From NCBI GenBank assembly GCA_964573625.1, contig CAZNJU010000001.1, positions 673,510-737,509 on the forward strand: DNA of 64,000 nucleotides, given 5' to 3'. The stretch comes from Candidatus Woesearchaeota archaeon. Lineage in GTDB: Archaea > Nanobdellota > Nanobdellia > Pacearchaeales > GW2011-AR1. Within the stretch, counting starts at the first letter, position 1, and every line of letters begins with the position of its first letter. Position numbers and translations under genes: made by a program. Shown here in pieces: positions 1 to 64,000 of the stretch. The notes under the pieces were generated by a model that made no database searches, was not told the origin of the DNA, and saw only the letters and a program-made list of their open reading frames with translations.

Positions 1-148
1 GCTCCATACAAATCTTCCTCAGTCATATGATGTCCGTGCTGTTTTAATATGCTTTTGCTTATCATATGATAGTTAGATACATATTATCTATTTAAATCTT
101 TCTAAGGTAAATAACTACTTTTTTATAGCCCCTATTATTTAGCAATCT

Positions 149-562
149 ATGAATAAATCAATCACTGTTCAAACAACCATCAATGCCCCATTAGAGCATG
201 TTTGGAAACTTTACACCGAGCCGAAACACATCACTCAATGGAATAGCGCATCAAAGGACTGGCACACACCACGCGCGGAGAACGATCTACGGGTAGGCGG
301 CAAATTCCTATTTCGAATGGAAGCACGGGACGGCAGTCAAGGATTCGACTTTAACGGCACATACACTCAGATAAAAACAAATCAACTAATTACGTATACA
401 ATTGGAGACGGGAGAACCGTACGCGTTCAATTCACCGAACAAGATGCAAGAACAAACGTTCTCGTAACGTTCGAGCCAGAAGGTATCAATCCTCTTGAAA
501 TGCAGCGCGAGGGCTGGCAAGCGATTCTGAATAATTTTAAACGATATGTTGAACAGGCATAA
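149..562 (+). CDS. SRPBCC / AHSA1 (Aha1-like) domain protein
   Basis: 137 aa; conserved Trp-containing N-term (HVWKLYTEPKHITQW) and overall fold pattern typical of the activator-of-Hsp90-ATPase-homolog / polyketide_cyc2 family. Confidence 0.55.
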   Translation: MNKSITVQTTINAPLEHVWKLYTEPKHITQWNSASKDWHTPRAENDLRVGGKFLFRMEARDGSQGFDFNGTYTQIKTNQLITYTIGDGRTVRVQFTEQDARTNVLVTFEPEGINPLEMQREGWQAILNNFKRYVEQA

Positions 563-596
563 CTTAATTTAAATAGCCGTCTGATTTCTAGGTATC

Positions 597-758
597 ATGG
601 CATCAACACCTCCGGGCTCAAAGAAACGAAAGATGGACTACATGGTAGACCAGACGACATTCGATGAGTTCATGAAAGCATGTAGCCGAAAGGGATTTGC
701 TCCGCAGGTAATTCTAGAGCAAGCAATGAGAAAATTCATTCAAAACGGTCAGATTTAA
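597..758 (+). CDS. small 53-aa protein, possible ribbon-helix-helix-like DNA-binding protein (below ORF-track cutoff)
   Basis: Hand-translated: MASTPPGSKKRKMDYMVDQTTFDEFMKACSRKGFAPQVILEQAMRKFIQNGQI; basic N-term then predicted strand plus two helices. Confidence 0.3.
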   Translation: MASTPPGSKKRKMDYMVDQTTFDEFMKACSRKGFAPQVILEQAMRKFIQNGQI

Positions 759-766
759 GCAGATAC

Positions 767-1411
767 ATGTATCCCATAAAAGTAGACATTAAGCATTGTA
801 AGAGCATTCACGAATTGAGAAATTTTATGAGACTTAACAATATACGGTTAGTCTTATTTGCTGAAACACATGGATTTCTTAAAGAGACTCAAATTCAAAG
901 AAAGATAATTGAAAGCACAAATCCTGATTTTTTTCTCTATGAGATGCTTGAAGAAAGCCAAATTTTGAATGATCAAGAGGCTCACGCATTTCTAGATAGG
1001 CCTAACAAGGAAGATTTTTCATTTATCTCTACTTACGGAGATCTAAAGCCTACTATAAAACTAGCCAGAAGATTTAAGTTACCTATTATCGGGTGTGACG
1101 TAAAAAACATGTGCTGTGATAGCAAAAATTGGATGAATGAATCCTTTCCTAGAGGGCATTGGGGAAAAGTCACTAAAACCAGAGAAGCAAGGCAAAGCAA
1201 AATAATTAATCAGTATAGTCAAAAGGGACTGGTTTTTGCTACACTAGGAGCATATCATTTGAGAAAAGGTAGCTATGTTATAAAAAATCTAGATGAGAAA
1301 AAATTCATTCTAGTCAATCCTTTATTTAATGGAGGGGAAAAATTTCTTATCCCTAGAGATCAAAAAAAGTTAAAAGTCTCATTTAAAGTTAGATTATTCA
1401 TAAAAAAATAA
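767..1411 (+). CDS. hypothetical protein
   Basis: 214-aa ORF, no confidently recognisable motif; weak resemblance to the Tiki/ChaN haem-binding superfamily (ETHGF). Confidence 0.4.
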   Translation: MYPIKVDIKHCKSIHELRNFMRLNNIRLVLFAETHGFLKETQIQRKIIESTNPDFFLYEMLEESQILNDQEAHAFLDRPNKEDFSFISTYGDLKPTIKLARRFKLPIIGCDVKNMCCDSKNWMNESFPRGHWGKVTKTREARQSKIINQYSQKGLVFATLGAYHLRKGSYVIKNLDEKKFILVNPLFNGGEKFLIPRDQKKLKVSFKVRLFIKK

Positions 1412-1451
1412 AAAGCATAGCTCTATAAACCCTGTTTCCAGCTTATTTAAC

Positions 1452-1643
1452 ATGAAAGGCACAATAAAGTTCTTTAATGAGTCGAAGGGATTCGGCTTTA
1501 TTACAGGCGAAGATGGAAAGGAATACTTTGTTCATACAAGTAGCTTGACTTCTGGAGTTTCAATTATGAAAGGCGATTCAGTTACCTTCGAAGTAGAACA
1601 GGGAGAAAAAGGGCCTAAAGCGGTCAAGGTTTCTAAAGCTTAA
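1452..1643 (+). CDS. cspA: cold-shock domain protein (CspA family)
   Basis: MKGTIKFFNESKGFGFI... RNP-1/RNP-2 motifs of bacterial-type CSD; TATA-like CTATAAA about 25 nt upstream. Confidence 0.85.
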   Translation: MKGTIKFFNESKGFGFITGEDGKEYFVHTSSLTSGVSIMKGDSVTFEVEQGEKGPKAVKVSKA

Positions 1644-1644
1644 T

Positions 1645-2034
1645 ATGGGATTCAGAGATAGTGGTCGTGGCGGAGGATTCAACAGAGAACGTTCTGGTGG
1701 AAGCCGATTTGGTGGTGGAGGATTCGGAGGCCGCGGTGGATTCAATCGAAACAGAGAGGACAGAGGTCCACGTGAAATGTTTAACGCTACATGCAGTAAG
1801 TGTGGCAAAGAATGCCAAGTTCCATTCAGACCAACCGGAAGCAAGCCTGTTTTATGCAGTGACTGCTTTGAAAAAGAATCTCCACGTGAATCACGATCAG
1901 GTCAATCAGCAGGTATCTCCTCAGAGCAATTCAATCAGCTTAACACAAAACTTGACAAGATTATTGCAGTTCTAGAAACATTAGAAGTCATCGAAGACGA
2001 AGAAGAGCTTGATGAAGAAGAAAGCGAAGAGTAA
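1645..2034 (+). CDS. RGG/Gly-Arg-rich protein with C4 zinc ribbon (C-x2-C-x17-C-x2-C) and acidic tail
   Basis: GGFNRERSGGSRFGGGGFGGRGGFNR... GPREM..CSKCGKECQVPFRP...CSDCF; starts 1 nt after the cspA stop; paralog at 26803..27081. Confidence 0.6.
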   Translation: MGFRDSGRGGGFNRERSGGSRFGGGGFGGRGGFNRNREDRGPREMFNATCSKCGKECQVPFRPTGSKPVLCSDCFEKESPRESRSGQSAGISSEQFNQLNTKLDKIIAVLETLEVIEDEEELDEEESEE

Positions 2035-2100
2035 GAGTATAGTTCTAGTTTGATTTTCTCACAAGAAAGGTTTTATTAACTATTTCAATTAATAAGTGAT

Positions 2101-2487
2101 ATGAATAGAGTTGTCAAAAGTATTTGGGCAGTGTTTGCAGGATTTGCAGTTGTTTTTATCCTCTCTACAGCCACTGATTTTATATTAGAATCCCTCGGAA
2201 TATTTCCACCGGTAACACAAGGATTGTTCGTTACCTGGATGCTCGTTCTCGCGCTTGCGTACAGAAGCGCATACGCAGTTCTCGGCGGATACATTACTGC
2301 ACGATTGGCACCCTCTAATCCTATGAAACACACGATGACCCTTGCATGTATTGGTCTCGTATTTGCCATAGCAGGAATATTTCTCAATGAGAGCAAAAGC
2401 CTTGGACCAACATGGTATCCGATATTACTTGCAGTCCTAACAATCCCTTGTGTTTGGCTAGGCGGAAAACTACATGGTCGGAAATAA
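2101..2487 (+). CDS. hypothetical integral membrane protein (about 4 TM)
   Basis: hydrophobic segments throughout the 128-aa ORF. Confidence 0.45.
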   Translation: MNRVVKSIWAVFAGFAVVFILSTATDFILESLGIFPPVTQGLFVTWMLVLALAYRSAYAVLGGYITARLAPSNPMKHTMTLACIGLVFAIAGIFLNESKSLGPTWYPILLAVLTIPCVWLGGKLHGRK

Positions 2488-2890
2488 AAAAGTAAAAGGC
2501 TTTATCACGAACATTGAAGAAGCAACGCTGAAAAACACTGATTTTCGAAAGGTACTCTATACATCGGCACATAGTCAACTCGTACTCATGAGTCTTAAGC
2601 CTAAAGAAGAAATAGGCCTGGAAACACACGAAGACAACGACCAATTTTTTAGATTCGAGAAAGGCAACGGTACGTGTGTAATTAATGGCACTAAACATGC
2701 TATAAAAGACGGATCGGCCGTTATTGTACCAGCAGGAGCAGAGCACAACATCATTAACACCTCTTCAAGCGAAGATCTTAAGATGTACACCATATACTCG
2801 CCAGCACATCATAAAGACGGAATTGTTCGCGCTACAAAGAAAGAAGCGGAATCAAACGAAGCAGAATTCGACGGTAAAACAACAGAATAA
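2474..2890 (+). CDS. cupin-domain protein
   Basis: cupin_2-like motifs (G..E.H.....F.F..G.G and VIVPAGAEHNIIN). Confidence 0.55.
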   Translation: MVGNKKVKGFITNIEEATLKNTDFRKVLYTSAHSQLVLMSLKPKEEIGLETHEDNDQFFRFEKGNGTCVINGTKHAIKDGSAVIVPAGAEHNIINTSSSEDLKMYTIYSPAHHKDGIVRATKKEAESNEAEFDGKTTE

Positions 2891-2894
2891 TATG

Positions 2895-4100
2895 TTACAG
2901 TCTAGCAATAGATTCTACGGCCTGCACAAATCGATGTACATCTTCTTCAGTATTATAAAAATAGAATGAAGCACGTACGCTTCCAGATAATTTGTGCTTA
3001 TTGAACCATGCATGTGCACAGTGCATTCCTCCACGTACTAATATTTTTTGAGACGATAAGAGCCGCGCAACATTAAGCGAGTCCATGCCTTTGATACTGA
3101 ACGAGATAATCCCACCGCGTTTTGTCGAATCATGTGGGCCGATAATAGTAACTTTAGATATCTTATCAAGGAGAGAAGTTGCCAACGCATTGAGCTTCTG
3201 CTCATGCTTCTCAATTGTTGAGAGACCAATGCGCATCAGATATGCGCACGCTTCACCGAGCGCAATGAGTCCCGCGTAATCCTGAAGACCTGCCTCGAGT
3301 CGCATAGGTAAATCATCAAGCTCATAGGACGTTTGCGTTGTGTTGGTTACCGTACCTCCTCCGATAATAAGTGGTGCGAGTACTTCTAAGCACGTATATT
3401 TACCGTATAGCACGCCCGTGCCCGTGGGTCCGAGAAGCTTATGACCTGAAAAAGCGAGAAAATCAACGTCAAGTGCACGCACATCAATCGGCTGATGAGG
3501 CGCACTCTGTGCAGCATCTATTAGCACTTTCACGTTTTTCTTATGCGCTTTATCAATAATTTCTTTAACAGGGTTAGTAGTACCATCGACGTTAGATGTA
3601 TGAACAATTGAAACGAGTTTCACATTCTTTGAGAGTAAACCGTTAAATTCCTCAATATTGAGACCGTTCTCCGTTGTCGAACAGGTAAGGAGCTTGATCC
3701 CTTTTTCCTTAACAAGTTGTAACCACGGAAGAAGATTGGAATTATGTTCTTTATCACTTATAATGACTGCATCCCCTTTTCTCAATGCAAGTCCGTGAGC
3801 GACAAGGTTAATAGATTCAGTAGTATTTCTCGTAAAGATAATTTCCTCGGAGCGTGATGCATTGATGAACTTTCGCACCTGATCACGTGAGCGAGCGAGT
3901 GCCGCATCTACCTGTTCACCTAGAGAATGACTACTTCTACCGCCACACGCAGGGTATTTTGTATAATACTCATTAATTTTCTCAATCACGTGCTTCGGTT
4001 TGAGAGTCATGCATGCGTTATCAAGATATACGTACTTTGAGTCTGCAAGCAACTGAAAATCAGACCGGTATTTCTCTGGTTTGAATCCGAAAAGGCTCAT
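2895..4100 (-). CDS. sufS: cysteine desulfurase (class V aminotransferase, SufS/CsdA-like)
   Basis: PLP-lysine motif SGHKLLGPTGTGVLYGK; C-terminal active-site loop VRGGMHCAHAW (equivalent to RTGHHCA). Confidence 0.8.
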   Translation of the reverse strand: MSLFGFKPEKYRSDFQLLADSKYVYLDNACMTLKPKHVIEKINEYYTKYPACGGRSSHSLGEQVDAALARSRDQVRKFINASRSEEIIFTRNTTESINLVAHGLALRKGDAVIISDKEHNSNLLPWLQLVKEKGIKLLTCSTTENGLNIEEFNGLLSKNVKLVSIVHTSNVDGTTNPVKEIIDKAHKKNVKVLIDAAQSAPHQPIDVRALDVDFLAFSGHKLLGPTGTGVLYGKYTCLEVLAPLIIGGGTVTNTTQTSYELDDLPMRLEAGLQDYAGLIALGEACAYLMRIGLSTIEKHEQKLNALATSLLDKISKVTIIGPHDSTKRGGIISFSIKGMDSLNVARLLSSQKILVRGGMHCAHAWFNKHKLSGSVRASFYFYNTEEDVHRFVQAVESIARL

Positions 4101-4528
4101 GGTAGCACCGTACTATTATCACATGACCCGTTTAAAGGAGAAATTTGCGCACTTGTTGCTGGAGACGGCTTGCCAGCTAGCTCGTTAATAATACAGAACG
4201 CGCTTGAGTTAGGCCCATTACAGTTGCCATATTGGACGTAATTATATATTCCAACAGAAACAAAGTATCCGCTAACAATGAAAACAACGAGCATGATGAA
4301 GGCAATTAGCTTATAATATCTATAAAAAGTTCGAGCAATAGGAGGAGAGACGTGAATAAGCTTCCCCGTTATATCGCTTCTCAACCGTTGATCAAGACTA
4401 CTCTTGCATGGTTTGAGAAGTGCCGTTCGCCAGAGACATTCGAATGATTCCTTTGCTAATTTCCTATATTTAAGACTAAACAATCCAAGAAGTGCAAATA
4501 TGGGAAGCGCTATGAAACAAAGCACCAT
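4097..4528 (-). CDS. hypothetical membrane protein
   Basis: 143-aa ORF with 2 TM segments; 4-nt overlap with sufS suggests co-transcription. Confidence 0.35.
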   Translation of the reverse strand: MVLCFIALPIFALLGLFSLKYRKLAKESFECLWRTALLKPCKSSLDQRLRSDITGKLIHVSPPIARTFYRYYKLIAFIMLVVFIVSGYFVSVGIYNYVQYGNCNGPNSSAFCIINELAGKPSPATSAQISPLNGSCDNSTVLP

Positions 4529-4638
4529 ACCTCTACAAGGGAAAGGGCATTTTAAAGCTATTTATCCTCTCTCAATGTTTATTAATTGATTTTATCTTAT
4601 ACTACAGATAAAGGAGTAGACGAAAAACAAGGAGACAT

Positions 4639-4995
4639 ATGAAACGACCGAAAGACGTTGACGAATATATCGCTTCAATGCCTAAAGATGCACAACCAAA
4701 ATTGCGGCAACTACGAAAGGCAGTACGAGAAGCCGCACCTCGCGCTATAGAAAAAATAAGTTATGGGATGCCTTATTACGGTCACGAAGGACGTCTTGTT
4801 TATTTTCGCCTTTCAAAGAAACATATTGGCATGTATATTCCAACGCCAACAATTGAACAGCATAAAGCAGATTTGAAAGAGTACAGCACGTCAAAAGCCA
4901 CAATACGCTTCCCAATAGAGAAAGAACTTCCTATTTCTCTAATTAAGAAGCTCATTAAATCCCGCGTTGCATGGAATGAGAGAAAGCTTAAATAA
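4639..4995 (+). CDS. DUF1801 (YdhG-like) domain protein
   Basis: VDEYIASMPKDAQPKLRQLRKAVREAAPRAIEKISYGMPYY..HIGMY matches the YdhG/DUF1801 pattern. Confidence 0.65.
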   Translation: MKRPKDVDEYIASMPKDAQPKLRQLRKAVREAAPRAIEKISYGMPYYGHEGRLVYFRLSKKHIGMYIPTPTIEQHKADLKEYSTSKATIRFPIEKELPISLIKKLIKSRVAWNERKLK

Positions 4996-5257
4996 CAAAC
5001 CGCTCTCAAGTCGGTATGCAAAAGTTAGCACGATGCATTTTAGTTCTTTTTGAAACTTCTGTAGCAGTAGATTCTTTATTTTTCAAGAGATCTAAATAAA
5101 CAAGGGTCTGCATCTTGGGAATGCCTACTGCCTCAAAAGTTTTGACTATCGATTCATCTATCATAGATTGACAGGGTAATCAACTATATAGTGTTATGGG
5201 TCTACGACGTTAAAATTAAATCAAAAGTAATATAAAGAAGCATTCCGGATTATTTCC

Positions 5258-5863
5258 ATGGTCAAATCCACTTCAAAGATAACGCCCAAATATTGGTTTT
5301 ACATTGGTCTCGTTGTTTTTCTTCTCAGCAGTCTTGGAAGTGGCATAGGGACGTTCGATACAAAATATATTGGAGACAGCATGTACGGTATTGTGGATTG
5401 GCTCGCTGCATGTATCCCCTATTTCTTTTACGGAGCGCTTGCAGGATTACTTATTGATGCATACCTCTCAAAGAAACGCAAGATTATGTTCAATGTACCT
5501 CTCTGGGCGTATTACACGATTGCATTTATCATAATAAGTATAGGAGCGCTTGCAATACATCTTTCAAGCCTTGCATGGAGAGATATTATCTTGTACTTCT
5601 ACTTTCCATTCCATTATGCAATATTCTTCCCCGGGTACGCATATATGGCTTTGCCTGCCAACCCACTATCAGCAACAATCACGCTAAAGCTCACGTTAGA
5701 TATCCTTATGCTAGCCATCTTCTCAAAATGGATCTATCTTAGATTTCAAGCGATAAAGGGAAACGCATCGCGAAGACAGCAGATAATAGAAAAATATGCT
5801 CTAGGAATAATCTTTTTCGTTCTTACTGTGGGAATGTTTCTCTGTGCTAATAATCTGAACTAG
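5258..5863 (+). CDS. hypothetical polytopic membrane protein
   Basis: 201 aa, multiple TM helices. Confidence 0.4.
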   Translation: MVKSTSKITPKYWFYIGLVVFLLSSLGSGIGTFDTKYIGDSMYGIVDWLAACIPYFFYGALAGLLIDAYLSKKRKIMFNVPLWAYYTIAFIIISIGALAIHLSSLAWRDIILYFYFPFHYAIFFPGYAYMALPANPLSATITLKLTLDILMLAIFSKWIYLRFQAIKGNASRRQQIIEKYALGIIFFVLTVGMFLCANNLN

Positions 5864-6266
5864 CGGCTCGTTTCATAAAGAAATTAGAAATACTCCAAAG
5901 TCCCGGTCCTGTCAAAGAAAGAGCTAACGTAGCAATAGTCAATCCAAAGTCACGCACTCCAATCTCCGTAAACCCTATTGAGAACGTTATTCCAGCAAGA
6001 TGCATTCCCAATAGAAACGCAGCGACGCGTGAAAAAACACCGAGTGAAAGGAGCAAGGCGCAAAATAGTTCAAATGCTCCGTTAAGAAGAACAAATTTTA
6101 CCGGCTCAATAGGCACGACTGAAATAAACTGAGGAAGCCAGCCTACAAACGTCTCAGGATGGCTAAGTTGACTTATTCCAAAATAAAAAAATACAAAGGC
6201 AATCCCAAACCGAAGAATAGCTACACCTGCTTGAAAACGAGGATCTAGTTTTGTTTCTAAGGCCAT
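5847..6266 (-). CDS. DoxX-family 4-TM membrane protein
   Basis: 139 aa, 4 TM; paralogous to 24686..25081 (shared IS.SLGF..V.VRDFGL..ATLAL.L.GP..WS motif block); 10-nt overlap with upstream cyt-b5 gene. Confidence 0.55.
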   Translation of the reverse strand: MALETKLDPRFQAGVAILRFGIAFVFFYFGISQLSHPETFVGWLPQFISVVPIEPVKFVLLNGAFELFCALLLSLGVFSRVAAFLLGMHLAGITFSIGFTEIGVRDFGLTIATLALSLTGPGLWSISNFFMKRAASSDY

Positions 6267-8350
6267 GTTATTGTCGCTCCAAAGTCTCCAATATAATAGT
6301 TTCCAATCAAGTTTCGCGCAGTGCCGCTATGTGAGTGTCCACCAGCATTGCCTACAAAATAATTGGTCGACTCATTACCGCATCTGAAAAGAATAGCATT
6401 TCTACCGCCTGGATGACTATTTGTTATATATGTGCCAGGTATAGCATAGAACTTGCCAACGTTAGTAGTTAGATTAATCATAAGCCAGCAATCGTTAAGT
6501 GTGTGATGTTGTCTCAAAGTGCTTATGTTAAGAGTCACAAGGTTAGAGGATTGCACACTAAAGCTCACCGATTGACTGGAGGTCATAACATTATTAGATG
6601 AATTCTGACATCTGACATATGCAGTCATGCTAGCTCCATTAGTCAATCCTGTAATGGTGCCGCCGTGAGTCGATCCAGAAGCAGTAACCATGGTATTGCC
6701 CATAGTAGCATATGTCTGATCAGTGTTACTCCATCTGCATGTGCCCACGATGTTAGTCGTTACATTCAGAGCGGTGCTCGTTGTGCCAGAAGGGAAGGAA
6801 GCCCCATTGCCCGGATTAATAATCGTGGCAGAGATGTTTACTTGTGGTTGGTTTCCGCCCGTATTCACGACGCCAATCTTTACTGTTGAACTGGAAGTCA
6901 TAACATTATTAGATGAATTCTGACATCTGACAAACACGGTAACATTGTTTCCGTTAGTCAATCCCGTGATTGATCCACTATGAGTTGTCCCTGTAATAGT
7001 GCTTAACGTTGCACCCATACTTGAATACGTCTGATCAGTGTTACTCCATTTACACGTACATCCCAGATTTGTCGATACACTAAGAGGCACGCTGGTTGTT
7101 CCGGCAGGGAACATCGTGTCGTTAGCAGGGCTTGTGATTGTGGCGCTGATAGAAGTCATTTGTTGTACGCTAAATCTCACTGATTGACTGGAAGTCATAA
7201 CATTATTAGATGAATTCTGACATCTGACATATGCAGTCATGCTAGATCCATCAGTTAATCCACTAATCGTTCCCACATGCGAAAGCCCGTCAGAGGTAGT
7301 CAGTGAATTGCTCATAGAATCATACGTCTGATCAGTGTTACTCCATTTACACGTACCAATAATGTTCGTTCCCACGTTCAAAGAAACACTTGTAGTACCC
7401 GAGTTGAATGCCTGATTAGAGCTAGGTGAAGTAATAGTTGCGGAAATATTCGCACCGGGAGTCGTCGGAGCAGTCTCATTAGAGCAGTACGTACCAACTT
7501 TATAGGTAGCAAGCAGTGAACGGGCGGTTGATGAGTGCGTTCCTCCGGTTCCACCCTTCGTATTAAACGCGTTAGTAGCTTCAGTGCCACAATTATCTAC
7601 AATAGCTTGAATTCCTCCCGGATGGATAGAAATGTAACTTGATACATCATAGACATTCGAATCAATGAGAAGCCAGCAATTGCTCTGACTGTTATGGCTA
7701 ACAAGTGCAGATCGAGATATACAACTCGAACCACTACTCGAACTTGATTGATTACCAAAGAAAGAGTAAACTCCTTCTACAATACGAACTACACCGTTAG
7801 AATAATAGACTGTGTATGTTCTTCCATTAGATCTTACAATAAACGTATAGCTCGTGACCTCATTATTTGGCAAAGATTCCAAAGCCTGTCGCAAACTATC
7901 AGGAATATCATAGTTGTTTGCAGAATTCAACGAGAGATTTCCAAGATTAACAAGTGTCGTACCAAAGTTACCTATAAAGAAACTGTTAAGGAGGGTATGT
8001 GCATACGCGCTATGCGATCCGCGTCCACCTTTCGTGTTAAAAAGTTGGGTTGCATCGATGCCGCAAGCCTCACGTATCGTTTGCTCCCCTCCCGGGTGTA
8101 GCCGGATGTAAGAAGTGATATCATAGACTTTATTATCAATGATTGTCCAGCAGTCATTTTGACTATTATGTCTTGCTACGGTTGTAGAATCAAGGGACTG
8201 TCCGGTTGTAGTGTTAAGCAAGGTTACATTCTGACTTACAGTTGCAGAAGAATCCCAAGAATAGTAGGTAACGCTCACTACTACTAAAGCAAGAATGAAT
8301 ACTATCGTGAGCTGTTCAAGCCACCCCTCAGTCAGTTTCCGTATGTCCAT
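6257..8350 (-). CDS. membrane-anchored extracellular protein with three cytochrome-b5-like heme-binding domains and three tandem Ig-like repeats
   Basis: N-terminal signal anchor; three copies of the ...CW.IID.KVYDITSY...HPGG..I...CG.DAT..F....GG..HS.A.....IG pattern (cyt b5 family HPGG motif); three about 100-aa repeats ending in YVRCQNSSNNVMTSS. Confidence 0.7.
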   Translation of the reverse strand: MDIRKLTEGWLEQLTIVFILALVVVSVTYYSWDSSATVSQNVTLLNTTTGQSLDSTTVARHNSQNDCWTIIDNKVYDITSYIRLHPGGEQTIREACGIDATQLFNTKGGRGSHSAYAHTLLNSFFIGNFGTTLVNLGNLSLNSANNYDIPDSLRQALESLPNNEVTSYTFIVRSNGRTYTVYYSNGVVRIVEGVYSFFGNQSSSSSGSSCISRSALVSHNSQSNCWLLIDSNVYDVSSYISIHPGGIQAIVDNCGTEATNAFNTKGGTGGTHSSTARSLLATYKVGTYCSNETAPTTPGANISATITSPSSNQAFNSGTTSVSLNVGTNIIGTCKWSNTDQTYDSMSNSLTTSDGLSHVGTISGLTDGSSMTAYVRCQNSSNNVMTSSQSVRFSVQQMTSISATITSPANDTMFPAGTTSVPLSVSTNLGCTCKWSNTDQTYSSMGATLSTITGTTHSGSITGLTNGNNVTVFVRCQNSSNNVMTSSSTVKIGVVNTGGNQPQVNISATIINPGNGASFPSGTTSTALNVTTNIVGTCRWSNTDQTYATMGNTMVTASGSTHGGTITGLTNGASMTAYVRCQNSSNNVMTSSQSVSFSVQSSNLVTLNISTLRQHHTLNDCWLMINLTTNVGKFYAIPGTYITNSHPGGRNAILFRCGNESTNYFVGNAGGHSHSGTARNLIGNYYIGDFGATITWP
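6520..7450 (-). repeat. three tandem about 300-nt intragenic repeats (Ig-like domain repeats)
   Basis: near-identical DNA cores gtcataacattattagatgaattctgacatctgaca at 6582, 6896 and 7194. Confidence 0.8.
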
Positions 8351-8429
8351 GACGATTTATACACGTAGAACTCCTTTTAAAATCTATTCTTGACAAAACA
8401 TTCAAATAAGCTCTTAAATAGAGACATAG

Positions 8430-9029
8430 ATGGAGCTCATGATATTTATTTACACATTTATAGCAATTTTCGCTCTTAATTTGATACCTATTTTTGGCCC
8501 TCCTACATGGATGGTTCTTTCGTTTATTACACTCACATACGCAATTCCTTCACTCCCTCTGTTCGTAATCGTTGCGCTATGTGCTTCAGCATTAGGAAGG
8601 TCTACCCTTACCTATTTTTCAGAAAGAATTTTAAGAAATCGTTTTTTAGGTCGAAAATATCGGGAGAATGTAACTCACCTGAAAAAGCATCTTGAAAAAA
8701 AGCCCTTGACAACATCGACCATTTTCCTCTTGGAAGCATTTACACCCTTGCCTTCAGATCAACTTTTTGTAGCCTACGGTCTTACCGGACTCAAGCTCAG
8801 ATATGCTATAATTCCGTTCATCATTGGAAGAGCATTCACCTATAGTTTTTGGGTTTTTCTTGCCACAGAGACTGCAAAGCAATTAGGAGCTAGCTCGATA
8901 AGCAATTTATCCTTTCTTAGTGGACCGTTTATAGCTGCAGAGTTAGTAATTCTCTTCATAGTCTATTTATTTGTAAGAATTGACTGGGAACAGTTCATTC
9001 TACATCATACCATACGCTTTATTCACTAG
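8430..9029 (+). CDS. DedA/VTT (SNARE-associated)-like membrane protein
   Basis: 199 aa polytopic membrane protein whose proline-containing re-entrant segments resemble the DedA family; weak. Confidence 0.4.
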   Translation: MELMIFIYTFIAIFALNLIPIFGPPTWMVLSFITLTYAIPSLPLFVIVALCASALGRSTLTYFSERILRNRFLGRKYRENVTHLKKHLEKKPLTTSTIFLLEAFTPLPSDQLFVAYGLTGLKLRYAIIPFIIGRAFTYSFWVFLATETAKQLGASSISNLSFLSGPFIAAELVILFIVYLFVRIDWEQFILHHTIRFIH

Positions 9030-10275
9030 CATTCCCTAATACAAGAATTAAATCCCCTATATTCGTTCCCGTTTTACCTGTTACAATTGTCCCATTGACT
9101 TTTTTGAGGAAATTGTATGAATCGTTATTCTTCAAAAAACTGCTCACCTGTAATTTATGTTGCGCAGCTTTAAGTTTAGTTGTTTCATCGACAATTCCTC
9201 CAGCTGCATCAGTTATGAAATCGACTCCATCAGTTGAGCAGCTGACTATCGTTCCTTTTTTCAAGTATTCTGTTGCCCCCAGTACTGTCTCTTGGTTTCG
9301 CCCACCCTTTCCAGTACCCCTAACGTGAACAGTCGTCTCACCTGCGAAAATAAGTGCCTTCCCAGGTTTAACAAGTGATGCTAATCTTTTCCCAACATCA
9401 CGAGCTTCCCCTTTAAGTTGAGTAGTCACAATTCGCGTATTATATCCTAACACCTGCGCTTTTTCTTGCATAGCTTGAGAAGCTGACAAGTTAGTAGCGA
9501 GCAGCAAATTAGTTACATGTGTCAGTCGCGTTTTAGGGGTCTCAGCGAAATTCAATGCTGGTAGAGAATACTTCTTCCGTATTCTTTCGGCATCTTTGAC
9601 AGTAGTTGAATCCCGTACGGTAGGTCCTGAAGCAATGACTTCCAGGTCGTTTGTCATCACATCGCTAATGATGAGCGTTATCATCGTTGCCGGAGCGGCC
9701 AGTGCACCGAGTTGCCCCCCTTTAACATACGAAATATGTTTTCTCACTGTGTTAATTTCCTGAATAGTCGCACCTTTTTTCAACAACAGCTTGTTAACCT
9801 GCTTCTGTTTCTCTAAAGATATTCGTGGAGCATCCATCAGTGCAGATCCTCCTCCACTAATGAGGCAAATCACGAGATCATCTCTATTACACTCTTTTAA
9901 CAAATTAATTATGTTATGCGTTGCTCTAATATTAACTGTTGAAGAAATAGGATGTGTTCCCTTCACAACAGTTATTCGTGAAAGTGATTTATTTCTTGTG
10001 TCTATAACAATTCCACGTGTAATACGTTTCCCCAATATTTTTTCAAGAGTTTCAGCCATGTCTGCAGCCGCCTTTCCAGCACCCACAACATACACATTCC
10101 GATAAGATGCGAGATTCCACGATTTATTTTGAATATTGAGTCGGTTCTTTACAATAGTCACATTTTTACGCATAACATTTTTAACGAGTGCAGATTCAAG
10201 ACCGGCATTAATTATTTCAAGAGCATCTTTTCGAGTTCGCGTGGTAGCCAATGAGCGAAAGTTTTTGATAATCAT
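9019..10275 (-). CDS. glycerate 2-kinase (MOFRL family)
   Basis: VVGAGKAAADMA near the N-term; C-terminal ETTVHVRGTGKGGRNQE...STDGVDFITDAAGG...NDSYNFL...GKTGTNIGDL is diagnostic of the MOFRL family. Confidence 0.85.
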   Translation of the reverse strand: MIIKNFRSLATTRTRKDALEIINAGLESALVKNVMRKNVTIVKNRLNIQNKSWNLASYRNVYVVGAGKAAADMAETLEKILGKRITRGIVIDTRNKSLSRITVVKGTHPISSTVNIRATHNIINLLKECNRDDLVICLISGGGSALMDAPRISLEKQKQVNKLLLKKGATIQEINTVRKHISYVKGGQLGALAAPATMITLIISDVMTNDLEVIASGPTVRDSTTVKDAERIRKKYSLPALNFAETPKTRLTHVTNLLLATNLSASQAMQEKAQVLGYNTRIVTTQLKGEARDVGKRLASLVKPGKALIFAGETTVHVRGTGKGGRNQETVLGATEYLKKGTIVSCSTDGVDFITDAAGGIVDETTKLKAAQHKLQVSSFLKNNDSYNFLKKVNGTIVTGKTGTNIGDLILVLGNASE

Positions 10276-11897
10276 TTTGACTTTATATGCGAAAGAGCGA
10301 AAGCAAGGTCGCCGCGAACCTTTTTTCCAGGATTAAATACTCCTTTCTCATCAAAGATATCTTTCACTTTTTCAAAAATACGTACCATTTCAGGCCCAAA
10401 CTGTTTCTCTAAATAAGGAGTTCTGATAAGTCCATCATTATGCTCTGCAGTTATTGTTCCTTCATACTTCTTAACGAGTGTGGTAAATGCCTGAAGTACT
10501 AAGGGTATTTTATCACGTTGAGTTTGCTCTTTAAGGTCCATTAAGGGGATAATATGGAAATTGCCATCTCCAACATGTCCTGCAAGAGTTGGCTCTATTC
10601 CGTTCTCCTCCAATAAAGTGTACAATTTAGGGAGAAATTCAGAAAGAAATTCAGGTTTCACACTAAAGTCATCAACAAAGGGTGTTGCCATCTTATTTTT
10701 TACCTTTTGCCTTAGAAGATTGAACGATTCTCGACGCATAATCCAGTATTTTTCTCCTTCTTCCTCACTTCTCATCACAATGTTACTTATTTTGGCTTGA
10801 GCAAGTTCTTTACCTAAAAGATTCGCCTGTGTCTGTATTTCTTGCTCAACATCTCCTGTTAGTTCAACAAGTACAATAAAAAACGGAAGACCATGTAACA
10901 ATGATTTGAAAGCCTCTCTTCTGAATCCCCACATGAATGAAAATAAGTTCTTGTTGACTTTCCTCGCTATTTCAGGCATGAACTTTATCCCAAGTTTAAG
11001 CGTGTGCTTATCAAAGCTTTCGAGAGACTCAGGATGATATTTCTTAGCAATATCAATAAGGGGATTGATTTGTGCAAGATTCTTGAGAGATACCGCTACA
11101 AGTCTTGAATGTTTGTTCTTCTTCACTAAATCAACGTCTGCCTCAGTCCATAGACCTAACGTGCCTTGAGAACCAACAAATATTTTTGAAAGGTCAAATG
11201 TATTCCTATCCCATACTTTCCAAAGCAAATAACCTGAAGAATTTTTAGAAACCGCTGGTTGAGCGGCCTTGATTAAATCATAGTTTTTCTCACATAACGT
11301 ATACATTTCACGGTAAATCTTACCCTCGAATGTTTTCTTTCGCATTTTAGCCTTGAGCTCAGACTTGTTCAATTTCTTGAATTCGTACGTGTTACCATCA
11401 GCAAGCACAACTTTTAATTTTCTTACATGATCAACTGTCTGCCCATATACCAGTGACTTCTCTCCTCCGGAGTTATTTGCGATAATCCCGCCCATAGCAC
11501 AGAGAGATTTGCTTGCAGGATAACTTGGGTACATGACTCCTTTTTCGTTCATGACTTTTTCAAGGTCGCGATAATAAACTCCTGGTTCAACAACTGCATG
11601 GTCTGAATCAATAGCATTGATATGATTAATGTATTTCGTAAATGAAACAACAACAGACGTTGTCAGTGGTCCTCCAGTCATATCCGTTCCGGCAGCCCTT
11701 CCAGTAAGTGAAAGACCAGGATTATTTTTAACGAATCTTACAAGGTGCTCAATGTCTTCTGTATCTTTAGGGAACACAACCACGCTAGGCTTCACTTCAA
11801 ATATTGAAGCGTCCCTGCTATACTCTCTCAACGTATCTTCATCCGCTAAAACGTCTCCTTTGAATCCTATCTTAAGTGCATCAATTGGATTTTCCAT
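10272..11897 (-). CDS. FAD-linked oxidase (GlcD / D-lactate dehydrogenase family)
   Basis: FAD_binding_4 motifs (GRAAGTDMTGGPL, CAMGGIIANNSGGEKSLVYG); C-terminal FAD-oxidase_C-like region. Confidence 0.75.
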   Translation of the reverse strand: MENPIDALKIGFKGDVLADEDTLREYSRDASIFEVKPSVVVFPKDTEDIEHLVRFVKNNPGLSLTGRAAGTDMTGGPLTTSVVVSFTKYINHINAIDSDHAVVEPGVYYRDLEKVMNEKGVMYPSYPASKSLCAMGGIIANNSGGEKSLVYGQTVDHVRKLKVVLADGNTYEFKKLNKSELKAKMRKKTFEGKIYREMYTLCEKNYDLIKAAQPAVSKNSSGYLLWKVWDRNTFDLSKIFVGSQGTLGLWTEADVDLVKKNKHSRLVAVSLKNLAQINPLIDIAKKYHPESLESFDKHTLKLGIKFMPEIARKVNKNLFSFMWGFRREAFKSLLHGLPFFIVLVELTGDVEQEIQTQANLLGKELAQAKISNIVMRSEEEGEKYWIMRRESFNLLRQKVKNKMATPFVDDFSVKPEFLSEFLPKLYTLLEENGIEPTLAGHVGDGNFHIIPLMDLKEQTQRDKIPLVLQAFTTLVKKYEGTITAEHNDGLIRTPYLEKQFGPEMVRIFEKVKDIFDEKGVFNPGKKVRGDLAFALSHIKSK

Positions 11898-12850
11898 TAT
11901 CTTTTCCTCCGTATCGCGTTTTTGGCAGCAATAACAATTTCCTTACTAGTACACAAATACTTTTCAAGCAATTTCCCGGGATCACCAGATTCTCCAAATG
12001 TATCACGTATTCCCACAATTTCGAGAGGCACGGGATGTTTCTTTCCCAATAGTTCAGCAACAGCTCCTCCAAGACCTCCATGAATTTGGTGCTCTTCAGC
12101 AGTTACTACTGCCCCTGTTTTTGCAGCAGCCGCAATTAGTGTTTTTTCATCAAGCGGCTTGATAGTGTGACAGTCAATAACCATCGCGTTAATCCCTTCC
12201 TTTGAAAGCTGTTCAGCAGCAACAAGCGACTCATATACCATCGTTCCACATGCGACAAGGCAAACATCTGATCCCTTCCTATAGATGTTAGCTTTGCCAA
12301 TCTGAAAGTCTGTATTGACATCCGTTATTACGGGAACTGCGTTCCTTCCAAATCGAAGATAGACAGGTCCTTTGACTGAGGCTGAAGCAATAGTCGCTTT
12401 CTCAGCCTGAAGAGCATCAGCAGGAACAATTACTTTCATATTTGGAAGTACACGCATAATAGCAATATCCTCTAGCGCTTGATGCGTTGCTCCATCAGGA
12501 CCTACACTAATTCCAGCATGAGCTCCCTGTATCTTCACATTAAGATTGTTATAGCATACGCTCACACGTAGCTGATCCCAATTTCTCCCGGGGCTAAAAA
12601 CAGCATACGAACTAATAAAAGGTATTTTTCCCGTCAAAGCCAATCCTGCTGCAAGTCCTGCCATGTTCTGTTCAGCAACGCCTACTTCAATAAATCGTTC
12701 AGGATACACTTTTTTGAAAAGTTCAACACGCGTTGAATCAGTCAAATCACAACACAATGCGACAACATTTTTGTTCTTCTTGCCCAGTGTTACAAGACCT
12801 TTTCCATATCCTTCTCTTGTAGCTATTTTCTTTACGTCAGAGAGATTCAT
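11897..12850 (-). CDS. transketolase, C-terminal (pyrimidine-binding) subunit
   Basis: archaeal split-tkt arrangement; EGYGKGL...GVAEQNM..AAGLA...P...S.AVF motifs; 4-nt overlap with the N-terminal subunit gene. Confidence 0.85.
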   Translation of the reverse strand: MNLSDVKKIATREGYGKGLVTLGKKNKNVVALCCDLTDSTRVELFKKVYPERFIEVGVAEQNMAGLAAGLALTGKIPFISSYAVFSPGRNWDQLRVSVCYNNLNVKIQGAHAGISVGPDGATHQALEDIAIMRVLPNMKVIVPADALQAEKATIASASVKGPVYLRFGRNAVPVITDVNTDFQIGKANIYRKGSDVCLVACGTMVYESLVAAEQLSKEGINAMVIDCHTIKPLDEKTLIAAAAKTGAVVTAEEHQIHGGLGGAVAELLGKKHPVPLEIVGIRDTFGESGDPGKLLEKYLCTSKEIVIAAKNAIRRKR

Positions 12851-13743
12851 TCAAGCCTCCCGCATCTATCTATAAGTTCCTTACATTTTCCAGCGTCCAG
12901 TCCACGAAGCTTGCATTCATCAGCACATATCTCATTGAGCGCGATAACCGCTTCTTCTTTTACAGGTGGTTTGCCATGCCATTCAAAACGCCTCTCCATA
13001 AAGCTAACACCTTTTCCAGGAATAGTCTCACAAATAATCACTGTCGGCTTTCCACGATATTCTTTTGCCTGTTTAAACGCCGCAAGTATCTCTTTCATAT
13101 TATTTCCATTAATAGTGATAACATTCCAGTTAAACGCTCTAAATTTACCTGCAACTGGTTCGAGAGGCATAATATCCTCAGTCGTTCCATCTATCTGAAT
13201 ATGATTTCTGTCAACAAAACCGATCAAGTTATCTAATTTGTACTTAGCCGCAAACATGAAGGATTCCCAGCATTGTCCTTCGTCAAGCTCTCCATCTCCC
13301 ATTGAGAGAAAGACGTGATAATCTTCCTTATCCATCTTAGCACCGTAGGCTATTCCAGCAGCGACTGATGTTCCCTGTCCCAACGGCCCCGTACTCGTTT
13401 CTATACCTGGCAACGAACCCCTATGAGGATGTCCTTGCAATCGCGAGTCTAATTTGCGCAACGTTTTAAGTTCACTTTGTGGAAAATACCCTGCCTTTGC
13501 AAGACTCACGTATAGAATAGGGCAGATATGTCCGTTAGAAAGCACTAGTCTATCTCTCTTCTTCCATGAAGCATCTCGAGGATTATGATTCATAACGTTA
13601 AAGTAAAGTGCTGTAAACACGTCTGCCATTCCAAGAGGGCCTGCAGAATGCCCTGACCCTGCAGTAGTCAGCATGCGTATTACATCTTCCCGTAGAGTAT
13701 CTGCAAGAATCTCAAGCTCACGTATACTAGAAATCTTTTTCAT
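12847..13743 (-). CDS. transketolase, N-terminal (TPP-binding) subunit
   Basis: SGHSAGPLGMADV...GDGELDEGQ..E TPP-binding motifs. Confidence 0.85.
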   Translation of the reverse strand: MKKISSIRELEILADTLREDVIRMLTTAGSGHSAGPLGMADVFTALYFNVMNHNPRDASWKKRDRLVLSNGHICPILYVSLAKAGYFPQSELKTLRKLDSRLQGHPHRGSLPGIETSTGPLGQGTSVAAGIAYGAKMDKEDYHVFLSMGDGELDEGQCWESFMFAAKYKLDNLIGFVDRNHIQIDGTTEDIMPLEPVAGKFRAFNWNVITINGNNMKEILAAFKQAKEYRGKPTVIICETIPGKGVSFMERRFEWHGKPPVKEEAVIALNEICADECKLRGLDAGKCKELIDRCGRLE

Positions 13744-13843
13744 AACACCTCACACGTACGAGAAGAATTTAATATTTAAAGGTACTGTCGACTCTGGCAT
13801 AATTTAAATAATCTCCTCGCATGAAGATAACAAGAGGGATGCA

Positions 13844-15178
13844 ATGACTATTTTTAGAGGTAATGACGTCAGAGGAGTATATGGCACAGAGCTGACCGAT
13901 GAAAAAGCCACACTGATAGGTGGAGCATTTGTAAGATTTCTTAAATGCAAGACAGTTGTGGTGGGAAGAGATTCGAGACTATCATCCCCTGCTCTTTCAA
14001 AGGCAGTTATTAAGGGATTAAGAAGAGCTGGCGCTGACGTGATAGACATAGGAGTGATAGACTCTCCAGGATTGTATTTTGCCTCACACCATTTACAAAA
14101 ACCTGCCATAATGGTTACCGCATCACATAATCCTCCAGAACATAACGGATTTTATCTATGCAAAGCTGACGCACAACCCATATATCGCGAAAATGGTCTG
14201 CTTACTATCGAGAAGTTTGCAAATGAGCCATACGTTAGAAAGCAAGGTAACTATATGACTATGAATATCTGGCCTGCGTATGAAAAACATGTGCTTTCAT
14301 TCCTAAACGTTGCGTCTATCAAACCACTAAAAATAGTTGTTGATGTGGGCAATGGAGCAGGGGGAGACATTGCAACGCGCATTTTCCGTAAAATGCCTAA
14401 TCTCACAATTATCCCGCTTAATTTCAAACCAGATGGCCGTTTTCCAAATAGAGGACCTGATACATCTGATCCTTCAAACTTGCGGGAACTTCAGAAAAAA
14501 GTACTTGCCGTAAAGGCAGACATGGGGTGTGCTTTTGATGGCGATGCTGATCGTGTCGCATTTGTTGATGAAAATGGTAAAATTATTGAAGGATCAATTA
14601 CCGGAGCTCTTCTTGCAGGGGAGTTACTATCAAATAAGAAAGAAACGATCTTATATAGCATACGTTGTAGCAGAATAGTCCCTGAACTCATCGAGCGTCG
14701 CCACAGCATCGCAATACGAGAGAGAGTAGGTCATAGTTTCATGGCAACACATATGCGCGAACATCGAGCACTATTTGCAATAGAAAATACAGGACACTAC
14801 TTCTATCGCGATAATTTTTACACTGAATCCGCAATTATAACTTCACTCATTATGATTGCTCTCCTTTCAAGTTCGCGAAAGAATCTTTCAGAACTCGTCA
14901 ACCCCTTAGTAAAATATTACATGACTGAAGAAGTGAGTTTTGCAACGTCTAATCCTAAGCAGGCACTAACGTTTATTGAAAAAGCATTACAAAAAAAGTA
15001 CCGACGCCCTATTGATTCATTTGATGGCTTATCAGTTGACTGTGGAAGCTATTGGTTAAGCGTCCGCGCAAGCCAAACAGAATCAAAAATACGGATGGTA
15101 GTTGAAGGGAGAGACAGAAAAGAAGTCGAAATGCGAAAAAAAGAGCTCTATAATTTAGTAAAAAAAGCCGTACGATAA
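13844..15178 (+). CDS. phosphomannomutase/phosphoglucomutase (alpha-D-phosphohexomutase family)
   Basis: active-site Ser loop TASHNPPEHNG; Mg site DGDADR; sugar-binding region. Confidence 0.85.
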   Translation: MTIFRGNDVRGVYGTELTDEKATLIGGAFVRFLKCKTVVVGRDSRLSSPALSKAVIKGLRRAGADVIDIGVIDSPGLYFASHHLQKPAIMVTASHNPPEHNGFYLCKADAQPIYRENGLLTIEKFANEPYVRKQGNYMTMNIWPAYEKHVLSFLNVASIKPLKIVVDVGNGAGGDIATRIFRKMPNLTIIPLNFKPDGRFPNRGPDTSDPSNLRELQKKVLAVKADMGCAFDGDADRVAFVDENGKIIEGSITGALLAGELLSNKKETILYSIRCSRIVPELIERRHSIAIRERVGHSFMATHMREHRALFAIENTGHYFYRDNFYTESAIITSLIMIALLSSSRKNLSELVNPLVKYYMTEEVSFATSNPKQALTFIEKALQKKYRRPIDSFDGLSVDCGSYWLSVRASQTESKIRMVVEGRDRKEVEMRKKELYNLVKKAVR

Positions 15179-15223
15179 ACGGCTATAAAACTTAAATACC
15201 TGTCAATCATCGATAAAGATATC

Positions 15224-18200
15224 ATGAAAAGAGGGACAACAATAGGCATTATCTTACTGGCCTTTGTTTTTTGTACTCTGGCACCAAGCCCTACTGAGGC
15301 GCGTTCTCAATTACCTCTAATGAAAACAAATAGTATTAGTTTTTCAGATCAATTGAACTTTGGTCAACTACCTCCGTTATCATCTATCTACACGCCTAAT
15401 ATCACTGAACCACATGGTGATCAATATAATATTACATTTACTGCTCCCTCTCCTCGATTTTTAACACGTATTCCAGAACCTCCAACAGGCGAATATACTC
15501 TCTTAGATGATGCTTGTAGCACTTCAGATATCGCCAATTATACGCCTACTCAAATTGTTGATTATGTTACGACTCATTCGATGGACTGTCTTTATTTTTT
15601 CTGGACATATGACGCAAACACGCTGAGTGTTTTCACCGATGCGCATATTCAAGCAGCCCTTAATGCCACTGAAGATCGTGTCGCCACCTATGACGGAACA
15701 AACAATCAAAGTATACAGCAGCTCATATTTTACATACGAACGGCGTATTATCACGGATCATATCATTCAAGCCCGAATTTTACTAATGCTACGCTTCTTC
15801 GTACTATCGACGTGTATAGAGAGTTTGCAAACACCACGTATTTTAACAACGCAAGCAGCGATGCAGAGTTAACGCTCTATCATTGGATAAACGGTGCTGA
15901 CGCTGCAGGCGTTTCGTACGCACTTGTGCCGCAACTTAACACAATCATGCGAACGTTCATGAATGAGACTAATCGATGGTCTCGGCTGACGCAGTTGTTC
16001 AATATCTATTCAATAGAAGGGTATTCTATTCCGCGAGGACTCTATATTGGACACCCTAATCGAACACAAATGATAAGTTCAATGCAACAACAGAATGTAA
16101 GTGGAATACTCGAAGATATTGCGTTAAACGATACCATGATTCCAACCGCAGGTACCTCTCTGATAAACAATGCAATCGGCAGTTTAGGATATATGATTAC
16201 CGTTTCAGAATTCAATGCGAGTTCAGTAAATACGTTAACAAAAGTGATTAATCATTACGAGCCACTAACTCTGCCATATCTTTGGGCAGTATACATGCTT
16301 GATTATTATAATAACTGCCATACTGCAAACGAGAATGTAAGTATCTGTCTTTCAAATCTAACCGCTCCTATTTTTAGCGTCGCCTTACCAAATAACTACT
16401 CGTTTGATAACGGAACAAGAGTATTCATAACAGCTCTTAATTATTCTGACGTTCAATCGCTCTACCATGCGATTAAGCAAGTTGAATGGGAATTTGGAAG
16501 AGTCGCAGGAACCGTACCGGTAGTTGGAGATAATAATAGTGTTCTCACTATGTACATTTACGGTTCTCCAACTGACTACGCGCTATACCAGCCCTTTCTA
16601 TTTGGTCTAGGAACGAACAATGGAGGAATTTACATAGAACAATGGGGCTCTTTTTTCAGTTATCAAAGAACAACAAGTGAAAGTTTCTATACCTTAGAAG
16701 AATTATTGCGTCATGAATACACGCATTACCTCGTTGGAAGATATATTGTTCAAGGAAACTGGGGAGAAGTCCCCATATATGATAATCAACGCATGACTTG
16801 GTTTGATGAGGGGATGGCTGAATTCTTTACGGGGAGTACTCAGAGAGACAGTGTTAAAACGCGAAAGACGCTCGTTCAATTAATCGCGAGTGATGGTACT
16901 AGATTAACGGTAAGCGATGTATTCAATAGTTCAAGTTATAACAGTTTTACATTTTACCGTTACGCAGCCTTATTTTTCAACCACCTCTATACCAACGATC
17001 TGCAACAGATGTTCGATTTTATTGACACTGTAAAGGCGGCAAATACAACAAGATTTGACGCATATGTTCTATCGTTAAGAACAAACGCAACGTATGAATC
17101 AAACTATCAATTATTTATTAACAACACAGTAGGAAATGTTTCTTCACTGCTTAATCCCTCTACCGATTTCCCAAGATACCTAAATACTACTTCCATTTCC
17201 GCAATACAGGCAGCGTTTAGACAGACTACTTTAGGATCAGGGGCTAATTGTTCAGCCCTCTATAGTAGTTCTGCAAACGCACGTTTCAATTGTACAGGCC
17301 AACTTACAGACTCAGTCACAAACGCGTCTAACAGAGTAGCTGCATGGCGAATTTTTGATGCAGCTCTTAACAAGATAATTAATGAAACATTAAACAGTAC
17401 GATTAATGTAACATATACTAATTTTAGAGCTATGAACTGTAAGATGGACAACATTACATTCGTCACAGTCAGTAGTTCAGTCTACCCTAAAACAAATTAC
17501 TCTTGTGAAGGCCCTCTGGCGTTTAACACAGAACTTGCACAATGCTTCGACGAAATAGACAATGACGGTGACGGGTTTATTGATTACGGAAATGATACAG
17601 ACTGTTCAAGCAATTATGATACTAATGAAAGCCACTCTCCTCCAGATTTCCCAAGTGTAACGATTGTATATCCTACAAGCAATATATATGTTTCAGTAAT
17701 AAGCGCGCTTAATTATACAGTAGAAGACAATAGTATACAATCATGTTGGTATTCTACTGATCAAGGCGTAACAAACACGACAATAACTTGTGGTACAAAT
17801 GTAACAGGCCTCACATCATCTGCAGGGACAAATACTTGGCAAGTGTATGCCAATGATAGTGATGGTAACACAAACTCTAGCACAGTCTCATTCACGTATA
17901 TCCCTAACGCGCTCACCGTCGGAACATGTACTTCTCTTAACCAGACAAATAAAACCTACGTGCTTAATGCGAGTATTAATCCGACCGAGGATAGTCCATG
18001 CATAAACATCACTGCCCAAAACATAACATTTACCTGTGGAAGATACACTATCTATAATGTAACCCATGCTAACACGATTATTTATTCAAATCAGTTCAAC
18101 ACAACTATTATTAATTGTAAAAATCTAACCGGAGGATCGGGACTTGCAAGCACCGGAATTAAATTAGTTTCAGCAAATTACTCTTCCATAATTAACGTAT

Positions 18201-19900
18201 CCATATTATATGCTCGATTTGGGTTTAACGTTGGCACGACAGACGTTGTTTCAATAATCAATAGTAGCGCCTCAGCAGGAGTCGACAGTGGTGTTAGCGG
18301 AACTCCGTCAAACTCAACATTTAGAGGCAATACGTTGAGCTATTATTCCAGAGGATACTCAATTACCGGAACGAACAATACATACGTAAATAACACAGTT
18401 TACGGAAATACACAAGGTTTCGAATCAGGAGGTACAGCAAGTCGTTATTATAATAATACGCTACTCTCTAACACAAACGGATTTAGAATAACCGTAGGAG
18501 ATATTATTGTAGAAGATAGCTATTTCTATAATAATACTTATGGTTTTCTTCTCACTACTGATTTAGATGTAAATATCTCAAGGACGATTATAAACTCCTC
18601 AAGATCAGACGGGATTGCAGCCCAATCATCAGCAACGACTGCTCGAATAAACTTAGTGAATGTATCCTTCATCAATACAACAGGCTATGATCTTAATATA
18701 TCTGGAACATACAATAATTCACGATTCAATGATACATCAATAAATAGATACATCTTCTCTTCTTCTGGAGGAATATATTCATTTAGTAAATCAGGAGCAG
18801 GTAATATCAAATTCCTTCAGAGCATCAATGGATCAGGAAGCAATCTGAGCTCAAACTTAAATATCTCTTTCAATCTCATCAACATCAATGTTACAAGCAA
18901 CCCTGGATTGAACAGGAGTGCAAACATCACGTTTTACAACATGCCTGGGACATTTGTCAATCCTCGAATATTCAAGGACGGTTCTAATTGTACTTCTTGC
19001 TACAATTTTACTTCCTTAAATGCTGCCACTGTAACGTTTAACGTAAGCAATTTTGGAAATAATTTCACCATTCGTGGAGACAACATAGGTCCAATCGTCA
19101 ATATCACGTATCCTGCAAACACATCATATTCTTCAGGACCCACGGAACTCAATTATACGTTAAATGATACTGACATCCAATCATGTTGGTACACATTAGA
19201 TAGTGGAGTCACAAATATAAGTCTAACTTGTGGTACAAATGTAACGGGCCTCACATCATCTACAGGGACAAATACTTGGCAAGTGTATGCCAATGATAGT
19301 CTAGGCAATACTAACTCAAGCAACGTAACGTTCTTTGTAACTACTTCTGGAGCGAGTGGAAGCAGTGGTGGCGGTGGCAGTAGTTCAAGTAGTGGCGCAG
19401 GCGAAGCGTCTGCGTATGAAATCCCTGATAGCGTTCTTACCGAAGGATATGCTGCGTATGTCTCAGTTGGAAGCATTCTTAAATTCACATTAAGAAATGA
19501 TAATCATAGCATCCGAGTAATTTCATTCACTGAGAAGAATGCAACAATTCTCATTCAATCTGATCCAATTACGGTAATTATTAACCGCGGAGAATCAAAA
19601 CAAGTAGACATTGATAAAGATGGAAAAGAAGATATTATGTTAAAATACGAGTCGGTAAGCAATGGTAAGTTATTTTTATCAGTTCAGAAAGTCCAAGCGG
19701 CAATCGAAAAAGTTGTTGATCGCGCATCGCCCCCGATAGATATCGCTACAAAAGGTTGTATAGAACCATCATGCCCTTCTTCTGCCAAAGGTTTACTTAT
19801 TGTAGTATTGATAGCATGTCTGACAGGAATAAGTTTCTTTATTGCCTGGTACAGTCGATTTAGATCAAAGAGAAGAGTTCTCATGGGATTTGAAAAATAA
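15224..19900 (+). CDS. giant (1558 aa) cell-surface glycoprotein with collagenase-type (M9-like) zinc metallopeptidase domain, Ig-like repeats, parallel beta-helix repeats and C-terminal TM anchor
   Basis: signal peptide; [11 protein letters not shown]...[21 protein letters not shown] (HEXXH plus downstream Glu, closely resembling the clostridial collagenase catalytic motif); very many NxS/T sequons; duplicated about 50-aa module; PbH1-like N.T..N repeats; G/S linker then TM plus RSKRR tail. Confidence 0.7.
   Translation: [1558 protein letters not shown]
17785..17860 (+). repeat. 76-nt core, copy 1, duplicated 1440 nt downstream with 2 mismatches (intragenic)
   Basis: aacttgtggtacaaatgtaac(a/g)ggcctcacatcatct(g/a)cagggacaaatacttggcaagtgtatgccaatgatagt; flanks are much more diverged. 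Confidence 0.85.
19225..19300 (+). repeat. 76-nt core, copy 2
   Basis: see copy 1; same reading frame. Confidence 0.85.
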
Positions 19901-19934
19901 CAAGCCTCTTAAAGTACATTTACGTGTATAATTC

Positions 19935-20774
19935 ATGAGAGTAAGATATTCATTTTCATCTAGAAGAACAAGACTAATTGATCCAAACAATAGTCATGCT
20001 ATCGCGTTTCCAAAGATCGTAAAGGAAGTAATTCGTATATCTGATGTTGTACTTGAAGTTCTTGATGCGCGATTTATAGAAAAAACACGTAATTTAGAAC
20101 TAGAAACACTGGTAAATGAAATGGGAAAGAAGCTGATTTATGTAATAAATAAGGCTGATTTGGCAGATCAAGAACAAATCCATTCAACGATAAAACAAAT
20201 TAATCTCTTTCCGTATGTTGTAATTTCATGCAAATCTCCTCAAGGTAGGAAGAACTTACGCGAGAGGATTAAAATTGAGATTAAACGTCTCCATGTAAGT
20301 CATGCAAAAGCACATGTAGGCATCATAGGGTATCCTAATACGGGAAAAAGCACACTCATCAACGTTTTAGCCGGAGGCGGACGTTCACGTGCTGCAGCTG
20401 AAGCAGGTTTTACCAAGGGAATGCATAAAATAAGATTTAGCAAAGATATACTTATAATTGATACGCCGGGAGTCATTGCTCCTGAAGACGCACCAGCTAC
20501 ACAGAAAGAGGATTTGCAAAAGACTGCTGAAGTAGGAGTTAAAATGTTCTCAAGCGTCAAAAACCCTGAAATTATCGTCGTTCATTTAATGAAAGACCAT
20601 GCCAAAATAATAGAGTCATTCTATAAAATCGAATCAATGGGTGATGCAGAAGTGTTGCTCGATGAGTTAGGGAAGCGCAACCATTTCCTAAAGAAAAAGG
20701 GTGTCATAGATCATGATCGTGCTGCGCGTCTTGTTCTCAAAGACTGGCAAACAGGAAAAATACGAAAAGCTTGA
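19935..20774 (+). CDS. circularly permuted GTPase, YlqF/RbgA family (ribosome biogenesis GTPase A-like)
   Basis: G4 (NKADL) precedes G1 (GYPNTGKST) and G3 (DTPG): permuted order typical of RbgA/YlqF. Confidence 0.75.
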   Translation: MRVRYSFSSRRTRLIDPNNSHAIAFPKIVKEVIRISDVVLEVLDARFIEKTRNLELETLVNEMGKKLIYVINKADLADQEQIHSTIKQINLFPYVVISCKSPQGRKNLRERIKIEIKRLHVSHAKAHVGIIGYPNTGKSTLINVLAGGGRSRAAAEAGFTKGMHKIRFSKDILIIDTPGVIAPEDAPATQKEDLQKTAEVGVKMFSSVKNPEIIVVHLMKDHAKIIESFYKIESMGDAEVLLDELGKRNHFLKKKGVIDHDRAARLVLKDWQTGKIRKA

Positions 20775-20791
20775 ATCGATACAAATGCTAA

Positions 20792-21328
20792 TTACTCAAG
20801 CCACGGATGAGCTTTTACAAAAGAGTGATGTCTCCACCAGGTGCCAAGTCCAATACGACGACCTGCGTGCACTAAAATAAACGAAACCATCAGAACAAGA
20901 TAAATAAGATGGTCATCAAGAAGAGGATTATTTTCTGGAGGAAATACCGCAGCCCACATCAAAAAGAGCATAACTGCTCCGGAAACGCTCGCGATATCAA
21001 CAAGTACTCCTAAGATGAGAGCAAGACCGATTCCTAGAAGTCCAAGCATAAATATCCAATCAACAAAAGCGTATCCTGCAAGTGATTTGAAAAATGGTGC
21101 AAGAGGACCACTTGTTGCAAACGTGAGAAATCCAGTCGTAGGACTTCCTCCTTGCAACCAGGCATTCTTACAAAGGAGTTGAATTCCTGCATCGGTATGA
21201 CATGTAGCATATCCTAACCCAATAAGTTTGTCAAAAAAAGCCCAAAGAAAAATAAGTCCCAGACAGATACGAAGCACAGCCCAAACATACGCTGTTGGTC
21301 GCGAAATAAAACGTCTCTCTTTAACCAC
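20792..21328 (-). CDS. DoxX-family membrane protein
   Basis: 178 aa, 4 TM, RI.LG..FLW.. N-terminal pattern. Confidence 0.55.
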   Translation of the reverse strand: MVKERRFISRPTAYVWAVLRICLGLIFLWAFFDKLIGLGYATCHTDAGIQLLCKNAWLQGGSPTTGFLTFATSGPLAPFFKSLAGYAFVDWIFMLGLLGIGLALILGVLVDIASVSGAVMLFLMWAAVFPPENNPLLDDHLIYLVLMVSFILVHAGRRIGLGTWWRHHSFVKAHPWLE

Positions 21329-21366
21329 GAAGAATATAGGAAAAGAACGCTTTTAAAGATTTAGTA

Positions 21367-21759
21367 TCAGGCTTCTGTCTTTCGTGCAAACAATGGCTTG
21401 TAATGACTCCACGTATGAACGATTACATACACTTGCAAAACAATTAAGATAGCCATCATCACAAAACTCATAAGACTAGGCGCAAGTATGATATTGAACA
21501 ACAACACGTTTACCATAATCGGCGTAAGAAGAGCCATGGAGAACGGAACCCACTGATTGAAGACAAGCATAAGCCCGATAAGCGTCTCGCAAATCCCTAC
21601 AAAAGGTATCATATATCCTGTAGCTCCAAGAGCGAGGAGAAAAGCCATTCCAGCACTAGGCAAGGTAGGTGAAGGTAACGGTAAGAACTTAGTCACTCCA
21701 AAGAAAATAAATGAAAGTCCCAGTAAAATGCGTACAATTGTGTATAATGTCTTCCCCAT
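21367..21759 (-). CDS. DoxX-like small membrane protein
   Basis: 130 aa, 4 TM, in tandem with 20792..21328. Confidence 0.45.
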   Translation of the reverse strand: MGKTLYTIVRILLGLSFIFFGVTKFLPLPSPTLPSAGMAFLLALGATGYMIPFVGICETLIGLMLVFNQWVPFSMALLTPIMVNVLLFNIILAPSLMSFVMMAILIVLQVYVIVHTWSHYKPLFARKTEA

Positions 21760-21798
21760 TTCAAAAATAAACTAATATGATTTATAAATCATTCGGTT

Positions 21799-22671
21799 TT
21801 ATGCGATTACACATGATAAAATCGCTGATTTACAGGCGCTAGAACAGCACGAATGCATTTCAACATCGCATTCAGGACAAATACATGTCCATTTATTACA
21901 AGTAGGATTTGGACAGTCACCACATAAGTCACACGGTTTATTGCAATGCATACAAGAGGTTATCGGCTTCGCATTCTGATCGATTCGTGAAGTCATTCGC
22001 TTATCAAAGACGAAGCAACTTCCTTCCCACACAGTATTAGGAAATTCCTGACAGAATGTAATGATCCCTCCATGAAGCTGACTCACATCTTTAAAACCTT
22101 GTTCAATCATGTATGCCGAAGCTTTCTCACACCGTATTCCTCCAGTACAATACATGACGATTTTCTTGTCTTTCTTGTCTTCCAGTTTTTTCACAAAATC
22201 AGGGAATTCTCTGAAGTTAGTAGTATCTGCGGTAACTGCTCCCTTGAACTTACCAACACGAGACTCATATACGTTCCTTGTGTCGAGAATAATCGTGTCC
22301 TTATCATCATAAACCTCGAGAAATTCCTTAGGCGTTAGGTATTTGCCTGTTTTGCTCATATCAAGTTGCTTGTCCATTCTGATAATCTCATTTTTTACCT
22401 TCACAATCATCCTATTGAACGGATGATGCGTCCCACGTTCTTCTTTAAACTGTATATCTGAGAAAAGGGCATCTTTGCGTAATTCTTCCTTATATTGTTC
22501 AATTTGTTCTTTAGTACCTGAAACTGATCCATTGAGACCCTCTGTAGCAACGAGTATGCGTCCCTTAATTCCAAGTTTTTTGCAAAAATCAAGATGGTTC
22601 GCACTCCAAGACTCAGGATTTTCTACCTGGGCAAACTTGTAAAATAAAAGTATGTGTACATCGCGTTCCAT
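21799..22671 (-). CDS. trhO: tRNA uridine(34) hydroxylase TrhO (UPF0176 rhodanese-domain protein) with Cys-rich C-terminal extension
   Basis: ILLFYKF...GIKGRILVATEGLNGSVSG N-domain; rhodanese Cys loop YCTGGIRCE; C-term CMHCNKPCDLCGDCPNPTCNKWTCICPEC. Confidence 0.8.
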   Translation of the reverse strand: MERDVHILLFYKFAQVENPESWSANHLDFCKKLGIKGRILVATEGLNGSVSGTKEQIEQYKEELRKDALFSDIQFKEERGTHHPFNRMIVKVKNEIIRMDKQLDMSKTGKYLTPKEFLEVYDDKDTIILDTRNVYESRVGKFKGAVTADTTNFREFPDFVKKLEDKKDKKIVMYCTGGIRCEKASAYMIEQGFKDVSQLHGGIITFCQEFPNTVWEGSCFVFDKRMTSRIDQNAKPITSCMHCNKPCDLCGDCPNPTCNKWTCICPECDVEMHSCCSSACKSAILSCVIA

Positions 22672-22817
22672 AGAAAAATATATCTGAGCCGTTTTTTAAA
22701 GGTATTGACAATCTAAAAAACTGAGCAAGAAGTGCTTATTACTTACTTGAAGGTACTGATTAATTATGACCTGTGCATCACATGGATGTTTAAAAGTAAA
22801 AGACACGTAAAGAAACT

Positions 22818-23108
22818 ATGACCTTTATTGAAGAAATAACCTCTTTCCTAGGAAAATCACTTAAGACTGCTGCTCAGGAACTCGAAAGAAATGCGCGTAG
22901 AAATGTCGAAGCACGCATGCATGCTTTTCAAAGGTTCGTTTTCAAACAAGTGTTTATAGGAATTTTCTTCGCAATAGCCTCTCTATGTATTTCACTTGCG
23001 CTAATTTTTGCGGGAATCGAATACTTGCATCTTACTAAAACCATTTCATTCCTAGCCGTAGGAGTCATTGCGCTACTCATAGCTGTACTGATAAAAACAC
23101 TAAACTAA
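22818..23108 (+). CDS. small membrane protein, hypothetical
   Basis: 96 aa, two TM helices. Confidence 0.4.
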   Translation: MTFIEEITSFLGKSLKTAAQELERNARRNVEARMHAFQRFVFKQVFIGIFFAIASLCISLALIFAGIEYLHLTKTISFLAVGVIALLIAVLIKTLN

Positions 23109-23114
23109 AAGGAG
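23109..23114 (+). promoter_or_regulatory. Shine-Dalgarno-like AGGAGG about 10 nt upstream of the 23125 start
   Basis: aaaAGGAGGttcaattaaATG. Confidence 0.45.
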
Positions 23115-23124
23115 GTTCAATTAA

Positions 23125-23364
23125 ATGGCACAAAGAAAAAACGAGGACAGAGGAATACGCGACCGAATAAGCAGTGCGTATGAAAATACTAAAGAACGAG
23201 TCGGAGAAGCTCGCGACAGAACAGACGAGTACTTACGCGACCATCCAATACAATCAATAGCTATAGCTGCAGGAGTTGGCGCAGCAGTTGCAATTGGAGT
23301 AAGTGCATTCATGCTTAGATCAAGAAAGAGATCTTTCTTAGACAAAATATTTGATATATTCTAA
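23125..23364 (+). CDS. DUF883 (YqjD/ElaB-like) C-tail-anchored membrane protein
   Basis: charged helical N-region plus single C-terminal TM (IAIAAGVGAAVAIGVSAFML). Confidence 0.5.
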   Translation: MAQRKNEDRGIRDRISSAYENTKERVGEARDRTDEYLRDHPIQSIAIAAGVGAAVAIGVSAFMLRSRKRSFLDKIFDIF

Positions 23365-23412
23365 TTATCGTATATCCGATAGGTTTAAATACATTCACGT
23401 ACTTGACAGAGT

Positions 23413-24000
23413 ATGGACTTTGAAAAAATAGTTATGTCGCGTCATGCGGCAAGAAAATTCGATGGTAAAAAGATAGATGAAGCTAAAGTTGAGAAACTTC
23501 TAGAGTTAATACGATATGCTCCTTCATCATATAACATTCAGCCATGGGCTATTAAAATAATTTCAGATCAGACTATCAAAGATAAATTAGCTCCTGCTGC
23601 ATGGAATCAGCCTCAAATCACTACCTGCTCACATCTTCTCGTCTTCTGTGCCAATACGGACATTGTGTCACATATTGACATGCTTGAGAATCAACTAAAG
23701 CAAGCAAATCTGCCTACGGAAGTAGTCGGAATGATGCGTAACTTCGAAAAAGGAATGAATCCTGACCAAAAGAGGAGCTGGGCTCAACGTCAAGTATATT
23801 TAGCGTTGGGAAACGCGCTTAATGGTGCTAAAGAACTAGGTTTTGACTCATGTCCTATGGAAGGATTTGATCCGAAAGCATTCGCAGAAATCCTCAATCT
23901 GCCCCAAAATATCATCCCTACCGCTCTCTGCACAATAGGATATACCTCAGATACTGTGCGTGCAAAGATGCGCCTGGATAAGAAAGATATACTTATTTAA
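23413..24000 (+). CDS. NAD(P)H nitroreductase family protein
   Basis: MSRHAARKFDGKKIDEAKVEKLLELIRYAPSSYNIQPW typical nitroreductase N-terminus. Confidence 0.8.
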   Translation: MDFEKIVMSRHAARKFDGKKIDEAKVEKLLELIRYAPSSYNIQPWAIKIISDQTIKDKLAPAAWNQPQITTCSHLLVFCANTDIVSHIDMLENQLKQANLPTEVVGMMRNFEKGMNPDQKRSWAQRQVYLALGNALNGAKELGFDSCPMEGFDPKAFAEILNLPQNIIPTALCTIGYTSDTVRAKMRLDKKDILI

Positions 24001-24022
24001 AACACGCTTTCCTCAAAAAAGT

Positions 24023-24241
24023 ATGAAAAAGATGACTTATTGGGACGTATTACGAACATACCATTCTCAATTATACAAATCAAAAATGTACTGGATGAGC
24101 GGCATTCTTATTTTTCTAGGTTTTGTAATGATGCTTGTCACGTTGCCTCGTGTCACATTGGGAAGTACTGTTTTCGCTTTAGGCATCATTCTCTTGTTTA
24201 CATCAAAAATAATTGTTCTCAATCAGCAAGTCAAAAATTAA
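24023..24241 (+). CDS. small membrane protein, hypothetical
   Basis: 72 aa from an internal Met of the track ORF; 2 TM. Confidence 0.3.
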   Translation: MKKMTYWDVLRTYHSQLYKSKMYWMSGILIFLGFVMMLVTLPRVTLGSTVFALGIILLFTSKIIVLNQQVKN

Positions 24242-24281
24242 GTTTCATAGAGTTTAAATAACCTAAAAAAATAAGAGTATC

Positions 24282-24689
24282 ATGAATAAATTTGGAGCAC
24301 TGATTATTGTTGTTATCGCTGCATTTGCACTTATTGGAGTTGCCAGATATACAGGTTATGCTGTTGCACCTATTACCGATCAACCTTCACCTTCGGTAAA
24401 TTCAAGCGGAGGCAATACACCTGCAAGCGTCCCTACAACACAACCGTCCTCTTCAATAACTTTAGCTGAATTAGCAAAACATAATTCAATGAACAGTTGC
24501 TGGGTCTCATACCAAGGGAATGTGTATGACATAACCTCATTCTTACCAGTACATCCGGGATCGCCCCAAGCTATTCTTCCATATTGCGGAACTGCCACGG
24601 AGTTTACTCAGGCATTCACTCAACAGCACGGAACTTCTCAGGTAAGGAAACTGAACAGTAAAGGAATCTTAATGGGTACTCTCGCATGA
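24282..24689 (+). CDS. membrane-anchored cytochrome-b5-like heme-binding domain protein
   Basis: N-terminal TM; HNSMNSCWVSYQGNVYDITSFLPVHPGSPQAILPYCGTATEFTQAFTQQHGTS matches the cyt-b5 family pattern; 4-nt overlap with downstream DoxX gene. Confidence 0.65.
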   Translation: MNKFGALIIVVIAAFALIGVARYTGYAVAPITDQPSPSVNSSGGNTPASVPTTQPSSSITLAELAKHNSMNSCWVSYQGNVYDITSFLPVHPGSPQAILPYCGTATEFTQAFTQQHGTSQVRKLNSKGILMGTLA

Positions 24690-25081
24690 AATCTGAAGAA
24701 TACGGCAAAATACTTCTAAGAATTTCATTATCGCTCGTATTTCTTTGGTTTGGATTTAATCAAATTTATGCTCCCGGAGAATGGATAGGATATGTACCCT
24801 CATTCCTTACATCATTTTTCTCAGCAAACACAATAATTTTATCAAATGGTATATTTGAAGTCGTACTAGGGCTTATGCTTCTGACAGGAATGTATGTACG
24901 CTTTTCAGCAGCTCTTCTCGGCCTGCATCTTATAAACATCTCCTTTTCTCTCGGGTTTTCAGCAGTAGCTGTGCGTGATTTCGGTCTTTCACTTGCGACA
25001 ATTGCTCTATTCCTGCAAGGCCCAGACGCCTGGTCTCTTGACGCATATTTTACGAGAAAGAAGAGTCAGCATAATTTATAA
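24686..25081 (+). CDS. DoxX-family 4-TM membrane protein
   Basis: paralog of 5847..6266. Confidence 0.55.
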   Translation: MKSEEYGKILLRISLSLVFLWFGFNQIYAPGEWIGYVPSFLTSFFSANTIILSNGIFEVVLGLMLLTGMYVRFSAALLGLHLINISFSLGFSAVAVRDFGLSLATIALFLQGPDAWSLDAYFTRKKSQHNL

Positions 25082-25102
25082 GAATCGAAAACCTCCTATA
25101 AC

Positions 25103-25708
25103 GTGGGTTACGCATTTGTCTATGAAGCATCTAATCATTACAAAATAAAAGTAGCTATAGGTCTTCTTCTTTTTCTTGCGCTCTTCCTCGGAGTAACCAT
25201 CATTGTATATACTGTTGCGACAAGCTACTCGAGTGAGCATTCGTTTCTCACTAGCTTCGTCTTGACTATTCAGAACGAAATTATCAATTTGACTCCTATT
25301 GGGCTATTCTATTCCTCATTTCTCGGAGGAATATTTATTGTGCCCTCAGCAGAAGAAATCGTTTTTTATCTCGCATTACTTAAAGGAAATCCCATAATTC
25401 TTAGCATTGTGCTTGTAAACCTAGGACATTATGCTTCACAAGTAGTCAATTATTTTCTTGGCCTCAAAATAGGGAAGCTCATCGTTCCATTAATTTCAAA
25501 AAGAAAAATATACAAAGCCCGTCGATTTGTAAACAAGTACGGCCAGTACGGCGTCTTTATATTTAACGTTACTCCGTTGCCTGCTCCTCTTCTAACCTTT
25601 GCATTAGGAATAACGCGCTACAACAAATACCGTCTATTCTTATTCACCATTGCCGGAACGATATTAAAATACGCGATTATTGCAGGAGTTTTCGTACTGA
25701 TCCACTAG
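25103..25708 (+). CDS. DedA/VTT-like membrane protein
   Basis: KYGQYGVFIFNVTPLPAPLLTFALGITRY resembles the DedA signature segment. Confidence 0.45.
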   Translation: MGYAFVYEASNHYKIKVAIGLLLFLALFLGVTIIVYTVATSYSSEHSFLTSFVLTIQNEIINLTPIGLFYSSFLGGIFIVPSAEEIVFYLALLKGNPIILSIVLVNLGHYASQVVNYFLGLKIGKLIVPLISKRKIYKARRFVNKYGQYGVFIFNVTPLPAPLLTFALGITRYNKYRLFLFTIAGTILKYAIIAGVFVLIH

Positions 25709-25738
25709 TTATTTATAGTGGAAAGTCTCTAAATCACT

Positions 25739-26221
25739 ATGATTGTATTACAGGAGGGTAAAGCGTCTTTCGACAACACTCTTGATACGTACGTTCTGCG
25801 TAACAAACGCGTTCTCTCAAAAAATGGTATTAAAGTCGGTCGTGTAAAACATGTTCAAATCAATCCTCTTTCAGCAAAGATAGAAGGTTTTGTTGTAAGT
25901 CTTGGACTATTTAGTCAGCCAATGTATATTGGAATTTCATACTGCGATCGAATGTCCGCCGATGGACTTATTCTAAGCATCGATCCAGTCACCTTCCTTA
26001 AAGGCAGAAAAGTAGTTGCTTCTACTGGAGAAGTAATTGGAACAGTTACTGCGATCAATCGTAAGGGTACAACGAATGAAATTGAATCACTTGAAGTGAG
26101 CGCATGGCTGCGGGGCACATATCCTGTTCCAAGATCAGCAATAAAATATCCTGGTCACTCAATAATTCTCAACAGCTCTTTCAATGCCCCTAAAAAGCAT
26201 CTCTTTAAGCGATCTAAATAA
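25739..26221 (+). CDS. PRC-barrel domain protein
   Basis: two PRC-barrel-like units (V.G..V......LGKV....ID). Confidence 0.45.
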   Translation: MIVLQEGKASFDNTLDTYVLRNKRVLSKNGIKVGRVKHVQINPLSAKIEGFVVSLGLFSQPMYIGISYCDRMSADGLILSIDPVTFLKGRKVVASTGEVIGTVTAINRKGTTNEIESLEVSAWLRGTYPVPRSAIKYPGHSIILNSSFNAPKKHLFKRSK

Positions 26222-26675
26222 AGCCATCACATCAGATGACATGCTTGGAAAAGATGTCATTGACGCAGAAGGCGTATTCATAGGTGTAGCTGAAAAAGCA
26301 TTCATCGACCCCGATACAATTGAATTTGTAGGTATTGCTGTTGACAAAGGATTTCTCAGGAAAGGGCTCGTTATAGGTAAAGAATACATTGAGCGTATCG
26401 CAGAGCATGCTATCTTTCTGAATATACGAATAGCCTATGAAATCCGAGGTATGCACGTCTTCGACGTCAATGGTAAAGAACTCGGCACCATCAAAGATCT
26501 CGTGCTAACATCCTCTGGAAAAGCAATCCAATCCATTCTTGTGAATTCTGGAACAAAACTCCCTCATAAAGAATACAACATTAGTGCCAAAGACATAGAA
26601 AACATCGGGTACACCGTCCGTCTAAACATTACCCAAGCGTATTTACTCGATAAAGCTAATAAAAGTCCTTCATAA
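26184..26675 (+). CDS. PRC-barrel domain protein
   Basis: tandem PRC-barrel-like units; overlaps the previous gene in another frame. Confidence 0.5.
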   Translation: MPLKSISLSDLNKAITSDDMLGKDVIDAEGVFIGVAEKAFIDPDTIEFVGIAVDKGFLRKGLVIGKEYIERIAEHAIFLNIRIAYEIRGMHVFDVNGKELGTIKDLVLTSSGKAIQSILVNSGTKLPHKEYNISAKDIENIGYTVRLNITQAYLLDKANKSPS

Positions 26676-26784
26676 CATTTATATACTCTCAAAAAGTCAG
26701 ATTCCTGTAAGATGAAGGAGTAAGAAGATCAGTTTCTAGTAAGTTTATGAGTTATACAAGTTTTAAGTTATGTTTATCGTGTGA

Positions 26785-26790
26785 AAGGAG
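26785..26790 (+). promoter_or_regulatory. Shine-Dalgarno-like AGGAGG upstream of 26803
   Basis: gtgaaAGGAGGatagtagaataATG. Confidence 0.45.
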
Positions 26791-26802
26791 GATAGTAGAA
26801 TA

Positions 26803-27081
26803 ATGGCATTTGGAGATAACAGAGGCGGCGGAGGCGGAGGCTTCAGACGCGGAGGAGGCGGCTTCAACCGAGGAGGTGGAGGCGGCGGATTCCGACGACC
26901 TTCTTTCGGTCCACGTGAAATGCATAAGATAATTTGCAGTGAATGTGGTAAAGAAGGAGAAGTTCCGTTCAAACCTCGTGAAGGTGCTCCAGTCTTCTGC
27001 AGAGATTGCTTTGCAAAGAAGAATGGAAGAACCTCACGACCTGAAGGATCATCAGACGAATCAAGTTCTGAAGAAATGTAA
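26803..27081 (+). CDS. RGG/Gly-Arg-rich C4 zinc-ribbon protein (paralog of 1645..2034)
   Basis: GGGGGGFRRGGGGFNRGGGGGGFRR...GPREM..CSECGKEGEVPFKP...CRDCF; same C-x2-C-x17-C-x2-C spacing and conserved VPF.P. Confidence 0.65.
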   Translation: MAFGDNRGGGGGGFRRGGGGFNRGGGGGGFRRPSFGPREMHKIICSECGKEGEVPFKPREGAPVFCRDCFAKKNGRTSRPEGSSDESSSEEM

Positions 27082-27086
27082 GAACC

Positions 27087-27150
27087 TGATTTAATTTTTA
27101 TTTTTTTATTTATATTTTCATTCTAGCGCCTTTTTCAGGCGCAGGTCAGA
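27087..27150 (+). terminator. T-rich tract plus GC hairpin (ctagcgcc-tttttca-ggcgcag)
   Basis: tttttatttttttatttatattttc followed by a GCGCC/GGCGC stem just after the 27081 stop. Confidence 0.4.
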
Positions 27151-27229
27151 AGTGCGACCATTACGTGTAAAATCGGTAAGTATCTTTAGAGTAAATAAAA
27201 GTTTAAATAGCCTCAGAAAATAAAACTGA

Positions 27230-27649
27230 ATGGCTGAGGAAGCAACCCAAGTTAATATTGATACGCGATGCAAGCGTTTTCTTGAATATATAAAAAAGAA
27301 CACAACTGGCGCGATTAAAATAGGTTCTTCTAGTCCTCCAGAAAATTATGAACACTTCCAAGCTTACCGCGTTAACGTAGGTACAGACCAAATAGGGTAT
27401 CTACTTGAAGGAAAAAAGCAAGGCTTAGTAATGTATCTAGGAAAAGTACCCGGTGCATCGGCCAAGGCAATTCGAGAAAATGATGGAAAAACAAGTACCA
27501 TAGTAAATCCTCAAACTCAAGAGATTCGCATGGAGTACTATCCAAAACTCACATATGAAATTTCAGTTAAAGATGCTCAAGGCAAGAGCAAACTAGAGAG
27601 GAAAGTGGGTGCTCGATGTGATGGTTGGAGCAGTATACCTTTTCCATAA
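27230..27649 (+). CDS. hypothetical protein
   Basis: 139-aa ORF, no recognised motif. Confidence 0.4.
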   Translation: MAEEATQVNIDTRCKRFLEYIKKNTTGAIKIGSSSPPENYEHFQAYRVNVGTDQIGYLLEGKKQGLVMYLGKVPGASAKAIRENDGKTSTIVNPQTQEIRMEYYPKLTYEISVKDAQGKSKLERKVGARCDGWSSIPFP

Positions 27650-27658
27650 ATAATAGTT

Positions 27659-30112
27659 CTAAAAAACAAGAAAACTCACACGAGTCGTCGTTATTCCATA
27701 TCCTTCTCTGACACGTCGTCTTTTATATCGTTTTAACATAATCAGTGAAATAACTCCTATAACAATTACAATTAAGCCGATAATTATTACATAAGAAGAA
27801 ATTCCTTTCTTGAATAAATTATCTGTCGTTGCAGTTTCATTAGATTCTAAATTTGTGGAAACACTTTCAGCGGGAATAGTAGCTGTAGAAATGTCTTGAA
27901 TAAATATTGAAGCTAATCCTGCAACCATGCCATTATATTCGATTTTCAAATCAGGGTTAGAGTCCCCTGTCAAATCAACAAACATAGGAACGTCTTTAAC
28001 TAATTCAAGAATTGTCGGAGTCGATCGAAGTGTAACTTTCGCGGTTGTTGGCGTATAAGAATTAAGAGTTAGATTATGTCCTTGTCCCAAATAGCTAAAT
28101 CTGTATACATCTCCAACGCGAAGATCATGAGAATATCCTTTCTTCAATGAATTGGCATCAATATCATGAATCGCAGAAGCTCCTCCACCGCCACCCCCTC
28201 CTGAACTTCCTCCTCCTGAGCTACCCCCTGAGCTAGTAGAAGCAGTGTAAAATAATGTGTAGTTCGTTTCGTTAAAAGAGCTATGCATAGTATCAGTAAC
28301 AAAATAGTTCCATGAAAAATTACCATCATATGGCAAAGTTACCGAAGTTGTCGCATTATCGCTTGTCCCGTTCAAACTAGAAGTGGTCTGACTAATTAAA
28401 TCGCCTGTTGAATTCCATAAATATACGGTGGCGTTAATCAAAGGGTATTCTGAAGTAAATGATCCTTGGAATCCAACCGGACTACTTGAGACACTTGCAT
28501 TTGCAGAAGGGCTGTTGAGAGATATTCCTAACAGAGACTGCCGTATAGTCATAAACCAGTCAGGAGTTTGATTCGTGGCGGAAGCATTGTTAGTAACATT
28601 TGCAAAAGCAAAGAAAGTATATTCTGAATTAATCTCACCCGTGGCGTTAACCCAAAAAGTCACGATCTGCGATTCTCCTTGATTCAAAGAAATGTTTATT
28701 GGGTTGCTACCGTTAGTATAAAACGGTGTAGCTCCCGTCGTATTAGAAATAAGGGTTTTCTGAGGGTGCGTGACGTTGCCAAAACGATAAAGATTAGTTC
28801 CGTCTGAAGCATAAATGTATCCATTTGAAGCAATCATATTGTTAAGAGAACTGTTTTTAGTAATAACGTTGCTTATATTAGAAGCGTTGAGTTGATAACT
28901 TCCTATAAATACAGAGTCACGAGTCACGAGAGGATTATGGTTCGCTCCTGAGAGACCAGTAGTTGTAAAATTAGCAATCTGCTTAGTTACGTTAGAGGCA
29001 TTAACTTGATAGACAAGGCTGTTTCCCGACACATAGAAATAGACACACCCATTACCTATCCCTATAGAAGAGCTAAAGCTCTTAGATATAGAAAAGTTAG
29101 CAAACCATATACTGATATTAGTTGCGTTCACCTGTACAAGAGTCATATTCGAATTTGAGCCTCCTGCTTCAGAAGCGAGATAGACATATCCTCCTGAAAC
29201 TACCGGATATGTGTAATGGGCAGGTGCGCCTGAGAAAGTAGTTCCCATACCAATAGTATTGTATGTCTGACTGACATTGGAAGCATTAAATTGAACTAGC
29301 GAAGTACCTGCGAAATAATACCCATTTTCATTATCTATAGCAACTGATCCAAATCTAGCCGTGCCGCCATTTGTCGAGTTAGCAATCTGCTGAGTAAAGT
29401 TAGAGGCGTTGAGTTGAAATAATGCAGACGGAGTAATAAGATAAACAAATTTATTAGAAACTACAAACGAGCCTCGAACAGTGGCAAGATTCCCTCCGCT
29501 AGCCATAGGAGTAGAGAAATTAGCAATCTGTTGTGTAACATTAGAAGCGTTCAACTGATATGAAACGTTTCCAGCATGGTTCACAACATATATGTATCCG
29601 TCAGATATAGCTGGCGTTGAAGTTGCCCCGCCAGGCAACGAAAAGTTAGCAATTAACTGACTAATATTAGAAGCATTAAATTGAAAGACTCCGCCTAGAT
29701 TAATATAAACATATCCATTCCATGTGATGGGATATGCAAAAGAGCTGAACGCCTGTACCGAAGGAATACTCGTGCTAACAATAGTCGTGTCAGAGATGTT
29801 TCCAGGCACAACTCCTGGATTAAACCCTGTACGATTCAAATACCCTGCTTGCATAGTCCATTCATTACTATTTGATTGTGAACTCCCAGCAACCGGGTCA
29901 AGACTAACAGTCATCGGGCCACATGTACCTACCGTGCAACTAACATTTAAAGTAACATTAAAGAACAAACTTCTTGGAACAGAAAGACTTCCTGAAGGGT
30001 AGAGGACATTAATTCCAATATTCTGCGCACTTACAAAACTAAAAAAAACACAGGTAATAATAAAAAATTCAATCCATAACCACCCTTTTCTCATAAAAGC
30101 AAGGAGTAGCAA
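27659..30112 (-). CDS. 817-aa cell-surface glycoprotein with seven about 42-aa QxNASN.TQQIANFS repeats (probable beta-propeller) and C-terminal G/S-linker, TM, KRYKRRR anchor
   Basis: signal peptide; periodic repeats; poly-Gly/Ser GGSSGGGSSGGGGGGGAS; C-terminal module homologous to that of 15224..19900. Confidence 0.6.
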   Translation of the reverse strand: MLLLAFMRKGWLWIEFFIITCVFFSFVSAQNIGINVLYPSGSLSVPRSLFFNVTLNVSCTVGTCGPMTVSLDPVAGSSQSNSNEWTMQAGYLNRTGFNPGVVPGNISDTTIVSTSIPSVQAFSSFAYPITWNGYVYINLGGVFQFNASNISQLIANFSLPGGATSTPAISDGYIYVVNHAGNVSYQLNASNVTQQIANFSTPMASGGNLATVRGSFVVSNKFVYLITPSALFQLNASNFTQQIANSTNGGTARFGSVAIDNENGYYFAGTSLVQFNASNVSQTYNTIGMGTTFSGAPAHYTYPVVSGGYVYLASEAGGSNSNMTLVQVNATNISIWFANFSISKSFSSSIGIGNGCVYFYVSGNSLVYQVNASNVTKQIANFTTTGLSGANHNPLVTRDSVFIGSYQLNASNISNVITKNSSLNNMIASNGYIYASDGTNLYRFGNVTHPQKTLISNTTGATPFYTNGSNPINISLNQGESQIVTFWVNATGEINSEYTFFAFANVTNNASATNQTPDWFMTIRQSLLGISLNSPSANASVSSSPVGFQGSFTSEYPLINATVYLWNSTGDLISQTTSSLNGTSDNATTSVTLPYDGNFSWNYFVTDTMHSSFNETNYTLFYTASTSSGGSSGGGSSGGGGGGGASAIHDIDANSLKKGYSHDLRVGDVYRFSYLGQGHNLTLNSYTPTTAKVTLRSTPTILELVKDVPMFVDLTGDSNPDLKIEYNGMVAGLASIFIQDISTATIPAESVSTNLESNETATTDNLFKKGISSYVIIIGLIVIVIGVISLIMLKRYKRRRVREGYGITTTRVSFLVF

Positions 30113-30124
30113 TTATTTAAAAAC

Positions 30125-31513
30125 CTACCGTGGTGTCAGACGGTAGCCTTCAGAAGTGTCCTCGATGACATATCCTTTATCTTTTAACACGTCACGCAGT
30201 TGATCTGATTTTTTCCAATCCTTTGCTTTTCGTGCCGCTTCTCGCTCTTTCGCAAGTTGCATAATTTCACCAGGAATTGCCGTTATAGATTCTTTCATGT
30301 TAACTATATCCAGTCCAAAAACTTCGTCGAATTCTTCCAATAACGCAAGTTTTTTCTTAGAATCAAAGGAATCATCTTCAACGACTTTCCAGATGACATG
30401 CATAGCTGCAGGCATATTCAAATCATCGTTAATGCTCTGAACAAATTGACTTACGTAATCTTTAGATTTGTTCTCTCCTTTTAATTTGCTTGAGCGAAGT
30501 TCAATGACCTTTCTTTTCATTCGCTCATATGCATTTCGCGCGGCATCAAGATGTTCAAGCGAGAAATCAAGAGGCTTACGATAATGCGTAAGAAGGCACA
30601 AGTATCGATAATGTTCCGGCTTGTAACCTATTTCCTCAAGTTCACTTACGGTATAAAGTCCTCCCTTCGATTTAGATACTTTCTCACCTTTAAACGTGAG
30701 AAACGCGCCGTGTAACCAATAATTAACGAACTTCTTTCCTGTTGCACCCTCACTCTGAGCAATCTCATTGGTATGATGTACAGGTATATGATCTTCTCCT
30801 CCGGTATGAATATCGAAATGTACTCCCAAATATTTCATGCTCATTGCAGAACACTCTATATGCCATCCAGGATACCCTAGACCCCATGGTGAATCCCATT
30901 CTTGTTGTCTCGTTCCGGGTTGATCAGAAAATTTCCATAACGCAAAATCAGTCTTATTGCGCTTCTCACCGACCGAAACTCGTTTTCCTGCTTCAAGGCC
31001 CCCAATATTCAATTTTGCAAAGGCACTATAATTTTTGAATTTCATGCTGTCATAGTAAATGCCGTCACTCGTCTTATACGTTAGACCTTTTTTCTCCAAT
31101 TTCTGAATAAGTTTAATCTGCTCAGAAATATGCTCAGTCGCTTTACACCAGATACTAGGTTCACGTATCTCTAACTTATGCATATCCTCTCTGAATACCT
31201 TAAAATAATAGTCTGCAATTTCACGTGCAGTCTTGTGCTCTTTGGTTGCCGCCTCCTCCATCTTGTCACGCCCCACATCTCCATCACCTACAAGGTGACC
31301 TACATCAGTTACATTCATTACATGTTTTACCTTGAATTTATTATATTCAAGCGTTCTTCTTAGTATATCAGAAAAAATGTACGTTCTCAAATTCCCAATA
31401 TGTTGATACCAATACACGGTTGGACCACATGTGTACAGTCCTACCTGCCCTTTTTTGATAGGCTTAAATTCTTCCTTTTTACGCGTTAGCGTGTTATAGA
31501 GGAATAGCTTCAT
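30125..31513 (-). CDS. cysS: cysteinyl-tRNA synthetase
   Basis: HIGNLRTY (HIGH) and KVSKSKG (KMSKS) motifs; start placed at MKLFLYNTL, which leaves a 22-nt gap to dus instead of an overlap. Confidence 0.9.
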   Translation of the reverse strand: MKLFLYNTLTRKKEEFKPIKKGQVGLYTCGPTVYWYQHIGNLRTYIFSDILRRTLEYNKFKVKHVMNVTDVGHLVGDGDVGRDKMEEAATKEHKTAREIADYYFKVFREDMHKLEIREPSIWCKATEHISEQIKLIQKLEKKGLTYKTSDGIYYDSMKFKNYSAFAKLNIGGLEAGKRVSVGEKRNKTDFALWKFSDQPGTRQQEWDSPWGLGYPGWHIECSAMSMKYLGVHFDIHTGGEDHIPVHHTNEIAQSEGATGKKFVNYWLHGAFLTFKGEKVSKSKGGLYTVSELEEIGYKPEHYRYLCLLTHYRKPLDFSLEHLDAARNAYERMKRKVIELRSSKLKGENKSKDYVSQFVQSINDDLNMPAAMHVIWKVVEDDSFDSKKKLALLEEFDEVFGLDIVNMKESITAIPGEIMQLAKEREAARKAKDWKKSDQLRDVLKDKGYVIEDTSEGYRLTPR

Positions 31514-31535
31514 GCAGTACGTACGAAAATGGCAG

Positions 31536-32468
31536 TTATAAGAGTTTCTCCACGAACCCGTTAATATCTGCAATAGTTTTTAATTGCATAAATGTCCCGC
31601 GCAGTTTAGCAGCTCCATCGACCCCTCGTAAGAAGTATCCTCCGAGCGATTTAATTCTTGGTAGTTCAACAACATCATGCTTTTTCGCAAGTTCAAGATA
31701 TTCTAAGAAAAGACGTATATTTTTCTTAAAATCCCGTTCCTGCTCTTTCCCTGTCTGTAGATAATGTAACACTCGAGAGAAAATAAGAGGATCTCCAATA
31801 GCTGCACGCGCAATCATCACACCGTCAGCACAGTCAAGCATGGCTCCAGCTTTTTCACCAGAATCAACATCACCATTGCCAATTACAGGAATGCCTATAT
31901 GCCGTTTAACATCTGCAATCCACTTCCACTGTGCTGGCACTTTATAGCTTTCATGTGAAAGACGAGCGTGTAGCGTGAGTGCATCAGCGCCTGCTTTCTC
32001 AACCGCTTTTGCCACGGTCAACACATTATTCTTCTTAAAACCTAAACGAATTTTAGCTGTGGCAACGTAGCCTGCATCTTTTAATACCTCAATATATCGT
32101 GCAATCTTCAACGGCGTTTTAAGCAGATAACTGCCGGAAGCATTATCCATTATCCTTATAGAAGGACATCCACAATTAATATCAACAATCTCAAACTTCT
32201 TTAAGTAAGGCACGACTTTCTTGAAATCAGCAACACGCGGCCCAGTTATTTGAATCCCACTTGGTGAGTCTTCACGTGATGTTTTTAACATGTTCAACGT
32301 TTTCTTATTTTCATGTAATATCGCGCCGATGTTTAACATCTCAGTATAAGTCATTGCTGCGCCAGCACGACGGCATATCAGTCTATAGGGCAAGTCTGTA
32401 ACATCAACCATGGGCGCAAGAAATAAAGGATTAGCAAGTTTAACGTGTCCAATAGATAGCGATTTCAT
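31536..32468 (-). CDS. dus: tRNA-dihydrouridine synthase
   Basis: FLAPMVDVTDLPYR and DINCGCP FMN/active-site motifs. Confidence 0.85.
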   Translation of the reverse strand: MKSLSIGHVKLANPLFLAPMVDVTDLPYRLICRRAGAAMTYTEMLNIGAILHENKKTLNMLKTSREDSPSGIQITGPRVADFKKVVPYLKKFEIVDINCGCPSIRIMDNASGSYLLKTPLKIARYIEVLKDAGYVATAKIRLGFKKNNVLTVAKAVEKAGADALTLHARLSHESYKVPAQWKWIADVKRHIGIPVIGNGDVDSGEKAGAMLDCADGVMIARAAIGDPLIFSRVLHYLQTGKEQERDFKKNIRLFLEYLELAKKHDVVELPRIKSLGGYFLRGVDGAAKLRGTFMQLKTIADINGFVEKLL

Positions 32469-32505
32469 AATTAAAAAGAGAAAAGCAAGTTAATAAAATC
32501 GCGGT

Positions 32506-33585
32506 TTAGTTATTCCACATATCAACAATCAATTCAAGTTGTCTATGTGGGTTGTGCCAATAATCTGCTCTTCTATCTTTGAAAGGGCGTGGATGATGAG
32601 GTATTTCAAAGCCAAATGTTTTTTGAACATTTTCATACATAACTTGACGAATCTGAGGATTACTAAATCCAACTTCGTGTAAGTAAGCCTGTACCCATGG
32701 AAGCCAGGGCATGCCTACAATGCCAGAAGCATACGCTTCAAGTTTATCTTTATCTGTATGCGGTGCATGGTCTGTTTCTATCCAATCAATATGTCCCTTT
32801 CGTAAATATTCCAGCATGCTGTGCTGACTTTCAGGCTTTCGTAAAGGGGGATTCATCTTCCAGAGAACCCCATTTTCTTGCTGCATCAAGGTCCAGTCGT
32901 ACAAAAGATGATGTGGTGTAATTCCTGAGGTTATTTTCATTTTCTGCTTGCGAGCACCTTTTACTAATTCAACACTCATTGGAGAAGAGATATGTGTGAT
33001 GTGCAATGTTCCCTTAAATCCGGTAGTATATGCAAGAGCGATTTGATCTTTAACAGATTCAATTTCAGAAGCTTCAGGGCGCACTACACAAGAATGTGAC
33101 ACCGGAATCATTGGATTCCATTCTCTGTCTTTAATAAAATGTTGTTTTTCAGGATGAACTGCCAACACTCCTTCATACCCTTCTCTTGCTAAAGTCGCGT
33201 ATACATTATATTCATCTTGAACTTCAATAACTCCTAAATTATTAGTTGAATGTCCTGCATACATTTTGAAACCTACAAGGCCTGGACTAGTAACATGCAA
33301 ATTGCGCCGATTATAAACATCTACCGCTTTCTTAACCTGTTCAGAATCTTTTGTAAGCACCATGTAAACACCGTATGTAACTTCGGGAATATCTGCTTCT
33401 CTAGCAAGTTTAAATCGTTCATCAATAACCTCTTCAGTGATTCCAGGAGGACTAGTATTAAGCATATCAAAAACAGCATCAATACCTGTGTCACGAGCAA
33501 CCTCGAGACCATGCTTAACCGTTTCCTTAGCAGATTCGTTAAAATCTCGCAAATGAACATGAGGGTCAATAAACTTAAAGTCCAT
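32506..33585 (-). CDS. dihydroorotase-like cyclic amidohydrolase
   Basis: DPHVHLRD metal-binding motif at the N-term; amidohydrolase TIM-barrel His/Asp pattern (HAPH, DH). Confidence 0.65.
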   Translation of the reverse strand: MDFKFIDPHVHLRDFNESAKETVKHGLEVARDTGIDAVFDMLNTSPPGITEEVIDERFKLAREADIPEVTYGVYMVLTKDSEQVKKAVDVYNRRNLHVTSPGLVGFKMYAGHSTNNLGVIEVQDEYNVYATLAREGYEGVLAVHPEKQHFIKDREWNPMIPVSHSCVVRPEASEIESVKDQIALAYTTGFKGTLHITHISSPMSVELVKGARKQKMKITSGITPHHLLYDWTLMQQENGVLWKMNPPLRKPESQHSMLEYLRKGHIDWIETDHAPHTDKDKLEAYASGIVGMPWLPWVQAYLHEVGFSNPQIRQVMYENVQKTFGFEIPHHPRPFKDRRADYWHNPHRQLELIVDMWNN

Positions 33586-33643
33586 AGATTTTCTATATCG
33601 CTCGGCTATAAAAAGATGATTGTATAAAAAACACCCATATCTT

Positions 33644-33652
33644 TTTATAATG
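33644..33652 (+). promoter_or_regulatory. TATA-box-like element (tttttataa) about 27 nt upstream of 33671
   Basis: archaeal TATA consensus TTTAWATA-like at canonical distance. Confidence 0.4.
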
Positions 33653-33670
33653 CTTCCTTCACGTATAATT

Positions 33671-33997
33671 ATGGAAAAAGATATTGATAGAATTCAAAAG
33701 AACCAAGAAACAGATATTGTGATTCGCATCGATGATTTTAACGGTAAGAAAGGTCTCACGATCCGTGAGTTCGTTAAGTCAGAAAGATACACGGGCTTTA
33801 CAAAGGCAGGTACACGTATTCCTGCAGATAAATTCAAGATTTTCAAGCAGGCCATCAATTCAATAGACGAAAAAGATCTTGAAGGTGCTGCCGAGACTCA
33901 ATCAAGCTTCCCAGCAAAATCAGCACCAACTCCTGAAAAGAAAGACGTAAAAAAGGCAAAAGTTTCAACCGAGGAGATAGAGGAAGTTGAGTTCTAA
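33671..33997 (+). CDS. PC4-like ssDNA-binding / transcriptional coactivator domain protein
   Basis: DIVIRIDDFNGKKGLTIREFVKSERYTGFTKAGTRIPADKFKIFKQAI matches the PC4/Sub1/YdbC fold pattern; Lys/Glu-rich tail. Confidence 0.5.
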   Translation: MEKDIDRIQKNQETDIVIRIDDFNGKKGLTIREFVKSERYTGFTKAGTRIPADKFKIFKQAINSIDEKDLEGAAETQSSFPAKSAPTPEKKDVKKAKVSTEEIEEVEF

Positions 33998-34205
33998 CGC
34001 AATTGCAATCATTGAGCGAACTATTGAATATGCAACCGGGTCAAGTATTACATATTTTCGTGACACTCCTCTAAGCATTCAACGAGAAGCAGCTGAACGT
34101 GCTCATGGAAAACCTACAAGCGTCTCATGTCTGCCTTCAGAAAGAGGTTATTTTCTTACTTCAGAACAAGTTAATCAATTAGTAGATAAAGCATTACGAG
34201 CATAG
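33987..34205 (+). CDS. hypothetical small protein
   Basis: 72-aa ORF only. Confidence 0.25.
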   Translation: MSSNAIAIIERTIEYATGSSITYFRDTPLSIQREAAERAHGKPTSVSCLPSERGYFLTSEQVNQLVDKALRA

Positions 34206-34445
34206 TTCTTTTTTCGGACGCGCGTCTTTCCAATCAGTAGGAAACGTCACAAGACCTGAAATCGGTCGCATACTCTTTACTTCGGTTCCAGAGCATTCAA
34301 TCAAATAGTCCTGACAAGCATTATTCTCACATAATGCTTCAGTGTACGTTTTCTCAAAAGTCTCTGAATTACTGAAATGGAATACTACAAAAAAAGAGAG
34401 ACAACTAAGCACCAGTAGGAGCAGGATCTTCATCAACACTATCAT
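34194..34445 (-). CDS. small secreted Cys-containing protein
   Basis: 83 aa, N-terminal signal peptide, 4 Cys. Confidence 0.35.
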   Translation of the reverse strand: MIVLMKILLLLVLSCLSFFVVFHFSNSETFEKTYTEALCENNACQDYLIECSGTEVKSMRPISGLVTFPTDWKDARPKKELCS

Positions 34446-34770
34446 CCTGAGACGCGACTAAATCATCACCAATTTGCTCTTCTAATTGCGAAGCGCGTTC
34501 ACGTTGAATTGCAGCCCACGCCTTTGGAAACGCTTTAATCAGTAAGTGAGTTAAACGTTCAGGATTATATGATAAAACCCCTTCTTTAGATATCTGTCCT
34601 ACTGCGAGATAACGCACACGAGGCCAATCGCATTCCAACTTCATTCCAATAAATCGAGTGTATTCTGCCGGGGCAGTTAAAAGCTGAACAACATATTTAT
34701 CTTTCCCACTCTTTGAATTGAAAAGCTTTGCCTGATAAGAAGATTGTTGATCGCTAGTAATATCAGCCAT
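34405..34770 (-). CDS. hypothetical protein
   Basis: 121-aa ORF with acidic C-terminus. Confidence 0.4.
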   Translation of the reverse strand: MADITSDQQSSYQAKLFNSKSGKDKYVVQLLTAPAEYTRFIGMKLECDWPRVRYLAVGQISKEGVLSYNPERLTHLLIKAFPKAWAAIQRERASQLEEQIGDDLVASQDDSVDEDPAPTGA

Positions 34771-34847
34771 AAAACAACTAAGGCTGAAGCTTTAAAAATA
34801 CGCTTGCGTTGGAAAATATATTACCTTTGGACAAATTAAAAGAGCAA

Positions 34848-35237
34848 TCAAATAGCTATAACTTCGGCTGGTCTACTTAGCCTTCTTTCAAGTGTCTTAG
34901 CCACTGATTGGATATTCTGTCTTTGTTTCGGATCCATTAATTGAATTTTGAGAGTATCTCCAAGTCTCAACGCACTATCTGGATGTATCTGTCCTGCAAC
35001 ATCTAAATCCTGCACTATTTCTCCAACATACCTTACATAAGGAAATAGACCTAGAAATCTCTTTTCTTGAGTTATCATGTGTGTAAAGATCTGGCCAAGC
35101 ATAGCGTCCTCCATGTATCGAGGAATGAGACCTACTTTCGCAAATTCTTCTCTCAATATACTATCATAATCGTGTAGTTGAGTTATTTGTGCCACACTAA
35201 TTCTTAATCCTACTATATTTAAATATTCGCCAGCCAA
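34848..35237 (-). CDS. hypothetical protein
   Basis: 129-aa ORF. Confidence 0.4.
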   Translation of the reverse strand: MAGEYLNIVGLRISVAQITQLHDYDSILREEFAKVGLIPRYMEDAMLGQIFTHMITQEKRFLGLFPYVRYVGEIVQDLDVAGQIHPDSALRLGDTLKIQLMDPKQRQNIQSVAKTLERRLSRPAEVIAI

Positions 35238-35294
35238 TCAAATCAGTTTCTGACTACCTAGATTACCTTATAAGCAATATCTTAGATTTATAGT

Positions 35295-35657
35295 TTAGTC
35301 TAACAAACCTTCTATAGTAGTTTTAACCTCTAAATTTCGTTTAGGATCTCCCGCTTGCTTAGATTGTCTAAAAGCCAATTTAAAAGAGTCTAAGTAAGAA
35401 GCTGTGAGGCCTGTTTTTTCAAAATGATCTTTGTAACGAGAATCAATTTCCTCATAAACTCTAAATTTCTCTCCATCTATCTCAAGAGTACCTTGCGGAT
35501 CAGGGTTAACTCTAAGCAAATAAATTATTTCTTTTTCGCCTTCAGTCATATAAACAAAGCTTAGAATTGATTTAAAAACCTTTTTAATACCTATTTCGTA
35601 CTCTTTTCTATGAATATCCGCCAGCCAATCATAACCGTAGCAGGCCATGTAGATCAT
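35295..35657 (-). CDS. hypothetical protein
   Basis: 120-aa ORF; the annotated start overlaps the divergent aIF5B start by 48 nt, so the true start may be an internal Met. Confidence 0.35.
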   Translation of the reverse strand: MIYMACYGYDWLADIHRKEYEIGIKKVFKSILSFVYMTEGEKEIIYLLRVNPDPQGTLEIDGEKFRVYEEIDSRYKDHFEKTGLTASYLDSFKLAFRQSKQAGDPKRNLEVKTTIEGLLD

Positions 35658-37331
35658 GGTAAGACGAGCTTACTGGATGCATTCCGCAGTAGCTCATTGC
35701 AAGAGCTGGAAGCAGGTGGAATAACCCAGAAGATTTCATTTACTAAGTTCCCGCTGGAGCAAATTCACACCATGTGTCCTCTTCTCAAAGAGAAAGGTGT
35801 CGATCTGACAATTCCTGGCTTTCTCTTCATCGACACACCAGGTCATGCAGCGTTCACACACCTACGTAAGCGTGGAGGCTCACTTGCAGACCTTGCTATC
35901 GTAGTCGTTGACATAAAAGAAGGAATAAAACCGCAGACTGCTGAAGTAATTTCAATTCTAAAGACAAACAAAACACCGTTTGTTATAGCGTTAAACAAAA
36001 TAGATACGTTATCCGGATGGCAGCGTAAAAGCACGGTAAAAGAATCGATTGAATCACAAACAATCAACGTGCGTGAAGAGTTCGATACTGCCTTGCTGAC
36101 ATTTCAAGGAGCACTACAAGCACACGGATTCGACTCTGATTTATTCTACGAAATGACTGATTTCAGTAAAAAGATTGCCCTCGTACCATGCTCGGCTCGT
36201 ACAAAACAGGGCATTCCCGAATTGCTATTCGTTCTATGCGGATTATGTCAAAAATTCCTTTCTAAGCAACTTCAACTTGCAGACGATGCAAAAGGAGTCG
36301 TACTCGAGATAAAAAAGGAAAAAACGATGGAACAAGTAGAAGCAATTCTCTATGATGGTACGTTACATGAAGGAGACGAAATAGCGATTGCAACATTTGA
36401 TGATCTAATTGTAACAAAAGTGCGTGCTATGGAAGAGATGCAGCCCCTCAGTGTTAAGTACAAAACCGTTTCAGAAGCACAAGCCGCAACAGGATTACGT
36501 CTACGGTTGACTGATAAAACAGGAGTTTTACCAGGTATGCCTTTCCAATATGTGCATAACAACCTAAATGAAATCCGGGCCCAATTCAAGAAAGAAGTTT
36601 CTGGTTCGATAACGACTGATAAGATGGGAATTATTGCCAAAGCAGACTCTTTAGGAAGTCTTGAAGCATTACTAACGTTATTACGGCAGGCAAATATTCA
36701 GGTCGTTAAAGCAGGAATTGGCCCCATTGGCAAAGTAGACATTACTGCGGCAAAGGCAAATTTAGACATTAATCCCTTAGACGCACTTATTATAGGATTT
36801 AATGTTGAGTCAGAACAAGACCTTGATTTTGGATCAATCAAAGTTTTTACGAATGAAGTAGTGTATAAGCTAATTGATGATTTGCGAGAATGGCGAGAGC
36901 ACAAGCAAAAAGAAATAGAAAAAGAAAAGCTCATGGGTCTTGCAACTATTTGTAAAATGGAAATTTTACCGCAGTACGTATTTCGCAATTCCAATCCAGC
37001 CATATTCGGAGTAAAAATGATCTCGGGCACCGTAAAGGTAGGCATCCCTCTTATTGATAATAACAATGAAGAGGTAGCTCACGTTAAAGGAATACAATCT
37101 GATAAGCATTCAGTTCAGGAAGCAACGGCAGGTATGGAAGTAGCCATCTCATTGCCAGGAGTCACATTTGACAGACAACTAAAAACAGTTACACATTTAT
37201 ACGCGAATCTTTCCGAAATCCAATTTCGAGCATTTAAGAAACATAAAGACTTGCTAAGCTCAGATGAACTTCGAGTTTTACAAGAAATTGCTGATAAAAA
37301 GAGAAAAATAAATCCTGAATGGGGAATATAA
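35610..37331 (+). CDS. infB: translation initiation factor aIF5B (IF2 homolog)
   Basis: IITVAGHVDHGKTSLLD G1, DTPGH G3, NKID G4; domain II-IV beta-barrels. Confidence 0.9.
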   Translation: MNIRQPIITVAGHVDHGKTSLLDAFRSSSLQELEAGGITQKISFTKFPLEQIHTMCPLLKEKGVDLTIPGFLFIDTPGHAAFTHLRKRGGSLADLAIVVVDIKEGIKPQTAEVISILKTNKTPFVIALNKIDTLSGWQRKSTVKESIESQTINVREEFDTALLTFQGALQAHGFDSDLFYEMTDFSKKIALVPCSARTKQGIPELLFVLCGLCQKFLSKQLQLADDAKGVVLEIKKEKTMEQVEAILYDGTLHEGDEIAIATFDDLIVTKVRAMEEMQPLSVKYKTVSEAQAATGLRLRLTDKTGVLPGMPFQYVHNNLNEIRAQFKKEVSGSITTDKMGIIAKADSLGSLEALLTLLRQANIQVVKAGIGPIGKVDITAAKANLDINPLDALIIGFNVESEQDLDFGSIKVFTNEVVYKLIDDLREWREHKQKEIEKEKLMGLATICKMEILPQYVFRNSNPAIFGVKMISGTVKVGIPLIDNNNEEVAHVKGIQSDKHSVQEATAGMEVAISLPGVTFDRQLKTVTHLYANLSEIQFRAFKKHKDLLSSDELRVLQEIADKKRKINPEWGI

Positions 37332-37765
37332 TGGGAAAAATAAGTCTTGCTGGCGGGATCGTTCTGAATGAGAAAGGAGAAGTAGCGCTCGTGAGTGAGA
37401 AAAACAATCGATGGTCCTTCCCTAAAGGACGTATAGAATCTGGTGAAACCACTCTTCAAGCAGCCCTCCGCGAGATATGGGAAGAAACAGGTATCACTTC
37501 ATTAGTAGTAATAAAAGAAATAGGAGTATACCAACGTCCAAAACTTAATCCAAAGACCAAAGCTGAGAAAAATCAGAACAAAAAGTTCACTTTATTCCTT
37601 TGTACCACACATCAAGAAAAACTAAAACCTATTCACAAAGAGCATCCTGAAGCGCGTTGGTTTAATATTTCCAAGGTAGCACGAACCCTCACCCATCCTA
37701 CAGACAAGAAATTCTTCAATTCTATCAAGCGCAGTGTTGCAGCCTTTGCACAAGACAATCTTTAA
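37319..37765 (+). CDS. NUDIX hydrolase
   Basis: Nudix box GRIESGETTLQAALREIWEETGI. Confidence 0.85.
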   Translation: MGNIMGKISLAGGIVLNEKGEVALVSEKNNRWSFPKGRIESGETTLQAALREIWEETGITSLVVIKEIGVYQRPKLNPKTKAEKNQNKKFTLFLCTTHQEKLKPIHKEHPEARWFNISKVARTLTHPTDKKFFNSIKRSVAAFAQDNL

Positions 37766-37789
37766 AAACCCACTTTTGCATACACTCGT

Positions 37790-38206
37790 ATGCCTATAAA
37801 AGTCAATATTGCAGATAAAGGAAAAACCTGGCGAATAGAGGTAGCTCATGACGCTCTAATTGGTAAATCTCTTGGAGAGACTATCAAAGGTAGTGAGCTT
37901 TCATCTGATCTTGAAGGATACGAGTTCATGATACGAGGCGCATCGGATATTGCGGGATTCCCACATAAGATAGATGTGGAAGGAAGCGCTCTTAGACGTG
38001 TTCTTTTAACAAGAGGATGGGGTATGCGCGATAACACTGAAGGAATGCGACGCCGAAAGACAGTTCGAGGAAAGCAAATTTCTGAAAAGACTACTCAACT
38101 TAATCTCAACGTGAGCAAAGCAGGTTCAAAGAAACTTCAAGATATCTTCCCAGACCAGAACAAGCCAAAAGAAGCAAAGGCTGAAGCACCAGCTCCTGCT
38201 CAATAA
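37790..38206 (+). CDS. rps6e: 30S ribosomal protein S6e
   Basis: MPIKVNIADKGKTWRIEV... canonical S6e N-terminus. Confidence 0.85.
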   Translation: MPIKVNIADKGKTWRIEVAHDALIGKSLGETIKGSELSSDLEGYEFMIRGASDIAGFPHKIDVEGSALRRVLLTRGWGMRDNTEGMRRRKTVRGKQISEKTTQLNLNVSKAGSKKLQDIFPDQNKPKEAKAEAPAPAQ

Positions 38207-38254
38207 ATTACTACCTGAGAGTAGATTTATAAACCCTAATTTTTACATTTTCTT

Positions 38255-38704
38255 ATGAAAAGAATACATCAAGCTTATGAAAGAAACGCATATACTCAGC
38301 GAATGCGCCATGAGCCCTTAAAAAGCGTTCCAGAAAGATACGTGGAAAGAGATCACTCAAAAGAATTTCACAGAAAAGAGAAGGTAATTCAAACAGAAAT
38401 ATATACGGCAATAGATGAGGCTTCGATTAACTTAGCTTTACTAGTAAAAATGGCTGATGATCAAGATAGAAGATTTGCAGAAAGGCTTACAAAAGTTGTG
38501 GATAGAGAACATGAGAAAATAAGACAATACGGCTTGCCAAAAGAGGATTTTATGTCTATGATAGTTACTCATTTGGGGACAATGAAAAATAGATATGAAA
38601 GATTATCTGCTGAAAAACCGCGTGATAAGAACTATTCCTCTTGGCAAGAAAACATACAGGCTATTGAGGGACTCGTTAGGAACGCAGACACGGCAAACCT
38701 TTAA
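38255..38704 (+). CDS. hypothetical protein
   Basis: 149-aa charged helical ORF. Confidence 0.4.
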   Translation: MKRIHQAYERNAYTQRMRHEPLKSVPERYVERDHSKEFHRKEKVIQTEIYTAIDEASINLALLVKMADDQDRRFAERLTKVVDREHEKIRQYGLPKEDFMSMIVTHLGTMKNRYERLSAEKPRDKNYSSWQENIQAIEGLVRNADTANL

Positions 38705-38728
38705 AACACCTTCCTTCTCAGTACTTAA

Positions 38729-39928
38729 ATGAAAGAATTAGACGTTACCAAATTAGAGACTATTAATGTCATTATGGCAGGCCATATTGACCATGGTAAG
38801 ACGACGCTTCTCTATAAGCTCAGCGGAAAGTGGACCGACACTCACTCTGAAGAACTCAAACGAGGAATCACTATCAAGTTAGGGTATGCTGACACTATTC
38901 TTTACAAAACAGATAACGGATACACGCAAGAAAAAAAAGGTGCTCCGTACAGATATATCTCATTTGTTGACGCGCCAGGACATGAAATGCTTATGGCCAC
39001 TATGCTTTCAGGAGCAGCTATTGTTGATGCAGCAATTCTAGTAGTTGCAGCAAATGAAGGAATAAAACCCCAGACACGTGAACATTTGATTGCATTACAA
39101 GCAAAAAAGATACAGAACATTATCATCGTCCAAAACAAAATTGATCTCGTAACTAAAGAACAAGCCCTCAAAAATTATCAGGAAATAAAAGCGCTCCTCA
39201 AAGGAACGTTTGCAGAAAATGCACCAATCATTCCAGTCTCTGCACAACAAGAAGTCAATCTTGATAAAATATACGAAGTGCTTTGCACAATCCCTATTCC
39301 GCCACGCGATGCTAAAGGTGAACCCCTCTTCATTATAGCTAGAAGCTTCGACATTAACAAGCCTGGCACGACACCAGACAAGCTTCATGGAGCCGTTCTT
39401 GGAGGAACATTGAAAAGAGGCACGTTAAAGAAAGGAGATATTATTGAAATAAAACCAGGTACTACCGTAAAGGAAGCCAATCAAGTTCATTATAAAACGC
39501 TTAAAACAAAAATCAAGAGTCTTTTCAAAGGAAGTTATCAGGTAGATGAAATAACTCCCGGTGGATCAGTATCTATAGAAACCGAAATGGACATGAGTCT
39601 CGGTAAAGCAGACGTTCTCTCCGGAGCAGTTGTTTCAACCGCAGGCAAACTTCCAGAAATAGCCTTCTCTCTCAAAATGAAATATTCTCTCTTCAAAGAA
39701 ATTCTCGGTGCTCAACAAAAAACAGCGGTAGATCCCTTGAAAGCAAGTGAGACACTTATGTTAAGCATTAACACATCAGTCACGGTAGGAATGGTGAAGC
39801 GTGTAACGCCTCAAGATGCTGAACTTACCCTTAGAATTCCAGTCGTCCCATTCAAAGGCGAGAATATAGGCATCGCACGAAATATTAACAATCACTGGCG
39901 CCTTATAGGTTATGGAGAGATTATCTAA
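38729..39928 (+). CDS. eif2g: translation initiation factor aIF2 gamma subunit
   Basis: MAGHIDHGKTTL, HSEELKRGITIKLGYAD, DAPGHE, NKID; note absence of the four zinc-knuckle Cys usually found after GYA. Confidence 0.9.
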   Translation: MKELDVTKLETINVIMAGHIDHGKTTLLYKLSGKWTDTHSEELKRGITIKLGYADTILYKTDNGYTQEKKGAPYRYISFVDAPGHEMLMATMLSGAAIVDAAILVVAANEGIKPQTREHLIALQAKKIQNIIIVQNKIDLVTKEQALKNYQEIKALLKGTFAENAPIIPVSAQQEVNLDKIYEVLCTIPIPPRDAKGEPLFIIARSFDINKPGTTPDKLHGAVLGGTLKRGTLKKGDIIEIKPGTTVKEANQVHYKTLKTKIKSLFKGSYQVDEITPGGSVSIETEMDMSLGKADVLSGAVVSTAGKLPEIAFSLKMKYSLFKEILGAQQKTAVDPLKASETLMLSINTSVTVGMVKRVTPQDAELTLRIPVVPFKGENIGIARNINNHWRLIGYGEII

Positions 39929-39960
39929 ATCTTTAAATAATTAGTAATTTTCAAAAAAGT

Positions 39961-40395
39961 ATGGGTATTAAAGGGTACAATCTTTTTTTCGGATTCGTTG
40001 CAGGAGCGGCGATAGGAGGAGCCGGCGGAATAATAGAACATCATCTAACAATTAGAGAGATAGAACAACAAAGAGAAAATGCAATAACATTTTTAGAGCC
40101 AAGATCCGAACGCCAAGAATATAACGATTTGCGATTAAAGTTAACTATTGATAGTCCATTAAGTGACCTGACACGTTATCAAGAACTCTCAAAAACCTCT
40201 CCAGTTACTGATTTAATTGAATTACGTAAGAGTTATGATAACAAGTTGTGGGAAGAAGAAAGCAAAGCAATTGATAAAATGTTAACTTGTGCAGGTATTG
40301 GCGCAGTATCCGGAACAGCAGGAATGGCTGGTCTCGGTTATTTATCAGGTGTTCTTCACCAAAGAGCATCGAGAAGACGAAGAATTCTAACCTAA
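39961..40395 (+). CDS. hypothetical protein with Gly-zipper termini
   Basis: 144-aa ORF, GxxxG-rich N- and C-terminal hydrophobic segments. Confidence 0.35.
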   Translation: MGIKGYNLFFGFVAGAAIGGAGGIIEHHLTIREIEQQRENAITFLEPRSERQEYNDLRLKLTIDSPLSDLTRYQELSKTSPVTDLIELRKSYDNKLWEEESKAIDKMLTCAGIGAVSGTAGMAGLGYLSGVLHQRASRRRRILT

Positions 40396-40429
40396 CAATC
40401 TTTTTAATGTTGACATATATGCATAGCTT

Positions 40430-43312
40430 ATGAAAGCTATTGAAAAAAAAGAGGGTCCGTGTGTTATTCTTGCGGGAGCGGGAACAGGAAAGACGCGCAC
40501 ACTCGTAGAAAAAATAAAAACACTTGTGCAAAACAACCACTACCTCCCTGAAGAAATTGTTTGTCTAACGTTCTCAAATGAAGCTGCTGAATCTCTTCAT
40601 AAACGTGTAATTGGCAGTATTTCTGGAGAAAATGGAGTTACCATAAAAACAATTCACTCGTTTTGTGCGGATCTTCTCAGGAAATCCTCTCCAGAATATG
40701 AAAGCTTTCGGATATGGCTTCCTGAAGACGCAATCATAAAGCTACATACAAGTTTCAAACTCCCTTCCAATCTCTGTCATAAATATGTAAAAGCAATAGG
40801 TACAGCAAAAGACCTAGGTATCACATATGAATCGTGCAAAACATATGTGCAAAATAGTCTAAAAGATCTTCCTGAGAATTATGAAAAACATCTTGAAGAC
40901 CTTCAGTTCAAACTTCAAACGCTCCATCTTGATAAGAGCAAGAAAAAAGAAAAAACACCTCTCTCTGAAGAGATTGATAGGCTATCGTTGATAGTTCAAC
41001 GTAAAAAATTCCTTGATACCTGGGCAGCTTATGAAAAACTTAAGACTAAGAAAAATGCACTTGACTACGGCGATCTAACCATGCGCGTTCTTGAATTAGT
41101 GCGAAAAAAACCGCAAGTTCTAGAGCAATACAAATATCTCCTTGTTGACGAGTTTCAGGACACAAATAAAATGCAACTTGAACTAATAGAAAGCATTGCT
41201 CATCACAAGAACGTGACTATCGTAGGCGATTTGAATCAGTCTATATATCGATTCAGAGGAGCTTATACTGATACATTTTCATATTTTAAAAAACAATTCA
41301 ATGTTTCACCAGAAGATGTATTCACCTTAGACAAGTCTTATCGGTCACCTAATACTGTCTTAACACTTGCTCATGAGATTATTAAGCATAATTACGAAAA
41401 ACCTGAAGAATGTTTCTTTGTGCAGAATGCGGAAGGAAAAGAAGGGGGTCGTGTAGAAGTAGTTGAATTAAACAATGGCAAAGAAGAGGTACGTAAAATA
41501 ATCGAAATAATTAAAGACGAGTCAAAAACAAGACCTCTAGAGGAGATATGCGTTCTCTACAGAACACATCAGCAAGCAATTTCCCTCAAACGTGAACTTG
41601 AAGCAATAGACATACCTTACACGGCAGTCTCTTCACAATCACTGTACAAACAGCCAATAATCAAAACAATTGTTGATTACTTAACCGTAATGCATAGACT
41701 CGGGAGCAAATCAAAGGGAGGAGAACATGCGTGGTGGGGTCTTGTGCACAATCTATCCTTATCAAAAGAAGATGAGATCACATTTGCACGTTATCTTAAA
41801 GATTTAAGACAGAATGACTGTCCAAGCATTAAAATAATCAACAACCCTTTTCCAGATAAGATAAGCGAAGAAGGAAAGAGAAAGCTAGATATGCTTATAT
41901 CTCGAATAAAATCACTCATTCCTTCCTTAGTTAAACCTGTCTCGATATTGCTTGAAGAAATCTACTCCTTGCTTGAGAAAAATCCTGAGACAAAAGAGGG
42001 TCGAGATGCATTAGCGCACATTCAAGCCTTCCACGCAAAAGCTCTCGAACATATAGAACATGAAAACGGTGATCTAGGAACACTGTTAGGATACATAGAG
42101 ATAACCAATACGTTAGGCATAGATGTTCCCGTTCCGGCTCAAGAAACGAGCGGAATTAGAATAATGACTGCTCACGCAACAAAGGGTCTTGAATATCCGG
42201 TAGTCATTCTAGCATCATTTGCAGATAAACGATTTCCACTTGAGAGATATTCACATGATTCTCTCATTCCTTACGAGTTATACTCTGAATTCAAAGATGT
42301 TGTTGCTACGGCAGGATTTGAGTTTGCCGTAGAAGATCATGAGCGCGAAAACCAGTTAAAAGAAGAGCGAAGACTGGCATACGTGGCATGCACGCGAGCA
42401 CGGGAGAAGTTATACATTACCTACGCATTAGATTACGGAGGAAAATCATCTGCACCTTCAACATTTCTTAAAGAAGTAGATTATGCCCATAATTCTTCAA
42501 TTGAATTCATTCAAGACAAAGAGGATAAGTATAAACCTACAGAGGTTACGATTGTTTCCGCAGCAACGCTTCCCGAAAAAGCAATTTTCTTCTCCCCTTC
42601 ATCACTCGTACTATACACTGAATGTCCTAAACGGTACGAATATCGTTATGTATACAATATGCCTGAGCCTGAACCTCTTTCATGGGAAGCAATGAAACTC
42701 GGGTCGTTCGTTCATATGATAATAGAATACGGCGTTAAAGAAAACTTCAAACAACTTGCCCCATTTATCATTTTCGCAAAAGAAATGCATCTTAAACCTG
42801 AGTGGAACACTTTAGATATTCGAGAAGCGCTCAAACTCATATCTGTTTTCTTCGAGCGTAATAAGAATAAATATGATGATCGCTCGCTTAATGAACAGCG
42901 ACTCTATTTAGTTCTTGAAGGAATTCGCTTTCAAGGAGTAGCTGACAGAATAGATAGACATGATGATGGTCTTGAAATTATAGACTATAAAACAGGGGCT
43001 TCCAACGTAAGTCCGAAGGCGCGAAACTGGCAACTCGGGTTTTATGCCCTTGCTTCATCGCAAATGGGCCCAGTTAAGAGAGTAACCTTGGACATGCTTA
43101 AACATGAACGCCCTCTCGAATTTGATATAGACGAAGAAGGCAATGCGAAAGAAATCAACGCGGGTAAAATGTCCTTTAATTTATACCAGATAGAGAAAGA
43201 GCTTATTGCTACAGCCAAAGAAATATTGCATTGTTACAAAACACAGTTTCCAGCGTGTACTCCCGAGAAAAACTGTCCTTTCTGCAACGAATGGGTCTAT
43301 AAATACGCTTAA
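40430..43312 (+). CDS. UvrD/PcrA-type SF1 helicase fused to C-terminal PD-(D/E)XK (Cas4/AddB-like, Fe-S) nuclease
   Basis: Walker A ILAGAGTGKTRTL, motif II LLVDEFQDTN, motif VI VACTRAREKL; C-terminal nuclease with Cys1 (ECPKRYEY) plus C-x5-C-x2-C (CTPEKNCPFC) and DYKTG catalytic motif. Confidence 0.8.
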   Translation: MKAIEKKEGPCVILAGAGTGKTRTLVEKIKTLVQNNHYLPEEIVCLTFSNEAAESLHKRVIGSISGENGVTIKTIHSFCADLLRKSSPEYESFRIWLPEDAIIKLHTSFKLPSNLCHKYVKAIGTAKDLGITYESCKTYVQNSLKDLPENYEKHLEDLQFKLQTLHLDKSKKKEKTPLSEEIDRLSLIVQRKKFLDTWAAYEKLKTKKNALDYGDLTMRVLELVRKKPQVLEQYKYLLVDEFQDTNKMQLELIESIAHHKNVTIVGDLNQSIYRFRGAYTDTFSYFKKQFNVSPEDVFTLDKSYRSPNTVLTLAHEIIKHNYEKPEECFFVQNAEGKEGGRVEVVELNNGKEEVRKIIEIIKDESKTRPLEEICVLYRTHQQAISLKRELEAIDIPYTAVSSQSLYKQPIIKTIVDYLTVMHRLGSKSKGGEHAWWGLVHNLSLSKEDEITFARYLKDLRQNDCPSIKIINNPFPDKISEEGKRKLDMLISRIKSLIPSLVKPVSILLEEIYSLLEKNPETKEGRDALAHIQAFHAKALEHIEHENGDLGTLLGYIEITNTLGIDVPVPAQETSGIRIMTAHATKGLEYPVVILASFADKRFPLERYSHDSLIPYELYSEFKDVVATAGFEFAVEDHERENQLKEERRLAYVACTRAREKLYITYALDYGGKSSAPSTFLKEVDYAHNSSIEFIQDKEDKYKPTEVTIVSAATLPEKAIFFSPSSLVLYTECPKRYEYRYVYNMPEPEPLSWEAMKLGSFVHMIIEYGVKENFKQLAPFIIFAKEMHLKPEWNTLDIREALKLISVFFERNKNKYDDRSLNEQRLYLVLEGIRFQGVADRIDRHDDGLEIIDYKTGASNVSPKARNWQLGFYALASSQMGPVKRVTLDMLKHERPLEFDIDEEGNAKEINAGKMSFNLYQIEKELIATAKEILHCYKTQFPACTPEKNCPFCNEWVYKYA

Positions 43313-43335
43313 AAAGCGAATATAGATCTAGTTAT

Positions 43336-43731
43336 ATGGATAACAAGAGAAATATTCCCGAAATAGCCATAATGACTGCAGCAAAACATGCAGAACTACT
43401 AGTGCCTGACTTCCTTAAACATGCCCATAATCCTGAGAGATATTTTCCAAAGAAATACCATACGTTGCATGAAGCAGAAGAATATGTTCGCGAACTAGAT
43501 AATTCCCAAAGAGTATTAGAGGCATTAGTTCATGGTTACTGGACACGTATAGGGTATGATCCGAGCTTCGAACAAAAATATGCTCGAGATAGTGTACTGA
43601 CAGCATACAATTCCTGCTATGATTATTATGAATCTCTAAGGCATAAGGCTCTAAAATTCATAGGAAGAACAAAAGATCATCACCTACAAGCTAAAAGTAG
43701 CCACCCAAAAAAGAAGAGAGTTACTTCTTAG
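43336..43731 (+). CDS. hypothetical protein
   Basis: 131-aa ORF. Confidence 0.4.
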   Translation: MDNKRNIPEIAIMTAAKHAELLVPDFLKHAHNPERYFPKKYHTLHEAEEYVRELDNSQRVLEALVHGYWTRIGYDPSFEQKYARDSVLTAYNSCYDYYESLRHKALKFIGRTKDHHLQAKSSHPKKKRVTS

Positions 43732-44026
43732 AAACTTTTTCTTCCTTAAGTAAGTATTTTGAAAGCATAAAAACGACGAAGGCAACAACTACGAAGTTTA
43801 TGAACGCTGCAAGGAAAGGACCCCAACCAAGAGCTATCGGACCAAGGTTCCAGACAGCAGTTTGCCATCCTCCGCCAGGTATGAATGGTGTAATAAGAGG
43901 CATGATAATATTATCAACAAGTGACTTAACAAGTGTATTCGCTGCAAGTCCAATAATAACTGCAATCGCCAAGCCTATAACTTTATACTCTTTAAGAAAT
44001 TCGTGAAATTCTTTAAGCAACTTCAT
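43721..44026 (-). CDS. mscL: large-conductance mechanosensitive channel
   Basis: MKLLKEFHEFLKEYKVIGLAIAVIIGLAANTLVKSLVDNIIMPLI canonical MscL TM1 region. Confidence 0.85.
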   Translation of the reverse strand: MKLLKEFHEFLKEYKVIGLAIAVIIGLAANTLVKSLVDNIIMPLITPFIPGGGWQTAVWNLGPIALGWGPFLAAFINFVVVAFVVFMLSKYLLKEEKVSKK

Positions 44027-44099
44027 ATCACTAAAAATGAAGGAGAGTATTTAAGTGTTATTCCCGTAAATATAAAAACACCTTTTTCCTCCATAAAAA

Positions 44100-44534
44100 A
44101 TGGGAAAAGAGCATCTTGCCACAATGGTAGGACTGACAGTGATATTAGTTATATTGTTTTCCGTAGGTGTAATTCGTCAAAATATGGAAAGTTCACCTAA
44201 AAATTACATAGGTCATAACGCTGATACTTGTTCTAAGATACGATTTGTCTGTGCACCGGGGTATGTCTATTTCTCAGATGGAAACGGTTGTGGTTGTGAA
44301 GTTAAGTCTGTTGAGCCTGCCATGGATCCTCAAATTAATACCTCTCAGTGCTCTCCAGAAAGTAGAAATGGAGAGGTTTGTCCCGAAATATATAGCCCGG
44401 TTTGCGGATGGTTTGATTCTGCAAAAGTGCAATGTATCAAATATCCATGTGCTTCAACATATAGCAACAGTTGTGAAGCTTGTCACAACGAAAACGTTAA
44501 AGAATATACCTCTGGCACGTGCCCACAAGAGTAA
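44100..44534 (+). CDS. secreted Cys-rich protein with Kazal-like domain
   Basis: signal anchor; CPEIYSPVCGWFDS...YPCASTYSNSCEAC...GTC resembles the Kazal C..PVCG.D..TY.N.C..C pattern; additional Cys-rich N-region. Confidence 0.4.
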   Translation: MGKEHLATMVGLTVILVILFSVGVIRQNMESSPKNYIGHNADTCSKIRFVCAPGYVYFSDGNGCGCEVKSVEPAMDPQINTSQCSPESRNGEVCPEIYSPVCGWFDSAKVQCIKYPCASTYSNSCEACHNENVKEYTSGTCPQE

Positions 44535-44570
44535 AAATATATTTATATACCGTGATAGTGTGAGAAAAGA

Positions 44571-47500
44571 ATGCATCGAAAGGGGTTAACCGTTACAGCC
44601 ATTCTTATTGCTTCTATCGTCTTTATCGCTCTCATTACTGCAGGAGTTCTTGTTTATAATTCATATAATTCAACGCCCATTTCACCTGACGGAAATCTTA
44701 CAAACAATACAATCGGAAATCAAAACGGAACACAGGTAAATCCGATCGACACAAATCCTCAGACGCATCTCGCATGTATCAGCGACCGATGCGTTGTTGT
44801 TCAGGGAGCCGGTTCTAATATTAATGGTTGCACGACGATAAATGCAGCTTGTACCACAAGTGGGGGCGGCGGAGGAGGCGGTGGTGGTGGAGGAAGTGGA
44901 GGCGGCACTGGTGGAACATCAAATGTTGCACCAACTGCTCAGTTCGAAGCTATTCCTTCCAATGGTACTGCTCCGTTGTATGTGTTCTTTAATGGTTCTG
45001 GATCATCTGATTCCGACGGTACCATTGTAAGTTACGCGTGGAATTTTGGAGATAATAGTTCTAGCACTGGAATGATTGTTAATCACACCTACACGATTGT
45101 GGGCATTTACAATGTCACGCTTGTCGTGACAGATGATGATAGCGCAACAGGAAGCGCTACATCAAGCATTAACGTCGGTAATCCTGCTGACACAACTCCT
45201 CCACAATATTCTAACGTGATTGCAAATCCTGCAAACGCTGTATACACACCTATCCGCGTGTACACCTTCAGCAGCACGTGGACTGACAATCAGGGTATGA
45301 ATCGCGTTGACTTTATTTTTGATGGCATAACGTATCCAGCGACGGCAAATGGAAGCACCTACACGTATGTGTTAAACAATTTAGGAGCGGGAACACATAC
45401 ATATTCCTTCAGAGGATTCGATCTGTCAAGTAATACTAATCAAACTACGACGACAAATTACATCGTTGCAAAGAATACCACCAATCTTAATTTGGTACTT
45501 ACACCGTCAAATACGGTTCAACAGACGACACAAACGACGGCAACCGGAAGTAATTGTCCGTCTCAAGTTGTTTGTGTTCTGACAAGAAATGGCGCAAGTG
45601 TCAGCAACCCAGACGTGCAGACACTGGTCGCAGGCACGTATGCCTACAATTATTCCTCGTCGGGAAATGCTAATTACAGCGCAACTAGCACGAGTGCGAC
45701 CTTGACGGTTACGAGCCAGCCAACATTCACCTTGAGCGTTACAAAGCAAGCTACTAATGGTGGCGTTGGCACGGTAACCAGTTCCGACGGTGGAATCAAT
45801 TGCGGTGCAACCTGCAGCGCGAATTATATTCAGAATACCGTTGTCACATTGAATGCAACTGCCAACGCTGGCTCAAGCTTCTCTGGTTGGAGCGGTGCAT
45901 GTTCTGGTTCTGGTGCATGTCAAGTTACTATGTCACAAGCGCAGAACGTTATTGCAACGTTTGCTCTTAACGCGCCAACTGCTCCAAGCAACTTGCAAGC
46001 AACTGCTATTTCACAAACGCGCATTGATTTGACATGGACGGATAATAGCAACAATGAAGCTAACTTCACGCTTGAACGTGCTGCCAGTTCGACGTTCACG
46101 ACGATACAACAGACATTCACGATTGCTGCTAATACGCAATCATTCAGCGATACAACGCTTACGGCAGGTACGACATACTTCTACCGTGTTCGTGCAAATA
46201 ACGCAGCTAGTTCGTCTTCAAATTCAAATACAGCAAACGCGACAACTGCTCAACAACAATTCCTTCTTTCAGTTTCTAAAGCAGGTACGGGTAGTGGAAC
46301 GATAACTAGTAATCCTATTGGAATTAATTGCGGAGCTGTGTGCTCAGCTAATTATGTTTCAGGAACACAAGTAACGCTCACTGCTAATTCCTCTGCAGGT
46401 TCTACCTTTGCTGGTTGGAGTGGCGCATGTACTGGAACAGGAAGCTGCAGCGTGACGATGTCACAAGCACAAAGCGTGACAGCGACGTTCACACTTAATC
46501 CTGTCAACTTCACACTTGCTGTTTCTAAAGTGGGTACGGGCTCAGGCACCGTAACAAGTAACGTTAGTGGAATTAACTGTGGAGCTACCTGTTCAGCTAC
46601 ATATGTTTCAGGTACTAACGTGTTATTGACTGCTACGCCAACTGCTGGCTCAACATTTACTGGTTGGTTGGGCGCGTGTTCCGGCACAGGTACATGTACG
46701 GTTTCCATGACTGCAAACAGAAGCGTAACTGCTAACTTTACTCTTACCCAACCACAACAATTTAACCTTGCTGTTTCAAAAATAGGCAGCGGCACGGGAA
46801 CAGTTACAAGTACTCCTCCAGGTATAACGTGTGGAAGCGCGTGTAGCGCCAATTACACCTCTGGAACACAAGTAATTCTTAACGCCACCCCTTCTTCATC
46901 CTCTCAACTAACCCCTACACTTCAAGTTAACGGAAGATATGTCCTTGACAGATGCGGAAACATTTTTGTAGCGCGTGGATTCGAACAAAACCAGAGACTC
47001 GTTTCCTTCGGTGGAACAGCTATCAACGGATCATGGGATGCTGTAATTGACCAGATAGATACTACTAACTCTAATATTGTTCGCATACTCCCTGATGACG
47101 TAACTGTTGCACAAACCCAAGCAATGATTGCGCGTGCAGTGAGCCGCAACCTCATTGTTGATCTACACACATCAGGAAGTAATTATTTCGCACAACCTTC
47201 TGTTCAAACAATGGTCGCACAATACAAAGACCACCTTATCTTAACAGTTATGGGTGAGTACGCAAGTGAAGATCGTAACCAGTGGCAAATTGATGCAACC
47301 AGCACAGTCACAAATATACGTAACATGGGTTACGATGAACCAATTATCATTATTGCACCTAACTCGGGTCGTGACTTACAGGCAATACTTATCTATGGAC
47401 AGGCTATCGAGAACGCAGACTCTCTTCATAAGACTATTTTTGGATGGCAGGCTTACTGGGGTAATTCTAATTGGTATCAGACTTTCTATGGAATGAACTT

Positions 47501-50500
47501 CTCACAAGCTCTCGCTAATATTAGCCAGAAAAACTTCCCAATTCAGCTCGGACTTACATATGACGCCGACAGCCCTTCAGATCCAATAAATTACTCTACA
47601 CTTATGTCTCTTACACAACAATATTCTGTCGGCTGGCTCTGGTGGAATTACTTCAATCGAAACCCTGCAGATATCAACGATGTCGTCACATACGACGGTC
47701 AATGGCACTTTACCTCTTTAGGAGATAGTGTATTCAATGATCCTAACGGATTTGCTAATATTGCCGTCTCTAAAGCCTGCACTTCTGCTCCAGTAAACTC
47801 GGTTTTCTCAGGATGGTCTGGCGCATGTAGCGGAACAGGAACATGCACACTCAACATGAGTGTCAATAGAACGGCCATAGCTAACTTTACATCTTCAGGA
47901 ACTGACGTTACTCCCCCAGGCGTAACTCTGACATCTCCAACAAACAATGCTACTCTCACAACATCTCCTGCAACATTCACAAGTCAAATAACAGACAACC
48001 AAGCACTGAAGAACGCAACACTATGGCTCTGGCAAGGTAATACGATTATTTCACGTACAACCCAAACTATCAGCGGCACGAGCACCACAACAAGCTTCTC
48101 AAACATTACAATACCTTCAGCAGGAAGTTACAAATGGAATGTTCGAGCATTTGATACATCGGGGAATGGAGCATGGGCAGCAGCTAACTTTACAGTTACA
48201 TACTCACCGAATCTTTGTGGTAACGGTCAAATTGATTCTGGTGAACAATGTGATGGTGCCAATCTGGGGGGAAATACCTGTGCATCAGTCGTAGGAACAG
48301 GGAGTACAGGCACATTAACCTGCTCAGGAACATGTACCTTTAATACTGCCCAATGTACTCCTCCAAGTTCATCAGGAAATTTAAGCTTCTCTCGCACTGT
48401 TATTGATAGCGGATTCGCAGGAGACGTAAAAGCTATTGGAGATATCGATGGAGACGGATATCCTGATCTCGTTATTGGAGGACCTGCCATGAACTGGTAC
48501 AAATATCCCACATGGGCAAAAACCACAATAGCTACTCCTACAAACGAATTCACAACAGACATGCAACTTGCAGATATAGACAGCGATGGTGATTTAGATA
48601 TGATAACTGCTGATGGCAATCTAAACAATAATGTAATCTGGTTCGAAAATCCTCGCCCAAGTGGAAACCCTTCATCATCAACATGGATTAGACATGAAAT
48701 AGGTGCTCAAGGATATTACGTCCATGATTTCGAAATTGCTGACTTTGATAACGATGGTAAATTAGATGTCTTAGCACGAAAGGGTTCGACCAATATATTC
48801 TTCCAGAATAATGGCACGTGGACTAGAAGAGACATCAGTCAATTCGTCGCAAATGCTGATGGAGAGGGTATGGGTATTGGAGATGTTGATAGCGATGGAG
48901 ATATTGATATAGTAGCCGGAGGAACATGGGTAGAAACACCAAGTAATCCTCGAACTGCAGCCTTTGTAGTACACACTATCGCAAGTGGATGGACAGGTGA
49001 AATCACAGGAACCGTAGCAGATCTTAATGCGGACACAAAACCAGATGTTATTTTCGCACGTCAACATGGAGGCGGCGCATTTGTATGGTATGAATCAGCA
49101 ACACCTCTTACGGGACCATGGACTGCCCATACCATAGATAACAATATGGGTGGACATAAGATCAATGTAGGTGACTTCAATAAAGATGGTAGAATGGACA
49201 TTTCAATTGGATTGGAGCTTACCGATCTAAGCGTATACATAAACAACGGAGGAACATCGCCAACTTTCACGAAGCAGCGTCTTTCAAATACTGGACTACA
49301 TAATCAACGCATTGGAGATATAGGAAGTGATGGTGATTTAGACATATTCGGCGCCAATTACATCGGAAATCCTCCTGTCGAACTTTGGGAAAATATGATT
49401 AACGCCCCTCTAAAACTTACCAACTGGACGTACAAGCAAGTCTCTAGTGCGCACGTGCAAACATTTGGACTTACGTTTGCTGATGTCGATCACGATGGAA
49501 GAGTTGACATTGTATCAGGAGCATTCTGGTATCGCAATCCCGGTGGAAACCTCATGGGCACCTGGACACAGAATAGTTTCCCAGCCGGACGTCAAGCGAT
49601 GCTCGTCACGGATGTAGATGGTGACTCATTTACAGACATAATTGCTCAAGGAGCTGCAGTTAATTTCGAAGTACAATTATTCTGGCTTGAAGCAACTAAT
49701 GCGCAGGGAACAAGCTGGAACTCAGTACTCCTAGGTACAATACCTCAGACAAGTCACTCGACACTTGGAACCCAAGGATATAGAACCGCACAACTAGAAG
49801 CAGGTGGTAAAGAAGAAGTTATTGTATCTACTGTAAGTGGATTTGGAATATATTACTTCAGAATACCAAGTAACCCTGGTGCTGGTAACTGGCCACGCGT
49901 ACAGGTAAACATAAATCCTTCAGATGAAGGGATCGGTGTTGGAGATATAGATCGTGATGGTGATTTAGATCTTGTTGCAACAACCGGAGATACAAAGCGT
50001 GTTGAATGGTATCGCAATCCTCGCACTGGTGCTGGTAACTGGCCGGCTACCGTTATTGCTAGTATTCCACAGGCTACCTGGCTAGATCGTGTCGAGGTTG
50101 GCGACTTCAATAAAGATGGTAAGCTTGACGTCGTAGTTACAGAAGAAGGTAATAATGCTGATACTATGTGGTTTAGACAGCCTGCCGATCCGCTAACTCC
50201 TAATTGGCAGCAATCACTTATTACTACTCAAACAAGTACGAATAGTATGGATGTAGCTGATATAGACAAAGATGGCGACACAGACGTTATCGTGGCTGAA
50301 ATGGATGATCCAAAACATGTAACTATTTTTGCTAACTCAGGTACCGGCACATTCACACCGACAGTTGTTTCAAGTGGTTTTGAAAGTCATCTTGGCGCGC
50401 GAACTGCCGATCTAGATAATGATGGGGACCTCGATATTGTCAGTATTGTCTGGTGGAACCCTAATTTCGTACACCTCTGGCGCAATGATAACAAGCTTCT

Positions 50501-50771
50501 CTGTACTATGTGTCTCAATTTCGGAGGCGGACCAGAGCCCGATCCTGCTCTAAATTCTCCTCCTTATTCATTCTACCAAAAGATACAGCAAACTATTCAG
50601 CATATCTTCCGTCTTCAAACTAGCGAGCAGAGTAAAGAAACCACAATAGTGGGCAACGTAATTTCATCAAGCAGTCACGTAAGCGATCAAAAAAGCATAC
50701 TTGCTCTTCTTGCCCTGTTTGCCATTGCAATAACGCTGATAATACTTACTAATGGAAAAAGACGACTTTAA
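44571..50771 (+). CDS. giant (2066 aa) surface protein: PKD, Cys-containing B-repeats x5-6, FN3, GH5-like TIM-barrel, Cys-rich (myxo-type) repeat, about 14 FG-GAP repeats (two beta-propellers), C-terminal TM
   Basis: N-terminal TM/signal; poly-Gly; PKD (WNFGDNS); repeats GINCGA.CSANY.SGT.V.L.A....GS.F.GWSGAC.G.G.C; FN3 (LTWTDNS...YFYRVRA); GH-A clan-like region (VARGFEQN...MGEYA); CGNGQIDSGEQCDG; FG-GAP (IGDIDGDGYPDLVIGG, x14). Confidence 0.75.
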   Translation: MHRKGLTVTAILIASIVFIALITAGVLVYNSYNSTPISPDGNLTNNTIGNQNGTQVNPIDTNPQTHLACISDRCVVVQGAGSNINGCTTINAACTTSGGGGGGGGGGGSGGGTGGTSNVAPTAQFEAIPSNGTAPLYVFFNGSGSSDSDGTIVSYAWNFGDNSSSTGMIVNHTYTIVGIYNVTLVVTDDDSATGSATSSINVGNPADTTPPQYSNVIANPANAVYTPIRVYTFSSTWTDNQGMNRVDFIFDGITYPATANGSTYTYVLNNLGAGTHTYSFRGFDLSSNTNQTTTTNYIVAKNTTNLNLVLTPSNTVQQTTQTTATGSNCPSQVVCVLTRNGASVSNPDVQTLVAGTYAYNYSSSGNANYSATSTSATLTVTSQPTFTLSVTKQATNGGVGTVTSSDGGINCGATCSANYIQNTVVTLNATANAGSSFSGWSGACSGSGACQVTMSQAQNVIATFALNAPTAPSNLQATAISQTRIDLTWTDNSNNEANFTLERAASSTFTTIQQTFTIAANTQSFSDTTLTAGTTYFYRVRANNAASSSSNSNTANATTAQQQFLLSVSKAGTGSGTITSNPIGINCGAVCSANYVSGTQVTLTANSSAGSTFAGWSGACTGTGSCSVTMSQAQSVTATFTLNPVNFTLAVSKVGTGSGTVTSNVSGINCGATCSATYVSGTNVLLTATPTAGSTFTGWLGACSGTGTCTVSMTANRSVTANFTLTQPQQFNLAVSKIGSGTGTVTSTPPGITCGSACSANYTSGTQVILNATPSSSSQLTPTLQVNGRYVLDRCGNIFVARGFEQNQRLVSFGGTAINGSWDAVIDQIDTTNSNIVRILPDDVTVAQTQAMIARAVSRNLIVDLHTSGSNYFAQPSVQTMVAQYKDHLILTVMGEYASEDRNQWQIDATSTVTNIRNMGYDEPIIIIAPNSGRDLQAILIYGQAIENADSLHKTIFGWQAYWGNSNWYQTFYGMNFSQALANISQKNFPIQLGLTYDADSPSDPINYSTLMSLTQQYSVGWLWWNYFNRNPADINDVVTYDGQWHFTSLGDSVFNDPNGFANIAVSKACTSAPVNSVFSGWSGACSGTGTCTLNMSVNRTAIANFTSSGTDVTPPGVTLTSPTNNATLTTSPATFTSQITDNQALKNATLWLWQGNTIISRTTQTISGTSTTTSFSNITIPSAGSYKWNVRAFDTSGNGAWAAANFTVTYSPNLCGNGQIDSGEQCDGANLGGNTCASVVGTGSTGTLTCSGTCTFNTAQCTPPSSSGNLSFSRTVIDSGFAGDVKAIGDIDGDGYPDLVIGGPAMNWYKYPTWAKTTIATPTNEFTTDMQLADIDSDGDLDMITADGNLNNNVIWFENPRPSGNPSSSTWIRHEIGAQGYYVHDFEIADFDNDGKLDVLARKGSTNIFFQNNGTWTRRDISQFVANADGEGMGIGDVDSDGDIDIVAGGTWVETPSNPRTAAFVVHTIASGWTGEITGTVADLNADTKPDVIFARQHGGGAFVWYESATPLTGPWTAHTIDNNMGGHKINVGDFNKDGRMDISIGLELTDLSVYINNGGTSPTFTKQRLSNTGLHNQRIGDIGSDGDLDIFGANYIGNPPVELWENMINAPLKLTNWTYKQVSSAHVQTFGLTFADVDHDGRVDIVSGAFWYRNPGGNLMGTWTQNSFPAGRQAMLVTDVDGDSFTDIIAQGAAVNFEVQLFWLEATNAQGTSWNSVLLGTIPQTSHSTLGTQGYRTAQLEAGGKEEVIVSTVSGFGIYYFRIPSNPGAGNWPRVQVNINPSDEGIGVGDIDRDGDLDLVATTGDTKRVEWYRNPRTGAGNWPATVIASIPQATWLDRVEVGDFNKDGKLDVVVTEEGNNADTMWFRQPADPLTPNWQQSLITTQTSTNSMDVADIDKDGDTDVIVAEMDDPKHVTIFANSGTGTFTPTVVSSGFESHLGARTADLDNDGDLDIVSIVWWNPNFVHLWRNDNKLLCTMCLNFGGGPEPDPALNSPPYSFYQKIQQTIQHIFRLQTSEQSKETTIVGNVISSSSHVSDQKSILALLALFAIAITLIILTNGKRRL
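45715..46900 (+). repeat. tandem about 250-nt coding repeats (Cys-containing B-repeat domains) with interposed FN3
   Basis: 70-80% nucleotide identity between successive units, e.g. 46270..46440 versus 46520..46690. Confidence 0.7.
48400..50480 (+). repeat. about 14 FG-GAP/integrin-alpha-type calcium-binding repeats (coding)
   Basis: D.D.DG..D motif recurring every 45-60 aa. Confidence 0.75.
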
Positions 50772-51129
50772 GAAGAAATTAACAAAAGAGCAATATCGCG
50801 TACTGCGTGAAAAGGGAACAGAAGCTCCGTTTACATCAGAATTTCTGCGCAATAAAGAGAGTGGAATGTATGCTTGTGCTGCCTGTGGAAATGTATTATT
50901 TGCTTCTAATGCAAAATTCGACTCAGGGACGGGATGGCCTAGCTTTGACGAGCCAGCAAACAAAGAAAATATTGTTCTCAAAGAAGATACAACCCAGGGT
51001 ATGAGTCGTATAGAAGTTATCTGCAAGAAATGTGGAAGCCATTTAGGTCATGTATTTCCCGACGGCCCTACAAAAACGGGCCAAAGATTCTGCATTAACG
51101 GCTGTGCGTTGAACTTTAAGAAGAAATAA
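50752..51129 (+). CDS. msrB: peptide-methionine (R)-S-oxide reductase
   Basis: two CxxC zinc motifs (CAACGN, CKKCGSHLGH) and catalytic RFCINGCAL. Confidence 0.9.
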   Translation: MEKDDFKKKLTKEQYRVLREKGTEAPFTSEFLRNKESGMYACAACGNVLFASNAKFDSGTGWPSFDEPANKENIVLKEDTTQGMSRIEVICKKCGSHLGHVFPDGPTKTGQRFCINGCALNFKKK

Positions 51130-51136
51130 CTAGAAA

Positions 51137-51478
51137 CTAAAAGCTAAATTTATCAGCAAAGGGTCCTACTAGAGGAATTTGCTTCATTTCTCCGCTGAAT
51201 GCATAGACCATTCCAACGATCCAGAGGATAAGTAAGCCTATTTCCGCAATAGCAATAATCAACCAGCCGATTACCGGGATAAATCCGAGGATCATGCTTG
51301 CTACCCAAACAATTAGCCATGCAAAGAAAAGCACAAGGCTCTGCTTAGCGTAGAACATCACGTATTTATCATCTTTCTTAGCAATATATGCAATAAGGAA
51401 TCCAATAACGCTCAATAGAACAGCAAGAAAAGCAAAAAGCTTTGAATCATCTGCTTTTTTCTGTGTCACTTTAGCCAT
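51137..51478 (-). CDS. DUF4870-like small membrane protein
   Basis: 113 aa, 3 TM, YAKQSL...WL pattern. Confidence 0.45.
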   Translation of the reverse strand: MAKVTQKKADDSKLFAFLAVLLSVIGFLIAYIAKKDDKYVMFYAKQSLVLFFAWLIVWVASMILGFIPVIGWLIIAIAEIGLLILWIVGMVYAFSGEMKQIPLVGPFADKFSF

Positions 51479-51531
51479 ACTAGATATAGGAAAATGCCCT
51501 TTAAAAACCTACCTAGAAAATGAAAAATGAA

Positions 51532-52077
51532 TTATTTGCCGTATACTTTTCGAACAATTGAGACTATATCTTGAATACCTTGTTCATCGCTTGCGATCAT
51601 TATAGGTGGAAACCTGCAAAGAGGAGTTGCTTGTGGATCAGGAATACGAGTTGAGCGATAAAAAGGAAGTATTGGAACCGTTGCGTCTGCGCCAATCTTT
51701 AGCATAACGCCTGCATCAGTGGAAGGTGTTCCCACATCCCCTACAACTAAATAAGAATTTGTAATATTTCTATGCACTTGCGCATAAACCTCATTAGGTA
51801 ATAAAGATTGAGAGACATCGCGATGAGGCAAGAAGGTACCTACCCCTACTTGCTGCTCAATAGTCTGGGCAAGAGATTCATAGAAAGGAAATTCCTTAAT
51901 CGCCTCAGGCTCGGCACCAGGAGTGCACGAAGTTGCAAAACAAACGTGTCCTTCAAGTGCGCGCACAACAGGTCTAGTTCTTATGTCTGGGCGAGGCCTA
52001 GGTTGTGTCTTTGGAGCAAATCTTGATCTTACTTCAGTTGAAGGATCATGTGTATCTGAAATAGTTCCGGAAGCCAT
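51532..52077 (-). CDS. hypothetical protein
   Basis: 181-aa ORF, Pro/Arg-rich N-terminus. Confidence 0.4.
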   Translation of the reverse strand: MASGTISDTHDPSTEVRSRFAPKTQPRPRPDIRTRPVVRALEGHVCFATSCTPGAEPEAIKEFPFYESLAQTIEQQVGVGTFLPHRDVSQSLLPNEVYAQVHRNITNSYLVVGDVGTPSTDAGVMLKIGADATVPILPFYRSTRIPDPQATPLCRFPPIMIASDEQGIQDIVSIVRKVYGK

Positions 52078-52127
52078 AAGAAAAAGTCATTTTTCGAGTA
52101 TAAATAATTAATGGTGAGTGAAAACAA

Positions 52128-52712
52128 TTATTGCGGCAGCTGTCCGCTTCCAAGAACAGGCGTATCTAGTGATGTGACTTCAGCATGATAATAATCTTTT
52201 TCAGTGAATCCAAACATCCCTGCTATCATATTACCGGGGAATCTCTTGATGGCTGTGTTGTATGTCTGAATCGATTCAATATATCTCCCGCGGGCAGTTG
52301 TAATTCTATTTTGTGTTCCCGAAAGTTCATCAGTTAGGGCAATATATTGAGTGTTAGCCTGTAATTGAGGATAACTTTCAGCTACTGCATTAACAAATGT
52401 GGCCACGCTATTAGCCATTTGAACTCCAGAAGCATCTTTGTCAGCAGTGCTTTGCGCTCCCTGCCACTGTGTTCGTGCAGCAATAACGTCTTTAACGAAC
52501 TTTGTCTCAACGCTCACAGCGCTTGAGACGACTGAAACCAAATTAGGAATTAAGTCTGCTTGTCTTTGATATTGGTTCTCAACCTCGCTCCATTTAGAAT
52601 TAATCTGCTGATCGAGACTAACAAACCTATTGTACGCGCTTGCAAGATAAAGCCCTATAACGAGCACAAGAGCAAGAGCGATAATTCCAATCCATAATCC
52701 GCGTTTCATCAT
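52128..52712 (-). CDS. lemA: LemA family protein
   Basis: N-terminal TM then AYNRFVSLDQQINSKWSEVENQYQRQADLIPNLV, the canonical LemA region. Confidence 0.8.
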   Translation of the reverse strand: MMKRGLWIGIIALALVLVIGLYLASAYNRFVSLDQQINSKWSEVENQYQRQADLIPNLVSVVSSAVSVETKFVKDVIAARTQWQGAQSTADKDASGVQMANSVATFVNAVAESYPQLQANTQYIALTDELSGTQNRITTARGRYIESIQTYNTAIKRFPGNMIAGMFGFTEKDYYHAEVTSLDTPVLGSGQLPQ

Positions 52713-52739
52713 AGTATTTGTGTAAATTTCTTTAAATAT

Positions 52740-53432
52740 CTATCTTCCAGCTCCGCCACCGCCAAACCCTCCTCCTCCGAAGCCTCCTCCGAATCCTCCA
52801 CCACCAGAACGTGATCCAGGAATAAAGATAGGTGCCCACCAAATACTTCTTCGCGAATGACGCGCAATCCATGAAAAAATAATAATCGCCAGAATGATTA
52901 CGAGTATAATCAAGAGCCAGTTAATCTTTGAAGGTTGTCTAGAAATAAGCTCATTTCGGTTAGCTTCGAGTTCATCAGCGAGCGCAATACTAAATTGCAC
53001 AATACCTTCACTCACATTACCCTCGTCTCGCCAGGGAACGTAATACGTATCGAGCATTCTGCCCACCTTAGAATCAGGCAATATTCCCTCGACACCATAT
53101 CCTGTGCTCACCCATAATTTTCCCACGTCTTTTACATACAATATAACGATTCCATTATCCGTATCTGCTGCTCCCACGCCCCATTCCTGTCCAATCATAG
53201 TCGCATATTCACTCGGAGAGTATCCTTCCGCATTTTCAACGCTCACAAAAACAACTTGTGCAGAGGTATTTTGCTCGACTTCCTCAAACAAATAATGTAC
53301 GAAAAGAGAATCGTCAGAATTCAATATGCTTGCAAAGTCGTTTACATAGGCATCCTGCGCAGAAGGCACGTTAGCAGTTACTGTGCTCGCTATAACTGCT
53401 ATGAAAAAAATAAATAAAGTAGATTTGTTCAT
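52740..53432 (-). CDS. TPM-domain (YgcG-like) protein with C-terminal TM and poly-Gly tail
   Basis: signal peptide, TPM fold segment (YVNDFASIL...QVVFVSV), TM, GGGGFGGGFGGGGFGGGGAGR tail; classic LemA-TPM gene pair. Confidence 0.7.
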   Translation of the reverse strand: MNKSTLFIFFIAVIASTVTANVPSAQDAYVNDFASILNSDDSLFVHYLFEEVEQNTSAQVVFVSVENAEGYSPSEYATMIGQEWGVGAADTDNGIVILYVKDVGKLWVSTGYGVEGILPDSKVGRMLDTYYVPWRDEGNVSEGIVQFSIALADELEANRNELISRQPSKINWLLIILVIILAIIIFSWIARHSRRSIWWAPIFIPGSRSGGGGFGGGFGGGGFGGGGAGR

Positions 53433-53507
53433 AGTATACTTAAGAAATACCTCTTTAAATATAAATAGATTACAAACGTTTAAATAAGATCAAAAGAATA
53501 TTTTTCA

Positions 53508-55055
53508 ATGGATACACCTGCTAATTATATTCGAGGCATCTTTGTTTTTTCGGTATTTTTCCTTTCCGTTCTAGCATTTGCTTCTGCAGGACCAACAAGC
53601 ATTGATGTTGACTCATGTGGCTTGCTTGATCAACCAAATATGATCTATAACATTATTGCAGATATCAATAGCAATGATACGACCTGTCTTATCATAAGTG
53701 GAGACGGAATATTCCTTAATGGCCACGGATATAAAATCACAAGCTCTGTACCTAACGCAACAGCGATTTTAATCACTGGGAATGGAGTGATTGTAACTCA
53801 AGCAAACATAAGTGAATTTGCACAAGGCATTGTAGCCCAAAACGTGAACCTTCCATTCATCGACTCATCATACTTTTCAGATATAATTGACACAAGTATC
53901 ATTTTTGAAGGCGTCTCCCGAGGAAACGTCCAAAGCAACACATTTACATCGAGCCCATTCCAACAAAGAGGGATGATAGCCTTCATAGCAAGGGGCAACT
54001 CAGAAGGTAGCATATTCAAAAATAACCAAGTGAGAAACATGGATTCAGGTGTACTCCTTGAAGATGTTTCAAATGCCGATGTTAGCCATAACTCATTCAA
54101 TAAGACAAAAGCACCAATAGTGATTATCGGTGGATCAAACATGCGTATTGAAAGCAACCAATTAGAAAAGAGTGCAACAGCTATCAATCTCAAACATAAT
54201 ACAAACAGTAGAATAAACAACAATGCAATATATGCAACCTCTATCTTTGGAATAATTTCCGAAAATGTTTCAGGAAATGAATATATGAATAACGCTTTCA
54301 TGAGTTCATCCGTATACTTTGATAACTCTGACAATAATACCTTCAGCAATACTTCCCTTATAGGAAACGACAACACACTCGATATTCAAAGCTCAACAAA
54401 TACAGTAATAATCGACAGCGCATTTGGAATATATAATCTGGTTACGAGCTCATTTACATTCATACGTTCAAATTTCGGAAGTATTCAATTCAATCAGGAT
54501 GTAACTTCTGCAGGTAATTCTTTCAGCGATACATTCAATTTTGAAAATAACAGACTAGTCTTTTTCAGCAATGATACAAGTCTTGATCTTGCTGCGCAAG
54601 TAACTCTCTATAATATTGTACAAGGTCAACAAAACTATCGCATTCTTAATAGTACTGAGGCATGCTCCGGCTGTACAAACCTCACACAGCTAAGCGCTGC
54701 AAGTTGGACGTTCATCATTCCGGGATTTGGAGATTATTCAATTGCAAGTGACGCTGTTTCTGGTGGTGGAGGTGGCGGAGGCAGTCATCGACGTACAAAT
54801 AGCACTACTCCAACAACAGGCACAAATCAAACAATTATTCCTTTGAGCAATCCGTCAAGTTTTAATCAAACAACAAGCGGTAAAACAGACGATGATTCAA
54901 ATGATCAGTTAGATCAAAACGTTGGAGGAAGTATTACTGGAGCAGTTATAGGTACCCTAAAGCGACCAGGTTTCTTCATTCCACTTATATTCATTGTAGG
55001 ATTAATCGCTGCATTTGTCGCTATGCAATACCGTTCTCGAAAGAACGCTAAATAA
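53508..55055 (+). CDS. secreted right-handed parallel beta-helix (PbH1/NosD-like) repeat protein with poly-Gly linker and PGF-containing C-terminal TM anchor
   Basis: signal peptide; N-terminal C..L......Y.L..DI.....CL.I..DG....NG.G pattern; SGGGGGGGS; ...KRPGFFIPLIFIVGLIAAFVAMQYRSRKNAK. Confidence 0.55.
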   Translation: MDTPANYIRGIFVFSVFFLSVLAFASAGPTSIDVDSCGLLDQPNMIYNIIADINSNDTTCLIISGDGIFLNGHGYKITSSVPNATAILITGNGVIVTQANISEFAQGIVAQNVNLPFIDSSYFSDIIDTSIIFEGVSRGNVQSNTFTSSPFQQRGMIAFIARGNSEGSIFKNNQVRNMDSGVLLEDVSNADVSHNSFNKTKAPIVIIGGSNMRIESNQLEKSATAINLKHNTNSRINNNAIYATSIFGIISENVSGNEYMNNAFMSSSVYFDNSDNNTFSNTSLIGNDNTLDIQSSTNTVIIDSAFGIYNLVTSSFTFIRSNFGSIQFNQDVTSAGNSFSDTFNFENNRLVFFSNDTSLDLAAQVTLYNIVQGQQNYRILNSTEACSGCTNLTQLSAASWTFIIPGFGDYSIASDAVSGGGGGGGSHRRTNSTTPTTGTNQTIIPLSNPSSFNQTTSGKTDDDSNDQLDQNVGGSITGAVIGTLKRPGFFIPLIFIVGLIAAFVAMQYRSRKNAK

Positions 55056-55056
55056 G

Positions 55057-55626
55057 TTAGCTATTCCACTTCTTTCTATTTTCGAGCGCTCGTTTAACTA
55101 CTGCATCTATTCTTTTTGCACGTGTTGCAGGCTGTTTCGCCCCCAAAATCCATCGATAATACGTTCGAGTATATGACGGAGGAAACGTCTTGAAAATCGT
55201 TTCAGCCGCAGGATTCTCTTTCAAAGCTTTCTTAAGATCGACTGGCATGGTCGGATTTTTGGGAATTCCTGCGTCATGCGTTGGCTTTGCAAGACCTTCT
55301 TTATACATCTGCAATCCATAGGAGGACATTTTTCCCTCTGCAATGAGTCTTTTTGCGTAGCCTAGTGTCGCATCACTCCATTTGCTATTCTTGTTCCTTC
55401 GTGCAAATCTCCGCATGTATCTGTCTTCATCCAAACGCTTTATCGTGGTATCGATCCACCCAAAACATATCGCTTCATCCATCGATTCTTTGTGTGTCAG
55501 CGAAGGCTTGCCTGTGTGTTTTTTGTATTTAATAAGTGCAACCTTAGTTTCTTTTAGGTGATTCTTCTCGAGCCACGCCCTCCATTCATCCTTATTTTTA
55601 GCGTAAACTGTTTTCTCAGAGTCCAT
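55057..55626 (-). CDS. YdeI/OmpD-associated (bacteriocin-protection) family protein
   Basis: W.AWL..NH......L.......G......E...EAICFGWID pattern. Confidence 0.6.
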   Translation of the reverse strand: MDSEKTVYAKNKDEWRAWLEKNHLKETKVALIKYKKHTGKPSLTHKESMDEAICFGWIDTTIKRLDEDRYMRRFARRNKNSKWSDATLGYAKRLIAEGKMSSYGLQMYKEGLAKPTHDAGIPKNPTMPVDLKKALKENPAAETIFKTFPPSYTRTYYRWILGAKQPATRAKRIDAVVKRALENRKKWNS

Positions 55627-55713
55627 GGCTTACGAAAGCAAATGCTGTTTTTAATTCTTTCACGCACTGTTAAAGTGCAGAAGATTTTTAAAGCGCCTGT
55701 AACTTTCACTAAC

Positions 55714-56511
55714 ATGTCATCAATGATTGAGGTAAGAGGTTTAGTAAAAAAGTTCAAAAAATTCAAAGCAGTGGATAAAATTTCATTTACTGTCCAAAAG
55801 GGAGAGATCTTTGCTTTCCTAGGTCCAAATGGAGCAGGCAAGACTACTACTATACGAATGCTTACAACTATGCTCCAACCAAGCGCTGGTAAAATATCAA
55901 TTAACGGTTTTGACCCACTAGTTCAGCAACAAAAAGTAAGATCTTCTTTTGGTATCGTCTTTCAGGACTTCAGTCTGGACAATGAGTTGACTGCTCTCGA
56001 AAATCTCAAGTTCCACGCAGCCTTGTATGGTGTCGAGAGAAAAATAGCTAGAGAGAGAATAGAGCACCTGTTAAAATTAGTCGAATTGTGGGACAGAAGA
56101 AACAATTTTGTTAAAACTTTCTCAGGCGGAATGAAACGAAGGCTTGAGATAGCGCGCGGTCTCATTCATCATCCTACTATCCTTTTTCTTGATGAGCCTA
56201 CACTCGGACTTGACCCTCAAACCAGAAACAAAATGTGGGATTATGTAAAAAAGCTTAACGATGAAGAAAAAATGACTGTTTTCTTTACGACGCACTATAT
56301 GCACGAAGCAGAAAAATATGCTGATAAAATCGGAATAATTGACCATGGAAAGATATTAACTATCGGTACATCAAGTCAATTAACGAAAAAAACGAACACA
56401 CGTTCCTTGGAAGAAGCGTTTCTAAAACTTACCGGACACAATATACGGGAAGAAAGTGGTAGTAGTATTGATAAATTTAGGGCAGCTGCAAAATCCTGGG
56501 GGAACAGATGA
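55714..56511 (+). CDS. ABC transporter ATP-binding protein (ABC-2 type)
   Basis: Walker A GPNGAGKTT, signature LSGGMKRRLEIA, Walker B ILFLDEPT; start moved to MSSMIEVRGL. Confidence 0.85.
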   Translation: MSSMIEVRGLVKKFKKFKAVDKISFTVQKGEIFAFLGPNGAGKTTTIRMLTTMLQPSAGKISINGFDPLVQQQKVRSSFGIVFQDFSLDNELTALENLKFHAALYGVERKIARERIEHLLKLVELWDRRNNFVKTFSGGMKRRLEIARGLIHHPTILFLDEPTLGLDPQTRNKMWDYVKKLNDEEKMTVFFTTHYMHEAEKYADKIGIIDHGKILTIGTSSQLTKKTNTRSLEEAFLKLTGHNIREESGSSIDKFRAAAKSWGNR

Positions 56512-57257
56512 CGAACGCGCTTTATGTAATGTGGCTAAGACAATTGATAAGATACTGGAGAACTAGATCAAGAATAATTGGCTCACTAGCTCAGCCTGTT
56601 TTATTTCTAGTTGCTCTTGGGTTTGGTTTGGGCCCTATATATTCAAAAGCAGGCGGCGGAGACTATATACAGTTTTTAGCACCAGGTATAATTGGGATGA
56701 GTATTCTGTTTACCGCAATGTTTTCAGGCATGGAAGTAATATGGGACAGACAACTAGGGTTCCTAAAAGAAACACTCGTTTCTCCATCTTCACGATTCAG
56801 TGTATTTATTGGAAGAACTTTGGGAGGAGCCACCGTTGCGCTTATACAAGGAATTGTTCTCCTTATTATCACTATGTTGTTAGGATTCAGACCCGTTAGT
56901 TTGACGCTTCTTCCGCTAGCTTTAGTATTCATGTTCCTTTTAGCCTACGTATTTACAGCGTTAGGAACAGCACTTGCAAGTAAAGTGCAGGACATGCAAG
57001 CGTTTCCATTAATCATGAACTTCATTATTATGCCTGTTTTCTTTCTATCCGGAGCGTTATATCCTTTAGAATCAGCGCCTACGACCATAAAAACCATAGC
57101 ACTCTTCGACCCGCTTTCCTATCAAATAGATGCACTTAGACAGATATTGACAAATACGTCTCACTTCGGGTTAGCAATTGACTTAGGTATTACGATAATG
57201 TGTGCCGCTCTCGTAACCCTTCTCGGAATTTATCTCTTTAATAGAGTTGAAGTTTAA
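56508..57257 (+). CDS. ABC-2 family transporter permease
   Basis: 6 TM, 4-nt overlap with the ATPase gene. Confidence 0.75.
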   Translation: MTNALYVMWLRQLIRYWRTRSRIIGSLAQPVLFLVALGFGLGPIYSKAGGGDYIQFLAPGIIGMSILFTAMFSGMEVIWDRQLGFLKETLVSPSSRFSVFIGRTLGGATVALIQGIVLLIITMLLGFRPVSLTLLPLALVFMFLLAYVFTALGTALASKVQDMQAFPLIMNFIIMPVFFLSGALYPLESAPTTIKTIALFDPLSYQIDALRQILTNTSHFGLAIDLGITIMCAALVTLLGIYLFNRVEV

Positions 57258-57334
57258 AATTTCTATTAAACGTGTAACCTATGTATACATTTCCAGACAA
57301 TAATCATTATAAATGAAGATAAGATGAATGGACG

Positions 57335-58069
57335 ATGGTAGTTAATTTCAAAACACTCTTTCCAGTTTCAAAACCTATAATCGGAATGATTCATCTCGCT
57401 GGAAGAGATTCTAATGAAAAAGCAAGACGTGCACTCGAAGAGTTAGCTATTTATCAAGAAGAGGGTGTAGATGGTGCAATTATAGAAGATTATCATGGGC
57501 ACACTTTGGATGTTCGTAGAGTTTTATTTGAAAGTTCTCAAGAAAGAATTAGGGGCCTGGACATTGTTCGCGGAGTTAATGTGCTTAAAAATCCGTTCGC
57601 AGCGTTTGAATATGCAAAAAATTCTGGAGCCAAGTTTATTCAATTAGATAGCATTCAAGGACATGGTTTCAACAGTAATTTATATGCCTTAAATCGAAGA
57701 GCGTTTCCAGATATATCCGTTCTCGGAGGAGTTCGTTTCAAATACCAGGATCCAACAGGCCATACTTTAGAGGAAGATATTGCAGAAGGAAGATCACGAT
57801 GTGATGCGGTTGTTACGACAGGCGACGGAACCGGAATAGAAACGCCTATTGTAAAATTACAGGAATTTAGAAAAAATCTAGATACTTTTCCATTATTAGT
57901 CGGTGCAGGTGTGACTGCTGAGAACGTAACTGATCAACTTCTAGTTGCAGATGGAGCAATCGTAGGAAGTTACTTTAAACCAGACAAAGATACAGAACTT
58001 CCCGTAGATAGAAAAAGAGTGCGAGAGTTCATGGATGTAGTCAGATATATTAGAAAAAATTATTCTTGA
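57335..58069 (+). CDS. BtpA/SgcQ family TIM-barrel protein
   Basis: KPIIGMIHLAG...EEGVDGAIIEDYHG matches the BtpA family N-terminus. Confidence 0.65.
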   Translation: MVVNFKTLFPVSKPIIGMIHLAGRDSNEKARRALEELAIYQEEGVDGAIIEDYHGHTLDVRRVLFESSQERIRGLDIVRGVNVLKNPFAAFEYAKNSGAKFIQLDSIQGHGFNSNLYALNRRAFPDISVLGGVRFKYQDPTGHTLEEDIAEGRSRCDAVVTTGDGTGIETPIVKLQEFRKNLDTFPLLVGAGVTAENVTDQLLVADGAIVGSYFKPDKDTELPVDRKRVREFMDVVRYIRKNYS

Positions 58070-58117
58070 AGTAAGATACAAAGGTTTAAATTCCCCCAAA
58101 TAAAGACAAGAAGATAG

Positions 58118-58159
58118 GTGCGGGGGGATAGATCCCTAAGTTCTAACCCCCTCCCGCAC
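58118..58159. terminator. GC-rich imperfect hairpin between convergent genes
   Basis: gtgcgggggg-(20-nt loop)-cccctcccgcac followed by ttattataataatt. Confidence 0.4.
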
Positions 58160-58174
58160 TTATTATAATAATTC

Positions 58175-58702
58175 TTAGTTTGTTGCACGTCTCTTAATAT
58201 CTCTGCGCATCAAACGTATATCTCGCGGGGAAACTGTTGAGATAGGGTCGGGAATATATATCGTGTTCTTTTTACCAGTAGTCTTATCAGGCTCAGGTTT
58301 CTTTGGTCGTGGTATGGTAAGCAATTTCTTAGGAATAGTAAAATTGTGAACTGCATAAAAGAGGGGAACTTCACGTTTAAAGAAATATTCAAACATCCTG
58401 CCCTTTGTAAAGGAGAAGAAAAGCTCATTTTTAGGAGTTATTTTTCCACCATCGGGCTCAACGAAAGAAACATCTCCAAATAGGTACTCTTCTCGAGGAA
58501 GTCCTTGAGATGTTGAGAACTCAACCAAGGTTTCAATGCTAAGACCTATACGAGGACCAGTATAGAGCACCGTTGAAGAGTCATTGAAAGATTCGCCTCT
58601 AAAACGTGCTTCACGAACGTGATGATATATGTTAAGAGCAAGTTTCTCTATATAAGGCGCAATAGGTTCAGAGTATTTCTCTCGGGGAAACAATTCAACC
58701 AT
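58175..58702 (-). CDS. hypothetical protein (last gene of the gyrase operon)
   Basis: 175-aa ORF 35 nt downstream of gyrA on the same strand. Confidence 0.45.
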   Translation of the reverse strand: MVELFPREKYSEPIAPYIEKLALNIYHHVREARFRGESFNDSSTVLYTGPRIGLSIETLVEFSTSQGLPREEYLFGDVSFVEPDGGKITPKNELFFSFTKGRMFEYFFKREVPLFYAVHNFTIPKKLLTIPRPKKPEPDKTTGKKNTIYIPDPISTVSPRDIRLMRRDIKRRATN

Positions 58703-58736
58703 CTAAATAAGGAAAAAGAGGAGTTTAAAAGAATTA

Positions 58737-61262
58737 CTATTCAGACGTTTCAACTTCTTCGGCAAGAGGAACTTTGACAACGTCTGCAACTTTGTCGCCT
58801 TCCTTAAGCTTAACAACATGAACGCCCTGTGTGGCGCGACCCATAACACGAAGATCTTTCATGGAAACGCGAATAATCATTCCTTTTGTGGTAGTAACCA
58901 TAATCGAGTCCTTATCATCAACTGAGAGAGATGCGACAACCGGTCCTGTCTTTTCGTTCACGTTAAGATTTATGACTCCCTTTGCTCCACGCGAGGTCTT
59001 ACGATACTCCTCAAGCTCAGATCGTTTACCGAGACCTTTCTGAGCAATAGTAAGAATAGTTGTTTTACCATCTTTAGGCAATGACTCCATAGAAACAACT
59101 TCATCGCTCTTTGCAAGCTCAGCGCCCTTTACACCATATGACGCACGACCCATTGGACGAACTTCATCCGTAGTAAATCGTATTGCCTGTCCTTTAGAGG
59201 TGCAAAGCATGACTTCTTGTGTATCTTCTACACGTCGAACATCAATCACTACATCACTTCCATCTGCAGGCAGATTCATAATTCTTACACCCGTGCTTCG
59301 CGGCTTAGCAAGGTCTTTCAGAGGAAGTTTCTTAACCATCCCTAGTTTAGTAGCAAACATCAAGTACCCTTGCTCAAAATCTTTTAGAGACATAACTTGG
59401 GCAATTTTCTCATCTCTGATATCTAACACATTCACAAGCGCCTTGCCTCGACCTTGACGTTCAGCCATAGGGACGTCATTTGCCTTTAGCCAGAATACAC
59501 GTCCGCGTGTGGTAAAGAACAACAAGTAATCGTGTGTCGAACAGGTCACCATCGTACGAACGAAGTCTTCTTCCTTCAAATCAGCACCCGTAACTCCTGA
59601 TCCGCCTCTGCGTTGCTCTCTATACGTCTTAACATCGACACGCTTAATGTATCCTCCTTCAGTAAGCATAACTACCACGTCTTTCTTCTCAATCAAATCT
59701 TTCTCAGAAATTTCAGCCACTCGTTTAAGCACTTGGGTTCTACGTTCATCACCAAACTTCTTCTTAAGCTCTTGAACTTCTTTCTTGATTACGCCAAAGA
59801 TCTCCTGATCACTTCCCAATAGCTTTTTCAAATAAGCAATTAATTCCTTCAATTCTTTCTCCTCATCTCTCAGTTTAGTGTCCTCAAGTCGTGTAAGTTG
59901 CTGTAATCGTGTTTCAAGAACGGCTTTAGCCTGTCGAGTTGTAAGCCCGAACTTTTTCATAAGCCCTTCGTGGGCAGCCTGGCCGTTCTCAGATTTCTTG
60001 ATGAATTCAACGATCTCATCAATTTTTTTAAGAGCGATAATTAATCCTAGAACGATTTCAAGGCGGTCTTCAGCCTTTTTCAACTCAAAATTGCTTCTGT
60101 TCGTAACAACGTGCTTTCGATATTTTACATATTCTTCAATGATTTCTTTAAGATTAAGAACTCGAGGTTTCCCACCAACAAGTGCAAGCATATTAGCGTC
60201 GAAGCTATCCTGTAATCGTGTCAACGTGTAAAGTTTGTTAATAGTAAATTTAGGGCTTGCATCTTTCTTCAATTCAATAACTATACGAATGTTGCCTTTT
60301 GCAGATTCATCACGCAAGTCAGAAACATCAGGCAATTTCTTTTCAGTAGCGAGTTTAGCAATACTCGTAACTAAATCAGCTTTGTTAACCATGTAAGGAA
60401 TCTCGGTAATAACGATAGAAGTACGTCCTTTATGCTCTTCCTGCTTTATAGCTCCACGCATAATGAGTCTTCCCTTACCTGTACGATACATTTCACGAAT
60501 ACCCTCTCCACTGACAGTACCTCCCGTTGGGAAATCAGGACCTGTAACGACTTCCATCAAATCTTCAACTGTAACAGTCGGCTTGTTAATATATGCGACA
60601 ATAGCATCAGCCACTTCAGTCAGGTTGTGAGGAGGCATATTTGTCGCCATACCAACTGCAATACCTGTTGCGCCATTCAAGAGTAAATTAGGTAGCATTC
60701 CGGGAAGAGTTTGTGGTTCTTCTACAGAATTGTCATAATTAGGATTCATCTTGACAGTTTCTTTATCCATGTCCGCAAGAAGTTCGCCAGCGATCTTGCT
60801 TAATTTTGCTTCAGTATATCTGTCAGCTGCTGGTGAGTCTCCATCAAGTGAGCCGAAGTTTCCCTGGCCGTGAACCAGAGGATATCGTAATGAGAAATCC
60901 TGTGCCATTCTGACAAGTGCATCATACAAAGCTAGATTACCATGTGGGTGGAACTTACCCATAGTCTCTCCAACAATACGTGCAGACTTCATGGTAGGTT
61001 TACTTGGATCAAGCCCAAGAACATGCATAGCGTACAAAATACGTCTGTGTACTGGCTTCAAACCATCTTCAACTGCAGGTAACGCGCGATCAACAATAAC
61101 CGACATCGCGTAGTCAATAAAAGATTGTTCCATCTCTTGAACGATTTCAGCGCCAGCCACACCTTTTTCATTACCTATCTGAGATTTAGCGCGGCGCTGT
61201 GCTTCCATAGCATCTAGCTTATCTTCAGTTTCATTCTCGTGATTTTCTTTCTTATCGCTCAT
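58737..61262 (-). CDS. gyrA: DNA gyrase subunit A
   Basis: active-site region AAMRYTE-equivalent ([10 protein letters not shown]), GyrA box, six C-terminal beta-pinwheel repeats. Confidence 0.95.
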
Positions 61263-61522
61263 CGTTTTTTACCTTTACCTTTTTTTGTAGCTGTTTTTTT
61301 AGCCGCCTTTTTAGCAGGTTTTTTGCCTGTTTTTAGAGTACTCATTTTTAATGTTGGAACTTCTTCAATCTTCGCGCTACTACCTGTGACCACATCTTCT
61401 TCTGGAAAATCATTACCACAATAGAAGCATTCTTTACACATCATCTGTCCGCTTGAAGGCTCTGCTATAACGACATTATCGCTTCCACACTGTGGACAGT
61501 ATTGTTTTTTAATCAAACTCAT
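61259..61522 (-). CDS. small C4 zinc-ribbon protein with Lys/Ala-rich histone-like tail
   Basis: CPQCGS...CKECFYCGN then [21 protein letters not shown]; 2 nt after the gyrB stop; 4-nt overlap with the gyrA start. Confidence 0.55.
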
Positions 61523-61524
61523 GG

Positions 61525-63411
61525 TTAAATGTCAATCTGCGCTTCATGCGCTTTAGAGACAATAAATTGCTTTCTCGGTTCAACTTCAGAACCCATAAGA
61601 ATAGAAAATATACGATCTGCTTCGACAGCATCTTCTACAATGACTTTATTCAATAATCGTTCCTTAGGATCCATAGTTGTTTCCCAAAGTTGTTCTGGGT
61701 TCATTTCTCCAAGACCTTTGAAACGCTGAACGGTTGCGTTTCCTAGATCTCCGACAAGCTTCTTAAGTTCTTCTTCCGAATACACATAGTAATCTTTCTT
61801 TTTACGGACTTTGTATAAAGGAGAAACAGCAATATACAAATTGCCCTGTTCGATTATAGGTTTCATAAATCTATAGAAGAACGTGAGCAAGAGTGTACGA
61901 ATGTGTGCACCGTCAACATCTGCATCAGTCATAATCACGACTTTAGAATATCGTAGCTTCTCAAGATTGAACTGATCGCCAACGCCTGTTCCAATTGCCG
62001 TAATAAGATTAGCAATTTCTTCGCTTGAGAACACTTTAGCAATGTTAGCTTTCTCAACGTTCAAAATTTTACCTTTTAATGGTAAAATCGCCTGAAATTC
62101 TTTATTACGTGCCTGTTTAGCGCTTCCACCTGCAGAATCTCCTTCCACAATGAACAACTCAGTATCTTCACTTGATTTCTTAGAGCAATCAGCAAGTTTA
62201 CCTGGCAATCCACCGATGCTAAATGCATTCTTTCTTCTCACGAGATCCTTGGCTTTCTTAGCTGCTTCTCGAGCTTTCTGGGCCTCGAGTGCTTTAGCAA
62301 CAATACGACGCGCAATAGGTGGATTTTCTTCAAAAAATTCGGAAAGAGACGCAAAAGAGATTTTCTCAACAATTCCTTTAACATCGGTATTACCTAACTT
62401 TGTTTTAGTCTGTCCTTCAAATTGTGGTTCAGGAACTTTTACAGATACAATTGCCGTCAACCCTTCACGAACATCTTCGCCAGTCACCCCTTCATCCTTT
62501 ACAAGTTTGTTTTTCTTAGCATATTCATTTATCGCTCTTGTTAAGGCAGTTCTGAATCCAGCCACGTGAGTCCCACCTTCAACAGTATTAATTGTGTTAA
62601 CGAAACTCATAATATTTTCCTGATATCCGTTATTATACTGAACAGAACACTCTGCAACAATCTTATCTTCTTCTTTGATAAAGTAAACTGGTTTGTGTAA
62701 CGGTTCTTTCGTCTCGTTCACCCATTTAACGAATTCAATCAATCCACCTTCATAATGGAACGTCTCCTGCTTTTGTGAGACAACATCTTTCAAAATTATT
62801 TTAAGTCCTTTGTTTAAAAACGCAATCTCTCTGAACCGTGTCTCAAGCACAGTATAATCAAACTTAGTTGTTGAAAAAATAGTATCATCTGGATAGAATT
62901 GAACTTCCGTTCCATGTTCGCTCTTATCACATTCGCCAATAACCTTGACAGGATGTAAAGGCTTGCCGATTTTATACTCTTGTTGATGTATCTTTCCACC
63001 TTTCTTTACAGTAACTCGCATATGTTTGGAAAGTGCTGCAACAACGCTAATACCTACTCCGTGTAATCCTCCAGAAACCTTGTAACTATCTTTGTCGAAT
63101 TTACCTCCTGCATGTAATCGTGTAACAACGACTTCAAGAGCAGGTACTTTATAGACAGGGTGCGGCTCGACAGGAATACCTCTTCCATTATCCGTTACAG
63201 TCACGCTGCCATCTTTATTGATAGAAACAAGAATAGTATCGCAATGGCCGCCCATAGCCTCATCTACAGAGTTATCAACAATTTCATAAACGAGGTGGTG
63301 TAATCCGCCCTTACCAGTACTTCCAATATACATCGCAGGGCGCAGTCGAACACCTTCAAGGCCCTCTAGAACCTTAATATTTGAAGCCTCGTACTTTTTC
63401 GCATCACTCAT
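61525..63411 (-). CDS. gyrB: DNA gyrase subunit B
   Basis: GHKL ATPase motifs (DNGRGIP, GLHGVG), TOPRIM EGDSAGGSAKQ, PLKGKILNVEKA. Confidence 0.95.
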   Translation of the reverse strand: MSDAKKYEASNIKVLEGLEGVRLRPAMYIGSTGKGGLHHLVYEIVDNSVDEAMGGHCDTILVSINKDGSVTVTDNGRGIPVEPHPVYKVPALEVVVTRLHAGGKFDKDSYKVSGGLHGVGISVVAALSKHMRVTVKKGGKIHQQEYKIGKPLHPVKVIGECDKSEHGTEVQFYPDDTIFSTTKFDYTVLETRFREIAFLNKGLKIILKDVVSQKQETFHYEGGLIEFVKWVNETKEPLHKPVYFIKEEDKIVAECSVQYNNGYQENIMSFVNTINTVEGGTHVAGFRTALTRAINEYAKKNKLVKDEGVTGEDVREGLTAIVSVKVPEPQFEGQTKTKLGNTDVKGIVEKISFASLSEFFEENPPIARRIVAKALEAQKAREAAKKAKDLVRRKNAFSIGGLPGKLADCSKKSSEDTELFIVEGDSAGGSAKQARNKEFQAILPLKGKILNVEKANIAKVFSSEEIANLITAIGTGVGDQFNLEKLRYSKVVIMTDADVDGAHIRTLLLTFFYRFMKPIIEQGNLYIAVSPLYKVRKKKDYYVYSEEELKKLVGDLGNATVQRFKGLGEMNPEQLWETTMDPKERLLNKVIVEDAVEADRIFSILMGSEVEPRKQFIVSKAHEAQIDI

Positions 63412-63494
63412 TTCAGATGTGAAAATGAAACGCCCTTTAAAAACCTTTCCGTCAAAAAATCGATTTTACCGACGATAAATAAGCATTAAGAGAT

Positions 63495-63761
63495 TTACTT
63501 CTTTTTAGAAACTTTCTTTGCAGGAGCAGGCGTTACGTCAGCAGCAGCTTGTTTTCTAACTTCAGCAGCTGCGTGTTTTTCACGAGTTTCACGGAAAGCA
63601 ACAGTCCATTTGAGCTTTCTTTTGTCTCGTCCAAGTTTCAAATGATTCTTTCTACACTTAGAAGAACAGTAGTAAACGATGTTTCCATCATTCTTTATCA
63701 AATACGTTCCTAAATAATCCTCTTGTTCACATCCACAGAATACACACGTTGCAAGAGCCAT
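63495..63761 (-). CDS. rpl24e: 50S ribosomal protein L24e
   Basis: C.FCG...C4 zinc motif ...YYCSSKCRKNHLKLGRDKRKLKWT. Confidence 0.9.
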   Translation of the reverse strand: MALATCVFCGCEQEDYLGTYLIKNDGNIVYYCSSKCRKNHLKLGRDKRKLKWTVAFRETREKHAAAEVRKQAAADVTPAPAKKVSKKK

Positions 63762-63764
63762 TAG

Positions 63765-64000
63765 CTATGAGACCCCTTTGTAATATTTCTCTTGATTTTT
63801 CGTGCTTCAATTTCAGTTTCACGAAGAATAAGCATATCTCCAACACGTACAGGTCCTTTAACATTACGTCTAATGGAACGACCTTTATTTCTTCCATCAA
63901 GAATATTGACTTTTACCTGGGTAACTTCTCCACGAGCACCTGTGCGTCCTAAGAATTCTTCAACAATAGCAGGAACAGGAGGATCGTTAGATAATTTAGT
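63765..64000 (-). CDS. rps28e: 30S ribosomal protein S28e (5' end runs off the window)
   Basis: hand-translated minus strand: ...[69 protein letters not shown]. Confidence 0.85.

Follow-up and report, generated by a model that had tools for sequence, protein, structure and literature searches.

At two loci, the window, by which we mean the whole analysed stretch of 64,000 nucleotides, carries paralogous copies of a surface module that is self-contained and has two components. In each, a gene for an anchored protein with cytochrome b5 domains is followed on the same strand by a gene for a small membrane protein of the DoxX family. The genes concerned, together with a neighboring gene of the first locus, are the following:

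6257..8350, (-): gene of the 697-aa surface protein (ORF; three Pfam Cyt-b5 matches)
5847..6266, (-): DoxX A, 139 aa, the four-TM partner (ORF; Pfam DoxX)
24282..24689, (+): gene of the 135-aa single-domain b5 protein (ORF; Pfam Cyt-b5)
24686..25081, (+): DoxX B, 131 aa, a paralog of DoxX A (ORF; Pfam DoxX)
5258..5863, (+): 201-aa multi-TM protein, a possible accessory (convergent; overlaps the 3' end of DoxX A)

The earlier note had assigned one architecture to both loci, and the open reading frames are found at exactly the coordinates that it claimed. The stop of the b5 gene overlaps the start of the DoxX gene by 10 nt in the first locus (ATGGCCTTAG) and by 4 nt in the second (ATGA). The overlapping genes are probably translationally coupled.

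No family match was obtained for the 201-aa protein. Homologs with 28-36% identity occupy the same convergent position in three other loci (L036, L037, and L039), and a 196-aa gene takes the equivalent position in a fourth (L042). Synteny among relatives may be the sole cause of this recurrence. VTT/DedA-like proteins are encoded beside both window loci; they are not close paralogs and none is present at other loci, so we regard their position as coincidental. A nitroreductase gene upstream of the 24282..25081 locus is near the module in only two other loci, too few for a linked gene. An Rfam scan of the window gave no matches.

The b5 proteins and their DoxX partners

Both surface proteins belong to the cytochrome b5 family and carry the one or three domains that had been proposed from the sequence. 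Against PF00173 (Cyt-b5, cutoff 23.7 bits), the 697-aa protein matches in three stretches (E=2.3e-46, 156.1 bits) and the 135-aa protein has a single domain (E=5.7e-17, 61.9 bits). The two proteins also match b5 proteins in the PDB, with E-values down to 2e-16. From its N-terminus, the 697-aa protein is composed of a TM anchor, a first b5 domain, a PepSY-like spacer, a second b5 domain, three Ig/Fn3-like domains, and a third b5 domain, which is the most diverged of the three:

8264..8323, (-): N-terminal signal-anchor helix, residues ~10-29 (hydropathy scan; AF2 helix 10-29)
7967..8182, (-): b5 domain 1, residues 57-128, with H85 (HPGG), H113, and C67/C96 (best Pfam stretch; invariant columns)
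7775..7906, (-): alpha+beta spacer, residues ~149-192, PepSY-like by secondary structure only (AF2)
7487..7717, (-): b5 domain 2, residues ~212-288, with H243 (HPGG), H272, and C225/C254 (Pfam; invariant columns)
6554..7450, (-): three tandem all-beta Ig/Fn3-like repeats, residues 301-599 (sequence repeats; AF2; Foldseek)
6263..6544, (-): b5 domain 3, residues ~603-696, with H646 (HPGG), H674, and C621/C657 (Pfam; invariant columns)

In the AF2 model, the spacer consists of a helix (residues 149-159) and three strands, all of low-to-moderate pLDDT. It has no Pfam match, and PepSY matches for the spacer and for C-terminal domains of homologs stay below threshold (E=0.002-0.03); we therefore keep the label PepSY-like. 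The Ig/Fn3-like repeats comprise ~95-100 aa and two Cys each, and the region matches the tandem Ig/Fn3 arrays of PTPdelta, Sidekick, and titin (Foldseek E 1e-11 to 1e-9). The stalk of Ig-like domains suggested before is thus seen in the model as three all-beta domains of ~95 aa. Multi-domain homologs of this protein carry two to four b5 domains. The 135-aa protein is simpler, with a TM anchor, a Ser/Thr/Pro-rich linker, and one b5 domain (H91, H116, C73/C102).

All four b5 domains in the window retain the His of the HPGG/HPGS motif and the second axial His. H91/H116 and C73/C102 are invariant in an alignment of 20 sequences, as are H85/H113, H243/H272, and H646/H674 among nine multi-domain homologs. 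Membership of the MAPR/heme-steroid-binding class, in which ligation is by Tyr and the bis-His pair is lost (definitions of Tamarit et al. 2021), is rejected because both His are kept.

Several features support a location of the b5 proteins outside the cytoplasm. Each of the two window proteins has a single hydrophobic anchor, at its N-terminus, and many homologs have a lipobox-like GC and are predicted lipoproteins. Every window b5 domain has a Cys pair in common with periplasmic cytochrome b558, and natural fusions with DoxX, described below, have an extra TM helix before the b5 domain. N-glycosylation sequons give no evidence on location, since their number (16) is not above that in composition-matched shuffles (19.3 +/- 3.6).

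The two small partners are DoxX-like, as had been supposed. Both score above the PF07681 cutoff of 23.6 bits (DoxX A, E=7.4e-10, 39.8 bits; DoxX B, E=5.5e-7, 30.6 bits), and the AF2 model of the partner is a four-helix bundle with a pLDDT of 90. They are paralogs with 38% identity (E=1e-32). Against the DoxD family of Pfam, DoxX B stays below the cutoff of 22.7 bits (E=0.0013, 19.2 bits) and DoxX A has no match, while some of the fusions score higher. A DoxX profile found no match among PDB sequences. Of the third tandem DoxX pair reported at 20792..21759, one half stands: 21367..21759 is a DoxX protein (Pfam E=7e-6) of a different subfamily (hhalign probability 66%), whereas the 178-aa membrane ORF at 20792..21328 has no Pfam match and an hhalign probability of 6%, and we reject it as DoxX.

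In the partner subfamily, the interior of the helix bundle contains polar residues that are nearly invariant: R19, E66, and H89 lie mid-membrane, and N62 and R105-D106 lie toward the outer leaflet. An F-x-G-W-x-P loop also belongs to the conserved outer face. Among 149 representatives with pairwise identities of at most ~50%, the conservation of seven such buried residues, all polar or charged, is 91-99%. This polar core is missing from the unpaired DoxX paralog of the window, and its restriction to the partner subfamily favors a ligand or cofactor site over a passive anchor.

Conservation of the pair and natural fusions

Of 27 informative genome loci, 23 have DoxX directly downstream of b5 and on its strand. 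The same order is found in 3/3 further contigs with a small b5 protein and in 3/4 loci of the large variant, and in lookups starting from DoxX a b5 gene lies upstream in four of five. Most junctions overlap or nearly abut. Together with the fusions, these counts bear out the proposal that the b5-DoxX adjacency is conserved in relatives. Four b5 loci have no adjoining DoxX gene (L015, L025, L034, and L035), and one DoxX protein of the partner subfamily is without b5 (L005/L006).

All-against-all clustering of the neighbors in 35 loci and the window revealed no conserved third gene; only b5 and DoxX are widely recurrent. In L007, the sole locus with a redox neighbor, the pair is immediately preceded by a cupredoxin gene. 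A ZnuA-type ABC system is found near the module only in L002 and L003, and no ABC importer is conserved.

At least six natural fusion proteins join DoxX to b5 in a single chain, in which a basic tail and one additional TM helix (TM5) link the two parts. Their DoxX-b5 order is opposite to that of the operon, so read-through artefacts are excluded. The hosts of the module are DPANN archaea and bacteria of the CPR/Patescibacteria, and we infer that it spread between the two domains by horizontal transfer. No paper linking DoxX with cytochrome b5 was found in the searched literature; the unit has apparently never been described before, in keeping with the view of the earlier note that the system is undescribed.

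Possible functions of the module

The module may constitute a minimal membrane-to-surface redox conduit, a proposal that we put forward tentatively, as plausible if somewhat less than probable. DoxX would be the membrane-embedded redox partner of b5, and its polar core could accommodate a cofactor or a lipophilic electron carrier, such as a quinol or a similar compound that may come from the host. Single electrons would pass from DoxX to the b5 heme, which a flexible tether keeps at the outer face, and, in the large variants, onward through b5 domains on their Ig/Fn3 stalks to an external acceptor, for example Fe(III), O2, reactive oxygen species, or the surface of a host. They could just as well flow in the reverse direction. 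For DPANN and CPR cells, which ferment and do not respire, the module could provide a vent for electrons or a reductase outside the cytoplasm.

In favor of a conduit, the nearest solved relatives of the b5 domains are electron carriers (b5, flavocytochrome b2, and periplasmic b558). The redox context points the same way, with the cupredoxin gene of L007, the ferric-reductase-domain membrane proteins that accompany other b5 proteins in CPR genomes, and a Haloferax DoxX-family protein that rises under Fe(III)-reducing conditions. Against it, we know of no DoxX protein with a redox cofactor, and one conserved His is insufficient to ligate a transmembrane heme. The three Ig-like domains between the second and third b5 domains of the 697-aa protein put these too far apart for electrons to pass directly from heme to heme, unless the domains can swing. 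DPANN and CPR organisms are described in the literature as generally without quinone and heme biosynthesis and respiratory chains, and the 64-kb window (of a ~760-kb contig) contains no respiratory genes, which leaves the electron donor and the heme source of a conduit unexplained.

The earlier note named DoxX-family proteins as known quinone-interacting partners of redox enzymes. DoxD is the quinone-reducing subunit of the Acidianus TQO, and the DoxX protein MexG binds a quinolone according to the literature; these precedents concern other members of the family, and the DoxD score in the window is below the cutoff. In addition, the only solved structure with a DoxX fold is that of NACHO/TMEM35A (PDB 9h9e chain C), a non-redox membrane chaperone, so quinone chemistry cannot be assumed for DoxX.

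A second reading is heme capture and relay, which we consider unlikely. The b5 domains would be surface receptors or hemophore-like carriers on stalks, and DoxX would receive, pass, or load heme. H89 would be an iron ligand and conserved Arg residues would bind the propionates, in the service of heme-auxotrophic episymbionts that take heme from their hosts. The polar core fits this idea, with one invariant His and several Arg within the bundle; the 4-TM heme importer HRG-1 likewise depends on a transmembrane His. Multi-copy heme domains spaced by Ig/Fn3 stalks find analogues in NEAT-domain arrays and in the bis-His hemophore HmuY, and a DoxX-family protein is encoded inside the hfp heme-uptake operon of F. 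psychrophilum. The carriers, DPANN and CPR, are reported to be without cofactor biosynthesis. Moreover, an exported b-heme protein needs heme outside the membrane, a need that would explain a dedicated 1:1 partner and overlapping genes. However, a bis-His site of the b5 type is classically a tight site for electron transfer, and the neighborhood of the module has no conserved gene for an energy-coupling transporter, a heme oxygenase, or a cytoplasmic heme enzyme. A use for imported heme in these cells is not evident, and the F. psychrophilum DoxX protein is probably of a different subfamily. A relay of the NEAT/Isd type is rejected, as the heme domains are b5 and not NEAT and there is no conserved ABC importer.

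It is still less probable that DoxX is a passive partner that performs no chemistry itself. Like NACHO with receptor subunits, it would work within the membrane as an anchor or an assembly chaperone and clamp b5 by its TM helix or its lipid anchor, and the b5 protein would exchange electrons with unrelated partners or bind another ligand. The high conservation of seven buried polar or charged residues would be unusual for a mere anchor; the many b5 partners that are predicted lipoproteins would, once processed, lack a TM helix that could be clamped, and TM5 already anchors b5 in the fusions. That adjacency is coincidental or mere synteny, with b5 and DoxX not working together, is highly improbable: the loci in which one gene lacks the other speak for it, but the pair is kept across two domains of life among otherwise unrelated neighbors, with genes that overlap or nearly abut at most junctions, and six independent domain fusions and the cross-domain conservation effectively refute it.

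DPANN archaea and CPR bacteria represent a large share of microbial diversity, and are described as non-respiring, cofactor-auxotrophic, host-dependent fermenters. A conserved heme b surface module that is seemingly shared by horizontal transfer is hard to square with this picture, and makes a testable candidate for the exchange of reducing power or cofactors with hosts. The broader idea of a domain-crossing, cofactor-minimal surface conduit specific to ultra-small episymbionts, which dumps electrons from fermentation onto hosts or minerals or takes host heme, is possible although doubtful. Electron dumping, if true, would amount to direct interspecies electron transfer by heme b and not by multi-heme c.

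For DoxX, a large family whose biochemistry is obscure, the module would moreover supply a defined partner protein. Should the conduit or the relay be correct, this DoxX would be the first in its family with a demonstrated transfer of electrons or heme to such a partner. The natural single-chain fusions are ready constructs for biochemistry and structure determination, which makes the role of DoxX directly approachable.

Comparison with known systems

Among DoxX-fold proteins, NACHO/TMEM35A is a eukaryotic ER chaperone with 15% identity and no heme partner. In Haloferax, a DoxX-family protein is 12.6-fold up under Fe(III)-reducing conditions. The TQO of Acidianus ambivalens (DoxDA) resembles the module in combining a DoxX-type membrane subunit (DoxD) with an outward-facing partner (DoxA). 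In the module this partner is a b-heme protein; the DoxD score is sub-threshold, and no DoxA-like gene adjoins either window locus.

Flavobacterium psychrophilum has an operon for heme uptake, hfp (hfpR-doxX-hfpY), that is regulated by iron. There, the gene for a DoxX-family inner-membrane protein lies between those for a TonB-dependent receptor of heme and a hemophore similar to HmuY. The operon is like the module in that DoxX and a heme-binding protein outside the cytoplasm are transcribed together. This protein resembles HmuY, however, and is not b5, and the system has a TonB-dependent receptor and belongs to a diderm.

Cytochrome b558 of Ectothiorhodospira vacuolata (PDB 1cxy) is like the window b5 domains in its extracytoplasmic location, its classical fold, and its HPG His and second His. 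It provides a prokaryotic precedent, and the earlier statement that b5 domains are normally cytosolic or ER-facing has to be qualified in this respect. The 135-aa protein matches it with E=3.8e-11 and both Cys of the pair aligned (CW ... [YW]CG), whereas the matches to a viral-encoded b5 (4b8n) and to yeast b2 include only the first Cys. In b558 the Cys pair forms a disulfide. This cytochrome is soluble and single-domain, with no reported DoxX partner. In contrast, the b5 proteins of the module have a membrane or lipid anchor and a DoxX gene as their companion, and they often carry several domains on Ig/Fn3 stalks.

The b5 classes of archaea and CPR bacteria have already been surveyed (Tamarit et al. 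2021, bioRxiv 10.1101/2021.11.17.468889). In CPR genomes, the same survey describes b5 proteins coupled to membrane proteins with a ferric-reductase domain (pFre), for which a membrane redox complex was proposed. Like the window module, these CPR-specific operons couple the gene of a b5 protein with that of a membrane protein, and they do so in bacteria of ultra-small size. In them, b5 is of the MAPR-like or divergent classes and is paired with a ferric reductase domain that has two hemes (PF01794); the paper does not mention DoxX. PF01794 is absent from the scanned flanking proteins of the window and from the Pfam lists of neighbors on the looked-up contigs. The module described here instead combines a DoxX partner with classical bis-His b5 domains, and it extends to DPANN archaea.

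The two b5–DoxX loci and their surroundings

ORF calling recovered the four genes of the two loci at the coordinates given in the earlier note:

5847..6266, minus strand: DoxX A, 139 aa, locus A (Pfam DoxX, E=7.4e-10)
6257..8350, minus strand: 697-aa protein, locus A, three Cyt-b5 domains (Pfam E=2.3e-46)
24282..24689, plus strand: 135-aa b5 protein, locus B (Pfam Cyt-b5, E=5.7e-17)
24686..25081, plus strand: DoxX B, 131 aa, locus B (Pfam DoxX, E=5.5e-7)

These matches place the 697-aa and 135-aa proteins in the cytochrome b5 family and their partners in the DoxX family, as had been proposed. The stop of the 697-aa gene and the start of DoxX A overlap by 10 nt, and an ATGA overlap joins the genes of locus B. 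DoxX A and DoxX B are indeed paralogous (38% identity, E=1e-32). The suggested third tandem DoxX pair was retained only in part: the 130-aa ORF at 21367..21759 is a DoxX protein (Pfam E=7e-6, hhalign probability 66%), whereas the 178-aa membrane ORF at 20792..21328 was rejected as one (no Pfam match, hhalign probability only 6%) and has no family. The unpaired DoxX belongs to a different subfamily from DoxX A and B and lacks the conserved residues of the b5-partner subfamily (R19, E66, H89, R105, D106 and others). Both ORFs lie in an operon-like run (20792..22671, minus strand) with a UPF0176/rhodanese protein (TrhO-like, 290 aa). Rhodanese next to DoxX is reminiscent of the mycobacterial SseA–DoxX association.

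VTT/DedA-like membrane proteins flank both loci: one (8430..9029, plus strand; a sub-cutoff Pfam VTT_dom match, E=8.9e-5) is transcribed away from the 697-aa gene, the other (25103..25708, plus strand; E=1.7e-10) begins 21 nt downstream of DoxX B. They show no close paralogy and do not recur in the other loci compared, and the flanking is probably a coincidence. A nitroreductase-family flavoprotein (23413..24000, plus strand), encoded some 280 nt before the start of locus B, might serve as a cytoplasmic electron donor. Homologs occur within about 2 kb of b5 modules at two further loci (L025 1764..2339 and L019 5514..5894; 53% and 23% identity), too few to judge.

On the plus strand at 5258..5863, a gene for a multi-TM protein (about 195-200 aa, no family match) is convergent with DoxX A and overlaps its 3' end. 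Genes in this position also adjoin DoxX partners of other large, multi-b5 proteins (L036 5361..5945, L037 5590..6174, L039 5038..5631, L042 3098..3688); homologs at 28-36% identity occur in three other contigs, in a fourth (L042) an equal-sized gene occupies the same position, and in L037 DUF1801 is syntenic as well. The gene may be a third component, or its position may reflect no more than synteny.

The window encodes archaeal aIF2-gamma and aIF5B, and its metabolism genes are of sugar-phosphate and FAD-oxidase type; no respiratory or heme-biosynthesis genes were seen within the 64 kb, and an Rfam search of it gave no matches. Two secreted or surface-looking giants, a 2066-aa protein with FG-GAP, PKD, fn3 and InlB-B-repeat domains (44571..50771, plus strand) and a 1558-aa M9 collagenase-like protease (15224..19900, plus strand), would fit an attached or predatory lifestyle. 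Two large ORFs (27659..30112, 817 aa, and 32506..33585, 359 aa; both minus strand) have no Pfam match at E<=1e-5.

Conservation and fusion of the pair

The b5–DoxX adjacency is conserved in relatives. DoxX lies immediately downstream in 3/3 contigs with small, single-b5 proteins and downstream of three of four large-variant homologs; lookups from DoxX found an upstream b5 in 4/5. Scanning GTDB with one genome for each species gave 28 b5 loci, of which 27 are informative; in 23 of these, a DoxX-subfamily HMM identified a same-strand DoxX gene as the next one downstream, and most junctions overlap by 1-11 nt or leave a few nt between the genes. Chance adjacency is excluded. No third widely recurrent neighbour was found among the compared loci. 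A cupredoxin (Copper-bind) gene directly precedes the pair in a Woesearchaeota contig (L007 3010..3483), and a ZnuA/ABC/ABC-3 metal transporter directly follows DoxX in a metagenomic contig (L002 5177..7627).

Carriers comprise Woesearchaeota, Pacearchaeota and Nanoarchaeota and, among CPR bacteria, Paceibacterota, Kaiserbacteria, Parcubacteria and other Patescibacteria. In a crude NJ tree, CPR small-type DoxX proteins form one clade nested among archaeal sequences, and partners of large b5 proteins (DoxX A, L023_2697) branch separately; this topology suggests inter-domain transfer and two old paralogous DoxX types. The CPR genome L023 carries both types, like the window, with the order DoxX then b5 in its second pair. 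Three module-bearing contigs (L015, L024, L025) are titled 'uncultured Methanosarcinales archaeon', and their b5 and DoxX group with DPANN; the titles could reflect mis-binning or naming, or an episymbiont co-binned with its host.

Among 1.84 billion representatives, the DoxX-subfamily profile gave 1670 matches at E<=1e-3, 614 at <=1e-10 and 128 at <=1e-30. Six of the ten long matches are DoxX–b5 fusions (P0056, P0064, P0065, P0103, P0116, P0123), the 1615-aa P0116 combining DoxX with five copies each of the b5, Big_7 and fn3 domains. All six share one layout: after the fourth DoxX helix come a basic stretch, one more TM helix (the fifth), a linker of low complexity and b5. The basic stretch and the added helix predict a cytoplasmic position for both ends of DoxX and an external one for b5. 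Since the fusions put DoxX ahead of b5, opposite to the gene order in the operon, a read-through artefact is ruled out. Two further members carry other extracellular domains, NTF2-like (P0140) and PepSY-like (P0185).

Features of the b5 domains and of DoxX

The axial histidines H91 (in HPG) and H116 and the cysteines C73 and C102 are invariant in an alignment of 20 small homologs, and every domain of nine multi-domain homologs (2-4 b5 domains each) keeps both pairs. Among proteins of solved structure, the nearest relatives are true heme-b electron carriers, including periplasmic bacterial cytochrome b558 (1cxy, E=3.8e-11), which shares both Cys positions, whereas the b5 of 4b8n and yeast b2 have only the first. 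This invariance and the b558 relationship assign the domains, at the sequence level, to the classical bis-His, extracytoplasmic prokaryotic type; with the axial pair retained, a MAPR-like class is ruled out. Each b5 protein of the window has a single N-terminal hydrophobic anchor, replaced in many homologs by a lipobox-like '..GC'.

The AF2 model of the 697-aa protein (mean pLDDT 68.5; domains mostly 70-85) comprises:

residues 10-29: TM anchor
residues 50-128: first b5
residues 149-192: small alpha+beta domain
residues 210-288: second b5
residues 301-599: three all-beta domains of about 95 aa, two Cys each
residues 603-696: third b5

In Foldseek the all-beta domains resemble tandem Ig/Fn3 arrays (E 1e-11 to 1e-9), which upholds the proposed Ig-like stalk. 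Sequons are no denser than composition predicts and give no evidence either way. A small PepSY-like domain ('YPGA.I...EDDGR'; best Pfam match sub-threshold at E=0.002) forms the C-terminus of many multi-b5 and fusion proteins (P0038-P0043, P0056, P0064, P0065, P0185); the 697-aa protein lacks it and has a similar-looking alpha+beta spacer between its first two b5 domains.

Across 149 DoxX-subfamily representatives, R19 (97%), Q33 (90%), P45 (99%), N62 (92%), E66 (94%), R80 (91%), H89 (93%), R105 (99%) and D106 (98%) are conserved. Judged by helix position, E66 and H89 would sit close to the middle of the membrane, with R19 in the inner leaflet and N62 and R105-D106 nearer the outer one. A conserved polar chain of this kind, buried in the helix bundle, suggests a putative ligand or cofactor site.

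Possible function and relation to known systems

The module thus consists of an extracytoplasmic b5-type protein with intact heme ligands and a dedicated DoxX partner, the two being physically coupled. Our preferred, though tentative, reading is a minimal surface redox conduit. In it, a lipophilic reductant or cofactor would bind DoxX within the membrane, and electrons would pass from DoxX to the tethered b5, serving electron venting or acquisition, or the reduction of Fe(III), O2 or reactive oxygen species outside the cytoplasm. The cupredoxin gene of L007 fits this conduit, as does the parallel offered by the CPR pairing of b5 with pFre, a ferric-reductase-domain membrane protein. Three points speak against it: no redox cofactor is known for DoxX, the carriers are reported to be without quinones and heme biosynthesis, and Ig spacers keep some b5 domains at a distance from one another.

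A less likely alternative is that the module captures and relays heme, which DoxX would then handle. The iron-regulated hfp heme-uptake operon of Flavobacterium psychrophilum has a DoxX gene between those of a heme receptor and an HmuY-like hemophore, and Fe(III)-reducing conditions raise a Haloferax DoxX protein 12.6-fold; these leads are circumstantial and point in opposite directions. Less likely still is that DoxX is a passive anchor or chaperone like NACHO, a non-redox chaperone and the only solved DoxX-fold structure.

Both families are already known. Prokaryotic b5 proteins have been classified and CPR-specific b5/ferric-reductase-domain operons described, with no mention of DoxX (Tamarit et al. 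2021). CPR genome papers treat 'cytochrome b5' as an orphan electron carrier of cells without a respiratory chain, and DoxX function is regarded as unclear, with reported links to stress protection and to quinolone binding by MexG. No publication linking DoxX with cytochrome b5 was found in the literature searched, and the module appears undescribed so far, in line with the earlier note, as do its fusions and its occurrence across DPANN and CPR. Its general logic, a DoxX membrane subunit with an outward-facing partner, is shared with DoxDA of the Acidianus thiosulfate:quinone oxidoreductase (TQO) and with the hfp operon.

Follow-up and report, generated by a model that had tools for sequence, protein, structure and literature searches.

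A conserved cytochrome b5-DoxX gene pair in DPANN archaea and CPR bacteria and its possible role in electron transfer at the cell surface

A large part of microbial diversity belongs to the DPANN archaea and the CPR bacteria, two groups that have been described as lacking electron-transport chains (PMC7507113). CPR genomes have been noted to encode "cytochrome b5", listed as an electron carrier without an assigned role (PMC8080830). The locus studied here raises the question of what such a carrier might do, and with which partner. In a window of 64,000 nucleotides, by which we mean the whole stretch of DNA that was analysed, a cytochrome b5 gene overlaps a gene for a DoxX-family membrane protein, and a similar pair occurs a second time. 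Is this pairing functional, and if so, what would the two proteins do together?

Two b5-DoxX gene pairs in one archaeal genome

The two pairs and the neighbouring genes considered below are as follows.

24253..24260, plus strand: TATA-box-like element (archaeal), TTTAAATA, read in the sequence; putative promoter element
24282..24689, plus strand: predicted membrane-tethered cytochrome b5, 135 aa (Pfam Cyt-b5, PF00173, E 5.7e-17)
24686..24689, plus strand: ATGA, overlap of the b5 stop and the DoxX start, read in the sequence
24686..25081, plus strand: DoxX-family membrane protein, 131 aa (Pfam DoxX, PF07681, E 5.5e-7)
6257..8350, minus strand: long b5 protein of the first copy, 697 aa, anchored, with three b5 domains (Pfam Cyt-b5, E 2.3e-46, three stretches)
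5847..6266, minus strand: DoxX of the first copy, 139 aa (Pfam DoxX, E 7.4e-10)
25103..25708, plus strand: VTT/DedA-domain membrane protein with a GTG start 21 nt after the DoxX stop (Pfam VTT_dom, E 1.7e-10)
23413..24000, plus strand: nitroreductase-family flavoenzyme, 280 nt upstream of the b5 gene (Pfam Nitroreductase, E 9.9e-30)
21799..22671: rhodanese-domain (UPF0176) gene, preceding the third DoxX gene (Pfam)
21367..21759: third DoxX gene of the window, directly after the rhodanese-domain gene

Profile scores place the proteins of both pairs in their families. The b5 proteins reached 61.9 bits (24282..24689) and 156.1 bits over three stretches (6257..8350) against a cut-off of 23.7, and the DoxX proteins 30.6 bits (24686..25081) and 39.8 bits (5847..6266) against a cut-off of 23.6. 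As the original prediction held, 24282..25081 is a second b5 and DoxX copy with a single b5 domain, paralogous to the pair at 8350..5847 on the minus strand. Pairwise alignment of the two DoxX proteins gave 38% identity over 127 aa (E 1e-32), and the single b5 domain matched the three domains of the long protein with E values of 5e-16 (40% identity), 3e-15 and 2e-6. The four-nucleotide start/stop overlap that had been noted is likewise present; ATGA is the commonest junction of the family and would fit coupled translation. In the first copy, the overlap between the end of the long b5 gene and the start of DoxX is longer, at 10 nt. Upstream of the second copy, the TATA-like element is centred about 25 nt 5' of the b5 start codon, so that a leaderless or short-leader transcript would result.

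The window also encodes aIF5B, ribosomal protein S6e and aIF2-gamma and is therefore archaeal, and the nearest relatives of the b5 and DoxX proteins carry the labels Nanoarchaeota, Woesearchaeota or Pacearchaeota. The host is a DPANN archaeon with a small genome. Scans of the window for tRNA genes and Rfam families returned no matches.

In the long b5 protein of the first copy, the b5 domains lie at about aa 50-132, 208-291 and 604-693 (limits from our own HMM), with three repeats of about 100 aa between the domains, each containing a Cys pair. All three domains keep the histidine of the HPG motif, the second histidine and both cysteines. Long b5 forms resembling this one also occur at two related loci, L063 and L055. 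In a crude neighbour-joining tree, built without support values, the DoxX of the first copy groups with that of L063, where the partner is also a long multi-b5 protein, and the DoxX of the second copy groups with short-b5 loci (L006, L007, L022, L058 and L067). The b5 domains differ too, the short forms having "QH-G" and a shorter loop around the second histidine and the long forms the canonical "G-S/T-H-S". With DoxX proteins in different lineages of the tree and with differing b5 domains, the copies are not recent duplicates; on these comparisons they are two module lineages, derived from an ancient duplication or from separate acquisition.

Predicted structures of the b5 and DoxX proteins

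The b5 protein consists of an N-terminal helix (aa 4-20, nt 24291..24341), a linker rich in Ser, Thr and Pro (aa 21-56) and the b5 domain (aa 57-135). In the AF2 model, a helix at residues 5-20 and a disordered segment at 21-53 precede a domain with a pLDDT of about 95. Foldseek comparison of this domain with 3lf5, 4b8n, 1cyo and 1cxy yielded TM-scores of 0.72-0.83 (target-normalised) and rmsd values of 1.8-2.5 Å, which identifies the b5 fold. The residues of interest are listed here.

24552..24554, plus strand: His91 of the HPG motif, putative haem ligand (alignment to solved b5 proteins)
24627..24629, plus strand: His116, putative haem ligand (alignment to solved b5 proteins)
24498..24500 and 24585..24587, plus strand: Cys73 and Cys102, a pair that aligns with both cysteines of 1cxy

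His91 and His116 align with the ligand histidines of 4b8n, 1cxy and flavocytochrome b2. Among 20 homologues, His67, Cys73, Trp74, His91, Cys102 and His116 are invariant, and an alignment of 38 b5 domains from related loci shows both ligand histidines and both cysteines in every one; the Cys pair is missing from bovine b5. This conservation suggests that the b5 domain binds haem through two histidines and that Cys73 and Cys102 probably form a disulfide.

In many homologues, the anchor helix is replaced by a lipobox-like signal (for example VAGCT). Together with the topology of natural fusions described below, these signals indicate that the b5 domain would face the outside. Judged by its sequence, 24282..24689 thus encodes an outward-facing, tethered cytochrome b5 of the prokaryotic b558 type. 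The namesake, cytochrome b558 of Ectothiorhodospira vacuolata (1cxy), is periplasmic and disulfide-bonded. It shares with our domain the b5 fold, both His ligands and the cysteines at the same two positions, and the two match with an E value of 3.3e-11 by sequence and a TM-score of 0.78 by structure. However, b558 is soluble and has no known DoxX partner, whereas the b5 protein of the window is helix-tethered through a long linker, and proteins of its kind are co-encoded or fused with DoxX.

For the DoxX protein at 24686..25081, the AF2 model (71-sequence alignment, pLDDT 95.7) contains four helices, at residues 3-28, 47-67, 71-88 and 93-111. Four transmembrane helices are also seen in the hydropathy profile, and the distribution of positive charge predicts that both termini lie inside. 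Across the 71 sequences, the polar residues Arg12, Gln26, Asn54, Glu58, His81, Arg97 and Asp98 are invariant or nearly so. On the predicted topology, those other than Arg12 fall mainly in the outer membrane half, and the least variable regions are the outer halves of TM1 and TM4. Columns that differ according to the partner lean towards outer loop 3, a weak signal that is confounded by phylogeny.

A PDB search with the DoxX profile found no solved relative by sequence. By structure, the only clear match was the assembly factor NACHO/TMEM35A (TM-score 0.67, E 0.1); the membrane portion of vitamin-K-dependent carboxylase matched weakly (TM-score about 0.5). The conserved columns of the 71-sequence alignment show no recognisable cofactor motif.

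Conservation of the pairing and alternative partners of DoxX

To follow the pair through related genomes, we searched one genome per species with the DoxX alignment and obtained 80 loci of about 8 kb each, which come from DPANN archaea and CPR bacteria (Paceibacteria, Nomurabacteria, Taylorbacteria and others). A b5 gene is present in 29 of them; in all 29 it immediately precedes DoxX on the same strand, and no further b5 gene turns up in these loci. The reverse scan, of metagenomes with a narrow b5 alignment, also returned 80 loci, 74 of which had at least 300 nt of downstream sequence. DoxX follows directly on the same strand in 61 of these 74. Among 83 distinct b5-to-DoxX junctions, 49 overlap, 31 are ATGA, 10 are one-base overlaps and 73 fall within 9 nt.

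We also searched 1.84 billion representative proteins with a profile of the subfamily. The search recovered 151 members at E <= 1e-30, and six long members proved to be natural DoxX-b5 fusions with one, two or five b5 domains.

P0110: DoxX and one b5 domain
P0106, P0139 and P0162: DoxX and two b5 domains
P0158: a Cys-rich region with a DUF4215 domain, then DoxX, then one b5 domain
P0191: 1615 aa, with five b5 domains interleaved with Big_7 and fn3 domains

Every fusion is built in one order: after DoxX come a short basic segment, a hydrophobic helix (the fifth), a linker and finally b5. The layout is precisely that of a DoxX protein linked to an anchored b5 protein, and it places the C-terminus of DoxX inside and the b5 domain outside. 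A PepSY-like domain was considered for the C-termini of the fusions and for a 70-aa insert of the long b5 protein; the best E value was 0.012, and we do not claim it.

Pairwise divergence of b5 and of DoxX is correlated over 72 pairs (r 0.48; none of 2000 Mantel permutations was as high), which indicates that the pair is inherited as a unit. These data bear on the simplest alternative, namely that the adjacency is synteny by descent between functionally unlinked genes. Close relatives do share unrelated neighbours as well, such as a topoisomerase and the VTT gene. However, the same order and strand recur in the 29 genome loci and 61 metagenome loci, in archaea and bacteria with differing flanking genes, and are joined by six independent fusion architectures and two separate copies in one genome. 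Through the fusions and the conservation across domains, this explanation is effectively refuted, and we give it hardly any weight. The b5-DoxX pairing is not accidental. The original prediction had drawn that conclusion from the presence of two copies; synteny found from both sides, the fusions and the correlated divergence make the case for a functional pairing more strongly than two copies alone.

Clustering of the neighbours of the DoxX subfamily loci revealed three recurrent partners on the same strand.

Cytochrome b5: about 30 loci, always in the order b5, DoxX
Cupredoxin: 10 loci, all archaeal; forms with a CuA motif lie directly upstream of DoxX
Probable FMN-binding protein with ApbE: 15 loci, mostly bacterial; gene order differs between bacteria and archaea

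The cupredoxin partners match Pfam Copper-bind and Cupredoxin_1. In five of them, a CuA-type motif is found (C-x3-C-x3-H-x2-M) and the gene runs 1-14 nt into the start of DoxX; the remaining ones resemble type-1 sites. The flavoprotein partners, each anchored and about 175 aa long, share an invariant SG[SG]SLT motif (SGSSLT). They have no relative in the PDB that we could find and match Pfam FMN_bind weakly (E 0.02-0.04), and we therefore call them probable FMN-binding proteins. The ApbE flavin transferase beside them is identified at E 4.8e-39. The order is FMN-binding protein, ApbE, DoxX in bacteria and DoxX, FMN-binding protein, ApbE in archaea, and 4-53 nt separate the genes.

About two thirds of the DoxX loci carry one of the three partners, and about a quarter have no redox partner nearby. 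Partner type follows the DoxX clades of the crude neighbour-joining tree. What the b5, cupredoxin and flavinylated partners have in common is that each is an anchored extracytoplasmic electron carrier, and three partners of this type suggest that the conserved job of the DoxX subfamily is to serve such carriers. This alternation of partners had gone unnoticed in the original prediction. Two single loci show other neighbours: one adjoins a DsbA-like thioredoxin (Pfam Thioredoxin_4/DSBA), and another an 823-aa protein that, by eye, has a thioredoxin-like part followed by a CcdA-like membrane domain.

A proposed module for electron exchange at the membrane surface

Several characterized systems offer points of comparison. 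In the published cases, proteins of the DoxX family act in redox complexes, as scaffolds or as membrane subunits. Two such membrane subunits are DoxD, in thiosulfate:quinone oxidoreductase, and BtdS, in hydroxyhydroquinone dehydrogenase (PMC10084136). In DoxDA of Acidianus ambivalens, as in our pair, a small membrane subunit of the DoxD/DoxX fold is combined with a second subunit encoded next to it, and the electron partner of DoxDA is a quinone (PMC10084136). Here, in contrast, the second subunit is a haem b5 protein and not DoxA, sulfur-oxidation genes are not adjacent, and the hosts are reported to be without respiratory chains. The DoxX protein does not reach the DoxD model PF04173 (19.2 bits against a cut-off of 22.7, E 0.0013), and Pfam scans found no DoxA among the neighbours of either copy; for both reasons the pair is not a DoxDA. 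BtdLS of Aromatoleum anaerobium likewise has two subunits, of which the small, membrane-bound one is BtdS, a DoxX/D-family protein, and it works with a quinone/hydroquinone couple (PMC10084136), but its large subunit is a dehydrogenase and not an electron carrier, and the enzyme belongs to a proteobacterial catabolic pathway.

In Mycobacterium tuberculosis, DoxX forms a membrane oxidoreductase complex with SseA and SodA (PMC7662651, PMC7907618), and there too DoxX is the membrane core of a multi-protein redox complex. Its partners, however, are a rhodanese and a superoxide dismutase, the chemistry is that of thiols and thiosulfate, and the genes do not form an overlapping pair. No SodA was found among the Pfam-scanned ORFs of the window, which covered the neighbourhoods of both copies and most of the larger ORFs.

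A further likeness is to flavin-based extracellular electron transfer and ApbE-flavinylated systems, in which small integral membrane proteins connect an anchored, outward-facing carrier to the membrane (PMC8238504, PMC11334425). Sister DoxX loci hold ApbE and a probable flavinylated protein where b5 sits here. HMMs built from the neighbours at those sister loci detected no ApbE or FMN-binding gene in the window, and the copy in the window is consequently not an ApbE-type flavinylated system. Nothing resembling Ndh2 or EetA/EetB appeared among the Pfam matches of both copies' neighbours or the neighbour clusters of related loci, which were surveyed as a whole and not by these names. Neither DoxX nor b5 nor cupredoxin is named in the main text of either paper (PMC8238504, PMC11334425).

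The reading that we lean towards is that a DoxX membrane coupling subunit and a tethered b5 carrier form a surface module that passes electrons between a lipid-soluble carrier, the haem and an external partner. On this view, the pair would encode a compact two-subunit redox module on the external side of the cytoplasmic membrane, and the overlapping stop and start codons would keep the subunits in step. A single N-terminal helix would anchor b5 in the membrane, and the flexible Ser/Thr/Pro-rich tether would hold the disulfide-stabilised, bis-His haem domain outside the cell. In the physical complex that we infer, the anchor helix would pack on the four helices of DoxX, as it does covalently in the natural fusions. 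The polar cluster in the outer half of DoxX (Asn54, Glu58, His81 and Arg97-Asp98) may be the site of electron exchange between the haem and the lipid-soluble carrier, most plausibly a quinone/quinol. The tethered b5 domain could then exchange single electrons with an external partner, in either direction, so that this partner might serve as donor or acceptor.

Some observations speak against this model. A cofactor for DoxX has not been demonstrated, and a solved redox-active relative is absent. The neighbour clusters of related loci contain no conserved dehydrogenase, terminal enzyme, electron donor or electron sink next to the pair. About a quarter of the DoxX loci lack a nearby redox partner, and the label of the FMN-binding class depends on a weak Pfam match together with the invariant motif and the adjoining ApbE. 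DPANN and CPR organisms are not known to make quinones or haem. Given this and the reported absence of electron-transport chains and oxygen reductases from both groups (PMC7507113), haem and quinone would both need to be scavenged.

In a rival reading, DoxX takes no part in electron flow and instead works as a scaffold or assembly factor for the single-pass extracytoplasmic proteins (b5, cupredoxin and flavoprotein), by inserting or holding them or by loading their cofactors, and some other component donates the electrons. The lack of a visible cofactor motif in DoxX fits this reading. The sole solved structural relative, NACHO/TMEM35A, is an assembly factor, and M. tuberculosis DoxX has been described as the scaffold of its own complex (PMC7662651, PMC7907618). 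We nevertheless judge this unlikely. Buried, conserved Glu58, His81 and Arg97-Asp98 in a protein of 131 aa suggest ligand chemistry over mere holding, DoxD and BtdS are subunits of quinone-linked enzymes (PMC10084136), and no alternative donor is conserved nearby. The natural fusions fit the scaffold and the electron-transfer readings alike.

Two other explanations give the pair a different task. As a special case of the model that we favour, b5 electrons outside the membrane could serve an envelope oxidative-stress device that detoxifies oxidants or repairs oxidised surface components. DoxX has precedents in stress regulons and thiol recycling (such a role has been proposed for the M. tuberculosis complex and for the DoxX operon of the Haemophilus influenzae RpoE2 regulon), the third DoxX gene of the window directly follows a rhodanese-domain gene, and a nitroreductase recurs nearby; yet superoxide dismutase, methionine sulfoxide reductase and peroxidase are none of them conserved beside the pair, and proteins in which Ig-like domains separate three to five b5 domains look built for reach and not for membrane protection. 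On balance, we judge this role unlikely as well. A b5-like domain acting as a haem scavenger (hemophore), with DoxX taking part in haem uptake for a host unable to make haem, seems more improbable still. DPANN archaea are generally known to lack haem synthesis, and DoxX does lie inside an iron-regulated haem-uptake operon, hfpR-doxX-hfpY, in Flavobacterium psychrophilum (PMC9331221). Bis-His b5 domains, however, keep haem as a fixed cofactor, the interchangeable cupredoxin and flavinylated partners, the latter with their own flavin transferase, are not scavengers, and no transporter is conserved next to the pair.

The electron-transfer reading can be carried one step further. Pairs of DoxX with b5, cupredoxin or flavoprotein might constitute a minimal extracellular electron-transfer device of DPANN and CPR organisms, with which cells that have no respiratory chain would exchange electrons with the host cell surface or external acceptors by means of host-derived quinones in scavenged membranes and the tethered carrier. 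We offer this as a speculative extension with a modest chance of being right. In some lineages, the carrier of such a device could take the form of a stalk, with as many as five b5 domains separated by Ig-like domains, a suggestion that is equally tentative. If the extension holds, fermentative reducing power could be disposed of in this way, or host electrons tapped.

Membrane subunits of the DoxX family that work with a redox partner outside the cytoplasm are known as a kind, and b5 in the role of that partner is apparently new. The literature that we searched contains no paper linking DoxX with cytochrome b5, DPANN or CPR, and an earlier notice elsewhere is possible. The b5 proteins described here are predicted to face outward, are hard-wired or fused to DoxX and are interchangeable with copper and flavin carriers. 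The pair would represent a concrete two-gene system for surface electron transfer in DPANN and CPR organisms, and the poorly understood DoxX family gains a working hypothesis, namely that its members are the subunits that couple extracytoplasmic one-electron carriers at the membrane. If true, this bears on the redox balance of episymbionts and on their interaction with hosts.

Two further genes flank the pair. The VTT/DedA gene at 25103..25708 is possibly part of the same transcript, and its membership of the module is doubtful: a homologue directly adjoins DoxX only at L109 and lies further off in five other loci. VTT/DedA genes beside both copies were considered as a paralogous third component and set aside (E 0.055, with adjacency in a few close relatives only). 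The 201-aa membrane protein at 5258..5863 has no similarity to the VTT protein and is kept only in the lineage of the first copy. On the other side, the nitroreductase at 23413..24000 has homologues of about 60% identity directly after b5 or DoxX at three related loci (L029, L133 and L126), and it is a possible cytoplasmic electron donor, though a weak lead.

Domain architecture of the long b5 protein and of DoxX-b5 fusions

The long b5 protein of copy 1 (6257..8350, minus strand) carries three tandem repeats of ~100 aa between residues ~296 and 600, each containing two cysteines. The Pfam search returned nothing significant for these repeats, which may be Ig-like. A further domain of ~70 aa (residues ~133-205) separates b5-1 from b5-2.

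Among database proteins recovered with the DoxX subfamily profile, natural fusions join DoxX to one to five b5 domains (P0191, 1615 aa; P0106, P0139, P0162, P0158 and P0110). Big_7 and fn3 domains are interspersed among the b5 domains of the related fusions, and a PepSY-like C-terminal domain is suggested by a weak match (E 0.012). In P0191, five b5 domains alternate with Big_7 and fn3 domains, which also number five each; the product would be an elongated multi-haem stalk outside the cell. The gene that follows the P0110 fusion (locus L169, 2809..3030) encodes a CsoR/RcnR-type metal-sensing repressor.

Additional DoxX-clan genes and membrane-protein neighbours

Two DoxX-clan genes besides those of copies 1 and 2 bring the total to four within 64 kb of a small genome. 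These genes and the other membrane-protein neighbours are as follows.

DoxX-clan and other membrane-protein genes
20792..21328, minus: DoxX-clan protein, 178 aa; weak match to the subfamily HMM (E 5e-4)
21367..21759, minus: DoxX, 130 aa; Pfam DoxX E 7e-6
25103..25708, plus: VTT/DedA-domain membrane protein, 21 nt downstream of the copy-2 DoxX
8430..9029, plus: VTT/DedA-domain membrane protein, divergent from the copy-1 long b5 gene
5258..5863, plus: unannotated multi-helix membrane protein, 201 aa, convergent with the copy-1 DoxX

The 178-aa protein has a DoxX-like N-terminus (LRICLGLIFLWAFFDKL) and gave no match in the Pfam search. The 130-aa DoxX gene is preceded, across a gap of 40 nt, by a rhodanese/UPF0176 gene (21799..22671), an arrangement that recalls the DoxX-rhodanese complex of M. 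tuberculosis. In five related loci (L001, L002, L008, L009 and L067), a DoxX_2 (PF13564) gene lies two positions upstream of DoxX, before the b5-DoxX pair, so that b5 is placed between two different DoxX-clan membrane proteins. A DoxX_2 gene is also present in L011, there without b5.

Similarity between the two VTT/DedA-domain proteins is below detection, and the adjacency is kept in only a few relatives, adjoining in L109 and farther off in L092, L067, L158 and L112. The 201-aa protein belongs to no Pfam family, and its gene overlaps the 3' end of the copy-1 DoxX by 17 nt. Counterparts occupy the same convergent position in three DoxX loci of the copy-1 lineage (L063, 4115..4720; L035, 4384..5184; L070, 4238..4684).

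Candidate redox partners and the wider window

Further genes of the window
23413..24000, plus: nitroreductase-family flavoenzyme, 280 nt upstream of the copy-2 b5
9019..13743, minus: cluster of MOFRL/DUF4147 (glycerate-kinase-like), FAD-linked oxidase (GlcD/D-lactate-dehydrogenase-like) and split transketolase genes, just beyond copy 1
15224..19900, plus: very large collagenase (Peptidase_M9), 1558 aa, probable surface protein
44571..50771, plus: very large FG-GAP/PKD/fn3 protein, 2066 aa, probable surface protein
5006..5164, minus: ORF of 52 aa, matching TrmB regulators in the N-terminal helix-turn-helix only

The nitroreductase-family enzyme could be a cytoplasmic donor, or its position could reflect mere shared synteny. 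Homologues ~60% identical to it lie directly 3' of DoxX in L029 (4401..5021) and directly 3' of b5, without DoxX, in L133 (3247..3831) and L126 (832..1149). As a class, FAD-linked lactate/glycolate oxidases are classic electron donors to cytochromes or quinones.

Alternative partners occur in related loci. In five DPANN archaeal loci (L016, L021, L024, L052 and L068), genes directly upstream of DoxX encode small anchored cupredoxins with the CuA-type binuclear motif C-x3-C-x3-H-x2-M, in a context of neither cytochrome oxidase nor N2O reductase. In CPR bacteria (L023, L026, L040, L042, L048, L053, L054, L056, L077 and L080), the DoxX-adjacent ApbE flavin transferase has no evident signal peptide or anchor at its N-terminus. 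The protein presumed to be its substrate (~160-205 aa) contains an invariant SGSSLT motif; it is recognized only marginally by Pfam FMN_bind and may represent an undescribed flavinylated domain.

The collagenase and the FG-GAP/PKD/fn3 protein could plausibly mediate the interaction of an episymbiont with its host. The 52-aa ORF may be a truncated remnant.
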